A stretch of 50,785 nt of DNA from a virus (lineage: Duplodnaviria; Caudoviricetes): IMG/VR virus record IMGVR_UViG_3300008005_000900, positions 1 through 50,785 of that record; one strand, given 5' to 3'. The stretch's first letter is position 1. Every line of letters begins with the position of its first letter. The translations under genes and the position numbers were made by a program. Shown here one piece after another: positions 1 to 50,785 of this stretch. The notes beneath the pieces are model-generated. The model worked only from the letters and a program-made list of their open reading frames with translations, ran no database searches and was not told where the DNA came from.

Positions 1-216
1 ATGCCCATAAGTAGAGCGGCGCTGTATAAAAAGGCATTCCAAGACCAAAGCAAAAGTAGTGAAGTTGATGCTTTCTTGAAAGAAATTAAGTCGGTATGCA
101 TTAAGCATGGATTTTCAATATCACATGAAGATGTTGCTAATGATTTTGAAATAATTGAATATGACGAATCGAAAATGAACAGCTTACTTTCTGCTGTAAA
201 TTGCGTTGGTCGATAG
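1..216 (+). CDS. hypothetical phage protein (71 aa)
   Basis: ORF from ATG at base 1; followed after 7 nt by the next ORF, which has an AGGTG RBS. Confidence 0.6.
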   Translation: MPISRAALYKKAFQDQSKSSEVDAFLKEIKSVCIKHGFSISHEDVANDFEIIEYDESKMNSLLSAVNCVGR

Positions 217-223
217 GTGACTT

Positions 224-634
224 ATGACAACTGAACTACATAGAAAACTAACCGATGAAGAACGTCAATACTTAGGTGATATCACTGAGATATATTGTGA
301 TTGTGATTCTGTAGGGTGCGGATTGTGCAACTTTTATATGCCACAAGATGAAGCTATTGAGAATTGGATAAAATCAAGAGTTGAAAGCCAGAAGCAAGCA
401 GAAAAAAGGCGAATTTATCTTGATGGATTAAGGCAGCGTCAAGCAGATGGTGGTGTGCTTACTGATAAAGAGGTTGACGAATTAAGGACGGCCGACCTTT
501 ATCAAAAATTGTTCGATAGCATGATTAAATCAGGCCTTGCGGATTGCAAACTATTCACTGACAGCAACATGCTAAAAATAGGTGATACTATAAGGGTTAG
601 GCGCACTACTATGCATGGTGATAAATGGTCATGA
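224..634 (+). CDS. hypothetical phage protein with Cys cluster (CDCDSVGCGLC)
   Basis: 136-aa ORF, RBS AGGTG upstream, stop overlaps next ATG (ATGA). Confidence 0.65.
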   Translation: MTTELHRKLTDEERQYLGDITEIYCDCDSVGCGLCNFYMPQDEAIENWIKSRVESQKQAEKRRIYLDGLRQRQADGGVLTDKEVDELRTADLYQKLFDSMIKSGLADCKLFTDSNMLKIGDTIRVRRTTMHGDKWS

Positions 635-795
635 AAAAGCCAAAAAAAGGCGATATTGTCTCTTGCGCTTCGGTGACTAAGTTCGAAATTCTTGACGTTG
701 TGAGGATAAACGGATTTAATTTTTACAAACTCAAAAATCTATATACTGGCAAGGTTGTCTATCCAGTTGATGAACTTAATGTGGATATAAGGTAG
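631..795 (+). CDS. small hypothetical protein (54 aa, MKKPKKGDIVSC...NVDIR)
   Basis: read by hand; ATGA overlap with upstream ORF and fills the gap to 799. Confidence 0.55.
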   Translation: MKKPKKGDIVSCASVTKFEILDVVRINGFNFYKLKNLYTGKVVYPVDELNVDIR

Positions 796-798
796 CCA

Positions 799-1017
799 AT
801 GCACATAATCTTAATGCTTGTCCTGGTTGGTATTGGTTGCGGCCTTTTTAGTGCCGCGCCTTTAATCGGTTTTATATTCCTAGCTTTAGGGCTTGGGTGT
901 TTCGTTTTGGGGAGTGATAAAAAGCGCCAAGATGCCGAGGCGCTTTTTTTTATGTTTGGCTTGATAGCAATGGTGCTTGCTTTGGTGGTGAATGCTTGGA
1001 AGTGGCTAACTAGTTAA
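799..1017 (+). CDS. small membrane protein (72 aa, 2-3 TM)
   Basis: almost entirely hydrophobic apart from a SDKKRQD loop; converges on the late operon. Confidence 0.7.
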   Translation: MHIILMLVLVGIGCGLFSAAPLIGFIFLALGLGCFVLGSDKKRQDAEALFFMFGLIAMVLALVVNAWKWLTS

Positions 1018-4000
1018 CTTAAATCAAGCTTTTCCACTGTCGTTGGGCTAATCGCAAAGCAAATAGTATTACCATCGCTGGCGTTCACAATAATCAGATC
1101 GCCAACCATCAGATCCGCTCTTGGATCGCTAAAGTAATCGACTGCGAGAACATCGGCTATCGTGTCTGTTGTTCGGTATGCATAAACATCTGAAGTGCTT
1201 ATGCTCTTTGTGCTTTTCAATTCAAAATCGCTAAGTCTGAACATATCTTGTGGGGCCTCATAGTCTTGGTTTTTTACGTAAATATTAACATCGTCAAAAT
1301 CAGTAAGGTCGTTGCTGTCCGTAATAGTGATTCTAAATGTTAAAGTTTGGTCGCTTGGTGTTGTTGGTGCAGTAAATGTTGGGCTTGTCGCTGTATTACT
1401 CGAAAGCGTTACTGTATCGCCTGCCGTCTGGCTCCAAACTCTGCTAACAATAGTGGCCCCGCCATTAGCTGTTGAAGCAGAACTATTTAGAGTGACGGTT
1501 GAGCCGGCGATAACATTGCTTTGATCTAAACCCGCATCAGCTACAGGTTGTGAATTAACACTTTCATTGTCCAGTTCAATTTCAGCAATAACCGCTGGAT
1601 TAATTAATGCAATGCCCGTTGTTTTACCAACTTCCACAGATGAGTCAAAAATGTTCACATACGGCAATGTATCGGAATAATCACCAAAGCGTATTTTGTC
1701 TCCCACAGAATATGGTGTGCTGGCTGTAACGATTACATCAGCACCAGAAAACGAAACCGATAACGGTGTTTCTAATGCCCCACCCGCTCGCTTAATCAAC
1801 ACACCTTTGTGAGCAGACTGAGGTATCTCAGCATCAGTTAAAGATCTTAAAGGTAACGTATCAACGTTCATCGTTACCCTTGCAACAGTGCTGCTACCTG
1901 TAAAATCAGTAACAGCAGAGGCAGGGCTAAGCGCCTTGAAAGACGGATTGGAATAAGCATGCGCCTTATACTCACCGATTAGTGCATAACCCATTGGGTT
2001 TGTGTGAATATTGTCGCCATTGCTGAAATAGCGTAAAACATACCAAAGGGGTAGGCACAACTGGCTTTCAATACCCGCGTTAGTCAGCGAATCAAACTCC
2101 CAATGCGCCTGTGCAACCGCGAATGAATCTTCTATTTCAAACCCGTTTGCAGTACCTTGTTGCGTGTGAATAAACCGCATTGGTACATTGCCGACTATTG
2201 CTTGAATCTCCGTTTTCAAATCTGTGACTAGCTGACCTAAGACTTGGTTATAATTGGTCGAATCAGCGCGGTTCGCTGTTCCTTGAGTAAAATCAATAAC
2301 AATTTCACTAATTGAGTCACCAGAACGCAGGCTATTTTGCTTATCCTGTACACCAGCAATAAACGCTTCGTACCAACCTAACCCGCTGCCTTTTGATAGC
2401 GCTTGAACCGATTGTGACTCTCTGCCATAGGTATCACACAAGAATGCCTGATCAGCATTGTTCAGGCTCGCGCTGTGTATCATGCTATGCACATGACCCT
2501 TTTCAGATTGGTTCATAAAATAGCGTTGCGTAGCTAGCTTATAACCCCCTGCAGGCAAGTGCGCAAACAAGTGTTGATTGGCTTGATCAGTAAACCCAAC
2601 CGAAAGCGATTGGCCGTAAGAAACAAACAACGAAAATGCCACATTGTCAGGTAGCGGATACCCTGATAGTGCGGCAGAGTAGGCGGGAATACGCACACCT
2701 TGATCAGCGTCTATCCAAACACCGTTTGGAAAGTAAGCGTCGGTCGTATCCAGTGTAAAATCGGCTCGGTAGGCTGGTTCACTCGAAAATGTACCATTGT
2801 TAGCTGCCACGCTATCAATCAACGCCGTGCCAGATACCTCATAAACAGCATAATTAAACACATCCGAACCACCGCGCACCAGGCTAATATTGGCAATATA
2901 GTCACGCAATGTATTCACAATTTGATTATAAATACTGGCTGCAGTGGCCGCGCTAATATCGAAACTACCGCAATTGGTACCATTACAACTAACAGCTATA
3001 CCCGTTGCATCACCGTTAACAGTTAAAACGAAGTCATTAAAACAACCATGAGCATACGAACCTGCTAATTCAACCGTTTTTACAGAGATCCCAACGGCAA
3101 ATAAACGCAATCGCGGGTTAGATAACGTAGTGTTACTAATTTGAATTTGATCAACCGTGCCAGAGTTACCAAAGATAGGATGGAATGAATCAGTTGTTCT
3201 GGCAACGAATGTAAATTTCAGCACATCATTGGGTAGCAACTCAAACGATGGTAGGCTGACTACTGATGTAAAGCTAGTAAATGCTCTGGTGCCAATCACC
3301 GCTGGCGCTTTGATTGTGTGACTTACCTCATCAAACGACACGCCACCTAAATCATCTGTAACAGTCAAACGAAAAACCAATGATTCGTCACTAGCTGCAG
3401 CAGGGGCGGTATATGAAGCGTTAAGCGTAGTTGCCCCTGTGATAGTAACAGTTGTGCCACTTTCCTGAGTCCATACTGTGCTAACAACACTACCGTCTGA
3501 ATCACTTGCTGTTCCATTCAGTTGCACACCGCTTGCACCCGATTGGATAGATAACAAGTCACCACCTGCGCTCACACTTGGCAAAATATTATCTGTATAC
3601 CACTCGTAATCTACATCCAACTGCGCACCAGCGTTAAATGTTAATGCTGTAGAGTCTGTTCCTGTGTTGGGCACAGACGTTGCATTTGTCGGCTGGTTAA
3701 AATCCCAGTTATGCCGTGTGCCAACAATTATTGAGCCGGTTAACCCATCCTCAGCAAAGCCGGTAGATGTGTTATTTCCAACACGATCAAATTGCACTAA
3801 GTTTGTCGTAACAAAAACATACTCAGGCAAGTTGTGATTCAACTCATTAACAACATACGTGTCTTGGTTGGGCGTTGTCGCATCACCTTCTTCACCGCCT
3901 GTCACCCCTCGCTTTATTGTTACGTGATACGTTTGGCCAGCAGGGAAGTTATTTGTAAAAACTTGAAACGTTGTAGGCCCACACTTCACATCCAAATCAT

Positions 4001-6692
4001 TAACGTTACCCGTCTTAATCGCATGCGACGACGAGAATGTCAGATAGTTTTGGACGGATGCACTTAATCTATCAATGATTAAACTGAGCGTTTCACCCTC
4101 CTGCAATACCACCAACGGAGCAGTTAAATATGTTGTATTTGTCAGTAGTTTTAATGACATGATCGCATCGCTCACTGTAGTAGTAAAAATAGCCTCCTGA
4201 CTGCTTGCTACCCCATCATTAACAATGCAACCAAGTTGCACAGTTGCAGGAATGCCGACAGCCGGAGCGGTATAAGTAACGCTTTTTGTAGTGGCAGATG
4301 AAAGCGTCACATCACCGCTTAACACGCGCCATTCATAAGTATGCGAATCCGCGCTATCCGCATCATTTACTGCAGCATGAGCAGTTACCACATCACCAGG
4401 CTTGACAGCGGGTAATGAGAGTATTGTTACAACAGGAATGTTGTTGATAGGGGCTGCAATGGTAGTTTGTGTGCCCGTAGATTTATCGCCGACCCATACA
4501 TAGACAGCTTTCATGTTAGGCGCGGCATAAGACATGTTTACTTCAATGCCTTGATACACCCAATCCACAAAATCGCCCTTTACTTTGAGCGCCTTGTTTT
4601 CGTCTAACACGGTCAAAAGCTGGTCTGGCACCCCGATTGTTGCGGCTTCGGTCGTTGTTACACCGGCTTTGCTCACGTTAGAGCCTGAATACTTTTTAAC
4701 GCCTTGCGCGAGTGCATCCGCATCAGTTAATAATGATGCCGAAAATGCCCCCACTTCTGCGCCTTGGGTAAATGTGTTCAGTGATTGAATACTCGTGGGG
4801 TACATCGCCACAAATTGTGGTTTAACCCCGTTTAACCCCAAGTCGATAAACCCTGTGCCTGTACTCGCTGGCAAATCAGCAACGCCAATGCCGCAGTCTG
4901 CACCGTTCAGGTAATACAGCATCAGCATTAAATCAGCGGGGCTGGAATCCGTCGTGCGGGTATTGGTTTTTAATCTGATAGTGGTGGTATCAGGCATGGA
5001 AAACTCAAAGTCTCCATCAAAACCCGACATATTTACGCTAGGGTCAATTGTTTTAAACGGTGCGAATGACTTATCCACAGCGCTTAGATTTTCAATGATT
5101 GCGCCATAGTTTTGGCTAGCTGCCGCACCACGAGACGGCACGTTAATCAGTGTTGCGCCCGTTACCTCGGTGCCATCTGTATTGAATTTGTACGCGCCAA
5201 CAATTCGCCCGGCCAAGAACCCGTGGGCGTAGGTATCGTCAATGCCATCCGAGTTATTAAGCACCAGCATCAAGTCGGGTACACCGCCCACAACTAAATC
5301 TGTGTGTTGCCCTGCCGTTGGGTTTTCAGTAATTTTTTTGTAAACAACGGCGTCTGTATTGCCCGACGCAACCATCACTAAGCCATCGGGCGAGGCGGTA
5401 CCAGAGTCTTGGTTGACAATGCGCAAACCATCGGCGATAACCGAGTCAACTTTACCTTTTGCATAGGCAAAACCCGTTGTTCCACTTGTCACAAGATAAG
5501 CTGTATCGGCAAAGCCAAAATGCTGACTTTTGCTATCCCACGCAATATTATCCGCTGTGGTGCTACCCATGACGTCATGATAGATAGTTGAACCGTCACC
5601 AAACGAACCCATAAAAATATAATCATTCAGGCCGTTTTTGGGTGTATCGGCAATTTGCGAAGGGTCGTAAAAACCTACTCCATATGCGCCGCGTACCGCA
5701 CCCAAATCACTTACTGTACGATCTAACGTATCGCCAACAGTTCCATTAATCACCCCGCCTGTGTTATCCATGGCAAAAATTAAATCTTGTGATGTGACCA
5801 CATCGGCAAGTACTTCAATATCAACCGTATCCGGATCTGAATCTGCACCGTTGTCATCAGTGACAACCAGGGAAAATGTCAGCGTTTGAGCGCTGCCTGT
5901 CGTGGGCGCGGTAAAAGTCGGTTGTGCTTCGGTATCATCAGATAACGTAACCGTGTCACCAGCGGTTTGCGTCCATAAATATGTCAACGGGTCGGTGTCT
6001 GCGTCACTTGAGCCCGTGCCGTCGAGTGTGACCGTTGCCCCAGCGGCAATGCCTGTTTGGTCTGCCCCCGCGTTGGCCACAGGTGCAGTATTACTTGGCG
6101 CACTAGGCGTCCCCGCCCACGCTACAGTGCCGCTTATTGTGGCGTCATACTGACCACCGTTAGCATCTGGCAATACTGTGCCGGTACCACCACTCAGATC
6201 GGCTTGGTAATCAACGTAAACCGTTGAACTATCGATGTCCGTCACTTTTAGGCGTTCAAGTTGAATAGTGGCAAAGTGACCGTTAGTAGCATTAGTACCA
6301 TTTCCTCTAGCACCTACCTTTAACCACGCGCTTGCTTCCGCTGCCGCTCCCCGACCCAGCGCCCCGCTATCCAACAGGGTAGCACCTGCATAAATTTCGT
6401 AAGTGTTGGTATACAGAAAAACATCTGTAATAGCATCCGTAGGCACTTGGTTAGAAACAGTGGTAACGCCACCGATGATCCAACACAGCGTTGCAGATGG
6501 CCCCCCGATGTAAAACTGAAATGCTCTTGACGCGCCACTTGTTTGGGCACACTGCGACAACAGCGTGCCAGGATTAGCCCATCCTTGGCTGACAATTTCA
6601 ATGTGAAGCTGCTTGTTGCGAGGCGTTGGTATCACCTCAACGCCAGGTGTTGCAACTGTGTTACTGCCGTTAAAAACTAGCCTTGATGCCAT
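1014..6692 (-). CDS. giant virion fibre/spike protein: 4 PKD/Ig-like repeats, LamG-like beta domains, SGNH-type esterase
   Basis: repeats NTAPVANAGADQ...VTLDG, PVVTILS...TYEW, PSVSAGGD...WTQESG, PVADAGLDQ...WSQTAG; GQSL / QGTAN / DNIH esterase motifs; last gene of the late operon. Confidence 0.8.
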   Translation of the reverse strand: MASRLVFNGSNTVATPGVEVIPTPRNKQLHIEIVSQGWANPGTLLSQCAQTSGASRAFQFYIGGPSATLCWIIGGVTTVSNQVPTDAITDVFLYTNTYEIYAGATLLDSGALGRGAAAEASAWLKVGARGNGTNATNGHFATIQLERLKVTDIDSSTVYVDYQADLSGGTGTVLPDANGGQYDATISGTVAWAGTPSAPSNTAPVANAGADQTGIAAGATVTLDGTGSSDADTDPLTYLWTQTAGDTVTLSDDTEAQPTFTAPTTGSAQTLTFSLVVTDDNGADSDPDTVDIEVLADVVTSQDLIFAMDNTGGVINGTVGDTLDRTVSDLGAVRGAYGVGFYDPSQIADTPKNGLNDYIFMGSFGDGSTIYHDVMGSTTADNIAWDSKSQHFGFADTAYLVTSGTTGFAYAKGKVDSVIADGLRIVNQDSGTASPDGLVMVASGNTDAVVYKKITENPTAGQHTDLVVGGVPDLMLVLNNSDGIDDTYAHGFLAGRIVGAYKFNTDGTEVTGATLINVPSRGAAASQNYGAIIENLSAVDKSFAPFKTIDPSVNMSGFDGDFEFSMPDTTTIRLKTNTRTTDSSPADLMLMLYYLNGADCGIGVADLPASTGTGFIDLGLNGVKPQFVAMYPTSIQSLNTFTQGAEVGAFSASLLTDADALAQGVKKYSGSNVSKAGVTTTEAATIGVPDQLLTVLDENKALKVKGDFVDWVYQGIEVNMSYAAPNMKAVYVWVGDKSTGTQTTIAAPINNIPVVTILSLPAVKPGDVVTAHAAVNDADSADSHTYEWRVLSGDVTLSSATTKSVTYTAPAVGIPATVQLGCIVNDGVASSQEAIFTTTVSDAIMSLKLLTNTTYLTAPLVVLQEGETLSLIIDRLSASVQNYLTFSSSHAIKTGNVNDLDVKCGPTTFQVFTNNFPAGQTYHVTIKRGVTGGEEGDATTPNQDTYVVNELNHNLPEYVFVTTNLVQFDRVGNNTSTGFAEDGLTGSIIVGTRHNWDFNQPTNATSVPNTGTDSTALTFNAGAQLDVDYEWYTDNILPSVSAGGDLLSIQSGASGVQLNGTASDSDGSVVSTVWTQESGTTVTITGATTLNASYTAPAAASDESLVFRLTVTDDLGGVSFDEVSHTIKAPAVIGTRAFTSFTSVVSLPSFELLPNDVLKFTFVARTTDSFHPIFGNSGTVDQIQISNTTLSNPRLRLFAVGISVKTVELAGSYAHGCFNDFVLTVNGDATGIAVSCNGTNCGSFDISAATAASIYNQIVNTLRDYIANISLVRGGSDVFNYAVYEVSGTALIDSVAANNGTFSSEPAYRADFTLDTTDAYFPNGVWIDADQGVRIPAYSAALSGYPLPDNVAFSLFVSYGQSLSVGFTDQANQHLFAHLPAGGYKLATQRYFMNQSEKGHVHSMIHSASLNNADQAFLCDTYGRESQSVQALSKGSGLGWYEAFIAGVQDKQNSLRSGDSISEIVIDFTQGTANRADSTNYNQVLGQLVTDLKTEIQAIVGNVPMRFIHTQQGTANGFEIEDSFAVAQAHWEFDSLTNAGIESQLCLPLWYVLRYFSNGDNIHTNPMGYALIGEYKAHAYSNPSFKALSPASAVTDFTGSSTVARVTMNVDTLPLRSLTDAEIPQSAHKGVLIKRAGGALETPLSVSFSGADVIVTASTPYSVGDKIRFGDYSDTLPYVNIFDSSVEVGKTTGIALINPAVIAEIELDNESVNSQPVADAGLDQSNVIAGSTVTLNSSASTANGGATIVSRVWSQTAGDTVTLSSNTATSPTFTAPTTPSDQTLTFRITITDSNDLTDFDDVNIYVKNQDYEAPQDMFRLSDFELKSTKSISTSDVYAYRTTDTIADVLAVDYFSDPRADLMVGDLIIVNASDGNTICFAISPTTVEKLDLS

Positions 6693-6722
6693 TTTAATTC
6701 CTATTTACTTAAATTTAGGCAC

Positions 6723-6747
6723 AAAAAAAGCCGGAACTAAGTCCGGC
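6723..6747 (-). terminator. intrinsic terminator after the giant ejection protein
   Basis: GCCGGA-N6-TCCGGC stem followed by T7 on the minus strand. Confidence 0.75.
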
Positions 6748-6774
6748 CTTTCTTATGCTATGTGATTTATGATG

Positions 6775-9700
6775 TTACCAATCTGCTAAGTTCAACTGCG
6801 TATAAGCCTGCTCATACAGTTGGTTTTTGAACATGGTTAAATCTTCAAGACGCTTCTGCTTTTCTTTGCTGGTGAGCGTTTGATTATTATCAACTGCTCT
6901 CATTCGCTTACTTATCTCGCTTATTTTGCGCTGCATTCTATTAAGAGCAAGCCGGTCATTTAATTCCTCTGCTCGCCTTTCAAATAACTCTCGCGCTCGT
7001 TCTGGGTCGTTTTCTTCAATAGCTGCCTTATAACTGCCGTATGCCTCTTGTGCTTTTTTCAGTGAGTCATAAAAGCGGTCTTGGTACACAGTGTTTCTCG
7101 GCTCTCTGCCACCTTGGTATAAGGTTTTAATGATTGGCCAGTCGGCTACCGCTGTGTCTGCTTTGATGCGCCCCGTCATGGCTCTGGCCATGAAATCTGA
7201 CATGCTTAATACATAACCACCCATAGTGCCGGTGTAGCCTGTAATTAAGTGCTGAACCTGCTTAGGCGACAAGCCAACTGCATCAGAGAATTGTCCGATA
7301 ATTCTGGCTGTGTCACTGGTGTTCATGTTGTACCGATCTGCCTTCTCCCTGTTTTCGTCTGCCATTCCTTCAATTGCGCTACCGGTAAAGAATGATCGGT
7401 TCATGATTATCTCAAGAGTCGGCATAGCTAATTGAGGGATAGGGTTCAGCGACAAGGTATTAACCATCGAGTAAATAACCGAATCACCTAAATCCTTTCC
7501 GGTTTGGTTGCCAGCACTGAAGTTATATAAGCGCTCTGGTAATGTGCCAAAGATAATGCCTAATTCAAATGGTTTGGGTATGCGAATATGACCATCATTA
7601 CCTTCACCTAAGAAAAAGTGCCAATGCGCGTCTTTATCCCATTCCGGCAATTCTTTGTAGCGCTCGTCATCGCCGTTTAATGCGGCCAGTCCTGCGCTGA
7701 ATGCCGCCACTTTCATTCCTTTAAAGGCTAGGTCTTTGCTTAGCACTTTAAGTAAGCGATCATCACCATCTGCAGCCGCCGCCCGACCAAGTTTATACAT
7801 GCCTTGTAACCTGGCATTGAAGAACGGCAGCATATCAATAAATGTACCCAAGCTAGCAAAATTGCCTTTCATGGAGTAATCCATTAAGTCTTTGCTTTCA
7901 AATAGGGCTTGTTTGTTTGATTTACCTGCTTTCAATGCAGCTTCATAGGTTGCCACACGGTTAGCGTTTTCTATCTTGTCGCTGGCGTTGCGGTATTTTT
8001 CAAAGGCTTTGAGCAGCCCTTCTTTGGTCGAAACAACGGTTTTCATATAGCCGTTGATTTCTTCTTGATCGAGGCCCTTCATTTTTAGCGCACGTCGAAT
8101 TTGTTGCTGTGCAGCTTCAGGGTCAGCACCGTGAATATACCCGCCCTGAAACGCAGCACCAGAGGCGATCAAATTCCAATAGCTATCATCACCTTCCCAT
8201 GATGCTTTTAATCCCTTCCATGTGTCCGTGCCTAATTTGGCACCATCTTTGTTCACCATCCAAGCATGCGCCGCATCACGGATAAAGTTGCGAATAATAA
8301 AGTCGGGTGACAGCGTTACGCCGGTAGTTAAAAACCGTTTTGCGCTACGTGCCATTTTATTGAATAGCGCTTTACTGCCTACGTCATGAACTTGCAGCAA
8401 TCCACGCAATAAAGCTGGATCTGATACGTAGTAATAAACAGGCTTGCCGTTTTCCATTACCCGCACTTTTTGAAAGTTCTTGGCCAAATCGCCGCGGCTC
8501 ACGCCAATCTTATCAATCGCTTCATTTATCCCGGCATCATCATCGCGGGTCATGTACTCGGTACCCGCTAGATTATTGGCAATCTCACGTGCTGCATTGT
8601 TCTTCACTGCGGCATCAATCATCGATACCTGGCGTTGAATGATGTTTTTAAGCAAGTCTTTGGTTGAGCCCTTACCGCCTATCAATTCTTTGATTTGTGC
8701 ACTTTGTCCAACAATGCCGGTCTTGGTGGTGTGTGGCGCGGTAATCTGTTTGATTACATCGGTTAATTCTGGATTATCAATTGATTGCTCACGGAAAAAC
8801 GGTACGTACCATTCTTCATCAAATGCCGCCCGTTGCTCAGGCGAAAGTAATCCCGCTTCTTGTGCAAGGTTGAGCGTAGCAGAGTTGATTTTATTGTACT
8901 CTTTGCGCACTTCTTCAAACAAAGCCTCATTACCTTTTGCCTTAGATTTTAAGGTGGCAATATCTTCTTTGGTTAAGTTGTTTTCTCGACCTTGTTTACT
9001 GAGCATTTCAGCGCGACCAGCGGCCATCCAGGCTAACCAGTTATTTAAACCATCACCTTCAGGCAGCATGCCAATGACTTCAAGCAGGCCTTTGGTGTCT
9101 TTCTTAATCGAGGTAACGCCATCTTTCCATTCAAGTGCACCCTTATGAAATACAGCATGCAGCATATCACCTAAGCCAGTGGCTAAACGTGCAGAGGTAT
9201 AACCCATTTTAGTGGGGTCGGTAATGCCGGCGGACTGCTCTGCTTGCTTAATACCGTGGAGTCCATCAAACATACCTTCAGCAGCCCGGTTCCAGAACGC
9301 GCTTGATTTAAGGGCGTTAACAACTTTCTTGCCTTTTTGGGTGATGGTGTCGCTGGCTAACGCTGCGCCTTGGCCGATCTTTTCTTCGGCTGTGCGAGTG
9401 TCAGGAGTGGAGCGGTTGAATCTTAAATCCTTGTAACGCCCATTGCTTTGAGTATCTGAGTCGCCGCCTTGTGCGCTTGATAATTGTCTTGCCTCAGTGA
9501 CTCTATCTCTGATCGCGTTAACATCCTTGACTCTTGTGAGGTAGCGCGCTTCTGACTCGGTAAGCTTTTCAAAACCGTATCCGAATATTTCTCTCCACCA
9601 AGTTTCAAGATTTGTTCCACTGTATTGATCTCTAAGTTTAGATAATGTGTCACTCGACAGAGCAAGTTTGGCTGAATATTGTTTTCCTGTCAACGTAGTG

Positions 9701-12700
9701 GCAACTATGACATTCCCTCCGTTCGACTCTATATAACCCCTTAAGTTTGCTAACGTGCCGCCCTGAGTTACCGTGTCATCCACAATAATATATTTGTCAC
9801 CCTTCTTAATGTCGCCCTCAAATGTTGGTTGAACAGCCAGTCTGCCAAAGCCGTCTTTATTAGATCTACTTACATATGACGACTGGACAACATCAAGATC
9901 AACATCAAGCCCTAAAGCCATGGAAATATAGTCGGCCATTGCTCTTGGTATTTTATTGTCTCCCTGAGATTCTTTAGCATGAACCGCTAAGGTAATTGCC
10001 TTTGAATCACCAACTAGCCTCTTGATCTCCATGAGTTTATCTTTACTGATTAGATCAGTGACAAGTCTTACTGCAGCTTTAATATCTCCCTTTTTTGCTG
10101 ATTGATAGTCAGGGTGGTTTTTTTCTGAAGATAACGTGTTGTGAATAATCACATCTGGGAAATTATTCCATGCGGCTCTTTCATTTGGCGTGATATTTTT
10201 ATTATAACTAATCCCGCTATCTTTTGCTGATTGCGCATTAAACCCATAATTTTCAGGTTTGTCACCACTGCGTAACCTATCCCCTATCTCAGCAACAACA
10301 GCTTGCATTTCAGTAAAGGTAATACCCTTTCTAACTAAGCCAACTTTTCTAAGCAACCGGGTTAAGGTTGAAACAATTTGATTCCAGTATTTGCCTAATG
10401 AACTAGGTTTAATCTGTGAAATTTTGCCTAAGAATTCTTCGGCTTGTACTAGTTCAGGTGCTTTGCCATAGTTGCGCTCAATGTCTGCCCATATCGCTTT
10501 AATCTTAGGGTTAATGCTAGTGCGAGTGCCGTTAATGGTATTGATTAACTTGGCTATTTCTTCCGGCTTAAATACGCCCAAACCTTTGTGAACCAAGAGT
10601 TCTTCGCGCAAGGTTTTTCTAACGTCTTCGATGTTCGAGTGATTCTGAGAGAAGATATAGAGTCGATTGGAATCTTTGTCGAATCCTCCCTTGATGGCCG
10701 TGTCGTCTCCTGGTTCGAGTTTGGCATTTTTGAAAACCTCACTTGGCTTTTTATCGGTGACTGTGATTTCCATATCATCATCTAGGCCAGTGTAATAATC
10801 AATAAAGTCTTTAGTGACTGTTTTAGCTTGTCCTAGTGGAACTGGATTGCCGGTTAAAGGTTTGTTGGATTTATTGAATAGAATGTTTTGACTAGGTTTA
10901 TCTATGACAATTATCTTTGTGTTAACCCCGGTTGGGTTGATCGCGTCTCTAAAGGAACCTTCAGGCAAGTCCTGCTGCTCTGCGCCTAATTCGTCTAACC
11001 ATTCTTTGAATGCTACATTTCTTTTGTTTGATCGCTCCCCTGCCATTGACGAAGTAACCGCTACTAATCTGCCGCCGGGCTTTAAGAATTTATATGCATG
11101 TTCGATATGCGTTATTTCTTGGTCATTAGAAAAAGGCGGATTCATTATAATTCGATCATAATCTCCCGTTGGCGTTTGCTCTAAAAAGTCACCGCCTGTA
11201 ACTTTATATCCCTTGTCCTTTAAAAACTCCTGCAAACCATAAGCAATTTCAAAAGTCTGTATGTTATCTTTGCCTACAATATCAGCCGCCCCATCTGCCA
11301 AGTGTCCAGCCCCAGCGCTAGGCTCTAGCACTTTCATGCCTGGCTTGATGTCGGCGTAGTTAACCACTTCTTCAACTACTGACTTTGTGGAGTTAAAGAA
11401 ATCATTTTCTTTGTACTTACCTTGTAGTGACGAGTATTTAAGTTTCTCGGTTGTTGCGTTTTCCACTTTTACCGGCTTAGTATTCGTGGTGATTGCATTA
11501 TATTCTAGCAATGCGGCACGCAACATAGGCAAGGTTGTTATGCCCATGCGCTTTAATCTGAAAAAGTCTTTAACAATGTCGTCAAAATACGTATTCGTTT
11601 CATTTTCGCGCACAAATTGCATGAACTTACTGCCATGCTTGTGACCGGCCACGTTAAACTTGTCGTTTTCAGCTAACTTGCCAGCATCAGAAAGTAATTT
11701 AGTAGCAGCAAGTTTGTAACCTGGGGTGTTTGCCATTTCTTTGGCGATACGCTTAACGTTTTCTGCTCGCATAGTGGTAAGCGGGTATTGAGCAAATCTA
11801 ACTTTTTGCTCTGGTTTAACGCCTTTCCTCCACTTCATACCTCTTGCATTTCCGCTTACAATTTCTTGCTCTAACAGTTCTTCTCTTGCATCACCTTTAA
11901 CATCATAACGTAATCGATTCCATAAACTAGCAATTAGGTCGCGCTCTGTGCCGGTTGATAATTTAGCAAGGTATTTTGCTTCACCGCTTTTTATGGCTTC
12001 TGAAATGGCTCGTAATTCTGCGGCTTTATCCAGTTCGCTTTCAGCATTAGAAATAACACCAGCGGCCATACTTGAACGTCTAGCCGTGTTTGTTTTGCGG
12101 TCTTGGTTAATAACGCCTGTTGCACGTTCTTCTATGCGATCAGTTAATGCTTCAAGTGAATCTGTTTTGTCTTTGTCTTCCTTCACCTTATCAACGGCTT
12201 TGCCATCAAGGACGGTTAAAAAGTTTTTTCGATCATCTTCAGACTTAAACTGAAAGCCCGGTATCGCGCCATCTTTGTTGTAAGCAGAATAATAACCGCC
12301 AAGGCTTTTTGCTTTTGAGTTAAGTTCCGAATAAAGATCCTTTTCTACTCGCCCATCAAGAGAGACAACGAATAGAGGCGTGTTTTTCTTGCTGTGCGCC
12401 GTTTCATGAGTGGTATAACTCACATCATCCTGAATAGCCTGAACTGTTTTAATTGCTTCTTTTGCTTGCTGCTCTAACTTCTCGTCAGCATGCAATCGGT
12501 CATACTTGGCCCATTGCTCAGGAGTGAAGTCTTTTGATGCCCCCAACCTTACGGCATTTCTAAAGTCTTCCAATGTTTTAGGGTCATAAGCACCATCTAA
12601 CTTTGATTGATAATCATTAATCCGCTTTTGTTGCTCTGCTTTAACTGCTTGAATATTTTTTTGTAATTGTTCAGTAGTTAATTTTTCTAGTTTTTCCTGA

Positions 12701-15700
12701 ATTCCATCAAATCTTCCATCACGGCCAATGCCGCTGGTGATCATCATCCCTGTATCTGTAGTTACAAAGCCAAACCGGGTGATAATATCCTCAGCCGCAC
12801 GTCTGGCTATTTGTGCTTTTTTCATCCCGCTATCAGTGTAGCCTCGATAATATTTTAAGATCTTATCTTTGGTTAAGGTATTTAATTCTGCTTCAATCGC
12901 TTCAACACTGTTACGCATAACCTTAAAGGCTTCTAGCACATCATTAGCGGTTAGGGTTTCGTCAGCATTGTCAATTCGATCCATGAAGGCATTGTAACTT
13001 TCTAATGTCGGCTCTAAATTAACTTTACCTTTCGGCTCATCAACAACCTTATCAACCGTTTCTGTGGTTTGTTTCTTATTAGGCACATTAAATAAGGCAA
13101 TTGATTCTTGCCCTTCTGGCTCAATTGCGTAAAACCCATCAAAGCCTTTGCTTTTGATGGTCTTGACTACATCTTCATCTTGTAGCGCTCTAAAGTCGCC
13201 ATTGGCAGCACTGCGATAAATTATGCTTTTCTTTTCCCTTAAAATATTCGCGTGATCGGGGTTTTTGTAATCAAATAGGTTTAACTCTGATTCTTTAACG
13301 TCAACTTCTATGACTTCGCCACCCTCTTTACCTCCATAATGCGGATCGCTGGCATACTCCTTTTCTGGGGTAATCCAAAGTAATCCCTTTTCATTAAGAA
13401 CCATGCCACTGTTTTTTGGCTGACCTCTATACAAAGGTCTATCAGATTTTTCTGTGGGTAAGTTTTCAGGCTCACCAAATAACGAGTCTTGATTTTCATC
13501 AACTACGGTTTCAACTTGGTCGGCTTCTTTTACTTTCGGCTTAACTGCATCTTGCAATACTTCCCGCTTAACTCTATCAGACAGCGTTTCACTACTTCCC
13601 TCGCTTTCCAATTCTTGATTAACTTCTTTTATTGCTCGGTAATTCCCTAGCTCTGTTCCGTCTGAAAGTGACTCAATAGAACTAACTAAACTTTTTTTGT
13701 ATGCCGTTAGTCCTTCTTCGTCTTTTTCATCAAATAGTTTGCGAATTTCATCATTAAGTTTTTTTGCATCTTCTTCAGATAATTCTTGTGTTTGCTTGAT
13801 CGTTGCTTGATCGTTGCTTGATTGCTCAGGCATTGCCTGTGCGCCTATCTCGTTTCTGATCTGGGCGACTAATTTAGGATTGGTGTGAAAGCTATCCCAC
13901 TCTCTCGCTTGTGCGGTAAGTTGCTCAATACGCTTATTAAGACTGTTGGGGTCTTTAATATCAACCCCTTCAGCTTTGGCAAGCTTAGGGTTTTTGGCTG
14001 CGCCTTTGATTGCGCTTAGCCTTTCGCGTAACTCACGTTGTTTGCGTGAAGCGATTTTGACCATTTTATCAGCTTCAATGCTGGCAGAGGTATCTTGGCC
14101 AAACATATCCATTGTTTCGCTGCCACCTTGATCGCCTTCCATGCTTTTAACGGCACGAATAAAGTTCTCGGTGTAGCCGATGCCCTTGCCTTCTTGGAGT
14201 TTTTGAAGCCCTAACGTTTGGTATTTATCTTGATTAGGCGCTACGTTCGCTAGTCTTTCGGCTGCTTCGTCACTGATGATACCGGCACTATGGGAGGCAA
14301 TGACGTCCTCGCTGCCTCTAGTTGCGATGGTGTAAGCCCTTCTGCCAAGCGCTTGGCGTAAAAGTCCTTCTGACTTAGCCTTTTCTTCGGTGAGTTGCTT
14401 GTTTGCTTGGAAGTAGTTGACATAATCTTTTACCTGCCCCTGGTTGTCTCGAATATTTAAAATAGCATCAAGCTGTGCTGCATTATCAATGGTAAACCCA
14501 TCTTCTTCATAATGGAATTGAGCTGGTATGGTTTTCTCGCCACTTCTACGGGCCAAATCTAACCTATGCCGACCTGTGACTACTTCTTTGCGGCCATCTT
14601 CTCTAACCCATACCTGAATTGGTGCAACGCCGGTACGATCAAATTTGCCACCAAGAGGCGTAACAACACCGTCAGCATTGGCACCGTCTTTAAATTGTGG
14701 CACATCATCGGATAAGGTTAATTCACTTAATGGCGCTTCCTGAATGGGCAGGCCTTCAAATTTGTTTTGAACTACTGCATTGTCATTAGTGTTTCGTCCA
14801 TCTGGAACAGGTAAATCCGCTCCATTGCTTCGGCTAAGTTGTCCGTTAGTATCACGTAACCATGATTGTCCTGCTTCCCGTTGGCTATCTGGTAATGTAT
14901 TTCCAAAGCTTCGTACTTGTTGATCACCTGATTGTTCAATGCTTCTTGTATCCACTCTATTTGATTGCTCATTATCCGCCGCCTTGGTTATGCGCCAGCC
15001 AAAGCCATTACCAAACGGAACGGCTTCAATTTCATTGCCTGCCCGTTTGGCTGCCCGGGCATTTTTGCTGATTAATGCTTCTTTGGGTGATAGAAAAACA
15101 TTGCCGTTAGCTTTAACGTTTACGCCTGAGTCATTGCCAGCAAAGATAATATCTTTTTGCGTTATCTGCTTGTTGGGCGACCGTAAAGGCTGAACAGCTT
15201 CACTTTCAAATGTGTTGTTAGGTTTTTGATTAGTATTAGGTACGCGCTCATTTCTAAGCAATTGCCCTTCATATTCAAATGCTTTAGGTAAAAACCGGTC
15301 TTGAGTGGTAGGCGATTTATTCTGAGTAGCCTTGTTGACCATATCTTGAACAGTTTGGCTTCTGTTCTCGCGCATGCGGTCAAGCGCTACTTGAATTGGG
15401 CTATCAAGCATTTCACCAAAGCGCGTTACATCGGCTGGCGTTTGCGCTCCTGCCTTCCTTGCTGCCGTTGGAATGTCATAATTAACCGCTTGGTTAATGG
15501 CGTCTGATCTTGCGCTTGATGATTTATCGAATTGATCTAATACATCACCTAAAATTGGGTTGGATGCTTTAACGGCTTCGGTTGCGGCATCTTTAGCCGC
15601 ATTCTTTTTATCTATTTCGTTTTGCACTTCGGGAGGAATGACAACACCGGCGTCTTCTGCGCTTGGTACCGTATCTTTGTTGTTTTGTGATTGCCGATTA

Positions 15701-16656
15701 ACAAACCCACCTAAACCACCGGCCACGCCACCAAATGCGCCACCCATAACGCCTTCATTAGCCGCAGCAGATGCCACGCCTTGCATTAAATCACGGTTAT
15801 CAATAGGTTGTATTGCCTCGTTGATTCCGTATTGCTGTACGCCTGCCTGAGTTGCTTCAGTTGCGCCCTCAGTAGCAAAGCCTTTGAATGCTGAGCGAAT
15901 GGCACCAGATTTTGCTATACGCGCACCGACTAATGCACGGCCAATAATCGGATCGCCAATAGCAGACGCGCCAAAGTTAGCCAATAACACTTTTGGATCG
16001 CTTTTGACTTCGCTGGCCACTTGGTCGGCTAGTGCTTCAGTGGCAAGATCCCACTTTTCTTGTGGTGTTGCATCTGGGTTGTTTGCGTGTATGCCTTTGA
16101 TTAGCTCCTGAAAGATAGGCGACTCGGCTTTAAGTTTGTTCGGCATGTTGCGAATTTCATCCCGCGCCTGCTCCATGCCTTGACCGGTTGCCGCTGACCC
16201 GCCCGTCACGCCCATGCCTACGCCTGTGGCAATTTTAGAACCAACAGAGCCAAGCTTAGCCGCTTTAGTCACTAAGCCAGCCGCACCAGCGCCAGGTACA
16301 GCAGTCGGAAAAAACTGCCCGGCAACATTGGCAAAGCCAAGTAACCAGGTATCTAAATCAGTTGCGCCCTCGCCCAACTTAAAATTACCTTCCTCATCTT
16401 CAGTAAAAATCTGCTTACTCATGGACTCACGGCCAGCGTCAGACATTTGCTGATTCTGATCGTCTGCCCATCCATAAAACTGATTTGCTAATCCTTTTGC
16501 ACCAGCAAAATCAAATATGCCACCTACAGCAGATAAAGCACCAGCCTGAAAAGCGTCTAACATATCCCCAAATGTGCCTTGGGTGTTTTGTTGGCTTGCT
16601 ACAGGCTGAGCCATTGGACGATAAGGCTTAGCAAAGTAATTAGGAATTTGATTCAT
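6775..16656 (-). CDS. giant polyvalent internal virion/ejection protein (DarB-like role): ParB-like, ART-like, N6-adenine MTase, metallopeptidase-like, PRTase, LPD38-like C-terminus
   Basis: PIQVW...VVTGRHRL (ParB/Srx); LYRG..LWITP..YA..GFDG (ART-like); VLEPSAGAG + IMNPPF (MTase); LREELLVHKGL; IIVDDTVTQGGTL (PRPP loop); YKELPEWDKD..IRIPKPFELG. Confidence 0.8.
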   Translation of the reverse strand: MNQIPNYFAKPYRPMAQPVASQQNTQGTFGDMLDAFQAGALSAVGGIFDFAGAKGLANQFYGWADDQNQQMSDAGRESMSKQIFTEDEEGNFKLGEGATDLDTWLLGFANVAGQFFPTAVPGAGAAGLVTKAAKLGSVGSKIATGVGMGVTGGSAATGQGMEQARDEIRNMPNKLKAESPIFQELIKGIHANNPDATPQEKWDLATEALADQVASEVKSDPKVLLANFGASAIGDPIIGRALVGARIAKSGAIRSAFKGFATEGATEATQAGVQQYGINEAIQPIDNRDLMQGVASAAANEGVMGGAFGGVAGGLGGFVNRQSQNNKDTVPSAEDAGVVIPPEVQNEIDKKNAAKDAATEAVKASNPILGDVLDQFDKSSSARSDAINQAVNYDIPTAARKAGAQTPADVTRFGEMLDSPIQVALDRMRENRSQTVQDMVNKATQNKSPTTQDRFLPKAFEYEGQLLRNERVPNTNQKPNNTFESEAVQPLRSPNKQITQKDIIFAGNDSGVNVKANGNVFLSPKEALISKNARAAKRAGNEIEAVPFGNGFGWRITKAADNEQSNRVDTRSIEQSGDQQVRSFGNTLPDSQREAGQSWLRDTNGQLSRSNGADLPVPDGRNTNDNAVVQNKFEGLPIQEAPLSELTLSDDVPQFKDGANADGVVTPLGGKFDRTGVAPIQVWVREDGRKEVVTGRHRLDLARRSGEKTIPAQFHYEEDGFTIDNAAQLDAILNIRDNQGQVKDYVNYFQANKQLTEEKAKSEGLLRQALGRRAYTIATRGSEDVIASHSAGIISDEAAERLANVAPNQDKYQTLGLQKLQEGKGIGYTENFIRAVKSMEGDQGGSETMDMFGQDTSASIEADKMVKIASRKQRELRERLSAIKGAAKNPKLAKAEGVDIKDPNSLNKRIEQLTAQAREWDSFHTNPKLVAQIRNEIGAQAMPEQSSNDQATIKQTQELSEEDAKKLNDEIRKLFDEKDEEGLTAYKKSLVSSIESLSDGTELGNYRAIKEVNQELESEGSSETLSDRVKREVLQDAVKPKVKEADQVETVVDENQDSLFGEPENLPTEKSDRPLYRGQPKNSGMVLNEKGLLWITPEKEYASDPHYGGKEGGEVIEVDVKESELNLFDYKNPDHANILREKKSIIYRSAANGDFRALQDEDVVKTIKSKGFDGFYAIEPEGQESIALFNVPNKKQTTETVDKVVDEPKGKVNLEPTLESYNAFMDRIDNADETLTANDVLEAFKVMRNSVEAIEAELNTLTKDKILKYYRGYTDSGMKKAQIARRAAEDIITRFGFVTTDTGMMITSGIGRDGRFDGIQEKLEKLTTEQLQKNIQAVKAEQQKRINDYQSKLDGAYDPKTLEDFRNAVRLGASKDFTPEQWAKYDRLHADEKLEQQAKEAIKTVQAIQDDVSYTTHETAHSKKNTPLFVVSLDGRVEKDLYSELNSKAKSLGGYYSAYNKDGAIPGFQFKSEDDRKNFLTVLDGKAVDKVKEDKDKTDSLEALTDRIEERATGVINQDRKTNTARRSSMAAGVISNAESELDKAAELRAISEAIKSGEAKYLAKLSTGTERDLIASLWNRLRYDVKGDAREELLEQEIVSGNARGMKWRKGVKPEQKVRFAQYPLTTMRAENVKRIAKEMANTPGYKLAATKLLSDAGKLAENDKFNVAGHKHGSKFMQFVRENETNTYFDDIVKDFFRLKRMGITTLPMLRAALLEYNAITTNTKPVKVENATTEKLKYSSLQGKYKENDFFNSTKSVVEEVVNYADIKPGMKVLEPSAGAGHLADGAADIVGKDNIQTFEIAYGLQEFLKDKGYKVTGGDFLEQTPTGDYDRIIMNPPFSNDQEITHIEHAYKFLKPGGRLVAVTSSMAGERSNKRNVAFKEWLDELGAEQQDLPEGSFRDAINPTGVNTKIIVIDKPSQNILFNKSNKPLTGNPVPLGQAKTVTKDFIDYYTGLDDDMEITVTDKKPSEVFKNAKLEPGDDTAIKGGFDKDSNRLYIFSQNHSNIEDVRKTLREELLVHKGLGVFKPEEIAKLINTINGTRTSINPKIKAIWADIERNYGKAPELVQAEEFLGKISQIKPSSLGKYWNQIVSTLTRLLRKVGLVRKGITFTEMQAVVAEIGDRLRSGDKPENYGFNAQSAKDSGISYNKNITPNERAAWNNFPDVIIHNTLSSEKNHPDYQSAKKGDIKAAVRLVTDLISKDKLMEIKRLVGDSKAITLAVHAKESQGDNKIPRAMADYISMALGLDVDLDVVQSSYVSRSNKDGFGRLAVQPTFEGDIKKGDKYIIVDDTVTQGGTLANLRGYIESNGGNVIVATTLTGKQYSAKLALSSDTLSKLRDQYSGTNLETWWREIFGYGFEKLTESEARYLTRVKDVNAIRDRVTEARQLSSAQGGDSDTQSNGRYKDLRFNRSTPDTRTAEEKIGQGAALASDTITQKGKKVVNALKSSAFWNRAAEGMFDGLHGIKQAEQSAGITDPTKMGYTSARLATGLGDMLHAVFHKGALEWKDGVTSIKKDTKGLLEVIGMLPEGDGLNNWLAWMAAGRAEMLSKQGRENNLTKEDIATLKSKAKGNEALFEEVRKEYNKINSATLNLAQEAGLLSPEQRAAFDEEWYVPFFREQSIDNPELTDVIKQITAPHTTKTGIVGQSAQIKELIGGKGSTKDLLKNIIQRQVSMIDAAVKNNAAREIANNLAGTEYMTRDDDAGINEAIDKIGVSRGDLAKNFQKVRVMENGKPVYYYVSDPALLRGLLQVHDVGSKALFNKMARSAKRFLTTGVTLSPDFIIRNFIRDAAHAWMVNKDGAKLGTDTWKGLKASWEGDDSYWNLIASGAAFQGGYIHGADPEAAQQQIRRALKMKGLDQEEINGYMKTVVSTKEGLLKAFEKYRNASDKIENANRVATYEAALKAGKSNKQALFESKDLMDYSMKGNFASLGTFIDMLPFFNARLQGMYKLGRAAAADGDDRLLKVLSKDLAFKGMKVAAFSAGLAALNGDDERYKELPEWDKDAHWHFFLGEGNDGHIRIPKPFELGIIFGTLPERLYNFSAGNQTGKDLGDSVIYSMVNTLSLNPIPQLAMPTLEIIMNRSFFTGSAIEGMADENREKADRYNMNTSDTARIIGQFSDAVGLSPKQVQHLITGYTGTMGGYVLSMSDFMARAMTGRIKADTAVADWPIIKTLYQGGREPRNTVYQDRFYDSLKKAQEAYGSYKAAIEENDPERARELFERRAEELNDRLALNRMQRKISEISKRMRAVDNNQTLTSKEKQKRLEDLTMFKNQLYEQAYTQLNLADW

Positions 16657-16700
16657 TTTCGATTAGTGACCTTGAATTTTGCTGTGATGATTGTTGGCAA

Positions 16701-17426
16701 TTAAAACTGACGAGGGATAAAGCCTGTGTTCATTTCTTTCGTTCTGCCCTTTGGCAATGCGGTCTGGCTGCCCCATTTTTTAAGTAAGTTAGACAATGTT
16801 AAGTCTTGCGGATCTACTTGGCTTACGGGTGCCGAAGCATTTGCTTGAGGTTTCGCGCTGGTAATAGCGCCAATTAAACCACCTATTTCGTCAGGATCTT
16901 TAACTTGAATGCTTTGTGATGCCGGTTCTTCGGCGGGTTTAACTGGTACCGTTAATAGGTATTCAAAACCAGTGCCTTTTAAATTGGACCCATACGAATT
17001 AATCATATTGTGTAGGCGTTCACTGTAATACATCTGATTGGCTTCAAGTTCTGCCTGCAATTGCGCTTCGAGTTCAGGGCTTCCACCCAGCTCCATGCGT
17101 TTTTCAAAGGCCTTCCTGATTGACTGCTCTGCTTTGTTTTGCTGCTCCATTACGCCGTTAATGTTCGCTTCAATAACCTGCTTTTCGCGTGACGTTTGTT
17201 GGCGATCAAATTGATTAGCCGATGTGTTGGCTTGCTCATTTCTGAATGAAACATCTTCTGTGCGCTGCTTTTCGCGGGTGTCTTGCTCTGCCTTCCATCT
17301 GCGCTCTATGCTTTCGTCACGCATTTGCTGCAATTTTGCTGCTCTATCATCAGCCAAGCCTTGCTGAACTATGCCAGCGCCTTGAGATAATCCGCGACCT
17401 ATGCCTTTCATCAATCCCCAGTTCAT
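16701..17426 (-). CDS. putative ejection/internal virion protein
   Basis: N-terminal GLMKGIGRGLSQG Gly-rich helix plus coiled coil; located in the ejection cluster. Confidence 0.6.
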   Translation of the reverse strand: MNWGLMKGIGRGLSQGAGIVQQGLADDRAAKLQQMRDESIERRWKAEQDTREKQRTEDVSFRNEQANTSANQFDRQQTSREKQVIEANINGVMEQQNKAEQSIRKAFEKRMELGGSPELEAQLQAELEANQMYYSERLHNMINSYGSNLKGTGFEYLLTVPVKPAEEPASQSIQVKDPDEIGGLIGAITSAKPQANASAPVSQVDPQDLTLSNLLKKWGSQTALPKGRTKEMNTGFIPRQF

Positions 17427-17436
17427 GATCTACCCC

Positions 17437-18042
17437 TTAAACCTGACCAAGTAGGCCGGATGGCTTTTGTTGTGGCTTTGGCTGATTAGCCTGTTGATTG
17501 CGAACACTAATACCCATTGACTTTTCTGCTTCAGAAACGCTCGCTTCAAGTTCTTGTTGATTCAGCTCACCCATTGATTCTTTCATTGACAGGTAATTTG
17601 AATATGCTTGGCTTACCGCAGAATCGATCCACTCGTCGCTTACTTCATCCTCTGATAAAGCACCGGCTTCAACCGCTAAACCTGCAAGTTCGGCTAGCAC
17701 TTCTTGAGCAAGCGCCAATTTAATGTCATCGGGCAAGCCGCCTGTCTTTTTCTCAACACCGATAATCACCGTTGCAACAGCTTGACCAATACCCTCGGTT
17801 ACGTCCTGAGCATTAAGTACAATCTGTGCAATTTTGTCGCCTGATTGCCCCTGTCCGTGAACCATTTGCATGGCCAAATCATAAGCCTGCTCTAATGCCG
17901 CCTGTTCTTCAGGTGTAGCCTGGATCTCACCTTCCTGTAGTTGCTCGTTTTCCGTTTCTGAATATTCCATGCTTGGGTCGGCCATTTCTTGCATTTGCTG
18001 CTCTTGCGGCTCTATTTCATTTTTCATGCGCTGATTAACCAC
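17437..18042 (-). CDS. acidic helical phage protein of the ejection cluster
   Basis: 201-aa ORF overlapping upstream gene; C-terminal GLL motif shared with neighbours. Confidence 0.6.
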   Translation of the reverse strand: MVNQRMKNEIEPQEQQMQEMADPSMEYSETENEQLQEGEIQATPEEQAALEQAYDLAMQMVHGQGQSGDKIAQIVLNAQDVTEGIGQAVATVIIGVEKKTGGLPDDIKLALAQEVLAELAGLAVEAGALSEDEVSDEWIDSAVSQAYSNYLSMKESMGELNQQELEASVSEAEKSMGISVRNQQANQPKPQQKPSGLLGQV

Positions 18043-18883
18043 CGTAACCCCCTACCACATTTTTTTGTTTTTGAATCAAATCATCAAGGGTCGTCTTCCA
18101 GTTTGAATTGGATTGACCTTGTTGGGTGTTGGGTGCGGCATAACTCAGTAAGCCGCCGTTAGGCAAGGCAGAATTATTGCCCTCGCCATCCATGCCCCAA
18201 TATGTGCGGCGTTTACGTGATTCTTCTAGTGCATCTTCCTCAGCCTGCCCTTGCAGCATTTGCCCGGCCATATTAACGCCAGACGTGATAACAGCGGATT
18301 TTCCAGCCTCGCCAAGCCCATTCCATACGTTAGACAATAAGCCAGATGATGTGCCGCCTGTGGTTGCTGCCCCGGCCGATGTTACGGCGCTTGCCGTTGG
18401 TTGTCCCGCGCTCCACGCACTCATTGCCTCTGGTGAGTAACCTGCCGCAGTGCTGCCGACTCCTACCGTATTAACAGCGGGTGCCGCTGCCCCTGCAATG
18501 GCCGGTGCCGCATTCCCAGCTATCGCCGCATTTGTTAACGCCTGACCGCTAGCAAATGTGCCAGTAGCGCCCGCCGCCGCGCCGCCAGTAAAACCAGAGC
18601 TAAGTGCAGAGAACGCCCCGCTAACATTGCCTGAAGCAATTGCCGATCCTGCGCCTTGAAGTCCTCCCCATGCGGAGCCGAGTCCGGCTGATGCCGTCCC
18701 GCCTCCTGCCATAGACATTAGCGCCGCGCCGCCAAAGTAAATAGCTGCGCCAATAGCGATCACCTTAAACGCCTTGGACTTGACCACTTTCTTAACAACT
18801 TTCACCACGTTTTTAGCAATGCTTCTCACCGGTTTAGTGACCGCTTTAAACACCTTTTTTGCCGCTTTTACAATTCCACTCAT
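18035..18883 (-). CDS. putative DNA ejection (pilot) protein
   Basis: basic amphipathic N-terminus (KAAKKVFKAV...), hydrophobic segment, Gly/Ala-rich body. Confidence 0.65.
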   Translation of the reverse strand: MSGIVKAAKKVFKAVTKPVRSIAKNVVKVVKKVVKSKAFKVIAIGAAIYFGGAALMSMAGGGTASAGLGSAWGGLQGAGSAIASGNVSGAFSALSSGFTGGAAAGATGTFASGQALTNAAIAGNAAPAIAGAAAPAVNTVGVGSTAAGYSPEAMSAWSAGQPTASAVTSAGAATTGGTSSGLLSNVWNGLGEAGKSAVITSGVNMAGQMLQGQAEEDALEESRKRRTYWGMDGEGNNSALPNGGLLSYAAPNTQQGQSNSNWKTTLDDLIQKQKNVVGGYGG

Positions 18884-19332
18884 TTTAATACCTGCTTAAT
18901 TGTGGCATGAATGCCGCCAACTCGTGGCAGTCCATGCATTTCGTACATCTTCCCGGTTCTCCCGTCTACGTCCATACCCGTCGATAACCCCATCATCATT
19001 GGAATATTGAATGCTTTGCACCAGCGGATAAATCGGCGCAATAACCACACGCCTTGCTCAGCGTGATCGGGCAATACACAAAAGGCAAAATCCGTCCCAT
19101 AACTGGAATTGGAAAACCAATGCTCGTCTTTAATGGCCAATAAAAAACCGACCACTTGGTCGGCTTTCTGTGCCACGAAAAATTCCATGTTCTTGTCGCT
19201 TATCGCTCGCCTAAACGCTTTTGATGCTTTGGCTGTGTCAACCTCGCAATCATGTGTTAATGACGAGCTAATCACGGCCTTGCCAATTTCAATGCATGCA
19301 TTTATATCGCCGTGGCCGCCGATCCTAATCAT
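18880..19332 (-). CDS. GNAT-fold acetyltransferase-like virion assembly protein
   Basis: FFVAQKADQVVGFL, FCVLPDH..QGVWLL, KMYEMHGL pattern; usual position beside podovirus ejection genes. Confidence 0.7.
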   Translation of the reverse strand: MIRIGGHGDINACIEIGKAVISSSLTHDCEVDTAKASKAFRRAISDKNMEFFVAQKADQVVGFLLAIKDEHWFSNSSYGTDFAFCVLPDHAEQGVWLLRRFIRWCKAFNIPMMMGLSTGMDVDGRTGKMYEMHGLPRVGGIHATIKQVLK

Positions 19333-20720
19333 CTGTAATCGTCACGGTTAAATCGATCATCATATTTGGGCGGCATAAAAGGCTTAGTGCTGCCAGGTGG
19401 TATTGCTGGGTTTGGCGCAGTAGTGGCCGGTTGATTGCCAGTATTAGTTGGCTCACCTCCTGCCGTGGTGGGAGCTTCTTGTCCATTAGGTCCTTCAGGT
19501 TGTCCAGCAAATCCGTATATAGCTTGTAATTGCGTTCTTTGCGACTCAAACATTTGCTGTAACTTTTGAACGCCTGCTGCTTGTTGTGCTGGTGTCATTT
19601 CTGGGTTGCTGTAAACGGCAGAAACTTGCGCCATATAGTTGTTATACGCATTAGATGAAGCAATTTTGTAATTTTCGGCATTTCTTGCGTCAACTTCTTT
19701 TACAAAGTTACTGTCCTCTTTTTGATACTTTACATTCGTTAATTCTAAGTCTCTTAAATATTGAGTGTCGGCATTTTGCAGGTTGTACTTTTGTATTGTT
19801 TCATCCCTGGCAGCGTTTAATTCAGCTTCTTTTTCTAGTTCAACCAACTGCTGTTTGCCTCTTACGTCCAGCAAACCAAGCTCGTTTTTATAGCGCAGAT
19901 CTTCTATTTGTTTTTGCTGCTCTAACTGGTATTGATTCAGAACGCTATCACGTTGCGCAGTAATCTCGGCGTTACGCTCTATTTGCTCAAGCTCTTGCTT
20001 GCCTTGGGCATCCAGCAAACCAAGTTTATTTTGTTGCTGTAGGTACTCCATTTTAACCAAGTTTTCTCTATCAGCATTATTTTGGTTATTCTGAAACCCA
20101 AATTGATTGTTTTGCAGGTTAGTTTGCAAGGCTCCATTTTTGTCAAACATGGAAGCGTCATGCCTGCGATTAAGATTATTCTGCTCGGCAGTAAACGAAT
20201 TTTGCCACCCCATCTGATCCGCATTGCCATACGTTGATGCATCTTGTGAGGCAATGGGCAATGCCTTATCAATCATCGAGGATAAAGCCGACTCATTGGC
20301 AATGCTTGAAGACTGTAATCCACGCTGAGCCATAAAGCCCTGAGAATTGGCGATAGCCTTGCGCATCATCGCGCTATTTGGGTCAAGTAGTCCAGTAATG
20401 CGATTTTCAACTAATGAATCATCACTAGGTTTATAGCTGTAATTTTCTTTGCCTTGCACACCAGTGTAGCCATCGCTTTTATATTCGGCTGGTGTGAATG
20501 TTGTTTTAACTGCTTCACCTATCAAGCCACCTGTGGCATATTTTGGATTATTTAAATCACCCCCTGTAGCCTCTGGTGGCACAACTTGAGCACTCATGTT
20601 TTCAGTTGTTGATTGATTGACAGGTACCACCGTTTTATTGGTGGCTTTAGTCGGCGTTGAAACGACCATTTTGTTTTGGTTGTTTTGGTTGTTCTGCTGT
20701 GTGGTTTGCACGACTGCCAT
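19329..20720 (-). CDS. putative ejection/internal virion protein with a 48-aa internal duplication
   Basis: Q/N-rich; QRGLQSSSIA...ALPIASQDA motif; two copies of N.LGLLD..GKQ.L 144 nt apart. Confidence 0.65.
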   Translation of the reverse strand: MAVVQTTQQNNQNNQNKMVVSTPTKATNKTVVPVNQSTTENMSAQVVPPEATGGDLNNPKYATGGLIGEAVKTTFTPAEYKSDGYTGVQGKENYSYKPSDDSLVENRITGLLDPNSAMMRKAIANSQGFMAQRGLQSSSIANESALSSMIDKALPIASQDASTYGNADQMGWQNSFTAEQNNLNRRHDASMFDKNGALQTNLQNNQFGFQNNQNNADRENLVKMEYLQQQNKLGLLDAQGKQELEQIERNAEITAQRDSVLNQYQLEQQKQIEDLRYKNELGLLDVRGKQQLVELEKEAELNAARDETIQKYNLQNADTQYLRDLELTNVKYQKEDSNFVKEVDARNAENYKIASSNAYNNYMAQVSAVYSNPEMTPAQQAAGVQKLQQMFESQRTQLQAIYGFAGQPEGPNGQEAPTTAGGEPTNTGNQPATTAPNPAIPPGSTKPFMPPKYDDRFNRDDYR

Positions 20721-21218
20721 TTATATCACCATGAACGTTTGTTCGGTTATGCCAAATACCGGCGCCGGATAAGATGAATTAACCAGTTCTTGATTAACAA
20801 TCCATTTGCCGCCCGTTTTAAAGTTCATTGTCAGAGTAAATACGCCGCCAACCACTTCAGCCACCATGAAGCGTATTGCTCCATCATCCCGCTTAAATGG
20901 CACCCTGAATTTTGAATCTGCTACAGCCAGCGTACCTGTTGCAATCACATCGGTTAACTCAGCCACCGTGTACTGGTTAGGACCATCTTCAAACCCGGTC
21001 AATGTATTGGACACTGAATTAATAATAATGGGGATTAGCTCTGGTTGCGGCGCCACATACTCAGTAAATCCGGTATTTACGTCATAACTTTTGCCAACAA
21101 GGTTAAAGTCAAATTCAGGCACAATGACATCAAATTCAGTCACTACATAACCGGCTCCAACCTGTTTAACCTGTGTGCATAAATTTTTATCAGTATTTAA
21201 AACCGCAATGTTATGCAT
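20721..21218 (-). CDS. tail-associated hypothetical protein (likely start MHNIAV)
   Basis: beta-rich ORF coupled to upstream gene; LVGKSYD..TGF pattern of tail accessory proteins. Confidence 0.55.
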   Translation of the reverse strand: MHNIAVLNTDKNLCTQVKQVGAGYVVTEFDVIVPEFDFNLVGKSYDVNTGFTEYVAPQPELIPIIINSVSNTLTGFEDGPNQYTVAELTDVIATGTLAVADSKFRVPFKRDDGAIRFMVAEVVGGVFTLTMNFKTGGKWIVNQELVNSSYPAPVFGITEQTFMVI

Positions 21219-21486
21219 CGTCTGAAATCTCCCAATACGCCGATCCATACGTCACCGTGCTGTTTCCTTCAATAGCGCCCTGCGATAGCTCTATTGTAGT
21301 GCTGTTTAACAGCCTGCCGCCTACTGAACCACCACCACTACCACCTGACGCCCTAAAGCCACTTGTGCCGCTTATGGTTAACTGTGCGCTTGCCATATCA
21401 ACGGCGTCGATTGTAATAGGCCCAGCATTTGCCGCCGCATAGCCTCGCTGAATTCTCTTGCGTGGTGCGCTTAAACTAAATCCCAT
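21211..21486 (-). CDS. small tail-fibre-associated protein
   Basis: KRIQRG...ITIDAVD..A.L...GRLLNSTTIEL...WEI pattern seen in short tail proteins. Confidence 0.55.
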   Translation of the reverse strand: MGFSLSAPRKRIQRGYAAANAGPITIDAVDMASAQLTISGTSGFRASGGSGGGSVGGRLLNSTTIELSQGAIEGNSTVTYGSAYWEISDDA

Positions 21487-21488
21487 AC

Positions 21489-22160
21489 TTAATACCCTCT
21501 ATAAACACCGGCACCAAGCCAGAGTAGTTCTAATTCAAATTGCCCGGTGATTGTGCCGCTATAATCGGTATTGCCATCTTGCAGGTCAATTTGATGGTCA
21601 TTTGCTCCGGCATTTGTGTTGATCGTAATAATACCGGTTAATCCGGTTGACTTTATTGTGTAGTTTGCGTTTGTTGCAGGGGTAGCCGGTAGATTAATAG
21701 TCGCGTCACCCAGGCAAACAATCACTAACCGTTCGGCGCCATTAGGCACATTAAGTGTGCCGCCATCGGTTATAATGGTTGGTTGGCCTGCCGCAGTAGC
21801 ATAAGACTGAGCGCTTAATGCCGCCGCCACAGCAACATCTTTATTAGCTTCAACCTCTGCTTGCCAGATATTGACTTGATCGTGCCACCCTTCTACCGCT
21901 TCTGACTGGCCAACAATCGTAGCTAAAGGGTAATAACCAAATTCACCTTCCGCCGTAACGTAGATAAAGGATGAATTTTCAAGGGCTGGTAGTTGGGCGC
22001 TACCTGCAAAGCCGCTTGGCAACTTTAGTCTTAGGTCTAATTGCTCCTCCACACCGTCAAAGCCAACAGCAATTGATTGATTGTCCGTGTTGTATTTATC
22101 AGATCGAATTGTCGTGCCGGGCGCAACAGGAACGGTATAGTTATAAAACGAATTACTCAT
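21489..22160 (-). CDS. short tail fibre / fibre anchor protein
   Basis: N-terminal MSNSFYN..PGT.IRS...I..GFD anchor after the nozzle gene, coiled coil, then TINLPATP domain. Confidence 0.65.
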   Translation of the reverse strand: MSNSFYNYTVPVAPGTTIRSDKYNTDNQSIAVGFDGVEEQLDLRLKLPSGFAGSAQLPALENSSFIYVTAEGEFGYYPLATIVGQSEAVEGWHDQVNIWQAEVEANKDVAVAAALSAQSYATAAGQPTIITDGGTLNVPNGAERLVIVCLGDATINLPATPATNANYTIKSTGLTGIITINTNAGANDHQIDLQDGNTDYSGTITGQFELELLWLGAGVYRGY

Positions 22161-22161
22161 G

Positions 22162-23778
22162 TTATCGTCTGCGACCTCTAGGTGAGTAGTGAACTAAATA
22201 GCTATTTAAAATGTGGGGCGGGTCTTCAGTGGTTGAGCCAGAAACGACAACAGAAATATTCCTGCTCACGCCATGAATATAGATGTCTGCCGTGAATGTA
22301 CTCGCTGCAGACCATCGGCTTTCATCCCATATCGCTTCATCCCAATAGCCACCGCCGCCCATAACTACTATCTCTGTGGAGCCTTCAAAGGGTACGTCTG
22401 GATCTGAATAGTTAAAATCTGGTGTGACGTTGAGCGTACAGGTGCCTGCGGTATCGACTTCTAAAATTAACTTCTTCCACCTTTTTTTACTGTCCGGGCT
22501 TCTAAAGTTAGCGAATGCAGGGCGGCACACAAACGATAATTCTTCACCATCAAAGCTACTGCCTTTCTCTGCTTGATAAATAAAGCCATCATCGCTGCCA
22601 AAATACACAACCTCTTTGCCTGTTGAGTCTTCACCTGAATAAGCGCAGCGAACTACTCGCCCAAAATCGAAGCTGCTAAAGCCCGACACCTCTTGCCCAT
22701 ACATCGTGGCAATGATGCCCGTGCCATCATCAAAGCAAAGCCGGTATTGATTCTTCTCTTTGATTACAAAGCTTGCTGTTACTCTGGTGATGTAACGACG
22801 TAACAACGGCTCTATTTTCTGGCTGACCGTTGCCATGTCAAAGTTACCGAATTGCTGAACACGGTCTAATCTGGCTAGCCCTCTATCATCCAAGTAGATT
22901 GCATCTGATATAGTTTGAATTGATCCGGGCATTGCACCGGTATTTCTTGACAGTGTTTGCAAGTCAAAATCGACATAGCTTTTACCGTAAAGCACATACG
23001 TTCTGTTGCGGCAAAATATGGCGCATGAATTATTGGCCTGCACAGACATCCCAGTTATTTCGTCCGATACAGCAATTTCCCCGCCGTTATCCACCGGGTC
23101 AAATGTTGTTGGATCGCCAACTGCGCTAAACAAAAATGAACCGCCTCGATACGCCAGCAGTAAAACCTGTGATGGCAGCACTTCTAAATGAATAGGCGCG
23201 TCCGGTGTTATTCTGCCCGTTATTTGAGTGAAGGTAGTGCCGTCAAACGAAAATAGCTTGTTAACCCCATCAACCCCGTAAAGATTATTACTTGCGGCTG
23301 ATCCGGTGAAGTTAGCTTGCACAAATTCATACTGGCCACCAGGTGATAATGTTGGTGTAGTTACCAATACCCAGCCTGAAGCGCTTGATTTATACATCTT
23401 GCATTCAGTCGCCCCAACGTTATCGCGAAAGGCATACACCACGCCGTTATATGACACAACGCCACGTATTTGCCCCTCACCTGGAACCGCTTGAATGTCT
23501 GCTCGTCTCGATGCTTTTTCCGCTAAAATGGCGGCAACTTCAGTTTCATCATCGGCAAAAGGATAGCCTACTAAATCGCTTGATATGGTAGCGGATGGTG
23601 CCGGTTGCCCGTCAAAGCGCTCATAGCCCAATATTCTCTGGTTGCGACCTAACGAATTAACTTCATAGTTAAATAGCTGAACGCACTCGCCAGGCTCTAA
23701 TTCCAAGACAGAACCAGCAAGGTTAACGCCGCCTTTTAAAATGACGCCTTTTACTTGGGTATCAGCCACCAAATACAC
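22162..23778 (-). CDS. tail nozzle / stabilisation protein (beta-propeller, P22 gp10/T7 gp12 role)
   Basis: 538 aa, GGVNL N-terminus, FSAVGDPTTFD, WD.A.WD motif, position after the adaptor. Confidence 0.7.
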   Translation of the reverse strand: MYLVADTQVKGVILKGGVNLAGSVLELEPGECVQLFNYEVNSLGRNQRILGYERFDGQPAPSATISSDLVGYPFADDETEVAAILAEKASRRADIQAVPGEGQIRGVVSYNGVVYAFRDNVGATECKMYKSSASGWVLVTTPTLSPGGQYEFVQANFTGSAASNNLYGVDGVNKLFSFDGTTFTQITGRITPDAPIHLEVLPSQVLLLAYRGGSFLFSAVGDPTTFDPVDNGGEIAVSDEITGMSVQANNSCAIFCRNRTYVLYGKSYVDFDLQTLSRNTGAMPGSIQTISDAIYLDDRGLARLDRVQQFGNFDMATVSQKIEPLLRRYITRVTASFVIKEKNQYRLCFDDGTGIIATMYGQEVSGFSSFDFGRVVRCAYSGEDSTGKEVVYFGSDDGFIYQAEKGSSFDGEELSFVCRPAFANFRSPDSKKRWKKLILEVDTAGTCTLNVTPDFNYSDPDVPFEGSTEIVVMGGGGYWDEAIWDESRWSAASTFTADIYIHGVSRNISVVVSGSTTEDPPHILNSYLVHYSPRGRRR

Positions 23779-24415
23779 CGCGCTTGAAGTCTGAGCTTGG
23801 TAATTGCTCGATTAACAGCCTTGCCATCCATTGATTAAACTCAACTTCCGACCGCCCGTACCGGTACATATCTTCTTCGTAATCGGCATAGAACATAAGC
23901 GCCCTATGCACGATTGCTTGGTGATATAAAGCAGGAATGATGCTGGCATCAGAGTTATTAGCCATTGTGGTAGGTTGACGGTAATAATCAACTGTCACAG
24001 CTAAGGTTTCAGTTGGAGTAGGCCAAACCTGTAAGCGCTGATCGGGCGTTAACGTCACCACTGAAGGCCTACCCGTTTTTGAATAATCACCGTATTCAAC
24101 GATGTTGTTTATCCAGTCCTGATATTTAACCACTTCAATTGACTGCCCAGCCACGTAAACGTTATTAACCGTTTTAGTTGGTGACATACCAAGAGAATCA
24201 ACGGTATAGCGGTACAGTCCGGCGGTTAACGTGCCGGTAGCAACAAGACGCAAAAATTGCCATTGGTCTTTAGACGCTACAATGTCACGCTCAGCATCAA
24301 GAACCCAATCGACAATACGCTCCATTATGCCAGTCTGCCCGATCACCGTAGCGGGACCGTCACCACTTACACCGCTTTTTTTCCGAACGGCGCGACAAAT
24401 ATCAAGAAAGGTCAT
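23762..24415 (-). CDS. head-tail adaptor
   Basis: MTFLDIC...WQFLR...QVWPTP...IIPALYHQAIVHRAL. Confidence 0.75.
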   Translation of the reverse strand: MTFLDICRAVRKKSGVSGDGPATVIGQTGIMERIVDWVLDAERDIVASKDQWQFLRLVATGTLTAGLYRYTVDSLGMSPTKTVNNVYVAGQSIEVVKYQDWINNIVEYGDYSKTGRPSVVTLTPDQRLQVWPTPTETLAVTVDYYRQPTTMANNSDASIIPALYHQAIVHRALMFYADYEEDMYRYGRSEVEFNQWMARLLIEQLPSSDFKRGVFGG

Positions 24416-24420
24416 AGTGA

Positions 24421-24891
24421 TTAATCAATTGTTCTGATTAATGAAAATGGAAAGCGCTGAACACGGCTAGATATAGTTTCATTCTGCCCGGTTTTTGGGT
24501 TTTTCTTGGTGTGAAACTTGGTTTCTACCGCATTTTTTAAGATCCCATAAATGCCGTAAGGCACTTCAACTTCTTCATCGTAAGCGACTTGGTAGTTAAC
24601 GCCATTCAAAACGCCTTGCCAGTGAGTGTCCGGCTCTTTTTCGTCATCACGCGAAGGTGGTTGATGAATGCGAATAACCGCTTTAGTGGGCTTTTTCTTT
24701 GACTTGGAAACGTCTTTAACTTCCGGCTTATCTGCGGCTTCATCTACGGTAATGCCAGCGGCCTTTTCAAGCTCACGAACCTGCTCAGTTAACTTCGCTT
24801 TGGTGTCTTCAATATTAAGCTTGGCACCTAATTCAGTGTCGGCGTAATCAACAATATCTTGCTTCGATGTTGAAGTAGTGATTTTGAACAT
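24421..24891 (-). CDS. conserved phage protein downstream of capsid
   Basis: LNGVNYQV...EVEVPY...LKNA...RFPFS pattern. Confidence 0.65.
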   Translation of the reverse strand: MFKITTSTSKQDIVDYADTELGAKLNIEDTKAKLTEQVRELEKAAGITVDEAADKPEVKDVSKSKKKPTKAVIRIHQPPSRDDEKEPDTHWQGVLNGVNYQVAYDEEVEVPYGIYGILKNAVETKFHTKKNPKTGQNETISSRVQRFPFSLIRTID

Positions 24892-24903
24892 TTTATTTTT
24901 CCC

Positions 24904-24931
24904 AAAAAAAGCCCCGGCGAATGCCGAGGCT
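24904..24931 (-). terminator. intrinsic terminator after major capsid gene
   Basis: AGCCTCGGC-ATTC-GCCGGGGCT hairpin plus T run on the minus strand. Confidence 0.75.
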
Positions 24932-24949
24932 GTATTTGCTACTTGCTTA

Positions 24950-25975
24950 TTAGGTGTTAGAAGGAGTTGCTAACGCACCCGCTTCAATACGCACCATCCA
25001 CAAGTCATTGAGGATTTCGCAACAGTAGTATGTTTTCCATGCCACTGATCCGTTTTGACCCAGTTCGTCACCAAAAGTAGGCGTACCAGGATTGCGAAGC
25101 ATTGGCTTGATGGCGCCGCCAGCTTCTTGACTGCCTTTTAACGCGATATGGCCAAACGCATGCATACCCATGACTAAGATGGGGTATACATCAGCACTTG
25201 TGCCGGTGGTTGAGATTAACTCAGACGCACCAGTGCCTTTCGCGCCACCTGCATCAGCCCAAGGGTTGAATAAAGGCGAGGCAATAAAGCGCACATCTTC
25301 AACGCTGCCCACTTCTTCAGCACAGATAACTTTGCGATTGCCGTACTTAGCCACTGGCACGAAACCAGGCATTGCACGAACTGAGGCAATGATGTCTGTG
25401 TGACAAACGGCAACAAAGGCCGCTTCAATGGGTGTAGTTGAAATGTTAACGCTGCCGCTTAACACGTCAGTAATACGTTTTGCGCGGTTTGCCAAAAGCA
25501 CACGCACAGCTTTACGTACAGTTGATAACGTGATGGTGCTGGTTACTTCGTCACGATCAGCGCCGTTTGCGTATAAAACGTTGGTACCAGCAATTAACTT
25601 GCCGTATGCCACCATTTCAACGGTTTCAGCCGCTTGCTGTGACGCGATTTTTAGCATGTCGGAACCAACTGGATCTTCATGCAAGTCTTTAACTACGTCA
25701 GTTAATTCCATCCATGCGCCATACTGTTGAACAGTGGCGTTAAAACGGTCATAACGGAAGTTGGTGCTTGAAGGGCGAGTGCCTTCAGTTAATGCGGTAG
25801 TAGCTGCAGCTAGCACCTGTGGGCGACGAAAGCGCATAACTTTCGAGGCATTTTTTGGCATCGGTTTAGCGTCACCTAATTTGTTCAAAACAATAATAGG
25901 CTCTGCATATTCTAACGCTTTTTTTTCTGCGAAGACGCCAGCGCCTACGCCTAAGTCACCATAATCACTAGACAT
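24950..25975 (-). CDS. major capsid protein, N4-gp56 family
   Basis: PMPKN.SK..RFRR, ALTEG..P, QQYGAWMELTD, EVGSVEDVRF, DELGQ.GSVAWK, ILNDLWMVRIE. Confidence 0.85.
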   Translation of the reverse strand: MSSDYGDLGVGAGVFAEKKALEYAEPIIVLNKLGDAKPMPKNASKVMRFRRPQVLAAATTALTEGTRPSSTNFRYDRFNATVQQYGAWMELTDVVKDLHEDPVGSDMLKIASQQAAETVEMVAYGKLIAGTNVLYANGADRDEVTSTITLSTVRKAVRVLLANRAKRITDVLSGSVNISTTPIEAAFVAVCHTDIIASVRAMPGFVPVAKYGNRKVICAEEVGSVEDVRFIASPLFNPWADAGGAKGTGASELISTTGTSADVYPILVMGMHAFGHIALKGSQEAGGAIKPMLRNPGTPTFGDELGQNGSVAWKTYYCCEILNDLWMVRIEAGALATPSNT

Positions 25976-25986
25976 GGTATTTACTC

Positions 25987-26859
25987 CTAAGTGGTAATTC
26001 GATTAAAAAGTTCAACTGGATCGGAGCTATCCAAGTCACTTGATGGCTTTCCACCGCCTTTGCGGGGAATAGCAACGTGATTAGATAAGTCCTTGGTTTT
26101 GTTTGCGGGTTTAGCCGGTTGGCGTGTACCCTTGTAGAGATTAAGCAGGGCTATGTTGTCATCTGCATCCATACTTTCTGCGATGCGCTTGATAGCGTTG
26201 GGCTGGCCTGCTAGCCAGTTTTGAAACGCTTGATCGGCTACCACATTTCTAAAGTCAGGGTGAGCGGCTTCGACGCGAGATAATTCAGAGTCAATGATCT
26301 TCTTCTGCTGCTCTTGCTCCCGTTCCTGCTGTATTTTTTGCAGAGGACTAAGCTTTTCCTCAATCATTTGACTGAGTTGCTTATCTCTTGCCTTGAGAAA
26401 TGCTGCTAACTCTGGATATTCGGCCTCGATGTCTTCATCGGTCATGCCGTTTAAATCTTCCTGAGTTGGCGCGTCTTCTTTCGGCTTGCCACCTTTTGCC
26501 TGCTCACTCTCAGCAACCAGTTTTTTAAACTTTTCTAGATCCCGTTGTGTTGGGGCTAATCGGTTGTAAACTGCTTGGTAATCGTTTTGAGACTTTTGGA
26601 GGGCTTGTTTTAGAGTCTGATACTGTTGGCGCAAGGCTTCAGGTGCCGACTGCCAAGGATCGTCTTCCTGATCGCTTTGTCCTTCACCACTATCGTCTTG
26701 TCCTTCATCCGTGTCAGTGTCGTCATCTTGATCCAGCTTTGAATCTTCATTAACCGGCTTACCGGAGTCTTTGTCAGAGTCCTCGCTAGTTATTTGTGCG
26801 AACAAAGCTGCCGCCTCGTCGATTTCTTCGATCTGCGGTTTATTTTCATTGTTACTCAT
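25987..26859 (-). CDS. capsid scaffolding protein
   Basis: acidic coiled coil with HPDF..V.AD.AF..WL motif, directly upstream of MCP. Confidence 0.75.
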   Translation of the reverse strand: MSNNENKPQIEEIDEAAALFAQITSEDSDKDSGKPVNEDSKLDQDDDTDTDEGQDDSGEGQSDQEDDPWQSAPEALRQQYQTLKQALQKSQNDYQAVYNRLAPTQRDLEKFKKLVAESEQAKGGKPKEDAPTQEDLNGMTDEDIEAEYPELAAFLKARDKQLSQMIEEKLSPLQKIQQEREQEQQKKIIDSELSRVEAAHPDFRNVVADQAFQNWLAGQPNAIKRIAESMDADDNIALLNLYKGTRQPAKPANKTKDLSNHVAIPRKGGGKPSSDLDSSDPVELFNRITT

Positions 26860-26893
26860 GGGTTTCTCTGTGTTTGAGTGCTTTCGCAGTCAT

Positions 26894-26919
26894 AAAAAAC
26901 CCACTACAATGAGTGGGTT
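26894..26919 (-). terminator. intrinsic terminator upstream of scaffold
   Basis: AACCCACT-N6-AGTGGGTT plus T run. Confidence 0.65.
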
Positions 26920-26950
26920 CTGGTTTGCCGAGTGATTGCTCAGTCAGCGG

Positions 26951-27283
26951 TTAAACTGTTTCGTAAGTGGCTTGGAAAATATCAGGCTTGCAAGGGTATT
27001 TTTCGCCCTTAACTCCAGTAATAATAAAATCACCAGGGCAAACAATGTGACCACCTTCTAGCGTATCTATCCAGCCATGAGAGTGCATGTTATTACTGCA
27101 TTGTTTGCAACTAGATTTGCCATCAACATCAGGAGTTCTGAAATAGCGAACCACCTTCCCTTCAAACTTCTCTCCTTTAAATTTTCCGGAATCAAAGGTT
27201 TCACTTCCATCTTCAGGATGATCGCCATTTTTAAACCATTGAACCGCATCAATAACGACTGGCTTCTTTCTATACTTAGCCAT
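26951..27283 (-). CDS. widespread phage protein of unknown function (KYRKKPVVI.A...TLEG...PGDFII.G..GE.YPCKPDIF family)
   Basis: recognisable family motifs with a CxxC..HxH insertion. Confidence 0.75.
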   Translation of the reverse strand: MAKYRKKPVVIDAVQWFKNGDHPEDGSETFDSGKFKGEKFEGKVVRYFRTPDVDGKSSCKQCSNNMHSHGWIDTLEGGHIVCPGDFIITGVKGEKYPCKPDIFQATYETV

Positions 27284-27285
27284 AG

Positions 27286-27471
27286 TTATTCCTCTTCTTT
27301 AATTGCTAGAATGTGTGCTGGATAGCGGTCCAATATGTCATCAATCTGTTTGATGCTGCCGCGAACTTCTGGGTTATCCTGCCTAACTAACTGTTCAACT
27401 AAGTCTTTTCTATCAGACTCAAGGGCAGCTTTAATCTTGAGCCATGCTGCTGAGTGGATTAATTGACTCAT
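27286..27471 (-). CDS. small helical protein downstream of portal
   Basis: SAAWLKIK..L...VRGSIKQI pattern common between portal and scaffold. Confidence 0.65.
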   Translation of the reverse strand: MSQLIHSAAWLKIKAALESDRKDLVEQLVRQDNPEVRGSIKQIDDILDRYPAHILAIKEEE

Positions 27472-29642
27472 TCGCCTAGTCCGTAGTTAGCCGTTGGGCT
27501 TTCAAACTTATATTTAATATTTAACTCGGCCATAAACTGCTGCCAATCACTATCAAGCTTGGCTTGGTTCTTTTTCAAGTCAGCGATTAGCTTTTCAGTA
27601 TTTATCTTATCGTTCTGAGCAAGGCGCATCATTTCGATACGCTCTTTAGATGCGGCCTCTTGCAAGCCAGCCTGAACTTTTGCCCCAAACATTTCATATT
27701 CAAATTTGAATTTGGCTTGTTGCTGATCCATTCTCATTTGCTCAACTGCAATAGCTGAGTCTTGAGGCTGCTCGCCCTGTTGTTCCTGTTGCTTCTTGAT
27801 GAATTCCTCTAATTCTTCATCAGTCGGCAACATTGAAGCAGGCAAGCTTTGCGTTTTCGCCCACTGCCTGAGTATCTCTGCGGCTTTTAGTTGTAACACT
27901 GGTGCAAATACCGGGTTACTGCCGACTACGCCCAAGAAGTTGGTTATAGCTGCGGCTTGTGTTTCTTTGACGAGTAGCGCTGAAGTGCCGCGAGCATCAA
28001 CCTGGTAATCACCTTTAATGTCGCCGTTTTCGTTGTATTCCATGTTCCAGTGGTAAAAGTCTTTTATCATGGGTGAAGTAATATTGTCGTCCCATGCTTT
28101 CACCTGCCTACGTCTAACCGTGTTGGCGCTATTCATTAAAATAGACATACCGCCAAGGGTTTGAGTAGATTGGCCTTGTTCGCCTTGCTGGAGCATTGGA
28201 ATGCCTGATACTTCATCAAACATGATTCGAGCCATTTGGTAGATACCTTGAAGCTCTGGCAAATGACTGTTGAATTCCATTGCAGTAAATACTTTGCGAA
28301 TATCGTCAACTGAGCCGGATAACTCCCATTGTTTGAATGGCTCCAATGCCCAATCACCGTTTACCGGGCTAATGTGTTTACCTGAGCGCCCTATTTGTGG
28401 CCCCGCAGTAATCGCGCCGTTATCTAAAATCATGCGCCATACTGAGTTAATAATCGCTTGTTCATCACGCACCATTCGAGGTACGCCATAACCAAACAAG
28501 CAAGAGTCGTCAGGCTCCCAGTTAAAGACGCGATAAGGTAGGTAATCCTCGTAATCCATCATCTTTAATTTGGCACCAATAGTAATGCCGCCACAATAAA
28601 ACACGGTGGCGATCACTTCTTCGCCCTCGAACTCTTTCAGTAAAGCATCGCGTTCTTCGGCATCTTCGGGCAGCTCAACTGCACCCAAGCGGATTAATGC
28701 GTCATAGCTAACAGGCCCGGTATATTCCCACGTCTCAAAACGAGTGTCGTTTAATGACTCAGACAAACCAGCCAGACGACGAACATCATCCATGTATGAA
28801 CTTGAGTGCTGAGTTTGCGCACCCGTCATTTGCAGCACTTTTTTAATCTGCTCTTTATCAAAGCCTTTACGCTTAACCAGCCCTTTTAGCTGGGCTTTAC
28901 TCATGAATCGACGTTCAAACACAAATTCGCATTCGCTTATGTGACTTGCCGACATATCAGGAAAGAAATCCCAAGGGCGAACCACTTCGCATGCTGGCGT
29001 TAGGCTTTCAACGAGTTTATGCGTCCAGCCTTCTTTGGTTTCCATATAAACCTTGTCTTGTTTGCCAACAACTACAGGGCCTTTTAGTATGCCTGTGCCA
29101 ATAACACAGGCGTCATGAATGACTTTGCGGCATTTTGCTTCGTAGTCCGATTCGACTAACTGATCGTTAATCTCGTCTTCCATCTTGTCGCAACGGTCAT
29201 TAGCTATCTGAAGCTTACGCGCTGCAAGCATGCCGTTAGTAACAATCTCGCCTTCTTCGTCTTGATACTTCTGCCCGTCAATTTGTGCGGGTGAATCGTC
29301 GTTCAATTGATCTGCTATCTCAGGCACAGGTGTTGGCTTGATGCCCCAGTTTTTATCTGTATTTGGAAAGAGCAGATCGATTAATTGTGACTCACCGGCA
29401 TTGGTTTTAGCGCGAGTAAGCTTGATGAATGTACTTGATCGCTTAGCTTTCTTTAGCTCTGCCACTCTTGATTGGTCATAACTGCCGTGGTAGTTCTGTA
29501 AATCCTCAACCATGCGAATATCAATCGCGTTTCTGTCCGTGATTGTATCCGACAATTTACGCTCTAATTCCATAGCAAGATTGTCTAGCGGGTTTTGAAC
29601 ATCATATTCATGCCCGTAGTCTTTGGGTTTAAGCTTTGTCAT
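27468..29642 (-). CDS. portal protein
   Basis: 724 aa after TerL; GTGILKGP, PWDFFPD, FGYGVP, QTLGGMSILMNSA, GDYQVDARG; C-terminal coiled-coil barrel. Confidence 0.85.
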   Translation of the reverse strand: MTKLKPKDYGHEYDVQNPLDNLAMELERKLSDTITDRNAIDIRMVEDLQNYHGSYDQSRVAELKKAKRSSTFIKLTRAKTNAGESQLIDLLFPNTDKNWGIKPTPVPEIADQLNDDSPAQIDGQKYQDEEGEIVTNGMLAARKLQIANDRCDKMEDEINDQLVESDYEAKCRKVIHDACVIGTGILKGPVVVGKQDKVYMETKEGWTHKLVESLTPACEVVRPWDFFPDMSASHISECEFVFERRFMSKAQLKGLVKRKGFDKEQIKKVLQMTGAQTQHSSSYMDDVRRLAGLSESLNDTRFETWEYTGPVSYDALIRLGAVELPEDAEERDALLKEFEGEEVIATVFYCGGITIGAKLKMMDYEDYLPYRVFNWEPDDSCLFGYGVPRMVRDEQAIINSVWRMILDNGAITAGPQIGRSGKHISPVNGDWALEPFKQWELSGSVDDIRKVFTAMEFNSHLPELQGIYQMARIMFDEVSGIPMLQQGEQGQSTQTLGGMSILMNSANTVRRRQVKAWDDNITSPMIKDFYHWNMEYNENGDIKGDYQVDARGTSALLVKETQAAAITNFLGVVGSNPVFAPVLQLKAAEILRQWAKTQSLPASMLPTDEELEEFIKKQQEQQGEQPQDSAIAVEQMRMDQQQAKFKFEYEMFGAKVQAGLQEAASKERIEMMRLAQNDKINTEKLIADLKKNQAKLDSDWQQFMAELNIKYKFESPTANYGLGE

Positions 29643-31132
29643 TAGTAACCTGTTGTTGAGTCTGCGATCATAGATTGATTTGTGTTTGTTGAAGCTAGGT
29701 GAGCGTCACGCCATGCGTAATCAATTTCACCTTGAGCGCCTTGACATAAGTATTGTTTTGCATCGTGTGGATGCGAGTAAGCGTTTTTGTCTGCAGCATC
29801 AGCGTATTTCTCGCCACTGACATTTAAGCGCCTGAACGCATAGCCACCGTTGTAACCCTTAATCAATACCGGGCAATCTGGGCTTATTTCCATCGCTGGA
29901 GCGCCATCTATTCGCCCTGTTAGAAACGTGTTAACCGCTTCCCATCGTCTTTCAGGCTTGTTTGATGCTGTTGGGTACGCTGCTAAATTGTATTCATCGT
30001 TGATAATGCCAAGTGGTGAGTTTTCATCGTTACCGCTTTTAGCTACACCCGCCGGATCGCCGTAAACCTCAATATCTGACTTATTGAAGCGCTTCAGATC
30101 CACGTTGATGTATGGCATTACAAGCGTGTCCATGAATGAGCGAATACCCATTCCGGTAGCGATTAACTCTTTGATGACTCTTAGCTTGCCGTTTGGCATG
30201 AGCTGGCCAACAACTGCGGCTGGTGTGCGCCCAAAGTCGATGCCAATCATAATCTTTGGCACTTTAACGATGGGAGATAACGGGTATTTAGCTACGTGAA
30301 TAGCGTCATTCCACAAGCCTTGATAAATCGGCTTGCCGCTTGATACGTGGCCGTACTGATTAGCCAGGTTAACCCTAATCCAATCATCCTTTTTACTGCC
30401 CACTTGATTAATATAATAACCATCCGGCAGATTATGTAGGTTCTCAGCATGTGGATTTTCCACCCATTCTGATCGCCTATCCATTCCAGTGCCGTGAACA
30501 ATCTCTAAAACGCCCCCAGGTTGACGCAAGAACGTCCAGCCAGCGGGTTTAATTTGTTCGGCTAACTCGTAATACCAATGATCTGAATCTGGTGCGTTAG
30601 TGTCACCAATCATGCCATGCCAAGTTGGGTTTTGCGGGTAACGACCATGACGTCCATCGCACATATCAACAATGGCTTTATCTAGCTCTTTGACTTCGTT
30701 AAGCCAAAATCCGGTAATCTGAGTACCGCGAAGCTTTCTAACAGCCTTCTCGTTGTCCAAAGCCAGAAAAACAAGCTCAGCAATAACGCGAGTCCCGTCT
30801 TCTAAATCAAAATCCATGTAATGCGTGGGAGGGAAACTATTATCCATCCTGCCAATCTTGATGTGTTCATTGTGATAAAGCTCACACCAATCTTTCATTG
30901 TCGTACCGGTTAAATCAGGGTACGTGTTACGAATAGCCATCCATCGGCTTTTACGTGAGTTGTTTTCGTCCGGCGCTTGTTCGCACATTTGCTTAAACAC
31001 TCGCTCGCATGAAGCGGTTGTTTTAGCAGAGCCTAATGGCCCCATAATCATCGTGACGCGATCACGGCAATTAATATAAGCCTCTAAAGTATCTCCTTGC
31101 GGCGCAAAGTGAAACTCTATTGATTGACCCAT
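29642..31132 (-). CDS. terL: terminase large subunit
   Basis: Walker A GPLGSAKT, Walker B FWLNE, GDTNAP, nuclease GIDFGRTPA, GDPAG, SHPHDAKQY. Confidence 0.9.
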   Translation of the reverse strand: MGQSIEFHFAPQGDTLEAYINCRDRVTMIMGPLGSAKTTASCERVFKQMCEQAPDENNSRKSRWMAIRNTYPDLTGTTMKDWCELYHNEHIKIGRMDNSFPPTHYMDFDLEDGTRVIAELVFLALDNEKAVRKLRGTQITGFWLNEVKELDKAIVDMCDGRHGRYPQNPTWHGMIGDTNAPDSDHWYYELAEQIKPAGWTFLRQPGGVLEIVHGTGMDRRSEWVENPHAENLHNLPDGYYINQVGSKKDDWIRVNLANQYGHVSSGKPIYQGLWNDAIHVAKYPLSPIVKVPKIMIGIDFGRTPAAVVGQLMPNGKLRVIKELIATGMGIRSFMDTLVMPYINVDLKRFNKSDIEVYGDPAGVAKSGNDENSPLGIINDEYNLAAYPTASNKPERRWEAVNTFLTGRIDGAPAMEISPDCPVLIKGYNGGYAFRRLNVSGEKYADAADKNAYSHPHDAKQYLCQGAQGEIDYAWRDAHLASTNTNQSMIADSTTGY

Positions 31133-31217
31133 TTATGCAGCTTTTATGTGATTTATGCAGAACTCAGAAATATAACCCTGCTGAATTTTGGCACTTATGA
31201 ATAGTTATTCTGCATAG

Positions 31218-31778
31218 TTATGCTGATTTAGGCTTTTTGCCCGTCATATCTTTGATAACAACTGTTGTTCTAGCGTTAAGATCGGCATTAATCTTGGTTG
31301 GAGCATTCCAACCCAATATATCGCTAAGTTGTTTAATTGCCGCCTGCGGATCGTGAAGCTCTAATTTAGGGCCCATCTTTGTAGCTGTGACTGATTTGAT
31401 GGCAGATAAAGCAAGTGGACTTATTTCATCGCTATTCTTAATGCGCCAAATTGTTTCTTTAACGTCAGCGCCGTTTTCGTCCTGCCCAACAACTCTTTCT
31501 GAAAACTCAGCTATATCATTGACCGTGACTCTTGCGCTTAATGAGAGTCTTTCAAGCGCTTCCTGCTTTGTCATTACTGATGAAGTAACAGCCGCCTGGT
31601 TAAGCTCCTTCAGTCTTACCGCGATCTTACCGTTTTTTAGTAATTCACTTGCTTTAACGTTAATTGTCTCAAGCTTCATTTTTTCAGCAGAATAAGATGC
31701 TCTGTAAGCATCTGAAGCATTGCCGCACCTGTTATATTCGATACAGAAAGCTTCTTGCTTTTGTGTGAGGTTGCTCAT
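31218..31778 (-). CDS. terS: terminase small subunit
   Basis: LTQKQEAFCIEY..GNASDAYR..Y...ASELLKN; KLELHD..AAIKQL..ILG. Confidence 0.9.
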   Translation of the reverse strand: MSNLTQKQEAFCIEYNRCGNASDAYRASYSAEKMKLETINVKASELLKNGKIAVRLKELNQAAVTSSVMTKQEALERLSLSARVTVNDIAEFSERVVGQDENGADVKETIWRIKNSDEISPLALSAIKSVTATKMGPKLELHDPQAAIKQLSDILGWNAPTKINADLNARTTVVIKDMTGKKPKSA

Positions 31779-31784
31779 TGATTA

Positions 31785-32318
31785 TCAGGAATTAATTTGG
31801 TTTGTTTTCAGGTGGCTTTTGTATGGGTGATTATCTGGCAATGGACTGCATAACCAATAAATACCACCAGGGCTTTCTTTATGTGCCAAGTGGCTTTTTA
31901 CGGAGCACATTGCATGAGCAGTGGTTTCAACACAGAAATCTTTAATCGGATCGTGATAGTTTACTTTGATATAGGCGCAGATTAAGCCGAGCATATCGAA
32001 TGGCATGCCTAGCCTAGCTCTTGCTATCTCGATGTCGCCGTATGTTTCGCGTATATCAACCAATGGGTACCGGGCTATAAACTCAAGCAAAGGCGTTTTA
32101 GTTACGCCGTAAGGCTTACTGTATGACGCACCAAATAATGAATGCTTGAGCCATTCCCGAAAAGGTGGTCCTAACGACTCAATAACCTGTCCGTCTTCTT
32201 CGTCTATCGGACCGCAATGAGTCCAGATGCTTTTTGTACTTCGTTTAATCGTTCTGCTAATCCAGTGATCGCCAGAGCCGAAAATGATTAGCATTTTAAA
32301 TCGCGTTTTCAGCCGCAA
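31785..32318 (-). CDS. permuted papain-like (NlpC/P60, YiiX-type) amidase/peptidase; start may be ATG at 32294
   Basis: ISRTIK..T.S.WTHCG (His), ARLGMPFD, FCVE (Cys): His-before-Cys order. Confidence 0.7.
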   Translation of the reverse strand: MRLKTRFKMLIIFGSGDHWISRTIKRSTKSIWTHCGPIDEEDGQVIESLGPPFREWLKHSLFGASYSKPYGVTKTPLLEFIARYPLVDIRETYGDIEIARARLGMPFDMLGLICAYIKVNYHDPIKDFCVETTAHAMCSVKSHLAHKESPGGIYWLCSPLPDNHPYKSHLKTNQINS

Positions 32319-32622
32319 ATATTTTGGCTAACTGTGAATTGGCAAAAGCTCGGTAGGGCGCAAGCTCCTCTTCAAGCTTATTAATCTGTATCTCAAGATT
32401 ACTAATATGCTGAGTCTGACTGTTAACCTGGATAACCAAAAGTTCAGATTGTCTGCTAAGCAACTCAACTTGCTTAGATAGCGCCAGTGTTGCGTTCTTA
32501 ACCATCTTAGGCATTAAATACAAATAAGACAGGATCAAAGCAATGATAGTGCCGGTACAAAAACCAACAACAAACTCCGGTGACTTCTCAGCCAAAAAGG
32601 CCATTATCTGCGCGTATTCCAC
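32296..32622 (-). CDS. single-TM coiled-coil lysis-cassette protein (possible i-spanin-like)
   Basis: GTG start overlapping the holin stop; TM followed by heptad-rich helix. Confidence 0.5.
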   Translation of the reverse strand: MEYAQIMAFLAEKSPEFVVGFCTGTIIALILSYLYLMPKMVKNATLALSKQVELLSRQSELLVIQVNSQTQHISNLEIQINKLEEELAPYRAFANSQLAKIFAAENAI

Positions 32623-33011
32623 TACTTCTTCGCCTTTTCTACTATTTTTTCTAATGATCGCCCAGTGACATAGCCGCCTAAGCCAATTTGTAATAGCGTC
32701 CATGCTTCTGTTGCTAAGGGGTTGGCCAGCCAACCGAATGAGTCAAACACCACTAAGGCCAAGAACGTTAGCATTGTGATTGGCCGCCAACTTCTTTGGA
32801 GCCAGCTTTGGCCGTTAGCCTCTGCTGTGATAATCGAGGTTTTCGATTCAAGTATTTTTGTTTCATACTCAATCACTTTGCTGTGCATCTCGTTTTGGAT
32901 GACTGTCAGCTTGTTAGCCAGGGTCAGTTTTTCTTCGTCACTAGTGTGCAGGTCATCAATCAGCTTAGCCGCTGGCGCAAATATCTCACCGATGAAACTA
33001 AAAATATTCAT
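32622..33011 (-). CDS. holin (3TM / GTA-holin family)
   Basis: LIDDLHTSDEEK...SWLQRSWRP...LGGYV.GRSLEK. Confidence 0.8.
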   Translation of the reverse strand: MNIFSFIGEIFAPAAKLIDDLHTSDEEKLTLANKLTVIQNEMHSKVIEYETKILESKTSIITAEANGQSWLQRSWRPITMLTFLALVVFDSFGWLANPLATEAWTLLQIGLGGYVTGRSLEKIVEKAKK

Positions 33012-33014
33012 TTC

Positions 33015-33377
33015 TTATGCGGCTTTGATAACCAGTTGATCTTTAACCAACGCAAGGCGCATTTGAAAGATGAATGCTAATTTGTCAATTACAGACATTT
33101 CACCGCCCTCCGAATATTTCTTTAGCGTTTCGTTGAAAGATTTAATAATCAGACCAGCTAACGTTTCGACGTCAATGTCTTTTTGTATGTCTTCCCACAG
33201 CGTGTCGAATTGCTTTATTAATTCCCAATCTGAGCCTTTTTTAAGCAGTAATGCTGGGTAAACGATGCCTGGCCATTTAATTGGATCGAAGTCAAAAAGC
33301 CCGGCATAAAAAGAATTTGCCCCGATTGTAAAGGCGTAACCTCTGCCTTGCGCGTCTGTTGGTGTAATCATTGCCAT
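33015..33377 (-). CDS. hypothetical protein between endolysin and holin
   Basis: 120-aa ORF overlapping the lysozyme stop; start may be ATG at 33371. Confidence 0.6.
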   Translation of the reverse strand: MAMITPTDAQGRGYAFTIGANSFYAGLFDFDPIKWPGIVYPALLLKKGSDWELIKQFDTLWEDIQKDIDVETLAGLIIKSFNETLKKYSEGGEMSVIDKLAFIFQMRLALVKDQLVIKAA

Positions 33378-33796
33378 TCTCCGGTTTGAAGCTGTTCGGC
33401 TAATTCGTGTGCGCGATTACCCACTTGCACAGCGTAATGACTGTTTAATAGCTCCGCTGCGGCTTCATCGTAATCTTCACGCTCTAATGCGCCGATCATA
33501 TTTTTAAAATTGAGTAGGCCAGTAACGCCTAGATTGAAAGCCATATTGACCAATACAGCTTGTCTTGTGCCTGAGAAGGTGCGAAAACTTGGCAGTCTGC
33601 GTCTTAGTTCTTCTTCAAAATAAATGATGTCGTTATCAAGCATAAACATGGCTTCTTGCTCTGTTACGCCTTTAGCTTCGAGATTTCGACCCACGCCAAT
33701 AGTTAACTTTCCTGATGTGCATTTATACGGCTTTAATTTAATCCCTTCATGCCCTATCAGTTGACGCTTTAGTTGGTCGTAGCAAATCATTAACAA
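33368..33796 (-). CDS. endolysin, GH24 (T4-like) lysozyme
   Basis: HEG.KLKPYKCTSGKLTIGVGRNL; LVNMAFNLG; AVQVGNRA. Confidence 0.9.
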   Translation of the reverse strand: MLMICYDQLKRQLIGHEGIKLKPYKCTSGKLTIGVGRNLEAKGVTEQEAMFMLDNDIIYFEEELRRRLPSFRTFSGTRQAVLVNMAFNLGVTGLLNFKNMIGALEREDYDEAAAELLNSHYAVQVGNRAHELAEQLQTGEWQ

Positions 33797-34044
33797 GTCA
33801 CTTCCATTCTATTTAAAATGCTGCCGTCATCGATTTTCGTGTTAAGTGGTGACTTTAATTCTCTTGGCATTTGCAGGGTTGCGCCTTTTAAGTTGGCACT
33901 CTTTAATCGTTTCATTTCAGCAAATAGCGCAAATTCAGCTATTGAATTACCGACTTCTGAATCGCTATCAATTCCTGATTTTTCAAAGAATTCATTTAGC
34001 GTTTTAATGCAGTCTGAACACTGAAGATAATCAATAGCTTTCAT
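33790..34044 (-). CDS. hypothetical protein, first ORF of late operon
   Basis: 84-aa ORF overlapping the lysozyme start. Confidence 0.5.
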   Translation of the reverse strand: MKAIDYLQCSDCIKTLNEFFEKSGIDSDSEVGNSIAEFALFAEMKRLKSANLKGATLQMPRELKSPLNTKIDDGSILNRMEVTC

Positions 34045-34061
34045 TTCAAAGGCCTTTAAAC

Positions 34062-34085
34062 GAAAAACCCCGCACTAGGCAGGGT
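34062..34085 (-). terminator. second late-leader terminator
   Basis: ACCCTGC-CTAGT-GCGGGGT plus T run on the minus strand. Confidence 0.55.
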
Positions 34086-34117
34086 AAACAGGGAAGCACT
34101 TGTTTAATTTTTGGCAC

Positions 34118-34140
34118 AAAAAAACCGCAATTAAGCGGTT
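34118..34140 (-). terminator. tR'-like terminator downstream of late promoter
   Basis: AACCGC-TTAATT-GCGGTT plus T run. Confidence 0.75.
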
Positions 34141-34177
34141 ATGTGCTGACAAGACGGAAAACTCCAAGTCTTATAGC

Positions 34178-34206
34178 ATAATAGAGCATAACATTTATGC
34201 AGTCAA
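34178..34206 (-). promoter_or_regulatory. pR'-like late promoter
   Basis: TTGACT-17 nt-TATTAT, downstream of Q and just upstream of terminators. Confidence 0.7.
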
Positions 34207-34315
34207 CTCTTGCGATAATAGAAAAATGCTAACCATTTTTGGCTGTTAAAACTCACTGTTTATTGTGTATTTAAAATTATTTTCATTTATTTTAAATAAA
34301 GCGCTTGCATTATAG

Positions 34316-34480
34316 CGCGCTAATAAAGCGCAGAACGAAAAACGCCAAGGCAAGCCACGCTTGCCAAGTGTTATATTAACGAATGAGCAAAACGCACTTT
34401 TAAATGATATGGCTAAACTGCACGGCAGTAAAACTGCTGCTATTTTTGCAGGGCTTGAGTTGCTAAAATCAAGCCGCTAA
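34316..34480 (+). pseudogene. 5'-truncated ribbon-helix-helix-like gene remnant
   Basis: open frame RANKAQNEKRQGKPRLPSVILTNEQNALLNDMAKLHGSKTAAIFAGLELLKSSR with no start codon or RBS at its 5' end. Confidence 0.45.
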
Positions 34481-35056
34481 ATCTTTATTGAGTCTATCCA
34501 TTACCTCGTGGGCAAATCGTTTTGCCGCCGATTCTGCAACATTTAGCCTGTCTACTGCATCCATGTAAACTGAATAATATAGCTCGTTGAACTGCTCAAA
34601 TGTCATTTTATTGTCGCTTGGTCGCTGACTGTTGATAGTTAAATAAAGCTGTTTTGTTGTGAGTATAATTCGCCCCACCCCTTGGCATTTTGTGCAGGTA
34701 ACAAGCTTGCGCTCTTTCTTGTATATCGCCTCACCATTCCCTTTGCACTTATCGCAAATGCAGGTATCGCAAACCTCGTGTATAGCATTCTCAGCGATTA
34801 TAGCGCTCATGAGTATATTGATTGACTTGTCATGATGAAGCCAGGCAGTAAACGTTTTAACAAGTTTATTCCTACTGTTTTTGTCTAACTGTATTTTGGC
34901 CTGCAATATCATGTTGCCAACCGGCTCGTGCCGCTGGACCTGGGCAAGGATATTTAAAATGTCGGCACTGGTCATTGGGTTTAGTCCGGGCTTAGTCGGC
35001 TCACCTGTTAGCGACTTAGGGCATTCTCTACTGTATAAGCGCTCAATTGACATCAT
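34469..35056 (-). CDS. late antiterminator Q (Zn-finger type)
   Basis: MTSADIL..LAQVQ...PVG, CDKCKGNG...CTKCQGVG; last gene before pR'. Confidence 0.75.
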   Translation of the reverse strand: MMSIERLYSRECPKSLTGEPTKPGLNPMTSADILNILAQVQRHEPVGNMILQAKIQLDKNSRNKLVKTFTAWLHHDKSINILMSAIIAENAIHEVCDTCICDKCKGNGEAIYKKERKLVTCTKCQGVGRIILTTKQLYLTINSQRPSDNKMTFEQFNELYYSVYMDAVDRLNVAESAAKRFAHEVMDRLNKDLAA

Positions 35057-35291
35057 AATTTTTGCCTGCCTGTGATGTGGTTAAAAAAATGCTTCTTTTA
35101 GCTGCCTGCATAACATTAATAAAGGCTTGGTATTCTCTTTCGGTGACTTTAATCATTACCTGATCATCTTCAATAGCTTCAACTGTATTGAATTTGGTTA
35201 GGCACTTGTCATTTAAGCAAACCCTTAAACGCCTATTCTCTCTGCTATCCTTGACTTTAGTTTTGCTATTACACTTTGGGCAATACATCAT
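35043..35291 (-). CDS. small Zn-ribbon protein (NrdR-N/Ogr-like); start likely 35288
   Basis: CPKCNSKTKVKDSR..RRLRVC...C..KFNTVE. Confidence 0.7.
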   Translation of the reverse strand: MMYCPKCNSKTKVKDSRENRRLRVCLNDKCLTKFNTVEAIEDDQVMIKVTEREYQAFINVMQAAKRSIFLTTSQAGKNYDVN

Positions 35292-35532
35292 TTTCTATTG
35301 CCTCGTAGTGGTCTCCATTGTTTCCATTACTGGCTATGATTTCTATTCTCTCAGGCTCAGGCCAGTCCTTTGGCTGCGGGTATGTTTTAATAAGCCTGTC
35401 TAATGCGACCTGCTGTGCATTTACTGGTTTTGTGTATCTTGCTTTAGTGCAGGCAATGTAATCATACCCAGAGCCTTTGTGTATTCCATTTATTAATGGC
35501 AGCCGTCTTGCGCATCCGTCGCACTGGTTCAT
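35269..35532 (-). CDS. nin-region hypothetical protein (MNQCDGC...)
   Basis: ATGA overlap with upstream gene; CxxC..H..C; ERIEIIASNGNNGDHY. Confidence 0.55.
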   Translation of the reverse strand: MNQCDGCARRLPLINGIHKGSGYDYIACTKARYTKPVNAQQVALDRLIKTYPQPKDWPEPERIEIIASNGNNGDHYEAIENDVLPKV

Positions 35533-35969
35533 GCTGCTAAATACCCAAAATAAGCGGCTGACCGGGTATCTTCGTTGCTGGCCCTTTCCCACCCGGTAAC
35601 CCGCTGAAACTTATTTTTGTCTTTGGCCCAATTACCGCTTTGTGGCTTATGCAAAACGTATTTAATGCCGAAGTGGTCAAGCATTCGCATTAGCTCAGTT
35701 TGCGCTTGCTGGCAGGCTCCTATATTTCGCGCAATACTCATGTTAACTTTGCTGTTTTTGGTCATGTTTCTACTGTAAACAAAGTCATTGGCGCAGACAT
35801 TCTCTATACTGAATACCGTTTCGTTTGCGGCATTTAATAAATCAGGCGTGATGATATTTTCAATAATTTCAACTAGGTTGTATTTGCGCAAATCAGCTAA
35901 TTTACCATCTACGTAAATGGCAACACCATGTTTTTCGGTGTCCGGGTCGATACCTACCGTAGTTTTCAT
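35529..35969 (-). CDS. RuvC/RNase H-fold putative Holliday-junction resolvase
   Basis: VGIDPD..KHGVA, FSIEN, SNEDTRSAA. Confidence 0.65.
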   Translation of the reverse strand: MKTTVGIDPDTEKHGVAIYVDGKLADLRKYNLVEIIENIITPDLLNAANETVFSIENVCANDFVYSRNMTKNSKVNMSIARNIGACQQAQTELMRMLDHFGIKYVLHKPQSGNWAKDKNKFQRVTGWERASNEDTRSAAYFGYLAA

Positions 35970-36262
35970 GCTGCCACCTTGATTAGTTGATTAACCATTT
36001 CCAATAATTCCAACTCGGTACCAAAATCACGCTCAAAGTTTGCCTTGCTTTGATGTATGGCGTTTTTATCGTGCCGGTGATGTCGAACGCACAGCGGGAT
36101 AACGTGATAGTTATCATTGCGCTGGCTCATGCCCATGCCGGTTCTAATGTGGTGAATTTCTGCGGGAGTATCGCTATAACCTATAGTCCGGCATGCAATA
36201 CAGCCCAGTGCAGCAACTTTTGAAAGATGGTGCTTTTCAGCTTTAGTTTTTGTTTTAGCCAT
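35966..36262 (-). CDS. Ref-like HNH nuclease (recombination enhancement function)
   Basis: KVAALGCIAC...PAEIHHIR.GMG...VIPLCVRHH...IH...FGTE.ELL. Confidence 0.8.
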   Translation of the reverse strand: MAKTKTKAEKHHLSKVAALGCIACRTIGYSDTPAEIHHIRTGMGMSQRNDNYHVIPLCVRHHRHDKNAIHQSKANFERDFGTELELLEMVNQLIKVAA

Positions 36263-36419
36263 TCGCCTTGCTCCCTCTCTCATAGTGGGTGCATCGAACA
36301 ATGACCACGTTTTCGATCTGGTCTATTTTCGGCATTTCGGCAAAGTTTAGGTGTGAGCAGTCCAGGTACTTCTTTTTGCAACTGGTACACATGCCGCCCT
36401 TGGGTTGGTGGGTGGTCAT
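36255..36419 (-). CDS. NinD-like Cys-rich protein (54 aa)
   Basis: read by hand: HQPKGGMCTSC...DCSHLNF..M....IVRCTHY. Confidence 0.65.
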   Translation of the reverse strand: MTTHQPKGGMCTSCKKKYLDCSHLNFAEMPKIDQIENVVIVRCTHYERGSKANG

Positions 36420-36628
36420 CCTTTCATCGCCTTAAATACTGCTGCGTTGACGTCACTCTTAAACTTTTCAGCACAGGCTTTTGCTTTGGCGTTAGACTCA
36501 CAATGCCAGTCATGTTTTCTCATGAACTTTCTATAAATCAACATGAATTTTTTGCTCGTATCTTTGTCAGGAACAGTCAAGGATTCACCGCAATAAAGGC
36601 ACTCTAATTTAGCTCCGGTAACTTTCAT
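36416..36628 (-). CDS. small Zn-binding hypothetical protein
   Basis: CLYCGE...KHDWHC; coupled to neighbours. Confidence 0.55.
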   Translation of the reverse strand: MKVTGAKLECLYCGESLTVPDKDTSKKFMLIYRKFMRKHDWHCESNAKAKACAEKFKSDVNAAVFKAMKG

Positions 36629-36825
36629 CACTTCACCGCCCAATACTTGTTTAAAAGGTCTTTAAAGGTTTGCTGCTCTGATTCTTCTAAGTTGCTTATT
36701 GCAATATCAATCCCGACACGGTTTATCTGTCCGCGCTTTAGTTGGTTAATCAATAAAGCGGCTTTACGGGCTAAAGCTTCATGGCGCTGCTGTTCTGGTG
36801 TTAGTTGGGATAGGTTCATCATCAA
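36628..36825 (-). CDS. hypothetical protein
   Basis: MNLSQLTPEQQ... ORF with overlapping start/stop on both sides. Confidence 0.6.
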   Translation of the reverse strand: MMMNLSQLTPEQQRHEALARKAALLINQLKRGQINRVGIDIAISNLEESEQQTFKDLLNKYWAVK

Positions 36826-37277
36826 AACCTTATTACTTGTTCAACGATATGGTCCAAATCAGCCTTGGTGTATGTCGTTAAGACTTTTTGAAGAATTACG
36901 TTTACCGATTTGTTGTATAAATCATTAAATTCTTCTTCTGACATTTTGCTGAATCTGATTGATTTTGCTTCTAATCTAAGCTCACCATTGATATTGACTA
37001 CAACGTCATAATGTCCGGCCTGAACAATTACGTCTTTGCGAAAACGCTCAAAGTTTTTATCTACCAATACGCCCTTGTGCATCGTGTTAGGCTCAAAGGC
37101 ATCAAAAGCTATGTTCAGCAAAGCAAAGTATTTTTTGTGGCGCTCGTAGTTCCTGGGGCGCACAAATTTAATTTTGATTACCTCGTTGTTTTTGATTGAG
37201 TCAAATACACCTGGCTCATTGGATGCGTCTTCGGGTATGTAACCACCGGGTAACTTTCTGAGATAGGCCAGGGTCAC
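36822..37277 (-). CDS. DUF1367 / NinB-like protein
   Basis: PRNYERHKKYFALLNIAFD...FERFRKDV..QAGHY...AKSI.F.KM.EEEF..LY. Confidence 0.8.
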   Translation of the reverse strand: MTLAYLRKLPGGYIPEDASNEPGVFDSIKNNEVIKIKFVRPRNYERHKKYFALLNIAFDAFEPNTMHKGVLVDKNFERFRKDVIVQAGHYDVVVNINGELRLEAKSIRFSKMSEEEFNDLYNKSVNVILQKVLTTYTKADLDHIVEQVIRF

Positions 37278-37450
37278 AATACCCCCTCAATATCAGCCAG
37301 TTCCCACAATCCCATAGCTTGTAAATCTGCTTTATACTTTGCGCGTTCTTCAGCATCTAATCTGCGTTTTTTTAAAACCTCGGTTCTATCAAGCTTTATT
37401 TTTTTCTGAGTGTCAGTGAAAAGCTTGGCTTGTTCAGGTGTGTAGATCAT
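37274..37450 (-). CDS. small hypothetical protein (58 aa)
   Basis: read by hand; ATGA overlap with dnaB stop and GTGA overlap with next gene. Confidence 0.55.
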   Translation of the reverse strand: MIYTPEQAKLFTDTQKKIKLDRTEVLKKRRLDAEERAKYKADLQAMGLWELADIEGVL

Positions 37451-38886
37451 GTGGATTTCCTCCCGTACCTTTCCGCCATTGTCGCTCCTCTCCTTGGTTT
37501 TTCCTTGTCAGACTGTTTTTTCCTGTCCTCCTCCTGGTGATCGATTAACCCGATTTCATGAGCATCTAAGCAGTAGTAATAACCTCCATCTTCATCGCAT
37601 TTTCTGCCAATGTATGTAGTGTTATGGCAACTGCCATGCCTGAATTTGGCTGGAATTAATTCAAGTACCCCTTTGTAGTTTGTTTCAGGGTTATTAACTT
37701 CTTCTCGGTGAGCAAATAACACTAAATCAGCATCGGCTTCGATTGCGCTTGATCCGTACAGGTTTGACATTGTTGGCCGCGCAACTTGATCTGTTCCTCG
37801 ATTAGCTTGGACGAGTAATAAAATAGGAGTGCCAGTTTCTTTGGCTAGTTGCTTAAGTCCTTTGGTAATGATGCCAATCGCTAAATCATCGCGATCAGCT
37901 TTGTCTTTTTGCATTAATCCCAAATAGTCAATGGTGACTAATCCAATCTGCCCTAACTTTTTGATGGTTGATTTAACCCGGTATCGAATTTGATTAAGCG
38001 ATAAAGCAGGAGTTTCATCATAGTAAATTTTACTATGGTCGTTGGATAAATCTTGTAAAACAGTGCTTGCGCGTGACAATTCATATTTGCTCATTAAGCC
38101 GCTTGTAAGGCTTTTAACACTGATACCAGCCATAATGCCCATGTAACGGTCGGTAACCTCGTCACTGCTCATTTCCATAGTAAAAAACAGGCTTGGTAGC
38201 GTTCTGGACACGTTAGAATTAATTATCTGAGCCGCTAGCGTTTTCCCGTTAGATGGGCGTCCAGCTAATATGACAAGCCAATTATTTTTTATGCCACCTA
38301 TCTGATCATCAAGCGTCTTGAGTCCTGTTTTTAACCCAACTGCAGATCGGTCATTATTGCAACGGCTTTGCATGACGTTAAGCCAGCCATCAAGTTTTAT
38401 TTTGATATGATTAGGCTCGTACTTTCCACTAAGATCGACAGTCGATATATTGTGCTCAACCATGCTAATAATCTCACTGGCTGATTCCCCGTTATATAGC
38501 GCATCTATTGCAATGCTCATATCACCAATCAGTCGGCGCTTCAAATAACGCTCTTGGATAATTTCACAATAAGCCAGCGCATTTTTTGAGCTTGGCGTAT
38601 TGCGAGCCAGTTCGCCCAGGTAAGCAATGCCGCCAACTTGATCGTCTTTGCCACTTCTTTCGAGCAATTCATTTACTGTGATTAGGTCAATTTCGTTTTT
38701 CGCGCCAATTTTCAGCATTGCCGCAAAAATTATTTTATTCGAAATGCTGTAAAACATTTCCGGTCTTAGCATGTCCATGATTTCACCGATTAGACAATCG
38801 GCTTTTTGCAGGATTAAGATTGCGCCTAAAACACTTTGTTCTGCCTCGATTGAGTGTGGTGGTGTTTTCAGCTTTTCAATATTCAT
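37447..38886 (-). CDS. dnaB: replicative DNA helicase
   Basis: PPHSIEAEQSVLGA, GRPSNGKT, IDYLGLM, LKQLAKE, AIEADAD. Confidence 0.92.
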   Translation of the reverse strand: MNIEKLKTPPHSIEAEQSVLGAILILQKADCLIGEIMDMLRPEMFYSISNKIIFAAMLKIGAKNEIDLITVNELLERSGKDDQVGGIAYLGELARNTPSSKNALAYCEIIQERYLKRRLIGDMSIAIDALYNGESASEIISMVEHNISTVDLSGKYEPNHIKIKLDGWLNVMQSRCNNDRSAVGLKTGLKTLDDQIGGIKNNWLVILAGRPSNGKTLAAQIINSNVSRTLPSLFFTMEMSSDEVTDRYMGIMAGISVKSLTSGLMSKYELSRASTVLQDLSNDHSKIYYDETPALSLNQIRYRVKSTIKKLGQIGLVTIDYLGLMQKDKADRDDLAIGIITKGLKQLAKETGTPILLLVQANRGTDQVARPTMSNLYGSSAIEADADLVLFAHREEVNNPETNYKGVLELIPAKFRHGSCHNTTYIGRKCDEDGGYYYCLDAHEIGLIDHQEEDRKKQSDKEKPRRGATMAERYGRKST

Positions 38887-39749
38887 GATTGATCCTCCCA
38901 GCCCTTTTGATCCAAAAATCTTGGTGGGTGAGTTCTTTCGATGGGATGAAAACCTTTGATGCCTAGATCTAAATCCGCTTTAAGCGCTTCATGTTCAGAC
39001 CAAGCCAGATCGATTATTTTATCAACTTCAATAGCTGCAGCTTCAAGCCCTATTCGCCTAACTTTTGACGCTGGCAGTGTATGGTTTAAAAATTTCTTTT
39101 TAGCCTCATGCTTTTTCGCAGTGTTTTTAACACCAATCAATTTTTTGCACTTTACCCACTCTGACCAAAACGCTTGGAATAGCTCTTGTCGCTCCTCAGA
39201 AAAATCTTTTAAAACTCGAGAGTCCGTTTCGCCAAAAACGGATATATTCTTTTCTTTTTCTTCTAAAGGCTTATTGTTCTGTGTATTAACAGCCGTATTG
39301 CTAACCGTATTAACTATAGGCTCTACACCTTGATTTATGTGGGGCTTGGCCGTATTGCTAACCGTATTGCTAACCGTATTAAATTTTAGGTAGTTATTCA
39401 GGCAAATTATGGTAAATTTTCCATCCGTCTTAGTCGTGATTTGACCATGCTTAACGAATGTTTTTATGGCGTTTTGTATGTCTGATTTAGTCTGATTTAA
39501 CTCCCTTGCTAATTGCTCATACGTCTTGGCAATTTGACCAGGCATTAGTGTTAGTTTATGCCCTCTAAATTCAATTTCAGTAGGCTTGTGCGAAGCTTTC
39601 AGAAGCAGGTGAACAAATACCGCTGTATAGCGGCCTTTATGAAGCTTGTACCAAGGCTGTTGATCAATATCACGCCAAAGATTTACAAAGCCTCTATCAC
39701 TTGGCATAACGTTTTTGCCTCGGTTTATACTGGTTACTGTGGCTAGCAT
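38883..39749 (-). CDS. replication initiator (wHTH, O-like) containing the origin
   Basis: GFVNLWRDI...FVHLLLKASH...LMPGQ...LARELN...TIICLNNY; directly upstream of dnaB; internal repeats. Confidence 0.75.
   Translation of the reverse strand: MLATVTSINRGKNVMPSDRGFVNLWRDIDQQPWYKLHKGRYTAVFVHLLLKASHKPTEIEFRGHKLTLMPGQIAKTYEQLARELNQTKSDIQNAIKTFVKHGQITTKTDGKFTIICLNNYLKFNTVSNTVSNTAKPHINQGVEPIVNTVSNTAVNTQNNKPLEEKEKNISVFGETDSRVLKDFSEERQELFQAFWSEWVKCKKLIGVKNTAKKHEAKKKFLNHTLPASKVRRIGLEAAAIEVDKIIDLAWSEHEALKADLDLGIKGFHPIERTHPPRFLDQKGWEDQS
39293..39382. repeat. putative origin iterons
   Basis: CCGTATTGCTAA at 39293, 39350, 39362 and CCGTATTAA at 39305, 39374. Confidence 0.7.
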
Positions 39750-39940
39750 GAGCTGACCAGTCTTAAAGGACGTTTGGCATCCTCTGCTTGCTTCATTTGG
39801 TATTCAGCTTTGATAGCATGGTCTATTAGTTGCTTAAGCTCTCTACGGCTCATAGGTGAGGTAATAGAATTATTAGTCATAGTTACCTGTGCCTTATCCC
39901 CGTAAACTTGAATGTTGATTATTTGTTTTACTTGTTCCAT
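39743..39940 (-). CDS. hypothetical protein (65 aa)
   Basis: GAGGT RBS; overlaps initiator start. Confidence 0.65.
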   Translation of the reverse strand: MEQVKQIINIQVYGDKAQVTMTNNSITSPMSRRELKQLIDHAIKAEYQMKQAEDAKRPLRLVSSC

Positions 39941-40088
39941 ACTTACCTCGTGTTAGTAATTAAGCCGGTAGCGTTAGCGCGCAGTGACCCGGCTTTTTTA
40001 TTGCCTGTTAAAACTCCCTCAAACTGCGAGGGCTTGAATGATAAATTTCGGATTGCAGTCCTAGCCTTTCGGCACCCAAAAACCCCAA

Positions 40089-40205
40089 TTAAGGGGCCAT
40101 CAAAATAACTACAGCAACCGCCAGCAAGAATGCCGCTACAACGTGCCACTCCTTTGCGTATTTGCCTGCGTAGTAAGCTCTGCGTCTGTTTCTGAGTTGC
40201 TCCAT
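40089..40205 (-). CDS. small single-TM protein (38 aa, MEQLRNRRRAYY...)
   Basis: read by hand; AGGGG RBS, basic N-terminus and hydrophobic C-terminus. Confidence 0.4.
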   Translation of the reverse strand: MEQLRNRRRAYYAGKYAKEWHVVAAFLLAVAVVILMAP

Positions 40206-40303
40206 GTGTCTATCCCCTGCTCAATTGTTAAAATTGCGCTAAATAGCCAGATGATGGCCAACGTCATAGCAGTGCGTTTGATGTGTGTGACGGTGTTATT
40301 CAC
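40136..40303 (-). CDS. small single-TM protein (55 aa, MNNTVTHIKR...)
   Basis: read by hand; GTGA overlap with upstream ORF. Confidence 0.4.
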   Translation of the reverse strand: MNNTVTHIKRTAMTLAIIWLFSAILTIEQGIDTWSNSETDAELTTQANTQRSGTL

Positions 40304-40422
40304 GCTGCATCCAATGGTGTAAATTCATCATTGGCCGCATAAACGTAAGCCAGATTGGTGAATTTCTGAGTTTGAAGAACGTTAGTTGTTGAAAAGTTTA
40401 CTTGAATGGGTAATGTGATCAT
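40300..40422 (-). CDS. 40-aa peptide ending in an ssrA-tag-like sequence
   Basis: ATGA overlap with cro stop, GGAGG RBS; ends YAANDEFTPLDAA. Confidence 0.6.
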   Translation of the reverse strand: MITLPIQVNFSTTNVLQTQKFTNLAYVYAANDEFTPLDAA

Positions 40423-40664
40423 GCGGCCTCCTTCTCTATTTCCATGAATATGTCAGGGCGGAGCATTTCTTTTGTCACCTTTCCATCGGTTAGTGCTGCG
40501 ATGTACGGGACAAAAACGGGCGAACACTTGCAACCACGCTTGTTTATCCATCGACTAACAAGCTGTTGGCTCAGTGTCCTGCCAGCTTTCTCAGAAATAA
40601 TTTTTGCAAATTTAGATTGATTGCCGTCTGCAATTATCTTCACTGCTTTTTTTATGGGCTTCAA
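40419..40664 (-). CDS. cro: Cro-like HTH repressor (TTG start)
   Basis: GNQSKFA...SQQLVSRW...T.GKVTKEMLRPDIF (YdaS/Cro pattern); GAGGTG RBS; divergent from repressor. Confidence 0.85.
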   Translation of the reverse strand: MKPIKKAVKIIADGNQSKFAKIISEKAGRTLSQQLVSRWINKRGCKCSPVFVPYIAALTDGKVTKEMLRPDIFMEIEKEAA

Positions 40665-40698
40665 TTTACACCTCAAGTGGTATTTAAGTTACTTTGAT

Positions 40699-40760
40699 AC
40701 TACTTTAGTTGTATATTTGCACAAATGCAAGCTTGTTTGCTATGCTACAAACTAATTTGT
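40699..40760. promoter_or_regulatory. OR: three 14-bp 434-like operators
   Basis: ACTACTTTAGTTGT (40699), GCAAGCTTGTTTGC (40727), ACAAACTAATTTGT (40747). Confidence 0.65.
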
Positions 40761-40796
40761 AATATTTATAAGGATTGTTTAATGAGGTTGTTTATT

Positions 40797-41234
40797 GTGC
40801 CGACACTTGGAACACGAGTAAGGGAAGCGAGGGAGGCTTTAGGGTGGAAGCAAGACGAACTTGCCAATGCATCCGGGGTATCTCAGCAAGCTATTACCAA
40901 GATTGAGTCAGGAACGACGAAAAGACCTACCTGCATAAATGCTTTGGCTAAGGCCCTTGGCGTTTCTGTAGATTATCTTGAAACTGGATCAGCGAATGCG
41001 TCAAGAGACGATCCAACTATTGAAGCCGAGTCTTACATGCTAACCGCTAAGTCAGCGCTTGGCGAGTCAATATCAAGCATGAGGGCAATCAATAAAAGCA
41101 GGGGCAAGCCTGATAACGAGATAGATCAGCCTCTTTTGGTTAGAGCATTTGAAATATCGCTACGCGCCAAGCTAACAGGTGATTATTTAACGGCAGCTTT
41201 AGAACTTCAGGATATTAAAAAGACACAAAAATAA
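40797..41234 (+). CDS. CI-like XRE-HTH immunity repressor lacking an S24 peptidase domain (GTG start; ATG at 40782 possible)
   Basis: TLGTRVREARE.LGWKQDELA..SGVSQQAITKIESG.TKRP...LAKALGVSVDYL; short helical C-terminal domain. Confidence 0.85.
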   Translation: MPTLGTRVREAREALGWKQDELANASGVSQQAITKIESGTTKRPTCINALAKALGVSVDYLETGSANASRDDPTIEAESYMLTAKSALGESISSMRAINKSRGKPDNEIDQPLLVRAFEISLRAKLTGDYLTAALELQDIKKTQK

Positions 41235-41243
41235 AAGCGCGGG

Positions 41244-41564
41244 TTATCTAGCCGCGCCGTTGTTTATCGCACCCTTCAAATCTTTACCAAGCAATTTATT
41301 TGCGTGGTTAATGGCCTTGCTTTTAAGTGTTATGTACTCAATTGAATCGTCTCTCACAAGAGCATCTTCAGCCTGCAAGAACAATTCCAAATTCGATTTA
41401 AGGCGTTCATTAAGTGGGTCACCAATAGAAATGACATTTTTGGATTTGGTGATTTCAACTAGCCACTGACCTCTATCATTGATATGAGTTTTTTCTAATT
41501 TGTATATTGTGTAGCAAAACAAAATAATAACTATCACCAATAATAACACGATCAAAACATTCAT
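41244..41564 (-). CDS. N-terminally membrane-anchored protein (cassette gene 3)
   Basis: TM at residues ~3-21, then soluble helical domain; ATGA-type coupling to gene 2. Confidence 0.75.
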   Translation of the reverse strand: MNVLIVLLLVIVIILFCYTIYKLEKTHINDRGQWLVEITKSKNVISIGDPLNERLKSNLELFLQAEDALVRDDSIEYITLKSKAINHANKLLGKDLKGAINNGAAR

Positions 41565-42112
41565 TTATTTCCACCAATAGACATATAAAAAAACAAAAAC
41601 CCTTTGCCCAGTTTTAGCAGCACCAATTTCAAAACAAAACCACATAAAACAAATGTAACGCCAAGGTTTATGATTGGAATGATTACCTGGTATAGGTATG
41701 TAAAAGCTTCAGCATTCGTGTAAACCCTTTCTACATAAGTTGCTATTTGAATAAATGACATAGCCAGATAGCAATAAATAATTATTTGCGATGCCTTGTC
41801 TTTTAGCATTCTGTTTTTGCTGAATATAAAATTCAAGACGAGGATCAGTATCAAATCAGTGAGCGCATAGCCCATAAACCACAAAGCATTCACAACCTCT
41901 AAGCACTCCTGGCACCCAAAATACTTTTTAAGCTCATACCTCATTAACTGGTGTATCACGTCGAGCAAAACGACACCAAAGGCCACAAAAACAAATTCTG
42001 TGGCCTTTCTAGTTAGCGCCAAATAACAGCATGCAGCACTCAGACAAATGATAAAGTTTGCCGCTGCAATAAAGTTAATAATTAGCGTCACGTTTGACGT
42101 TACATAATCCAT
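41561..42112 (-). CDS. ~5-TM inner-membrane protein (cassette gene 2, candidate peptide receptor)
   Basis: five hydrophobic stretches, basic inside loops, CQEC in a predicted outside loop. Confidence 0.8.
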   Translation of the reverse strand: MDYVTSNVTLIINFIAAANFIICLSAACCYLALTRKATEFVFVAFGVVLLDVIHQLMRYELKKYFGCQECLEVVNALWFMGYALTDLILILVLNFIFSKNRMLKDKASQIIIYCYLAMSFIQIATYVERVYTNAEAFTYLYQVIIPIINLGVTFVLCGFVLKLVLLKLGKGFLFFYMSIGGNK

Positions 42113-42128
42113 TATCTACCACTGTAAT

Positions 42129-42323
42129 TTACCCCTTTGTAGGCTTTGGTGGGAGTTCCCCGTCACCATTACCAAGCGTGCTAACTGAGCACATAAAAGG
42201 GGCTAGTTTGCAATACCAAGCCAATGGAACCGGTTCAGTCGTTTCCTCAGAGTTTGCCGCTACTGATGCAATAGCTAATAAACTCGTGGCCGCCACTAAA
42301 AACACTTTCTTAATTTTTTTCAT
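42129..42323 (-). CDS. small secreted peptide precursor (cassette gene 1)
   Basis: GGAG RBS; Sec signal MKKIKK-hydrophobic-SVAA; mature part ~41 aa with Cx6C and GNGDGELPPKP. Confidence 0.8.
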   Translation of the reverse strand: MKKIKKVFLVAATSLLAIASVAANSEETTEPVPLAWYCKLAPFMCSVSTLGNGDGELPPKPTKG

Positions 42324-42344
42324 AATCACTCTCCAATAAGTTAA

Positions 42345-42360
42345 CTGTAAAAATATACAG
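42345..42360. promoter_or_regulatory. LexA (SOS) box
   Basis: CTGTAAAAATATACAG vs consensus CTGTATATATATACAG, 21 nt upstream of the peptide ATG. Confidence 0.8.
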
Positions 42361-42439
42361 CATTACAACTTTATCAGATAAACCGAGTAATCAAAAAACA
42401 TTGAATATGTTTTATATGATTAGTATAACAAAAAAACCT

Positions 42440-42482
42440 TTGACAACAACTTTTATTGTACTACTATTACTACTTTAGTTGT
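42440..42482 (+). promoter_or_regulatory. pL-like promoter with OL operators
   Basis: TTGACA-16-TACTAT; ACAACTTTTATTGT (42446) in the spacer and ACTACTTTAGTTGT (42469), the latter identical to the OR site at 40699. Confidence 0.75.
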
Positions 42483-42618
42483 GTTCTTAAGTGCTTTATG
42501 TGTCACAACTTTAAGGTCAGATATTTGCACATGCTTACCACGCTGGCAAATAATTTTCTTACCGGATTGTAACAAATGATAAGGCTTAGTCTCGCTTATG
42601 GAAATTAGAGGTTCACAC

Positions 42619-42939
42619 ATGAATAACTTCAATTACGCAATTCAGTTAGCAGACAGACTAATGAGTCCGCCAGTTAACCATCGCGAAGAACTCGATGAAC
42701 TTATCCAAGCTTATGCCGACGAATGCCTAAGAAATGGCTCCGTGTACGCATTTGGCGACGAGATAACAATTGTTCACGCCTACAGAGAGCTTGATGGAGA
42801 TGAAGAATCAGCGGTGATTAAAATGCGTAATCCCGCCACATATCAACATGGGCTTGATGAGCTTAACCAAATGTTATTTGAAAAACTGTGCTGGCTGATT
42901 GAGTTAGCGCGAAATGAACAACAAGATTTAGCAGATTAA
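42619..42939 (+). CDS. hypothetical early protein
   Basis: AGAGGT RBS before ATG at 42619; first ORF after pL. Confidence 0.65.
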   Translation: MNNFNYAIQLADRLMSPPVNHREELDELIQAYADECLRNGSVYAFGDEITIVHAYRELDGDEESAVIKMRNPATYQHGLDELNQMLFEKLCWLIELARNEQQDLAD

Positions 42940-42957
42940 CAACAGTAAGGGGAGATT

Positions 42958-43449
42958 ATGAAAATAATTACTACAGGTAGTGAACTAAGGGCGTTAATAG
43001 GTGCAGATGGGAAAGTTTCTGAGCCGATCACAATGGCTGAAGGCTGTGAGTTCTTTGGCTTAGAAAGCTTGACATCATTTGAAGGTATCACGATGGCTAA
43101 AGGTTGTAAGTTCTTTGGCTTAACCAGCTTGACATCATTTGACGGTATAACGATGGCTAAAGGTTGTAAGTTCTTGGGGTTAAACAGCAGTATAAAGTTA
43201 TCAGCAACCCCCTCAGAAGAAGAAATGAAAATAATTAAACAAATACCCATCGAAAAAATAAACATGTCATCTTGGCACTGTGGCACAGCTCACTGTCTAG
43301 CTGGGTGGGCACAGGTTATTTCAGGACGTCCCATGAGAGATAGCACAGCGATTAGCGATGGGCGCGAATTACTGCCATCGTTGTCTCACCTGTTTTTTGC
43401 GCCAGACGAACCAGTTAAAAAGCTATTAATGAAGCTGCAAGCAATTTAA
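42958..43449 (+). CDS. early protein with 20-aa LRR-like repeats and a C-terminal WHCGTAHCLAGW domain
   Basis: GGGGAG RBS; ITMAKGCKFFGLTSLTSFDG x~2.7. Confidence 0.75.
   Translation: MKIITTGSELRALIGADGKVSEPITMAEGCEFFGLESLTSFEGITMAKGCKFFGLTSLTSFDGITMAKGCKFLGLNSSIKLSATPSEEEMKIIKQIPIEKINMSSWHCGTAHCLAGWAQVISGRPMRDSTAISDGRELLPSLSHLFFAPDEPVKKLLMKLQAI
43027..43188 (+). repeat. 60-bp coding tandem repeat (~2.7 copies)
   Basis: units start at 43027, 43087, 43147 and share ATGGCT(G/A)AAGG(C/T)TGT(G/A)AGTTCTT. Confidence 0.9.
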
Positions 43450-43533
43450 GCCGACCTCTTTCGAGGGCACACAAACCGACTGGCTAAGTTCACAAGGCCG
43501 CGCCAGTCAAAGTAAGCAAATGGAGTGTAACCG

Positions 43534-43824
43534 ATGACAGACTTAATTTACAAATACAACGTTGTTCAAGTGATTGATGATATTAAACACCACGTCGATC
43601 AAATCAAAGCCGAAGATAACGGTATTGAGGCAGATTGCCAACAATACGAAACCTCTTTAGTGGTTAGCATTAAGCTGCCAAATGGAGAAGAAAGAAACCG
43701 AGTTTTTATCATGCGCAATCAACTTAACGAAATGCGCAATTACCTTGATTCAGTTTTAAAGCCACTCACAACCGTGTCACCGGAAGCACAAGTAACGAGC
43801 GACTTTAAAGGAGTTGCAGCATGA
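43534..43824 (+). CDS. hypothetical protein
   Basis: GGAG RBS; ATGA coupling to next ORF. Confidence 0.65.
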   Translation: MTDLIYKYNVVQVIDDIKHHVDQIKAEDNGIEADCQQYETSLVVSIKLPNGEERNRVFIMRNQLNEMRNYLDSVLKPLTTVSPEAQVTSDFKGVAA

Positions 43825-44102
43825 GCTACGAAAAGATTTTCCAAGGAAATGGCAAGACATTTAGCGCCTCTTATGAGGCTAAAAAGTGGCTTTCAGATAA
43901 TGGTTATAGCTACGGCGTTTCATGTATTGGCGGCCCAATAGGTGTAATTAAAGGTGATGCCATTATTTCAAAATGGCACAACATGACCAGAAAAGAGCAG
44001 TCAGAAATGGACGGGCTTTTATATACGGATCGAGAAGGTCCCGCTCGACTAGTTTTAAAAGTGGCGCCAACTAAACCCGCGGGAGTAAATGACAGTGAGT
44101 AA
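43821..44102 (+). CDS. conserved hypothetical phage protein
   Basis: F.A.YEAKKWL.DNGYSYG...PIG...ISKWHNM...MDG....REGP pattern. Confidence 0.7.
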   Translation: MSYEKIFQGNGKTFSASYEAKKWLSDNGYSYGVSCIGGPIGVIKGDAIISKWHNMTRKEQSEMDGLLYTDREGPARLVLKVAPTKPAGVNDSE

Positions 44103-44976
44103 TCAAACAACAGAAAACCAAAATGAAATGGCAATGGTGCATGTTTCAACAACTGACATGATCCTTGACTACAGAGCAATGGAGCAAATGGATAGATTGG
44201 CTAATTTAATGGCTTCTGGCAAATCAACAGTTCCAGCCCACTTGCAAGGTAATCCAGCCGATTGCATGGCTATTATTATGCAAGCTGCACAATGGAAAAT
44301 GAACCCGTATGCGGTAGGTCAAAAAACGCACGTAGTTAATGGGACTCTTGGATATGAGGCTCAACTAATCAACGCTGTTGTTTCTTCATCTAAAGCCATT
44401 CAGAACGCTTTTGCTTATGAGTGGTACGGCCCATGGGAAAAGGTTATTGGTAAGTTTGAAACAAAGGTAAATCAATCAGGTAAACCTTACCAAGTGCCAG
44501 GATGGAAACCTAATGATGAAGTTGGTTGTGGCATTAAAGTTTCTGCTTTATTGCGCGGTGAAACTATCCCAAGAGAATTGGATCTTCTTTTGTCACAAGC
44601 TCAAGTTAGAAACTCCACTTTGTGGGCATCTGATCCAAAGCAGCAACTTGCTTACTTAGCTGTTAAGCGCTGGGCTCGTTTATATGCACCAGCGGTAGTA
44701 ATGGGAGTTTATTCATCTGATGAATTAGAGGCACCAATTGATGTGGCCAATGAGCGCGTTGTTAATCCTCAACCTCATGATGATGTTAGCGAAATAGTTG
44801 AAAAAGATATTTATACGCAAGAACAGTTTAATGAGTTTGCCAACGTTTGGGCTAACGCTATTCAAGCAAAGAAAACTACGCCAGCAAATATCATTAAAAA
44901 AATCTCTCAAATCCACGATGTGCCAGCAGACATAATCAAGCAAATTAATGAACTAACTCAGGAGCAACCACAATGA
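44089..44976 (+). CDS. recT: RecT-family single-strand annealing protein
   Basis: VPAHLQGNPADCMAIIMQA.QW.MNPYAV.QKTHVVNG.LGYEAQL; W..DPKQQLAYLA.KRWARLY.P. Confidence 0.85.
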   Translation: MTVSNQTTENQNEMAMVHVSTTDMILDYRAMEQMDRLANLMASGKSTVPAHLQGNPADCMAIIMQAAQWKMNPYAVGQKTHVVNGTLGYEAQLINAVVSSSKAIQNAFAYEWYGPWEKVIGKFETKVNQSGKPYQVPGWKPNDEVGCGIKVSALLRGETIPRELDLLLSQAQVRNSTLWASDPKQQLAYLAVKRWARLYAPAVVMGVYSSDELEAPIDVANERVVNPQPHDDVSEIVEKDIYTQEQFNEFANVWANAIQAKKTTPANIIKKISQIHDVPADIIKQINELTQEQPQ

Positions 44977-46607
44977 TCGAACTAGACCTAATCCAAGGAA
45001 GCCCTGAGTGGCTAAAAGAAAGACTTGAGAACTTTACCGCTTCAGAAGCCCCAATGATGATGGGTGTTTCAAAGTTCTTTAGTCGTACCCAGTTACTTGA
45101 TCACAAAAAAGGCTGGATAACTGAAATAGATACGTTTACTCAAAAACGTTTTGACGACGGTCATAAATCCGAAGCAATGGCTCGCCCTATTGCAGCAAAG
45201 ATTGCTAAGGCTGATTTTTACCCCGTTGTTGGATTACTTGAAGATACTAAATATTTGGCGTCATTTGATGGATTAACAATGCTTGGTGACGTTCTTTTTG
45301 AACATAAAGGGCATAACAAGGTTTTAGCTGAAAACGTCTTAAATGGCGTTTTAGAGCCAGAATACTACTGGCAATTAGAGCATCAATTATTAGTGTCCGG
45401 TGCTGATAAAGTGCTATTTGTTTGCAGTGACGGCACCGAAGAAAAGTTTTATTCAATGTGGTACGAGTCAATCCCTGAAAGACGTGCTGAGTTAATAGCA
45501 GGCTGGGAGCAATTCGCCATTGATTTAGATAATCATGTGCCAGAAGCCAAAGCGGAAAAAGTAAGCGCTGAAGTAATCAGAGACTTACCCGCTATCACTT
45601 ACAAAATGAACGGCCTTAGCCTGGTATCTAACCTTGATGATTATAAAGCGGCAGCAAATAACCTGGTTGAAAAATCAAAGGCAGTAATCGAAACCGATCA
45701 AGATTTTGCCAACGCTGAAGCTCGTCAAAAAGTATTCACCAAAGCTGAAAAGGACATTGCTGAATTATGTGATCGCGTATTGGGCGAGGTGGCCGACATT
45801 GACGCATTCACCAAAGATTTAAAATACATCGGCGCACAAATCAGAGAAGCCCGTTTATCTGAAGCCAAGCAGATCACCAAGCGTAAAGAAGATATTCGCC
45901 TTGCCATTTTAACCGATGCAAAAAATGTGCTTCAAACAGCTATAGACGAAGCCGAGCAACGCCTTAAATGCCGTCTACCTAATCTGACTTGTGATGTTCT
46001 TCAAGCAATGAAGGGCAAGAAAACAATCGACAGCCTTAAAGATGCCGCAGCAACCGAAGTGGCAAACGGCAAAATTGAAATCACCAATCTATTAAATGTT
46101 GCCTTAACAAACATGGCAACTATCCGCGAACTGGCGCCGGGCCATAAGCACTTGTTTAATGATTGGCCATCGATTGCATTTAAGGCTAATGATGATTTTA
46201 CGGCATTAGTTAAAACTCGTTTGATTGACGAGCAAGCCAGAATTGACGCAGAGCGCGCCAAAATACGCGCTGAAGAAGAAGCTAAAGCCAAGGCTGACGC
46301 TGAAGTCAAAATTCTTGCTGAGCAGGCAGAGATTGCACGTAATCAAGCACCGCATGATGACAAGGCAGAAGCCTTACGCAATGCTTTTTTAGAAGCTGAA
46401 GGTAAATACGAAGAATCGTTGATGGAAAGCAAGCACAGTCATGCCACGACCATCCAGCAAGTTACCCCCGCCGCCAATGACAGGCCACTTACCGAAATCG
46501 AGCAAGCGTATGCCGCCGGCTTTAAAGCTGGCATGAACTTCAAAGGCATTCGCTATGAAGGCATCGAAAACACCAAAGCCATTCAATACACAGGAGAAGC
46601 GGCATAA
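44973..46607 (+). CDS. YqaJ/lambda-Exo family exonuclease with long coiled-coil tail
   Basis: QGSPEWL..R...[29 protein letters not shown]. Confidence 0.85.
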
Positions 46608-47143
46608 TGGCTACTAAAGGCGTAAACCTCGTAATTTTAATTGGCAACCTTGGCCAAGATCCTGAAGTTCGCTACATGCCCAACGGTGATGCAGTGGCTA
46701 ACCTAACCTTGGCAACTAGCGAAAGTTGGAAGAACCAAGCCGGTGAGCTGCAAGAACGCACCGAATGGCACCGCATAACAATGTACAGAAAGCTTGGCGA
46801 AATCGCTGGTGAATATCTGCGCAAAGGTTCACAGATTTATGTTGAAGGTAAGTTGCAGACACGCAAATGGACTGACCAGCAAGGCCAAGACCGTTACACC
46901 ACTGAAATAATTGCTGACAACATGCAAATGCTAGGAAGCAAGCCGAACTCCGGCCAAGAAGATTACCGAGGACAGGCAGGGAGTAATCAGGCTAACCCTA
47001 CTAACCATAAAGCGGGAAACGCGCAACGGAATCAGCCAGCCAACCAGCCAGCCAATCGTGGCTCACAGGCTCCGCAGAATGGGCAAAATCAAGCGCCAAT
47101 GGGTGAGCCTGATTTTAATTTTGACGATGATATTCCGTTTTAG
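46607..47143 (+). CDS. ssb: single-stranded DNA-binding protein
   Basis: [19 protein letters not shown]...TEWHR...[19 protein letters not shown]; C-terminal DDDIPF. Confidence 0.95.
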
Positions 47144-47150
47144 CTTACGT

Positions 47151-47577
47151 ATGAACCCATCAATAACCCTACTCCAAGGCATGGAGACTGAAGAAACAAT
47201 TGATAAGGCTCTGGCTGAAACTCGCATAAAAAGCGAGGGCGTTATCAAAGCTTTGAAGTTGCACTTTGTTGATAACTGGCCTGCATCAATGGCTTACATG
47301 GCAGTTGATGTTAAATAGCAAAACTTTGATCGGGCAGTGGGTCAGGGCAAGAGCATGAATGCTCACTTTTTCATCAGATGACCGAAAAACTTCATCAAAG
47401 CACTCCAAGAGGAAGTCGAATTGATGAATAAACAGTTAAAAATCGGTCAAGCGATAGACTAAATGTGTTCAAAAAATGTTCGTGATCTTGCCCTGGGCAG
47501 TGGGTACTTTAAATGCTGCATATAGAAAACTTGAAACCGATGTGAATGAAAACATCACTAGAGAGGTAGCGGAATGA
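47151..47577 (+). pseudogene. PapB/FocB-like regulator disrupted by an amber stop and a MITE
   Basis: TRIKSEGVIKALKLHFV...VK*QNFDRAVG, continuing in frame as TLNAAYRKLE...VAE* once the insert is removed. Confidence 0.7.
47343..47495. mobile_element. 153-bp MITE with terminal inverted repeats and 10-bp target-site duplication
   Basis: left end CAGGGCAAGAGCATGAA, right end reverse complement CAGGGCAAGATCACGAA; flanked by GGCAGTGGGT at 47333-47342 and 47496-47505. Confidence 0.88.
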
Positions 47578-48125
47578 CTGATTTAATTAGTTCTGATTTA
47601 GACGATGACATGAAAAACAGTTGGGGTACTGACCCTGTTATTTTTAATGCTTTGAATAAGGAATTTAACTTTGGCATTGACCTTGCCGCTTCAAAAAATA
47701 ATGCGCTGTTGCCTGTGTTTTTCACTAAAGAGCTAGACGCATTAAAAATGGACTGGTCAACAAGTTTTAGAACTTTAGGCACCAAGAATGCTTTTTGCAA
47801 TCCCCCATACGGCAAAGGCTATATCAAGCGGTTTTTCAATAAAGCAATAGAGCAAAAATCTAAAGGTGTAACAAGTGTTTTCTTGGTGCCTGCAACGCTT
47901 GATGCTCAATGGTTGCCCATTAATGAAATTTCTGAAATACGCATTATCACCGGTGGCCGATTAAGCTTTTATCACCCCATCACCGGTAAAAAAGTAAACG
48001 GTAACACTAAAGGCTCTATGTTCGTAATTTTCAGTCCGTCAACAATGCCGTTATCTATTCGTTTAGTCGATAGAAATGAATTACTAGAGTTAGGTGCCAA
48101 CGATAAATTTAACTTAGCGGCTTGA
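47574..48125 (+). CDS. phage DNA N6-adenine methyltransferase (phage Dam family)
   Basis: W.TDP..F.ALNKEF.F.IDLAAS..NA, FCNPPY, V.LVPA, EIRII.GGRLSF. Confidence 0.88.
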   Translation: MTDLISSDLDDDMKNSWGTDPVIFNALNKEFNFGIDLAASKNNALLPVFFTKELDALKMDWSTSFRTLGTKNAFCNPPYGKGYIKRFFNKAIEQKSKGVTSVFLVPATLDAQWLPINEISEIRIITGGRLSFYHPITGKKVNGNTKGSMFVIFSPSTMPLSIRLVDRNELLELGANDKFNLAA

Positions 48126-48132
48126 GGTGAAT

Positions 48133-48453
48133 ATGAATAACGAAGAAATTTTAAAGAATGCGCCTGATGGTGCAACGGTTTTAGCCGAACTGGTAGCCAA
48201 GGATAAGCGCATTGCAGAGCTTGAGAAAGAGCTTGGCCAGAGATTGCACCACTTTGTAGGGTATACAAACGGCAATCAAATATCCTACGCAAAAGAAGAA
48301 GAAGGATCTTTCTATCCAGATACAGACAACGATTGCTACATACCCCTTTATATGCTCGACGTTCACTTGCATAGACTTGGTGGTACGGAAAGCGAAGAAT
48401 GGATGAACTCGTTGCAAACCAAACAACTACGCGCAGAGGAGCAAGGGCAATGA
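48133..48453 (+). CDS. mosaic hypothetical protein
   Basis: GAGGTG RBS; EILKNAPDGAT, KRIAELE, CYIPLY modules. Confidence 0.6.
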   Translation: MNNEEILKNAPDGATVLAELVAKDKRIAELEKELGQRLHHFVGYTNGNQISYAKEEEGSFYPDTDNDCYIPLYMLDVHLHRLGGTESEEWMNSLQTKQLRAEEQGQ

Positions 48454-48674
48454 TTAGAATAATGAACTCGCCACTAACAAATACAATTTTTGCTGGTCAA
48501 GTTAATACTAAAACTAACACGTGGAAACCTAATAAGTCTAACGTTACTTTAGATGCTTTAGTTGCTGTGGCTCAGCACGTTTCTAATTTTGGTAAGCCAG
48601 TAAAAATAATGTTTAAGCAGATCGCTAAAGAGGCAACTTACTGGATGCCAATGCCGCCAAAGGCAGGTGAATGA
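48450..48674 (+). CDS. hypothetical protein, apparently chimeric with a DUF551-like tail
   Basis: SPLTNTIFAG...K.NVT..AL.AVAQH fused to TYWMPMPP. Confidence 0.6.
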   Translation: MIRIMNSPLTNTIFAGQVNTKTNTWKPNKSNVTLDALVAVAQHVSNFGKPVKIMFKQIAKEATYWMPMPPKAGE

Positions 48675-49132
48675 TGGCATACGCAGAAAACACAACTGTA
48701 AGCACTGAAAAAAGTCGCGGTGAAATTGAGCGCACTTTGCAGAAATACGGTGCTGACCAATTCATGTATGGATGGGACGAATCAAAAGCTGTGATCGGTT
48801 TCAGAATGGCTGGTAGACAGATTAAATTTCTATTACCAATGCCTGACAAAAAAGACCGTAAGTTTACTCACGATAGCCGTAACAAGCTACGTCCTGAGAC
48901 TGCTCAGTTTAAGGACTGGGAGCAAGCTTGTCGTCAAAAGTGGCGAGCAATGGCTTTAGTTATTAAAGCAAAGCTTGAGGCTTGTGAGGCTGGCATAGCA
49001 ATCTTTGAGGATGAATTCATGGCTAACATTGTTCTGCCAAACGGCTCAACGGTGAGTCAGTTTATGTTGCCGCAAATTAAAACAGCTTATGAGCAAGGCA
49101 GTATGCCAAATATGCTCCCTGATTTAAGGTGA
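48671..49132 (+). CDS. conserved hypothetical phage protein
   Basis: YAENT.V..EKSR.EIE..L..YGA.QF...RQKWRA..L.IKAKLEA...GI..FEDEF.A.IVLP.G.T. Confidence 0.8.
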   Translation: MMAYAENTTVSTEKSRGEIERTLQKYGADQFMYGWDESKAVIGFRMAGRQIKFLLPMPDKKDRKFTHDSRNKLRPETAQFKDWEQACRQKWRAMALVIKAKLEACEAGIAIFEDEFMANIVLPNGSTVSQFMLPQIKTAYEQGSMPNMLPDLR

Positions 49133-49135
49133 TTA

Positions 49136-49288
49136 ATGATGAATAAATCACTCAAAAAATACAAATCTGCCAAATACCACGATACTCGCTTTTACTTTGG
49201 CAATTGGACAATAGAAAGGCTATGTAAGGTTTTTGGCGAAGTTGAAATAACTTTGGTTAAACGTAGCGAGGCCGCCGAATGCAAATAA
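49136..49288 (+). CDS. small hypothetical protein (50 aa)
   Basis: read by hand; AAGGTG RBS; fills the gap before the excisionase. Confidence 0.45.
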   Translation: MMNKSLKKYKSAKYHDTRFYFGNWTIERLCKVFGEVEITLVKRSEAAECK

Positions 49289-49482
49289 TACACGGGCCTG
49301 AACTTGCTTTGATTACAGGATTCAAGCAAGCAACTAAGCAAAAAAGCTGGCTTGAGTCCGAAGGCATCACTTACAAAGTTAATGCAAATGGCGTTGTTTA
49401 CACCACAGATGACTGGATGAACGGCAAAGACAAGTACCAGGCGCAGAATGATGACGGTTTTAACATCGGAGCAATAGCATAA
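49279..49482 (+). CDS. excisionase-like protein (DUF4224)
   Basis: EL..ITG.KQ..KQ..WL...GI.Y.V...G; immediately upstream of the integrase. Confidence 0.8.
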   Translation: MQIIHGPELALITGFKQATKQKSWLESEGITYKVNANGVVYTTDDWMNGKDKYQAQNDDGFNIGAIA

Positions 49483-50489
49483 TGCCAAGGCGCAGAAAGG
49501 ATCCTGATTATAACTGGTTGCCAGATCGGGTTTATATTCATGGCAACAACTATGTTTATCAACCTAAAGCCGGTGGCAAGATTAAACTTTGCCCGGTTAG
49601 CGCTGGCAAGCTTGAGGTATTAAAGCGCCACGAGCAGGAACAAGGGCGGGTTAACAACGGTGTGTTTTTTGAAAGTGTTATTGCTGAATTTTATAAAAGT
49701 GATTCTTTCCAAAAATTAGCGATAAGAACGCGCAAGGATTACACCAGTTACCAAAAAACATTGGCAGAGGTTTTCGGCAAAATGCGGCCTAATGCCATTG
49801 AGCCACATCATGTGCGCCTGTTCATGGACGCGCTAGCTAAAAAACGTGGCACTGCAGCAAAGCCAGCCAATGCAACAGCTAATCTACACAAAGCATGTCT
49901 GCAGAAGATATGTTCTTGGGCGCTGCAGTGTGGCAAGTTAAAAAATAATCCATGTGTGGGTGTTGAGAAGTGCGAAGTAAACTCACGAGATCGTTATATA
50001 ACGGATCAAGAGTATCAAGCCATCTATCAACTAGCTTCACCAGCCTGCAGAGTTGCCATGGAGATTAGTTACCTTTGCATGGCTCGTATTGGTGATGTAA
50101 TGAAACTTACTTACCGCGATGTTTTGGAAGATGGTTTATTCATCGAGCAAAGCAAAACAGGCAAGAAGCAAATAAAGCTTTGGTCTGACCGTTTGCGCCA
50201 AGCTATCAATGATGCGCGTTCCCTGCCCCGTAAAACTGGCATGACGACGATATTTTTAATAAGTAAGCCTGACGGCTCTAAATACTCCATCCGTACCATC
50301 CAGGCTGATTACAGCAAGGCTCGTGATGCTGCAGGTATAACAGGCTGCACACTGCATGACATCAAGGCTAAATCTATTAGCGACTTTGAAGGTACACTTT
50401 CAGAAAAACAAAACGCTGCAGGTCACACGACTGCAGCACAAACCGCGAACTATGATCGCAAAATTAAAATAGTTAAAACGACGAGGTGA
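49482..50489 (+). CDS. int: tyrosine recombinase / phage integrase
   Basis: catalytic set R (MARIGD), K (QSKTG), HDIKAK, GH, Y (ANYDRK); N-terminal MPRRRK..LPDRVY arm-binding region. Confidence 0.92.
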   Translation: MPRRRKDPDYNWLPDRVYIHGNNYVYQPKAGGKIKLCPVSAGKLEVLKRHEQEQGRVNNGVFFESVIAEFYKSDSFQKLAIRTRKDYTSYQKTLAEVFGKMRPNAIEPHHVRLFMDALAKKRGTAAKPANATANLHKACLQKICSWALQCGKLKNNPCVGVEKCEVNSRDRYITDQEYQAIYQLASPACRVAMEISYLCMARIGDVMKLTYRDVLEDGLFIEQSKTGKKQIKLWSDRLRQAINDARSLPRKTGMTTIFLISKPDGSKYSIRTIQADYSKARDAAGITGCTLHDIKAKSISDFEGTLSEKQNAAGHTTAAQTANYDRKIKIVKTTR

Positions 50490-50491
50490 TT

Positions 50492-50785
50492 ATGTCAAAG
50501 ATTTCGAATCTTAATGAAATTGACAGCATTAAAGTTCATTGGTCAGAAAGCGAATATATAAATAATGTTCTTTGTTGTGATGAAAACTCAGACATAGAAA
50601 AAGAAGTCGATGTTTTTGCTTTCGATTCAATAATTAGCCAGGCTAGTAAAGAAATATCTTCAGGGTATGATAAAACAAGCTTATCTATAAAGCTTAAAAG
50701 TGGTCTGCAGTGGTGCTTTGAAAGCAAATTCCATATAACAAGCAGAACGTCTAATTTATTAGAGCTTTTAAATGTCGGGCAGTAA
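50492..50785 (+). CDS. LPD25-like stand-alone protein
   Basis: IKVHWSES...FD......GYDKT.L.I motifs; GAGGTG RBS before ATG at 50492. Confidence 0.55.
   Translation: MSKISNLNEIDSIKVHWSESEYINNVLCCDENSDIEKEVDVFAFDSIISQASKEISSGYDKTSLSIKLKSGLQWCFESKFHITSRTSNLLELLNVGQ

Follow-up and report, generated by a model that had tools for sequence, protein, structure and literature searches.

A three-gene cassette beside the repressor gene of a lambdoid prophage, encoding a putative exported peptide, a five-helix membrane protein and a bitopic protein

Described systems closest to the locus

Peptide control of phage decisions is, to our knowledge, known only from Bacillota, where it operates via intracellular receptors. 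In the arbitrium system (AimP/AimR/AimX), the peptide has to be imported to reach AimR, a cytoplasmic TPR receptor. The locus described here is a trio of genes, g1, g2 and g3, within the window, i.e., the whole 50,785-nt stretch of viral DNA that was analysed. It resembles arbitrium in that a small phage-borne precursor of a putatively secreted peptide, with a conserved-plus-variable motif near its C-terminus, is encoded in the region controlling lysogeny. It differs from it by its candidate receptor, a five-helix membrane protein, by having no aimX-like output and by its Gram-negative host. In addition, neither g2 nor g3 has a TPR or AimR match in Pfam or NCBIfam, so that an intracellular DNA-binding receptor of the TPR/RRNPP type is not recognised in these two proteins.

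Two other types of peptide systems offer parallels. As outlined in PMC10075063, Rap-Phr and other RRNPP cassettes pair a propeptide gene with that of the cognate receptor, on chromosomes as well as on mobile elements, and with several diversified paralogues in each genome. The trio and its relatives share this layout but have no sequence or fold relation to it, and depart from it by a membrane-embedded candidate receptor, a peptide-first gene order and a third, bitopic gene. In Bacillus subtilis, the exported disulfide peptide SdpC binds the polytopic membrane protein SdpI from the outside, and SdpI in turn acts on the cytoplasmic repressor SdpR (PMC2910880). The likeness to the trio extends from the combination of exported peptide, polytopic protein and repressor to the convergent operons, whereas SdpC is a toxin that needs SdpAB (PMC2910880). 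Furthermore, g2 has no match to the SdpI model of Pfam at E ≤ 1, and the repressor adjacent to the trio is of the HTH_3 rather than the ArsR type and lies on the opposite strand.

The slot between cI and pL of lambdoid phages is also the place of exclusion genes, such as rexAB of lambda and sieB of P22. The trio resembles these genes and the morons described in PMC3594210 by its slot, its organisation as an independent unit, its membrane proteins and the RNA-library contigs that cover it together with the repressor gene, but it shows no homology to them in Pfam or PADLOC, is encoded on the other strand than the repressor, includes a predicted exported peptide and has relatives outside phages. 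At the level of literature listings and abstracts, no described Gram-negative counterpart of a phage system with a peptide and a membrane receptor was found.

The locus and its transcription signals

The trio sits between the repressor and pL of a lambdoid prophage and converges on the repressor (Table 1). This assignment relies on a pair of operator-like words, a promoter-like site and the flanking phage genes: the 15-nt word occurs in exactly two copies, one in the cI/cro gap (40698-40712) and one just past the promoter-like site (42468), the plus strand beyond this site encodes RecT, YqaJ, SSB and an integrase, and DnaB, portal and capsid proteins are encoded on the minus strand of the prophage. 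The three minus-strand genes are tightly packed in the order g1, g2, g3 (64, 183 and 106 aa), and no Peptidase_S24 match to the repressor was found in Pfam. Both the compact operon facing the repressor and the repressor devoid of a self-cleavage domain had been claimed in a preliminary description of this DNA, and both stand.

Table 1. Features of the immunity region, with positions in the window (nt)
Feature	Position	Strand	Description
Cro-like gene	40419..40676	-	divergent from repressor; YdaS_toxin family, E 6.4e-10; phrog_35 (transcriptional repressor)
Repressor	ORF 40725..41234; 40782..41234 from likely start	+	likely start ATG at 40782; HTH_3, E 1.3e-14 (Pfam); convergent with the trio
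Terminator-like hairpin past g3	41227..41257	-	6-bp G+C stem, 9-nt loop holding the g3 stop, then TTTTATTTTT
g3	41244..41564	-	106 aa; ATG overlaps the g2 TGA (ATGA)
g2	41561..42112	-	183 aa; start 16 nt beyond the g1 stop
Strong hairpin in 5' part of g2	41978..42008	-	13 pairs; -25.9 kcal/mol, z -3.76; codes for the predicted first cytoplasmic loop
g1	ORF 42129..42329; coding 42129..42323	-	ATG at 42323, 7-8 nt past GGAG; 64-aa precursor starting MKKIKK
Candidate trio promoter	42345..42357	-	-10 TATATT at 42357-42352, start near 42345, weak -35; read from sequence
Early-left promoter-like site and operator-like word	42440..42482	+	TTGACA-16-TACTAT at 42440-42467, then 15-nt word at 42468

The trio has the make-up of a moron, with its own -10 element, a hairpin followed by a T-run, and phage genes on either side, namely the repressor and the RecT/YqaJ operon. 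At the trio promoter, the promoter scan listed a different, overlapping weak site. The terminator-like hairpin, which reaches into the 3' end of the repressor gene, is missing from the automated scan because its loop exceeds the 8-nt limit of that scan. The strong hairpin within g2 may be an attenuator after g1, and comparable hairpins are present in 23 of 41 cassettes versus 10 of 41 control regions. An operator shared with the trio promoter was considered, given a 12/14 match to part of the cI/cro region, and was rejected, as matches with at most three mismatches occur at chance rate (8 found, 8.9 expected). Comparison of 40300-42700 with Rfam gave no match.

In four RNA-library runs, contigs cover 40777-42345, i.e., exactly the repressor and the trio, with a single 1548-nt contig spanning 40798-42345; these contigs show neither strand, ends nor level, and their cover, which comes from RNA runs only, is compatible with DNA carry-over. 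The points at which contigs stop, 42345 (X16) and 42338 (X23) on the trio side and 40777-40806 on the repressor side, give a weak hint of transcript ends. Bins without cover in the four runs, which include the late genes (25000-34959) and most others, are not readable as silence.

The three proteins and their family

Read by eye, g1 is a precursor with a basic n-region, a hydrophobic core and a V-A-A site, giving a predicted mature peptide of 41 aa. It carries a C-x6-C loop and the motif G-N-G-D-G-E-L-P-P, 13 residues from its C-terminus, and with its Sec-type signal it may be a propeptide that is processed as in arbitrium. In an alignment of 16 Sec/Cys-type relatives, C38, P42, C45, N52, G53, G55 and P58 are invariant. 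Across the family, the motif becomes G-N-G-G-G-x-x-P-P, often with several identical copies per peptide. Of the 135 small ORFs immediately preceding g2 homologues, 42 contain it, compared to 20 of 6499 other small ORFs of the same loci, and 41 of 56 g2 genes are directly preceded by an ORF with the motif. Among 47 cassettes, g1 was recognised in 39 by script, or in 41 when two read by eye are added.

In its arrangement, the motif resembles a modular epitope. The mature peptides of L051, L053 and L059 carry identical copies at their N-terminal as well as their C-terminal end, 3-14 identical tandem units are found in L065-67, L074, L084, L091 and L092, and the units of multi-copy precursors (5-14 identical ones) are 10-19 aa long. 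Six paralogous cassettes of one genome, which form one clade on the g2 tree, differ in the variable residues of the motif. The same motif is also carried behind several leader types, some of which appear from their sequences to be double-glycine-type or FlgM-like, with sub-threshold scores in each case (ComC, E 0.057, for the GG-like leaders of L070 and L085; FlgM, E 0.035-0.055).

The AlphaFold2 model of g2 consists of five long helices (pLDDT 82.4, pTM 0.72). No output domain was detected in Pfam, the only match at E ≤ 1 being Rep_fac_C (E 0.16). Three residues, W78, Q122 and Y141, do not vary among 16 sequences and reach at least 90% conservation among 97; the model places them at the ends of helices 3, 4 and 5, and these ends are predicted to face the periplasm by the positive-inside reading. 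A Foldseek search of the PDB with this model returned 0 matches at E ≤ 0.001 (best, cytochrome b561-type, E 0.23-0.37, TM 0.39-0.46), a profile search of PDB sequences returned 0 matches as well, and matches in the ESM Atlas are to unnamed clusters only, one of them auto-named MreD without a Pfam family. The possibility that g2 is a protease or an AgrB-like enzyme was discarded, since the one His that drew attention is not a conserved residue and none of the invariant positions holds Cys, Ser or His. No natural g1-g2 or g2-g3 fusion was found among the homologues. P0131 is an internal duplication of helices 1-3. The only catalogued family covering g2 relatives is phrog_31674 (PHROGs v4, function undescribed), which covers neither g1 nor g3; it is matched at E ≤ 0.001 by 61 of 97 members of the g2 family (best 1.4e-23), and by g2 of the window at E 0.0022, above this cut-off.

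The third protein, g3, has one N-terminal hydrophobic helix followed by a charged helical tail of about 85 residues, predicted to be cytoplasmic. A positional analogue, i.e., a single-helix third gene, is present in 26 of 47 cassettes. By sequence, relatives of the window g3 among 28 candidates are limited to itself and L056. Its ESM Atlas model is poor (pTM 0.29), and comparison with the PDB returned only designer PPR repeats, with no stretch passing. As far as the proteins are concerned, the preliminary description was accurate, since it had proposed a 64-aa Sec-type precursor with a mature peptide of about 41 aa, a protein of about five TM helices devoid of a kinase or other output domain, and a translationally coupled single-TM protein with a soluble part of about 85 aa.

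Judging from these comparisons, the trio belongs to a three-gene family of marine Gammaproteobacteria that had not been described before. None of g1-g3 has a match reaching the curated cut-off in Pfam, PHROGs, PADLOC or NCBIfam, and 0 defence families of PADLOC-DB 2.0 match them at E ≤ 1; current annotation libraries (Pfam, PHROGs function, PADLOC, NCBIfam) leave the trio family blank. A total of 418 representative clusters match g2 at E ≤ 1e-3, the best 150 of these 418 being 101-247 aa long. Among the taxa searched, the g2 family is confined to Alteromonadaceae and three allied families, with matches in 20 out of 200 further genomes from the same family, in 28 out of 400 from the order and in none of 399 drawn from across the class. 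None of six further genomes from the window's genus carries the cassette. In one genus, it is near-universal (18 of 20 genomes) and syntenic, at a core chromosomal site whose flanks, read by eye, we take to be rsmI-like and mraZ-like genes. Gene order within the cassette is conserved across genomes. With its 418 clusters, signature motif, conserved receptor residues and variants with 1-14 motif copies, this is a testable three-gene family, and its carriers include named, possibly culturable Alteromonas hosts.

Searches aimed at mobile elements returned little. No relatives were found in phage records (a DNA search and four protein queries), on plasmids, or in viral contigs queried with single proteins. 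Profile scans gave one locus in viral contigs, L096, which repeats the L058 prophage, and one in metagenomes, L097, which repeats the L053 phage; a homologue search with the protein itself recovered itself and one relative at 77% identity.

At least 12 of the 47 downstream neighbours match HTH_3 (Cro/CI-type), in prophages of several types. Eleven cassettes with an adjacent HTH gene were flagged by jackhmmer, and pooling them with three chromosomal ones just under the Pfam cut-off gives 14 of 47, 33 being without such a neighbour. The neighbours of nine HTH-adjacent loci include DnaB, SSB, integrase, O-like and tape-measure families, and the distribution of prophage-borne cassettes on the g2 tree needs six label changes, at least two of them forced. 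The suggestion that the trio would be conserved beside phage repressors thus holds in part: the cassette is conserved and its peptide and g2 are nearly always paired, but most copies are not adjacent to a repressor. Likewise, the phage link first assumed applies to prophages of several kinds, but not to the core chromosomal copies of one genus or to others lying beside defence genes. The statement of the preliminary description that peptides of the type G.G.G.EP accompany membrane proteins in Alteromonadales was confirmed by the pairs found across homologue loci. Co-varying peptide and receptor alleles had also been suggested as worth looking for, and inspection by eye of the motif residues against the periplasmic columns of g2 gave no pattern.

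Possible roles of the cassette

The reading that we prefer, with a probability of roughly 0.4, is that the trio is an autonomously transcribed moron encoding an exported peptide ligand, a membrane receptor and a cytoplasmic adaptor. We infer that g1 would be exported, here by Sec into the periplasm, that its Gly/Pro motif would be bound by the periplasmic face of g2, where the invariant Trp, Gln and Tyr are predicted to sit, and that bitopic g3, with its fast-evolving cytoplasmic helical tail, would couple g2 to a cytoplasmic partner and thereby to any output. The predicted topology, with the conserved residues of g2 in the periplasm and the tail of g3 in the cytoplasm, would suit such a relay from outside to inside. 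As the family is not phage-specific, the phage appears to have captured a peptide/receptor module that is also present on host chromosomes. In a lysogen, the module may control induction, exclusion of other phages or host behaviour. Several observations count against this reading: g2 has no recognisable output domain, the sequence of g3 is not conserved and g3 is lacking from 21 of 47 cassettes. The absence of a co-variation pattern between motif and g2 also speaks against it, as do the exclusion-gene slot, the defence-gene neighbours and the tandem g2 copies considered below. In addition, with Sec as its only export route, a peptide of about 4 kDa would remain periplasmic and, unless processed further, could not act between cells. 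Should g1 and g2 be a peptide/receptor pair, Proteobacteria and their phages would join the organisms with peptide sensing, and would do so with entirely new parts, namely a Gly/Pro motif as ligand and a new fold class of membrane receptor.

Almost as likely is a role in defence or superinfection exclusion, a possible if tentative explanation, in which g2 and g3 expressed by the lysogen would block entry or abort infection by other phages, and the periplasmic peptide would either assist as a cofactor or act as a labile inhibitor, the loss of which sets off the response. The slot between the repressor and the early-left operon, which is the classical place of exclusion genes, points in this direction, as do the cassette's own promoter and terminator, the RNA-library contigs covering it, its patchy distribution (none in the six other genomes of the genus) and the multi-copy paralogues held by one genome. 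Strong PADLOC matches were also found among 106 neighbours in 10 island-like loci (Cas10, Cas7_IIId, HEC-03, PDC-S01/S27, NsnAB and a type IV restriction enzyme), and a fast-evolving cytoplasmic tail of g3 is expected of a part that meets phage proteins. However, g1-g3 themselves have no PADLOC match, and we know of no exclusion or abortive-infection system using an exported peptide with a conserved, repeated motif. A near-universal, syntenic cassette, as seen in one genus, would be unusual for defence genes, and in five Alteromonas-type loci the cassette precedes a Reg_prop-PAS-GGDEF-EAL signalling gene, which also argues against this role. If the trio were nevertheless a defence or exclusion module, its use of an exported peptide would be new too.

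An unlikely but far-reaching special case of the peptide/receptor moron is lysis-lysogeny communication, a counterpart of arbitrium with a membrane receptor, in which the peptide would report the density of lysogens or infections, g2 would sense it and g3 would relay the signal to the non-cleavable repressor. A precedent for this is given by SdpC/SdpI/SdpR, in which the membrane protein sequesters the repressor upon binding of the exported peptide (PMC2910880). The cassette converges on the Cro/CI-type gene in the 12 or more loci mentioned above (14 when pooled), all 11 HTH-adjacent cassettes flagged by jackhmmer have g3, and no self-cleaving (S24) peptidase is found among the matches listed for cassette neighbours, which cover 25 of 49 families. 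Moreover, g3 proteins are detectably similar only in pairs with similar repressors (window-L056, L058-L051); adjacency alone would suffice for g3 and the repressor to be inherited together. Against communication, repressors are alike in the window-L083 (E 2e-17) and L056-L083 (1e-14) pairs and the g3 proteins are not, g3 is also present in cassettes remote from repressor genes (L069, L072, L074, L084, L091, L092), 33 cassettes have no HTH neighbour, and a peptide exported by Sec only would stay in the cell unless processed. It is thus improbable, at about one chance in eight in our estimate, that this is the first peptide communication system of Gram-negative phages and hosts, leading from motif peptide, released in relatives from multi-copy precursors and read at the cell surface, to five-helix receptor, bitopic adaptor and repressor, and allowing lysogens to count each other and set induction accordingly. 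Were it so, the chromosomal paralogues would amount to a new family of quorum-sensing systems in marine Gammaproteobacteria, with allele-specific "pherotypes".

Rather doubtful is a peptide toxin with its immunity protein, of a bacteriocin/microcin-like or addiction type, with g1 as toxin, g2 as immunity protein and g3 as accessory. The succession of a peptide gene and a tightly coupled membrane protein gene, the frequent hairpin past the peptide gene, the Cys loop of g1, the few double-glycine-like leaders and the diversification of paralogues within one genome would all fit, and tandem g2 copies without a peptide of their own (L046, L052, L081, L082, L068) look like orphan immunity genes. 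However, the g1 peptides are hydrophilic, rich in Gly, Pro and charged residues, with no amphipathic or hydrophobic segment, and the multi-copy precursors are unlike known bacteriocins. The double-glycine leader and peptidase-ABC exporter of class II bacteriocins and microcins were not found at the window locus, where g1 is Sec-type and no large ORF lies within 40300-44000, and on ORF maps neither an ABC exporter nor a modifying enzyme is seen next to the cassettes. Most leaders being of the Sec type, the peptide would also be left in the periplasm of its producer, and the core, syntenic locus of one genus also speaks against such a module.

Finally, g1 is very unlikely to be a regulatory arrest or leader peptide of the SecM/VemP/RAPP kind, in which Pro-Pro stalling would tune g2 translation: although an export signal and a Pro-Pro near the C-terminus ahead of a tightly spaced gene recall the layout of secretion monitors as summarised in abstracts, the motif is G-E-L-P-P rather than the R-A/G-P-P defined in those abstracts, g2 has no Sec/YidC match, the motif occurs in up to 14 tandem copies and also directly past the signal-peptide site, far from g2 (L051, L053, L059), and, as only 3-16 nt separate the g1 stop from the g2 start in the loci read, if the two do not overlap, ribosomes stalling at the motif would probably cover rather than expose the g2 start.

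Prophage setting, genes and transcription of the trio

The window is a lambdoid prophage in which a Cro-like gene diverges from the repressor gene, RecT, YqaJ exonuclease, SSB and integrase are encoded further downstream on the plus strand, and DnaB helicase, portal and capsid are encoded on the minus strand. A 15-nt word occurs in exactly two copies in the region, at 40698 in the repressor/cro gap and beside the early-left (pL-like) promoter-like site. The positions of the four plus-strand genes, the repressor and this promoter site place the trio between repressor and early-left promoter and on the other strand from these two, as the preliminary description had it. The repressor, described there as non-cleavable, indeed has no Peptidase_S24 match. 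The second early-left gene (ORF 42958-43449, plus strand) is without a family match and contains a 60-nt tandem repeat at 43027-43188 (2.7 copies, 88% match), encoding three 20-aa repeats. Downstream of the capsid gene and the ORFs after it, the minus strand carries two very long ORFs (1014-6692 and 6775-16656; 1892 and 3293 aa).

Features of the trio and its surroundings in the window
Feature	Position	Strand	Remarks
g1 (exported-peptide precursor)	ORF 42129-42329	minus	ATG at 42323, 3' of GGAG; 64 aa
g2 (five-helix membrane protein)	41561-42112	minus	183 aa
g3 (single-helix, bitopic protein)	41244-41564	minus	106 aa
Repressor	ORF 40725-41234	plus	HTH_3, E 1.3e-14
Early-left promoter-like site	42440-42467	plus	TTGACA-16-TACTAT; 15-nt word copy at 42468 directly 3'
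Candidate trio -10	42357-42352	minus	TATATT; read from sequence
Trio hairpin and T-run	41257-41227	minus	g3 stop enclosed by hairpin; read from sequence

The three genes proposed earlier were all recovered in a tightly packed arrangement, with 16 nt between the g1 stop and the g2 start and the g3 ATG overlapping the g2 TGA. Their proposed products hold up as well. Read by eye, the basic n-region, hydrophobic core and V-A-A site of g1 predict a Sec signal and a mature peptide of 41 aa; the AlphaFold2 model of g2, built on an input alignment of 16 rows, predicts five long helices (pLDDT 82.4, pTM 0.72); and g3 consists of one hydrophobic N-terminal helix and a charged tail. None of the three attains a curated threshold in Pfam, PHROGs, PADLOC or NCBIfam.

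Four metatranscriptome runs, possibly from one campaign (X16, X22, X23 and X24), contain contigs that match the window exactly over 40777-42345, including a single 1548-nt contig in X16 (40798-42345) that spans the repressor gene and the entire trio; such contigs carry no information on strand, ends or level. Their right ends at 42345 and 42338, 7-14 nt past the proposed trio -10, give a weak hint of a start there. In all four libraries the left ends (40777-40806) lie within 25 nt of the repressor ATG at 40782, which would fit a leaderless repressor transcript, a hint that is likewise weak because ends are not shown by contigs. These contig starts are downstream of operator-like words. The proposed trio -10 region (42346-42359) equals a stretch of the repressor/cro gap (40710-40723) at 12 of 14 bases in inverted orientation, which may mean nothing, since matches with up to three mismatches arise at chance rate in the window.

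A membrane-protein family with a constant peptide motif

The trio is a member of a real, uncatalogued family. Among 1.84 billion, a profile built from g2 relatives matches 418 representative clusters at E<=1e-3, or 302 at E<=1e-10, and the best 150 of the 418 are 101-247 aa long with no added domain. Of 200 other genomes from the same taxonomic family, 20 carry a match and one of these has seven, while none of the 6 from the window's own genus has any. At the level of the order a match is present in 28 of 400 others, among them 18 of the 20 from a single genus with 2.4-2.9-Mb genomes; a class-wide sample gave none in 399 other genomes, one more being unscored. Named carriers are Alteromonas species, Paraglaciecola, Thalassotalea and an unclassified Alteromonadaceae. 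The sole catalogue entry, phrog_31674 (no function), is matched by 61 of 97 relatives and by the window g2 at only E 0.0022, and the g2 fold has no significant PDB match by structure or by sequence. Directly after the recognised cassette of one locus (L079, 9075-10431) lies a second three-gene set, encoding a 125-aa signal-bearing, a 176-aa multi-helix and a 145-aa single-helix protein, to which the g2 profile is blind; the family may therefore be wider than the profile shows.

The peptide is the second constant of the g2 family. The comparison took in 40 genome places, each with about 16 kb of surrounding sequence, and nine named loci with about 20 kb each; ORFs were called by a custom script, which gave 47 cassettes holding 56 distinct g2 genes. 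Of these genes, 41 are immediately preceded by a small ORF that encodes the motif [N/G/S/H]-G-x-G-x(1-4)-P. Among small ORFs in that position the motif is found in 42 of 135, vs 20 of 6499 for the others in the same loci. By script, g1 is present in 39 of the 47 cassettes, or in 41 when two copies missed by the pattern (L055 and L072) are added; the six cassettes lacking it are mostly the weakest matches (L088-L090, L093). In 16 Sec/Cys-type peptides, C38, P42, C45, N52, G53, G55 and P58 are invariant.

The motif behaves like a module that does not depend on position. In L051, L053 and L059 the precursor has identical copies directly past the signal-peptide site and near the C-terminus, and others (L065-67, L074, L084, L091, L092) are tandem arrays of three to about 14 identical 10-19-aa units, while six paralogous cassettes of one genome, forming one clade, differ at the variable motif positions. 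Leaders differ too: most are Sec-type, two are double-glycine-like (ComC E 0.057, sub-threshold) and several are similar to the N-terminal half of FlgM (E 0.035 and 0.055, also sub-threshold). That one short motif is fed by different export routes argues that it needs to end up outside the inner membrane. The six paralogues belong to the 6-Mb genome G013, which has seven g2 matches (five places: L062 6253-8833, L064, L068, L073, L080); each of the six has its own motif variant and an FlgM-like leader. At L062, two tandem cassettes adjoin an MqsRA-like pair (by-eye reading) and type III CRISPR-Cas genes (PADLOC).

Three g2 residues, W78, Q122 and Y141, show no variation in 16 sequences and reach at least 90% conservation across 97. 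Also frequent are an acidic-basic pair following Q122 and a Pro-x-x-Asn following Y141. Arg/Lys-rich short loops (residues 33-38 and 98-107) and a Lys-rich C-terminus point to a putative N-out, C-in topology by the positive-inside rule, which would put all of these residues at the ends of helices 3-5 that face the periplasm. Proline-rich peptides are usually read by aromatic and amide side chains, and we infer that the Trp, Gln and Tyr of g2 could read the peptide in this way. A role for g2 as a protease was rejected, there being no conserved Cys, Ser or His.

A bitopic gene follows g2 in 26 of 47 cassettes, and its tail should be cytoplasmic, as basic residues follow the helix in all g3 read. 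The g3 sequences are not alignable, and a search with the window g3 recovers only itself and that of L056 among 28 candidates. Among ten prophage-type loci, g3 similarity is confined to window-L056 and L058-L051, whose repressors are also similar; in window-L083 and L056-L083 the repressors are similar and the g3 dissimilar. As the genes are adjacent, this co-similarity says nothing firm on function.

In 23 of 41 cassettes the 170 nt that follow g1 contain a hairpin below -15 kcal/mol, vs 10 of 41 control regions, and a hairpin early in g2 may be an attenuator yielding more peptide than receptor. That of the window (13 bp, 41978-42008, minus strand; -25.9 kcal/mol, z -3.76) lies in the g2 coding region at the predicted first cytoplasmic loop. 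Similar hairpins are found in the 5' part of g2 at L057, L060, L061, L086, L087, L094 and others, followed in the small-genome genus by a T-run.

Genomic neighbourhoods of the cassettes

Conservation beside phage repressors holds for part of the family: an HTH_3 gene lies directly downstream in 12 of 47 cassettes, and some others occur outside phages. A jackhmmer search seeded with the window repressor flagged 11 cassettes, ten convergent and one (L073) on the same strand, and three chromosomal cassettes of the small-genome genus converge on a gene matching HTH_3/HTH_26 just below the Pfam cut-off; pooling these three with the 11 gives 14 of 47 that are HTH-adjacent. No S24 peptidase is among the 25 of 49 downstream-neighbour families listed. 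Around nine HTH-adjacent loci (139 proteins scanned), neighbours include a DnaB-like helicase, SSB, integrase, O-like initiator, CII-like regulator, tape-measure and tail families, and a viral contig of IMG/VR is one such locus. Placing the prophage label on the g2 tree takes six changes, and well-supported branches force at least two, the prophage-type loci being partly dependent (L065-67 are near-copies; window/L056 and L058/L051 are related pairs).

Elsewhere, five syntenic Alteromonas-type loci (L046, L052, L054, L081, L082) have g1, g2 and often a second g2, no g3, and a same-strand Reg_prop-PAS-GGDEF-EAL gene of about 1400 aa after the cassette, about 11 kb into each locus. One cassette type of the small-genome genus lies between rsmI and mraZ (both by-eye readings). 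In L086, L087 and L094 of this genus, tandem g1-g2 pairs without g3 converge on the sub-threshold HTH gene (129-161 aa) and have a rhombosortase-like gene on the other side (by eye). Ten island-like loci (106 neighbours) gave strong PADLOC matches to Cas10, Cas7_IIId, Cas5_IIId, HEC-03A/B, PDC-S01, PDC-S27, NsnA/B and a type IV restriction enzyme, a raw count without baseline.

Candidate functions

No description of the cassette was found in the literature, at the level of abstracts, or in the family libraries. We tentatively favour a generic ligand/receptor cassette (probability about 0.4), supported by the repeated modular motif, the several export routes, the predicted periplasm-facing conserved residues, the allele diversity of paralogues, conservation as a core locus in one genus and the predicted outside-to-inside topology. 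A role in defence or exclusion is somewhat less probable; the prophage slot, the patchy distribution, the defence-island neighbours and the fast evolution of the cytoplasmic g3 tail all speak for it. Both are known kinds of system, a peptide/receptor cassette and a prophage moron, made from entirely new parts.

Nested within the ligand/receptor reading, the relay of a peptide signal to the repressor, proposed in the preliminary description as lysis/lysogeny communication, is doubtful. Its closest mechanistic precedent is SdpC/SdpI/SdpR, in which a polytopic protein sequesters a repressor once an exported peptide is bound (PMC2910880); by Pfam, g2 does not belong to the SdpI family. Slightly less probable again is that g1 and g2 are toxin and immunity protein: the peptide-first gene order, the hairpin after g1 and the orphan g2 copies would suit such a pair, but the peptide sequences are repetitive and hydrophilic, with no exporter encoded close by. 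That g1 acts as an arrest peptide is very improbable, as the motif is unlike the known class and also occurs far from g2.
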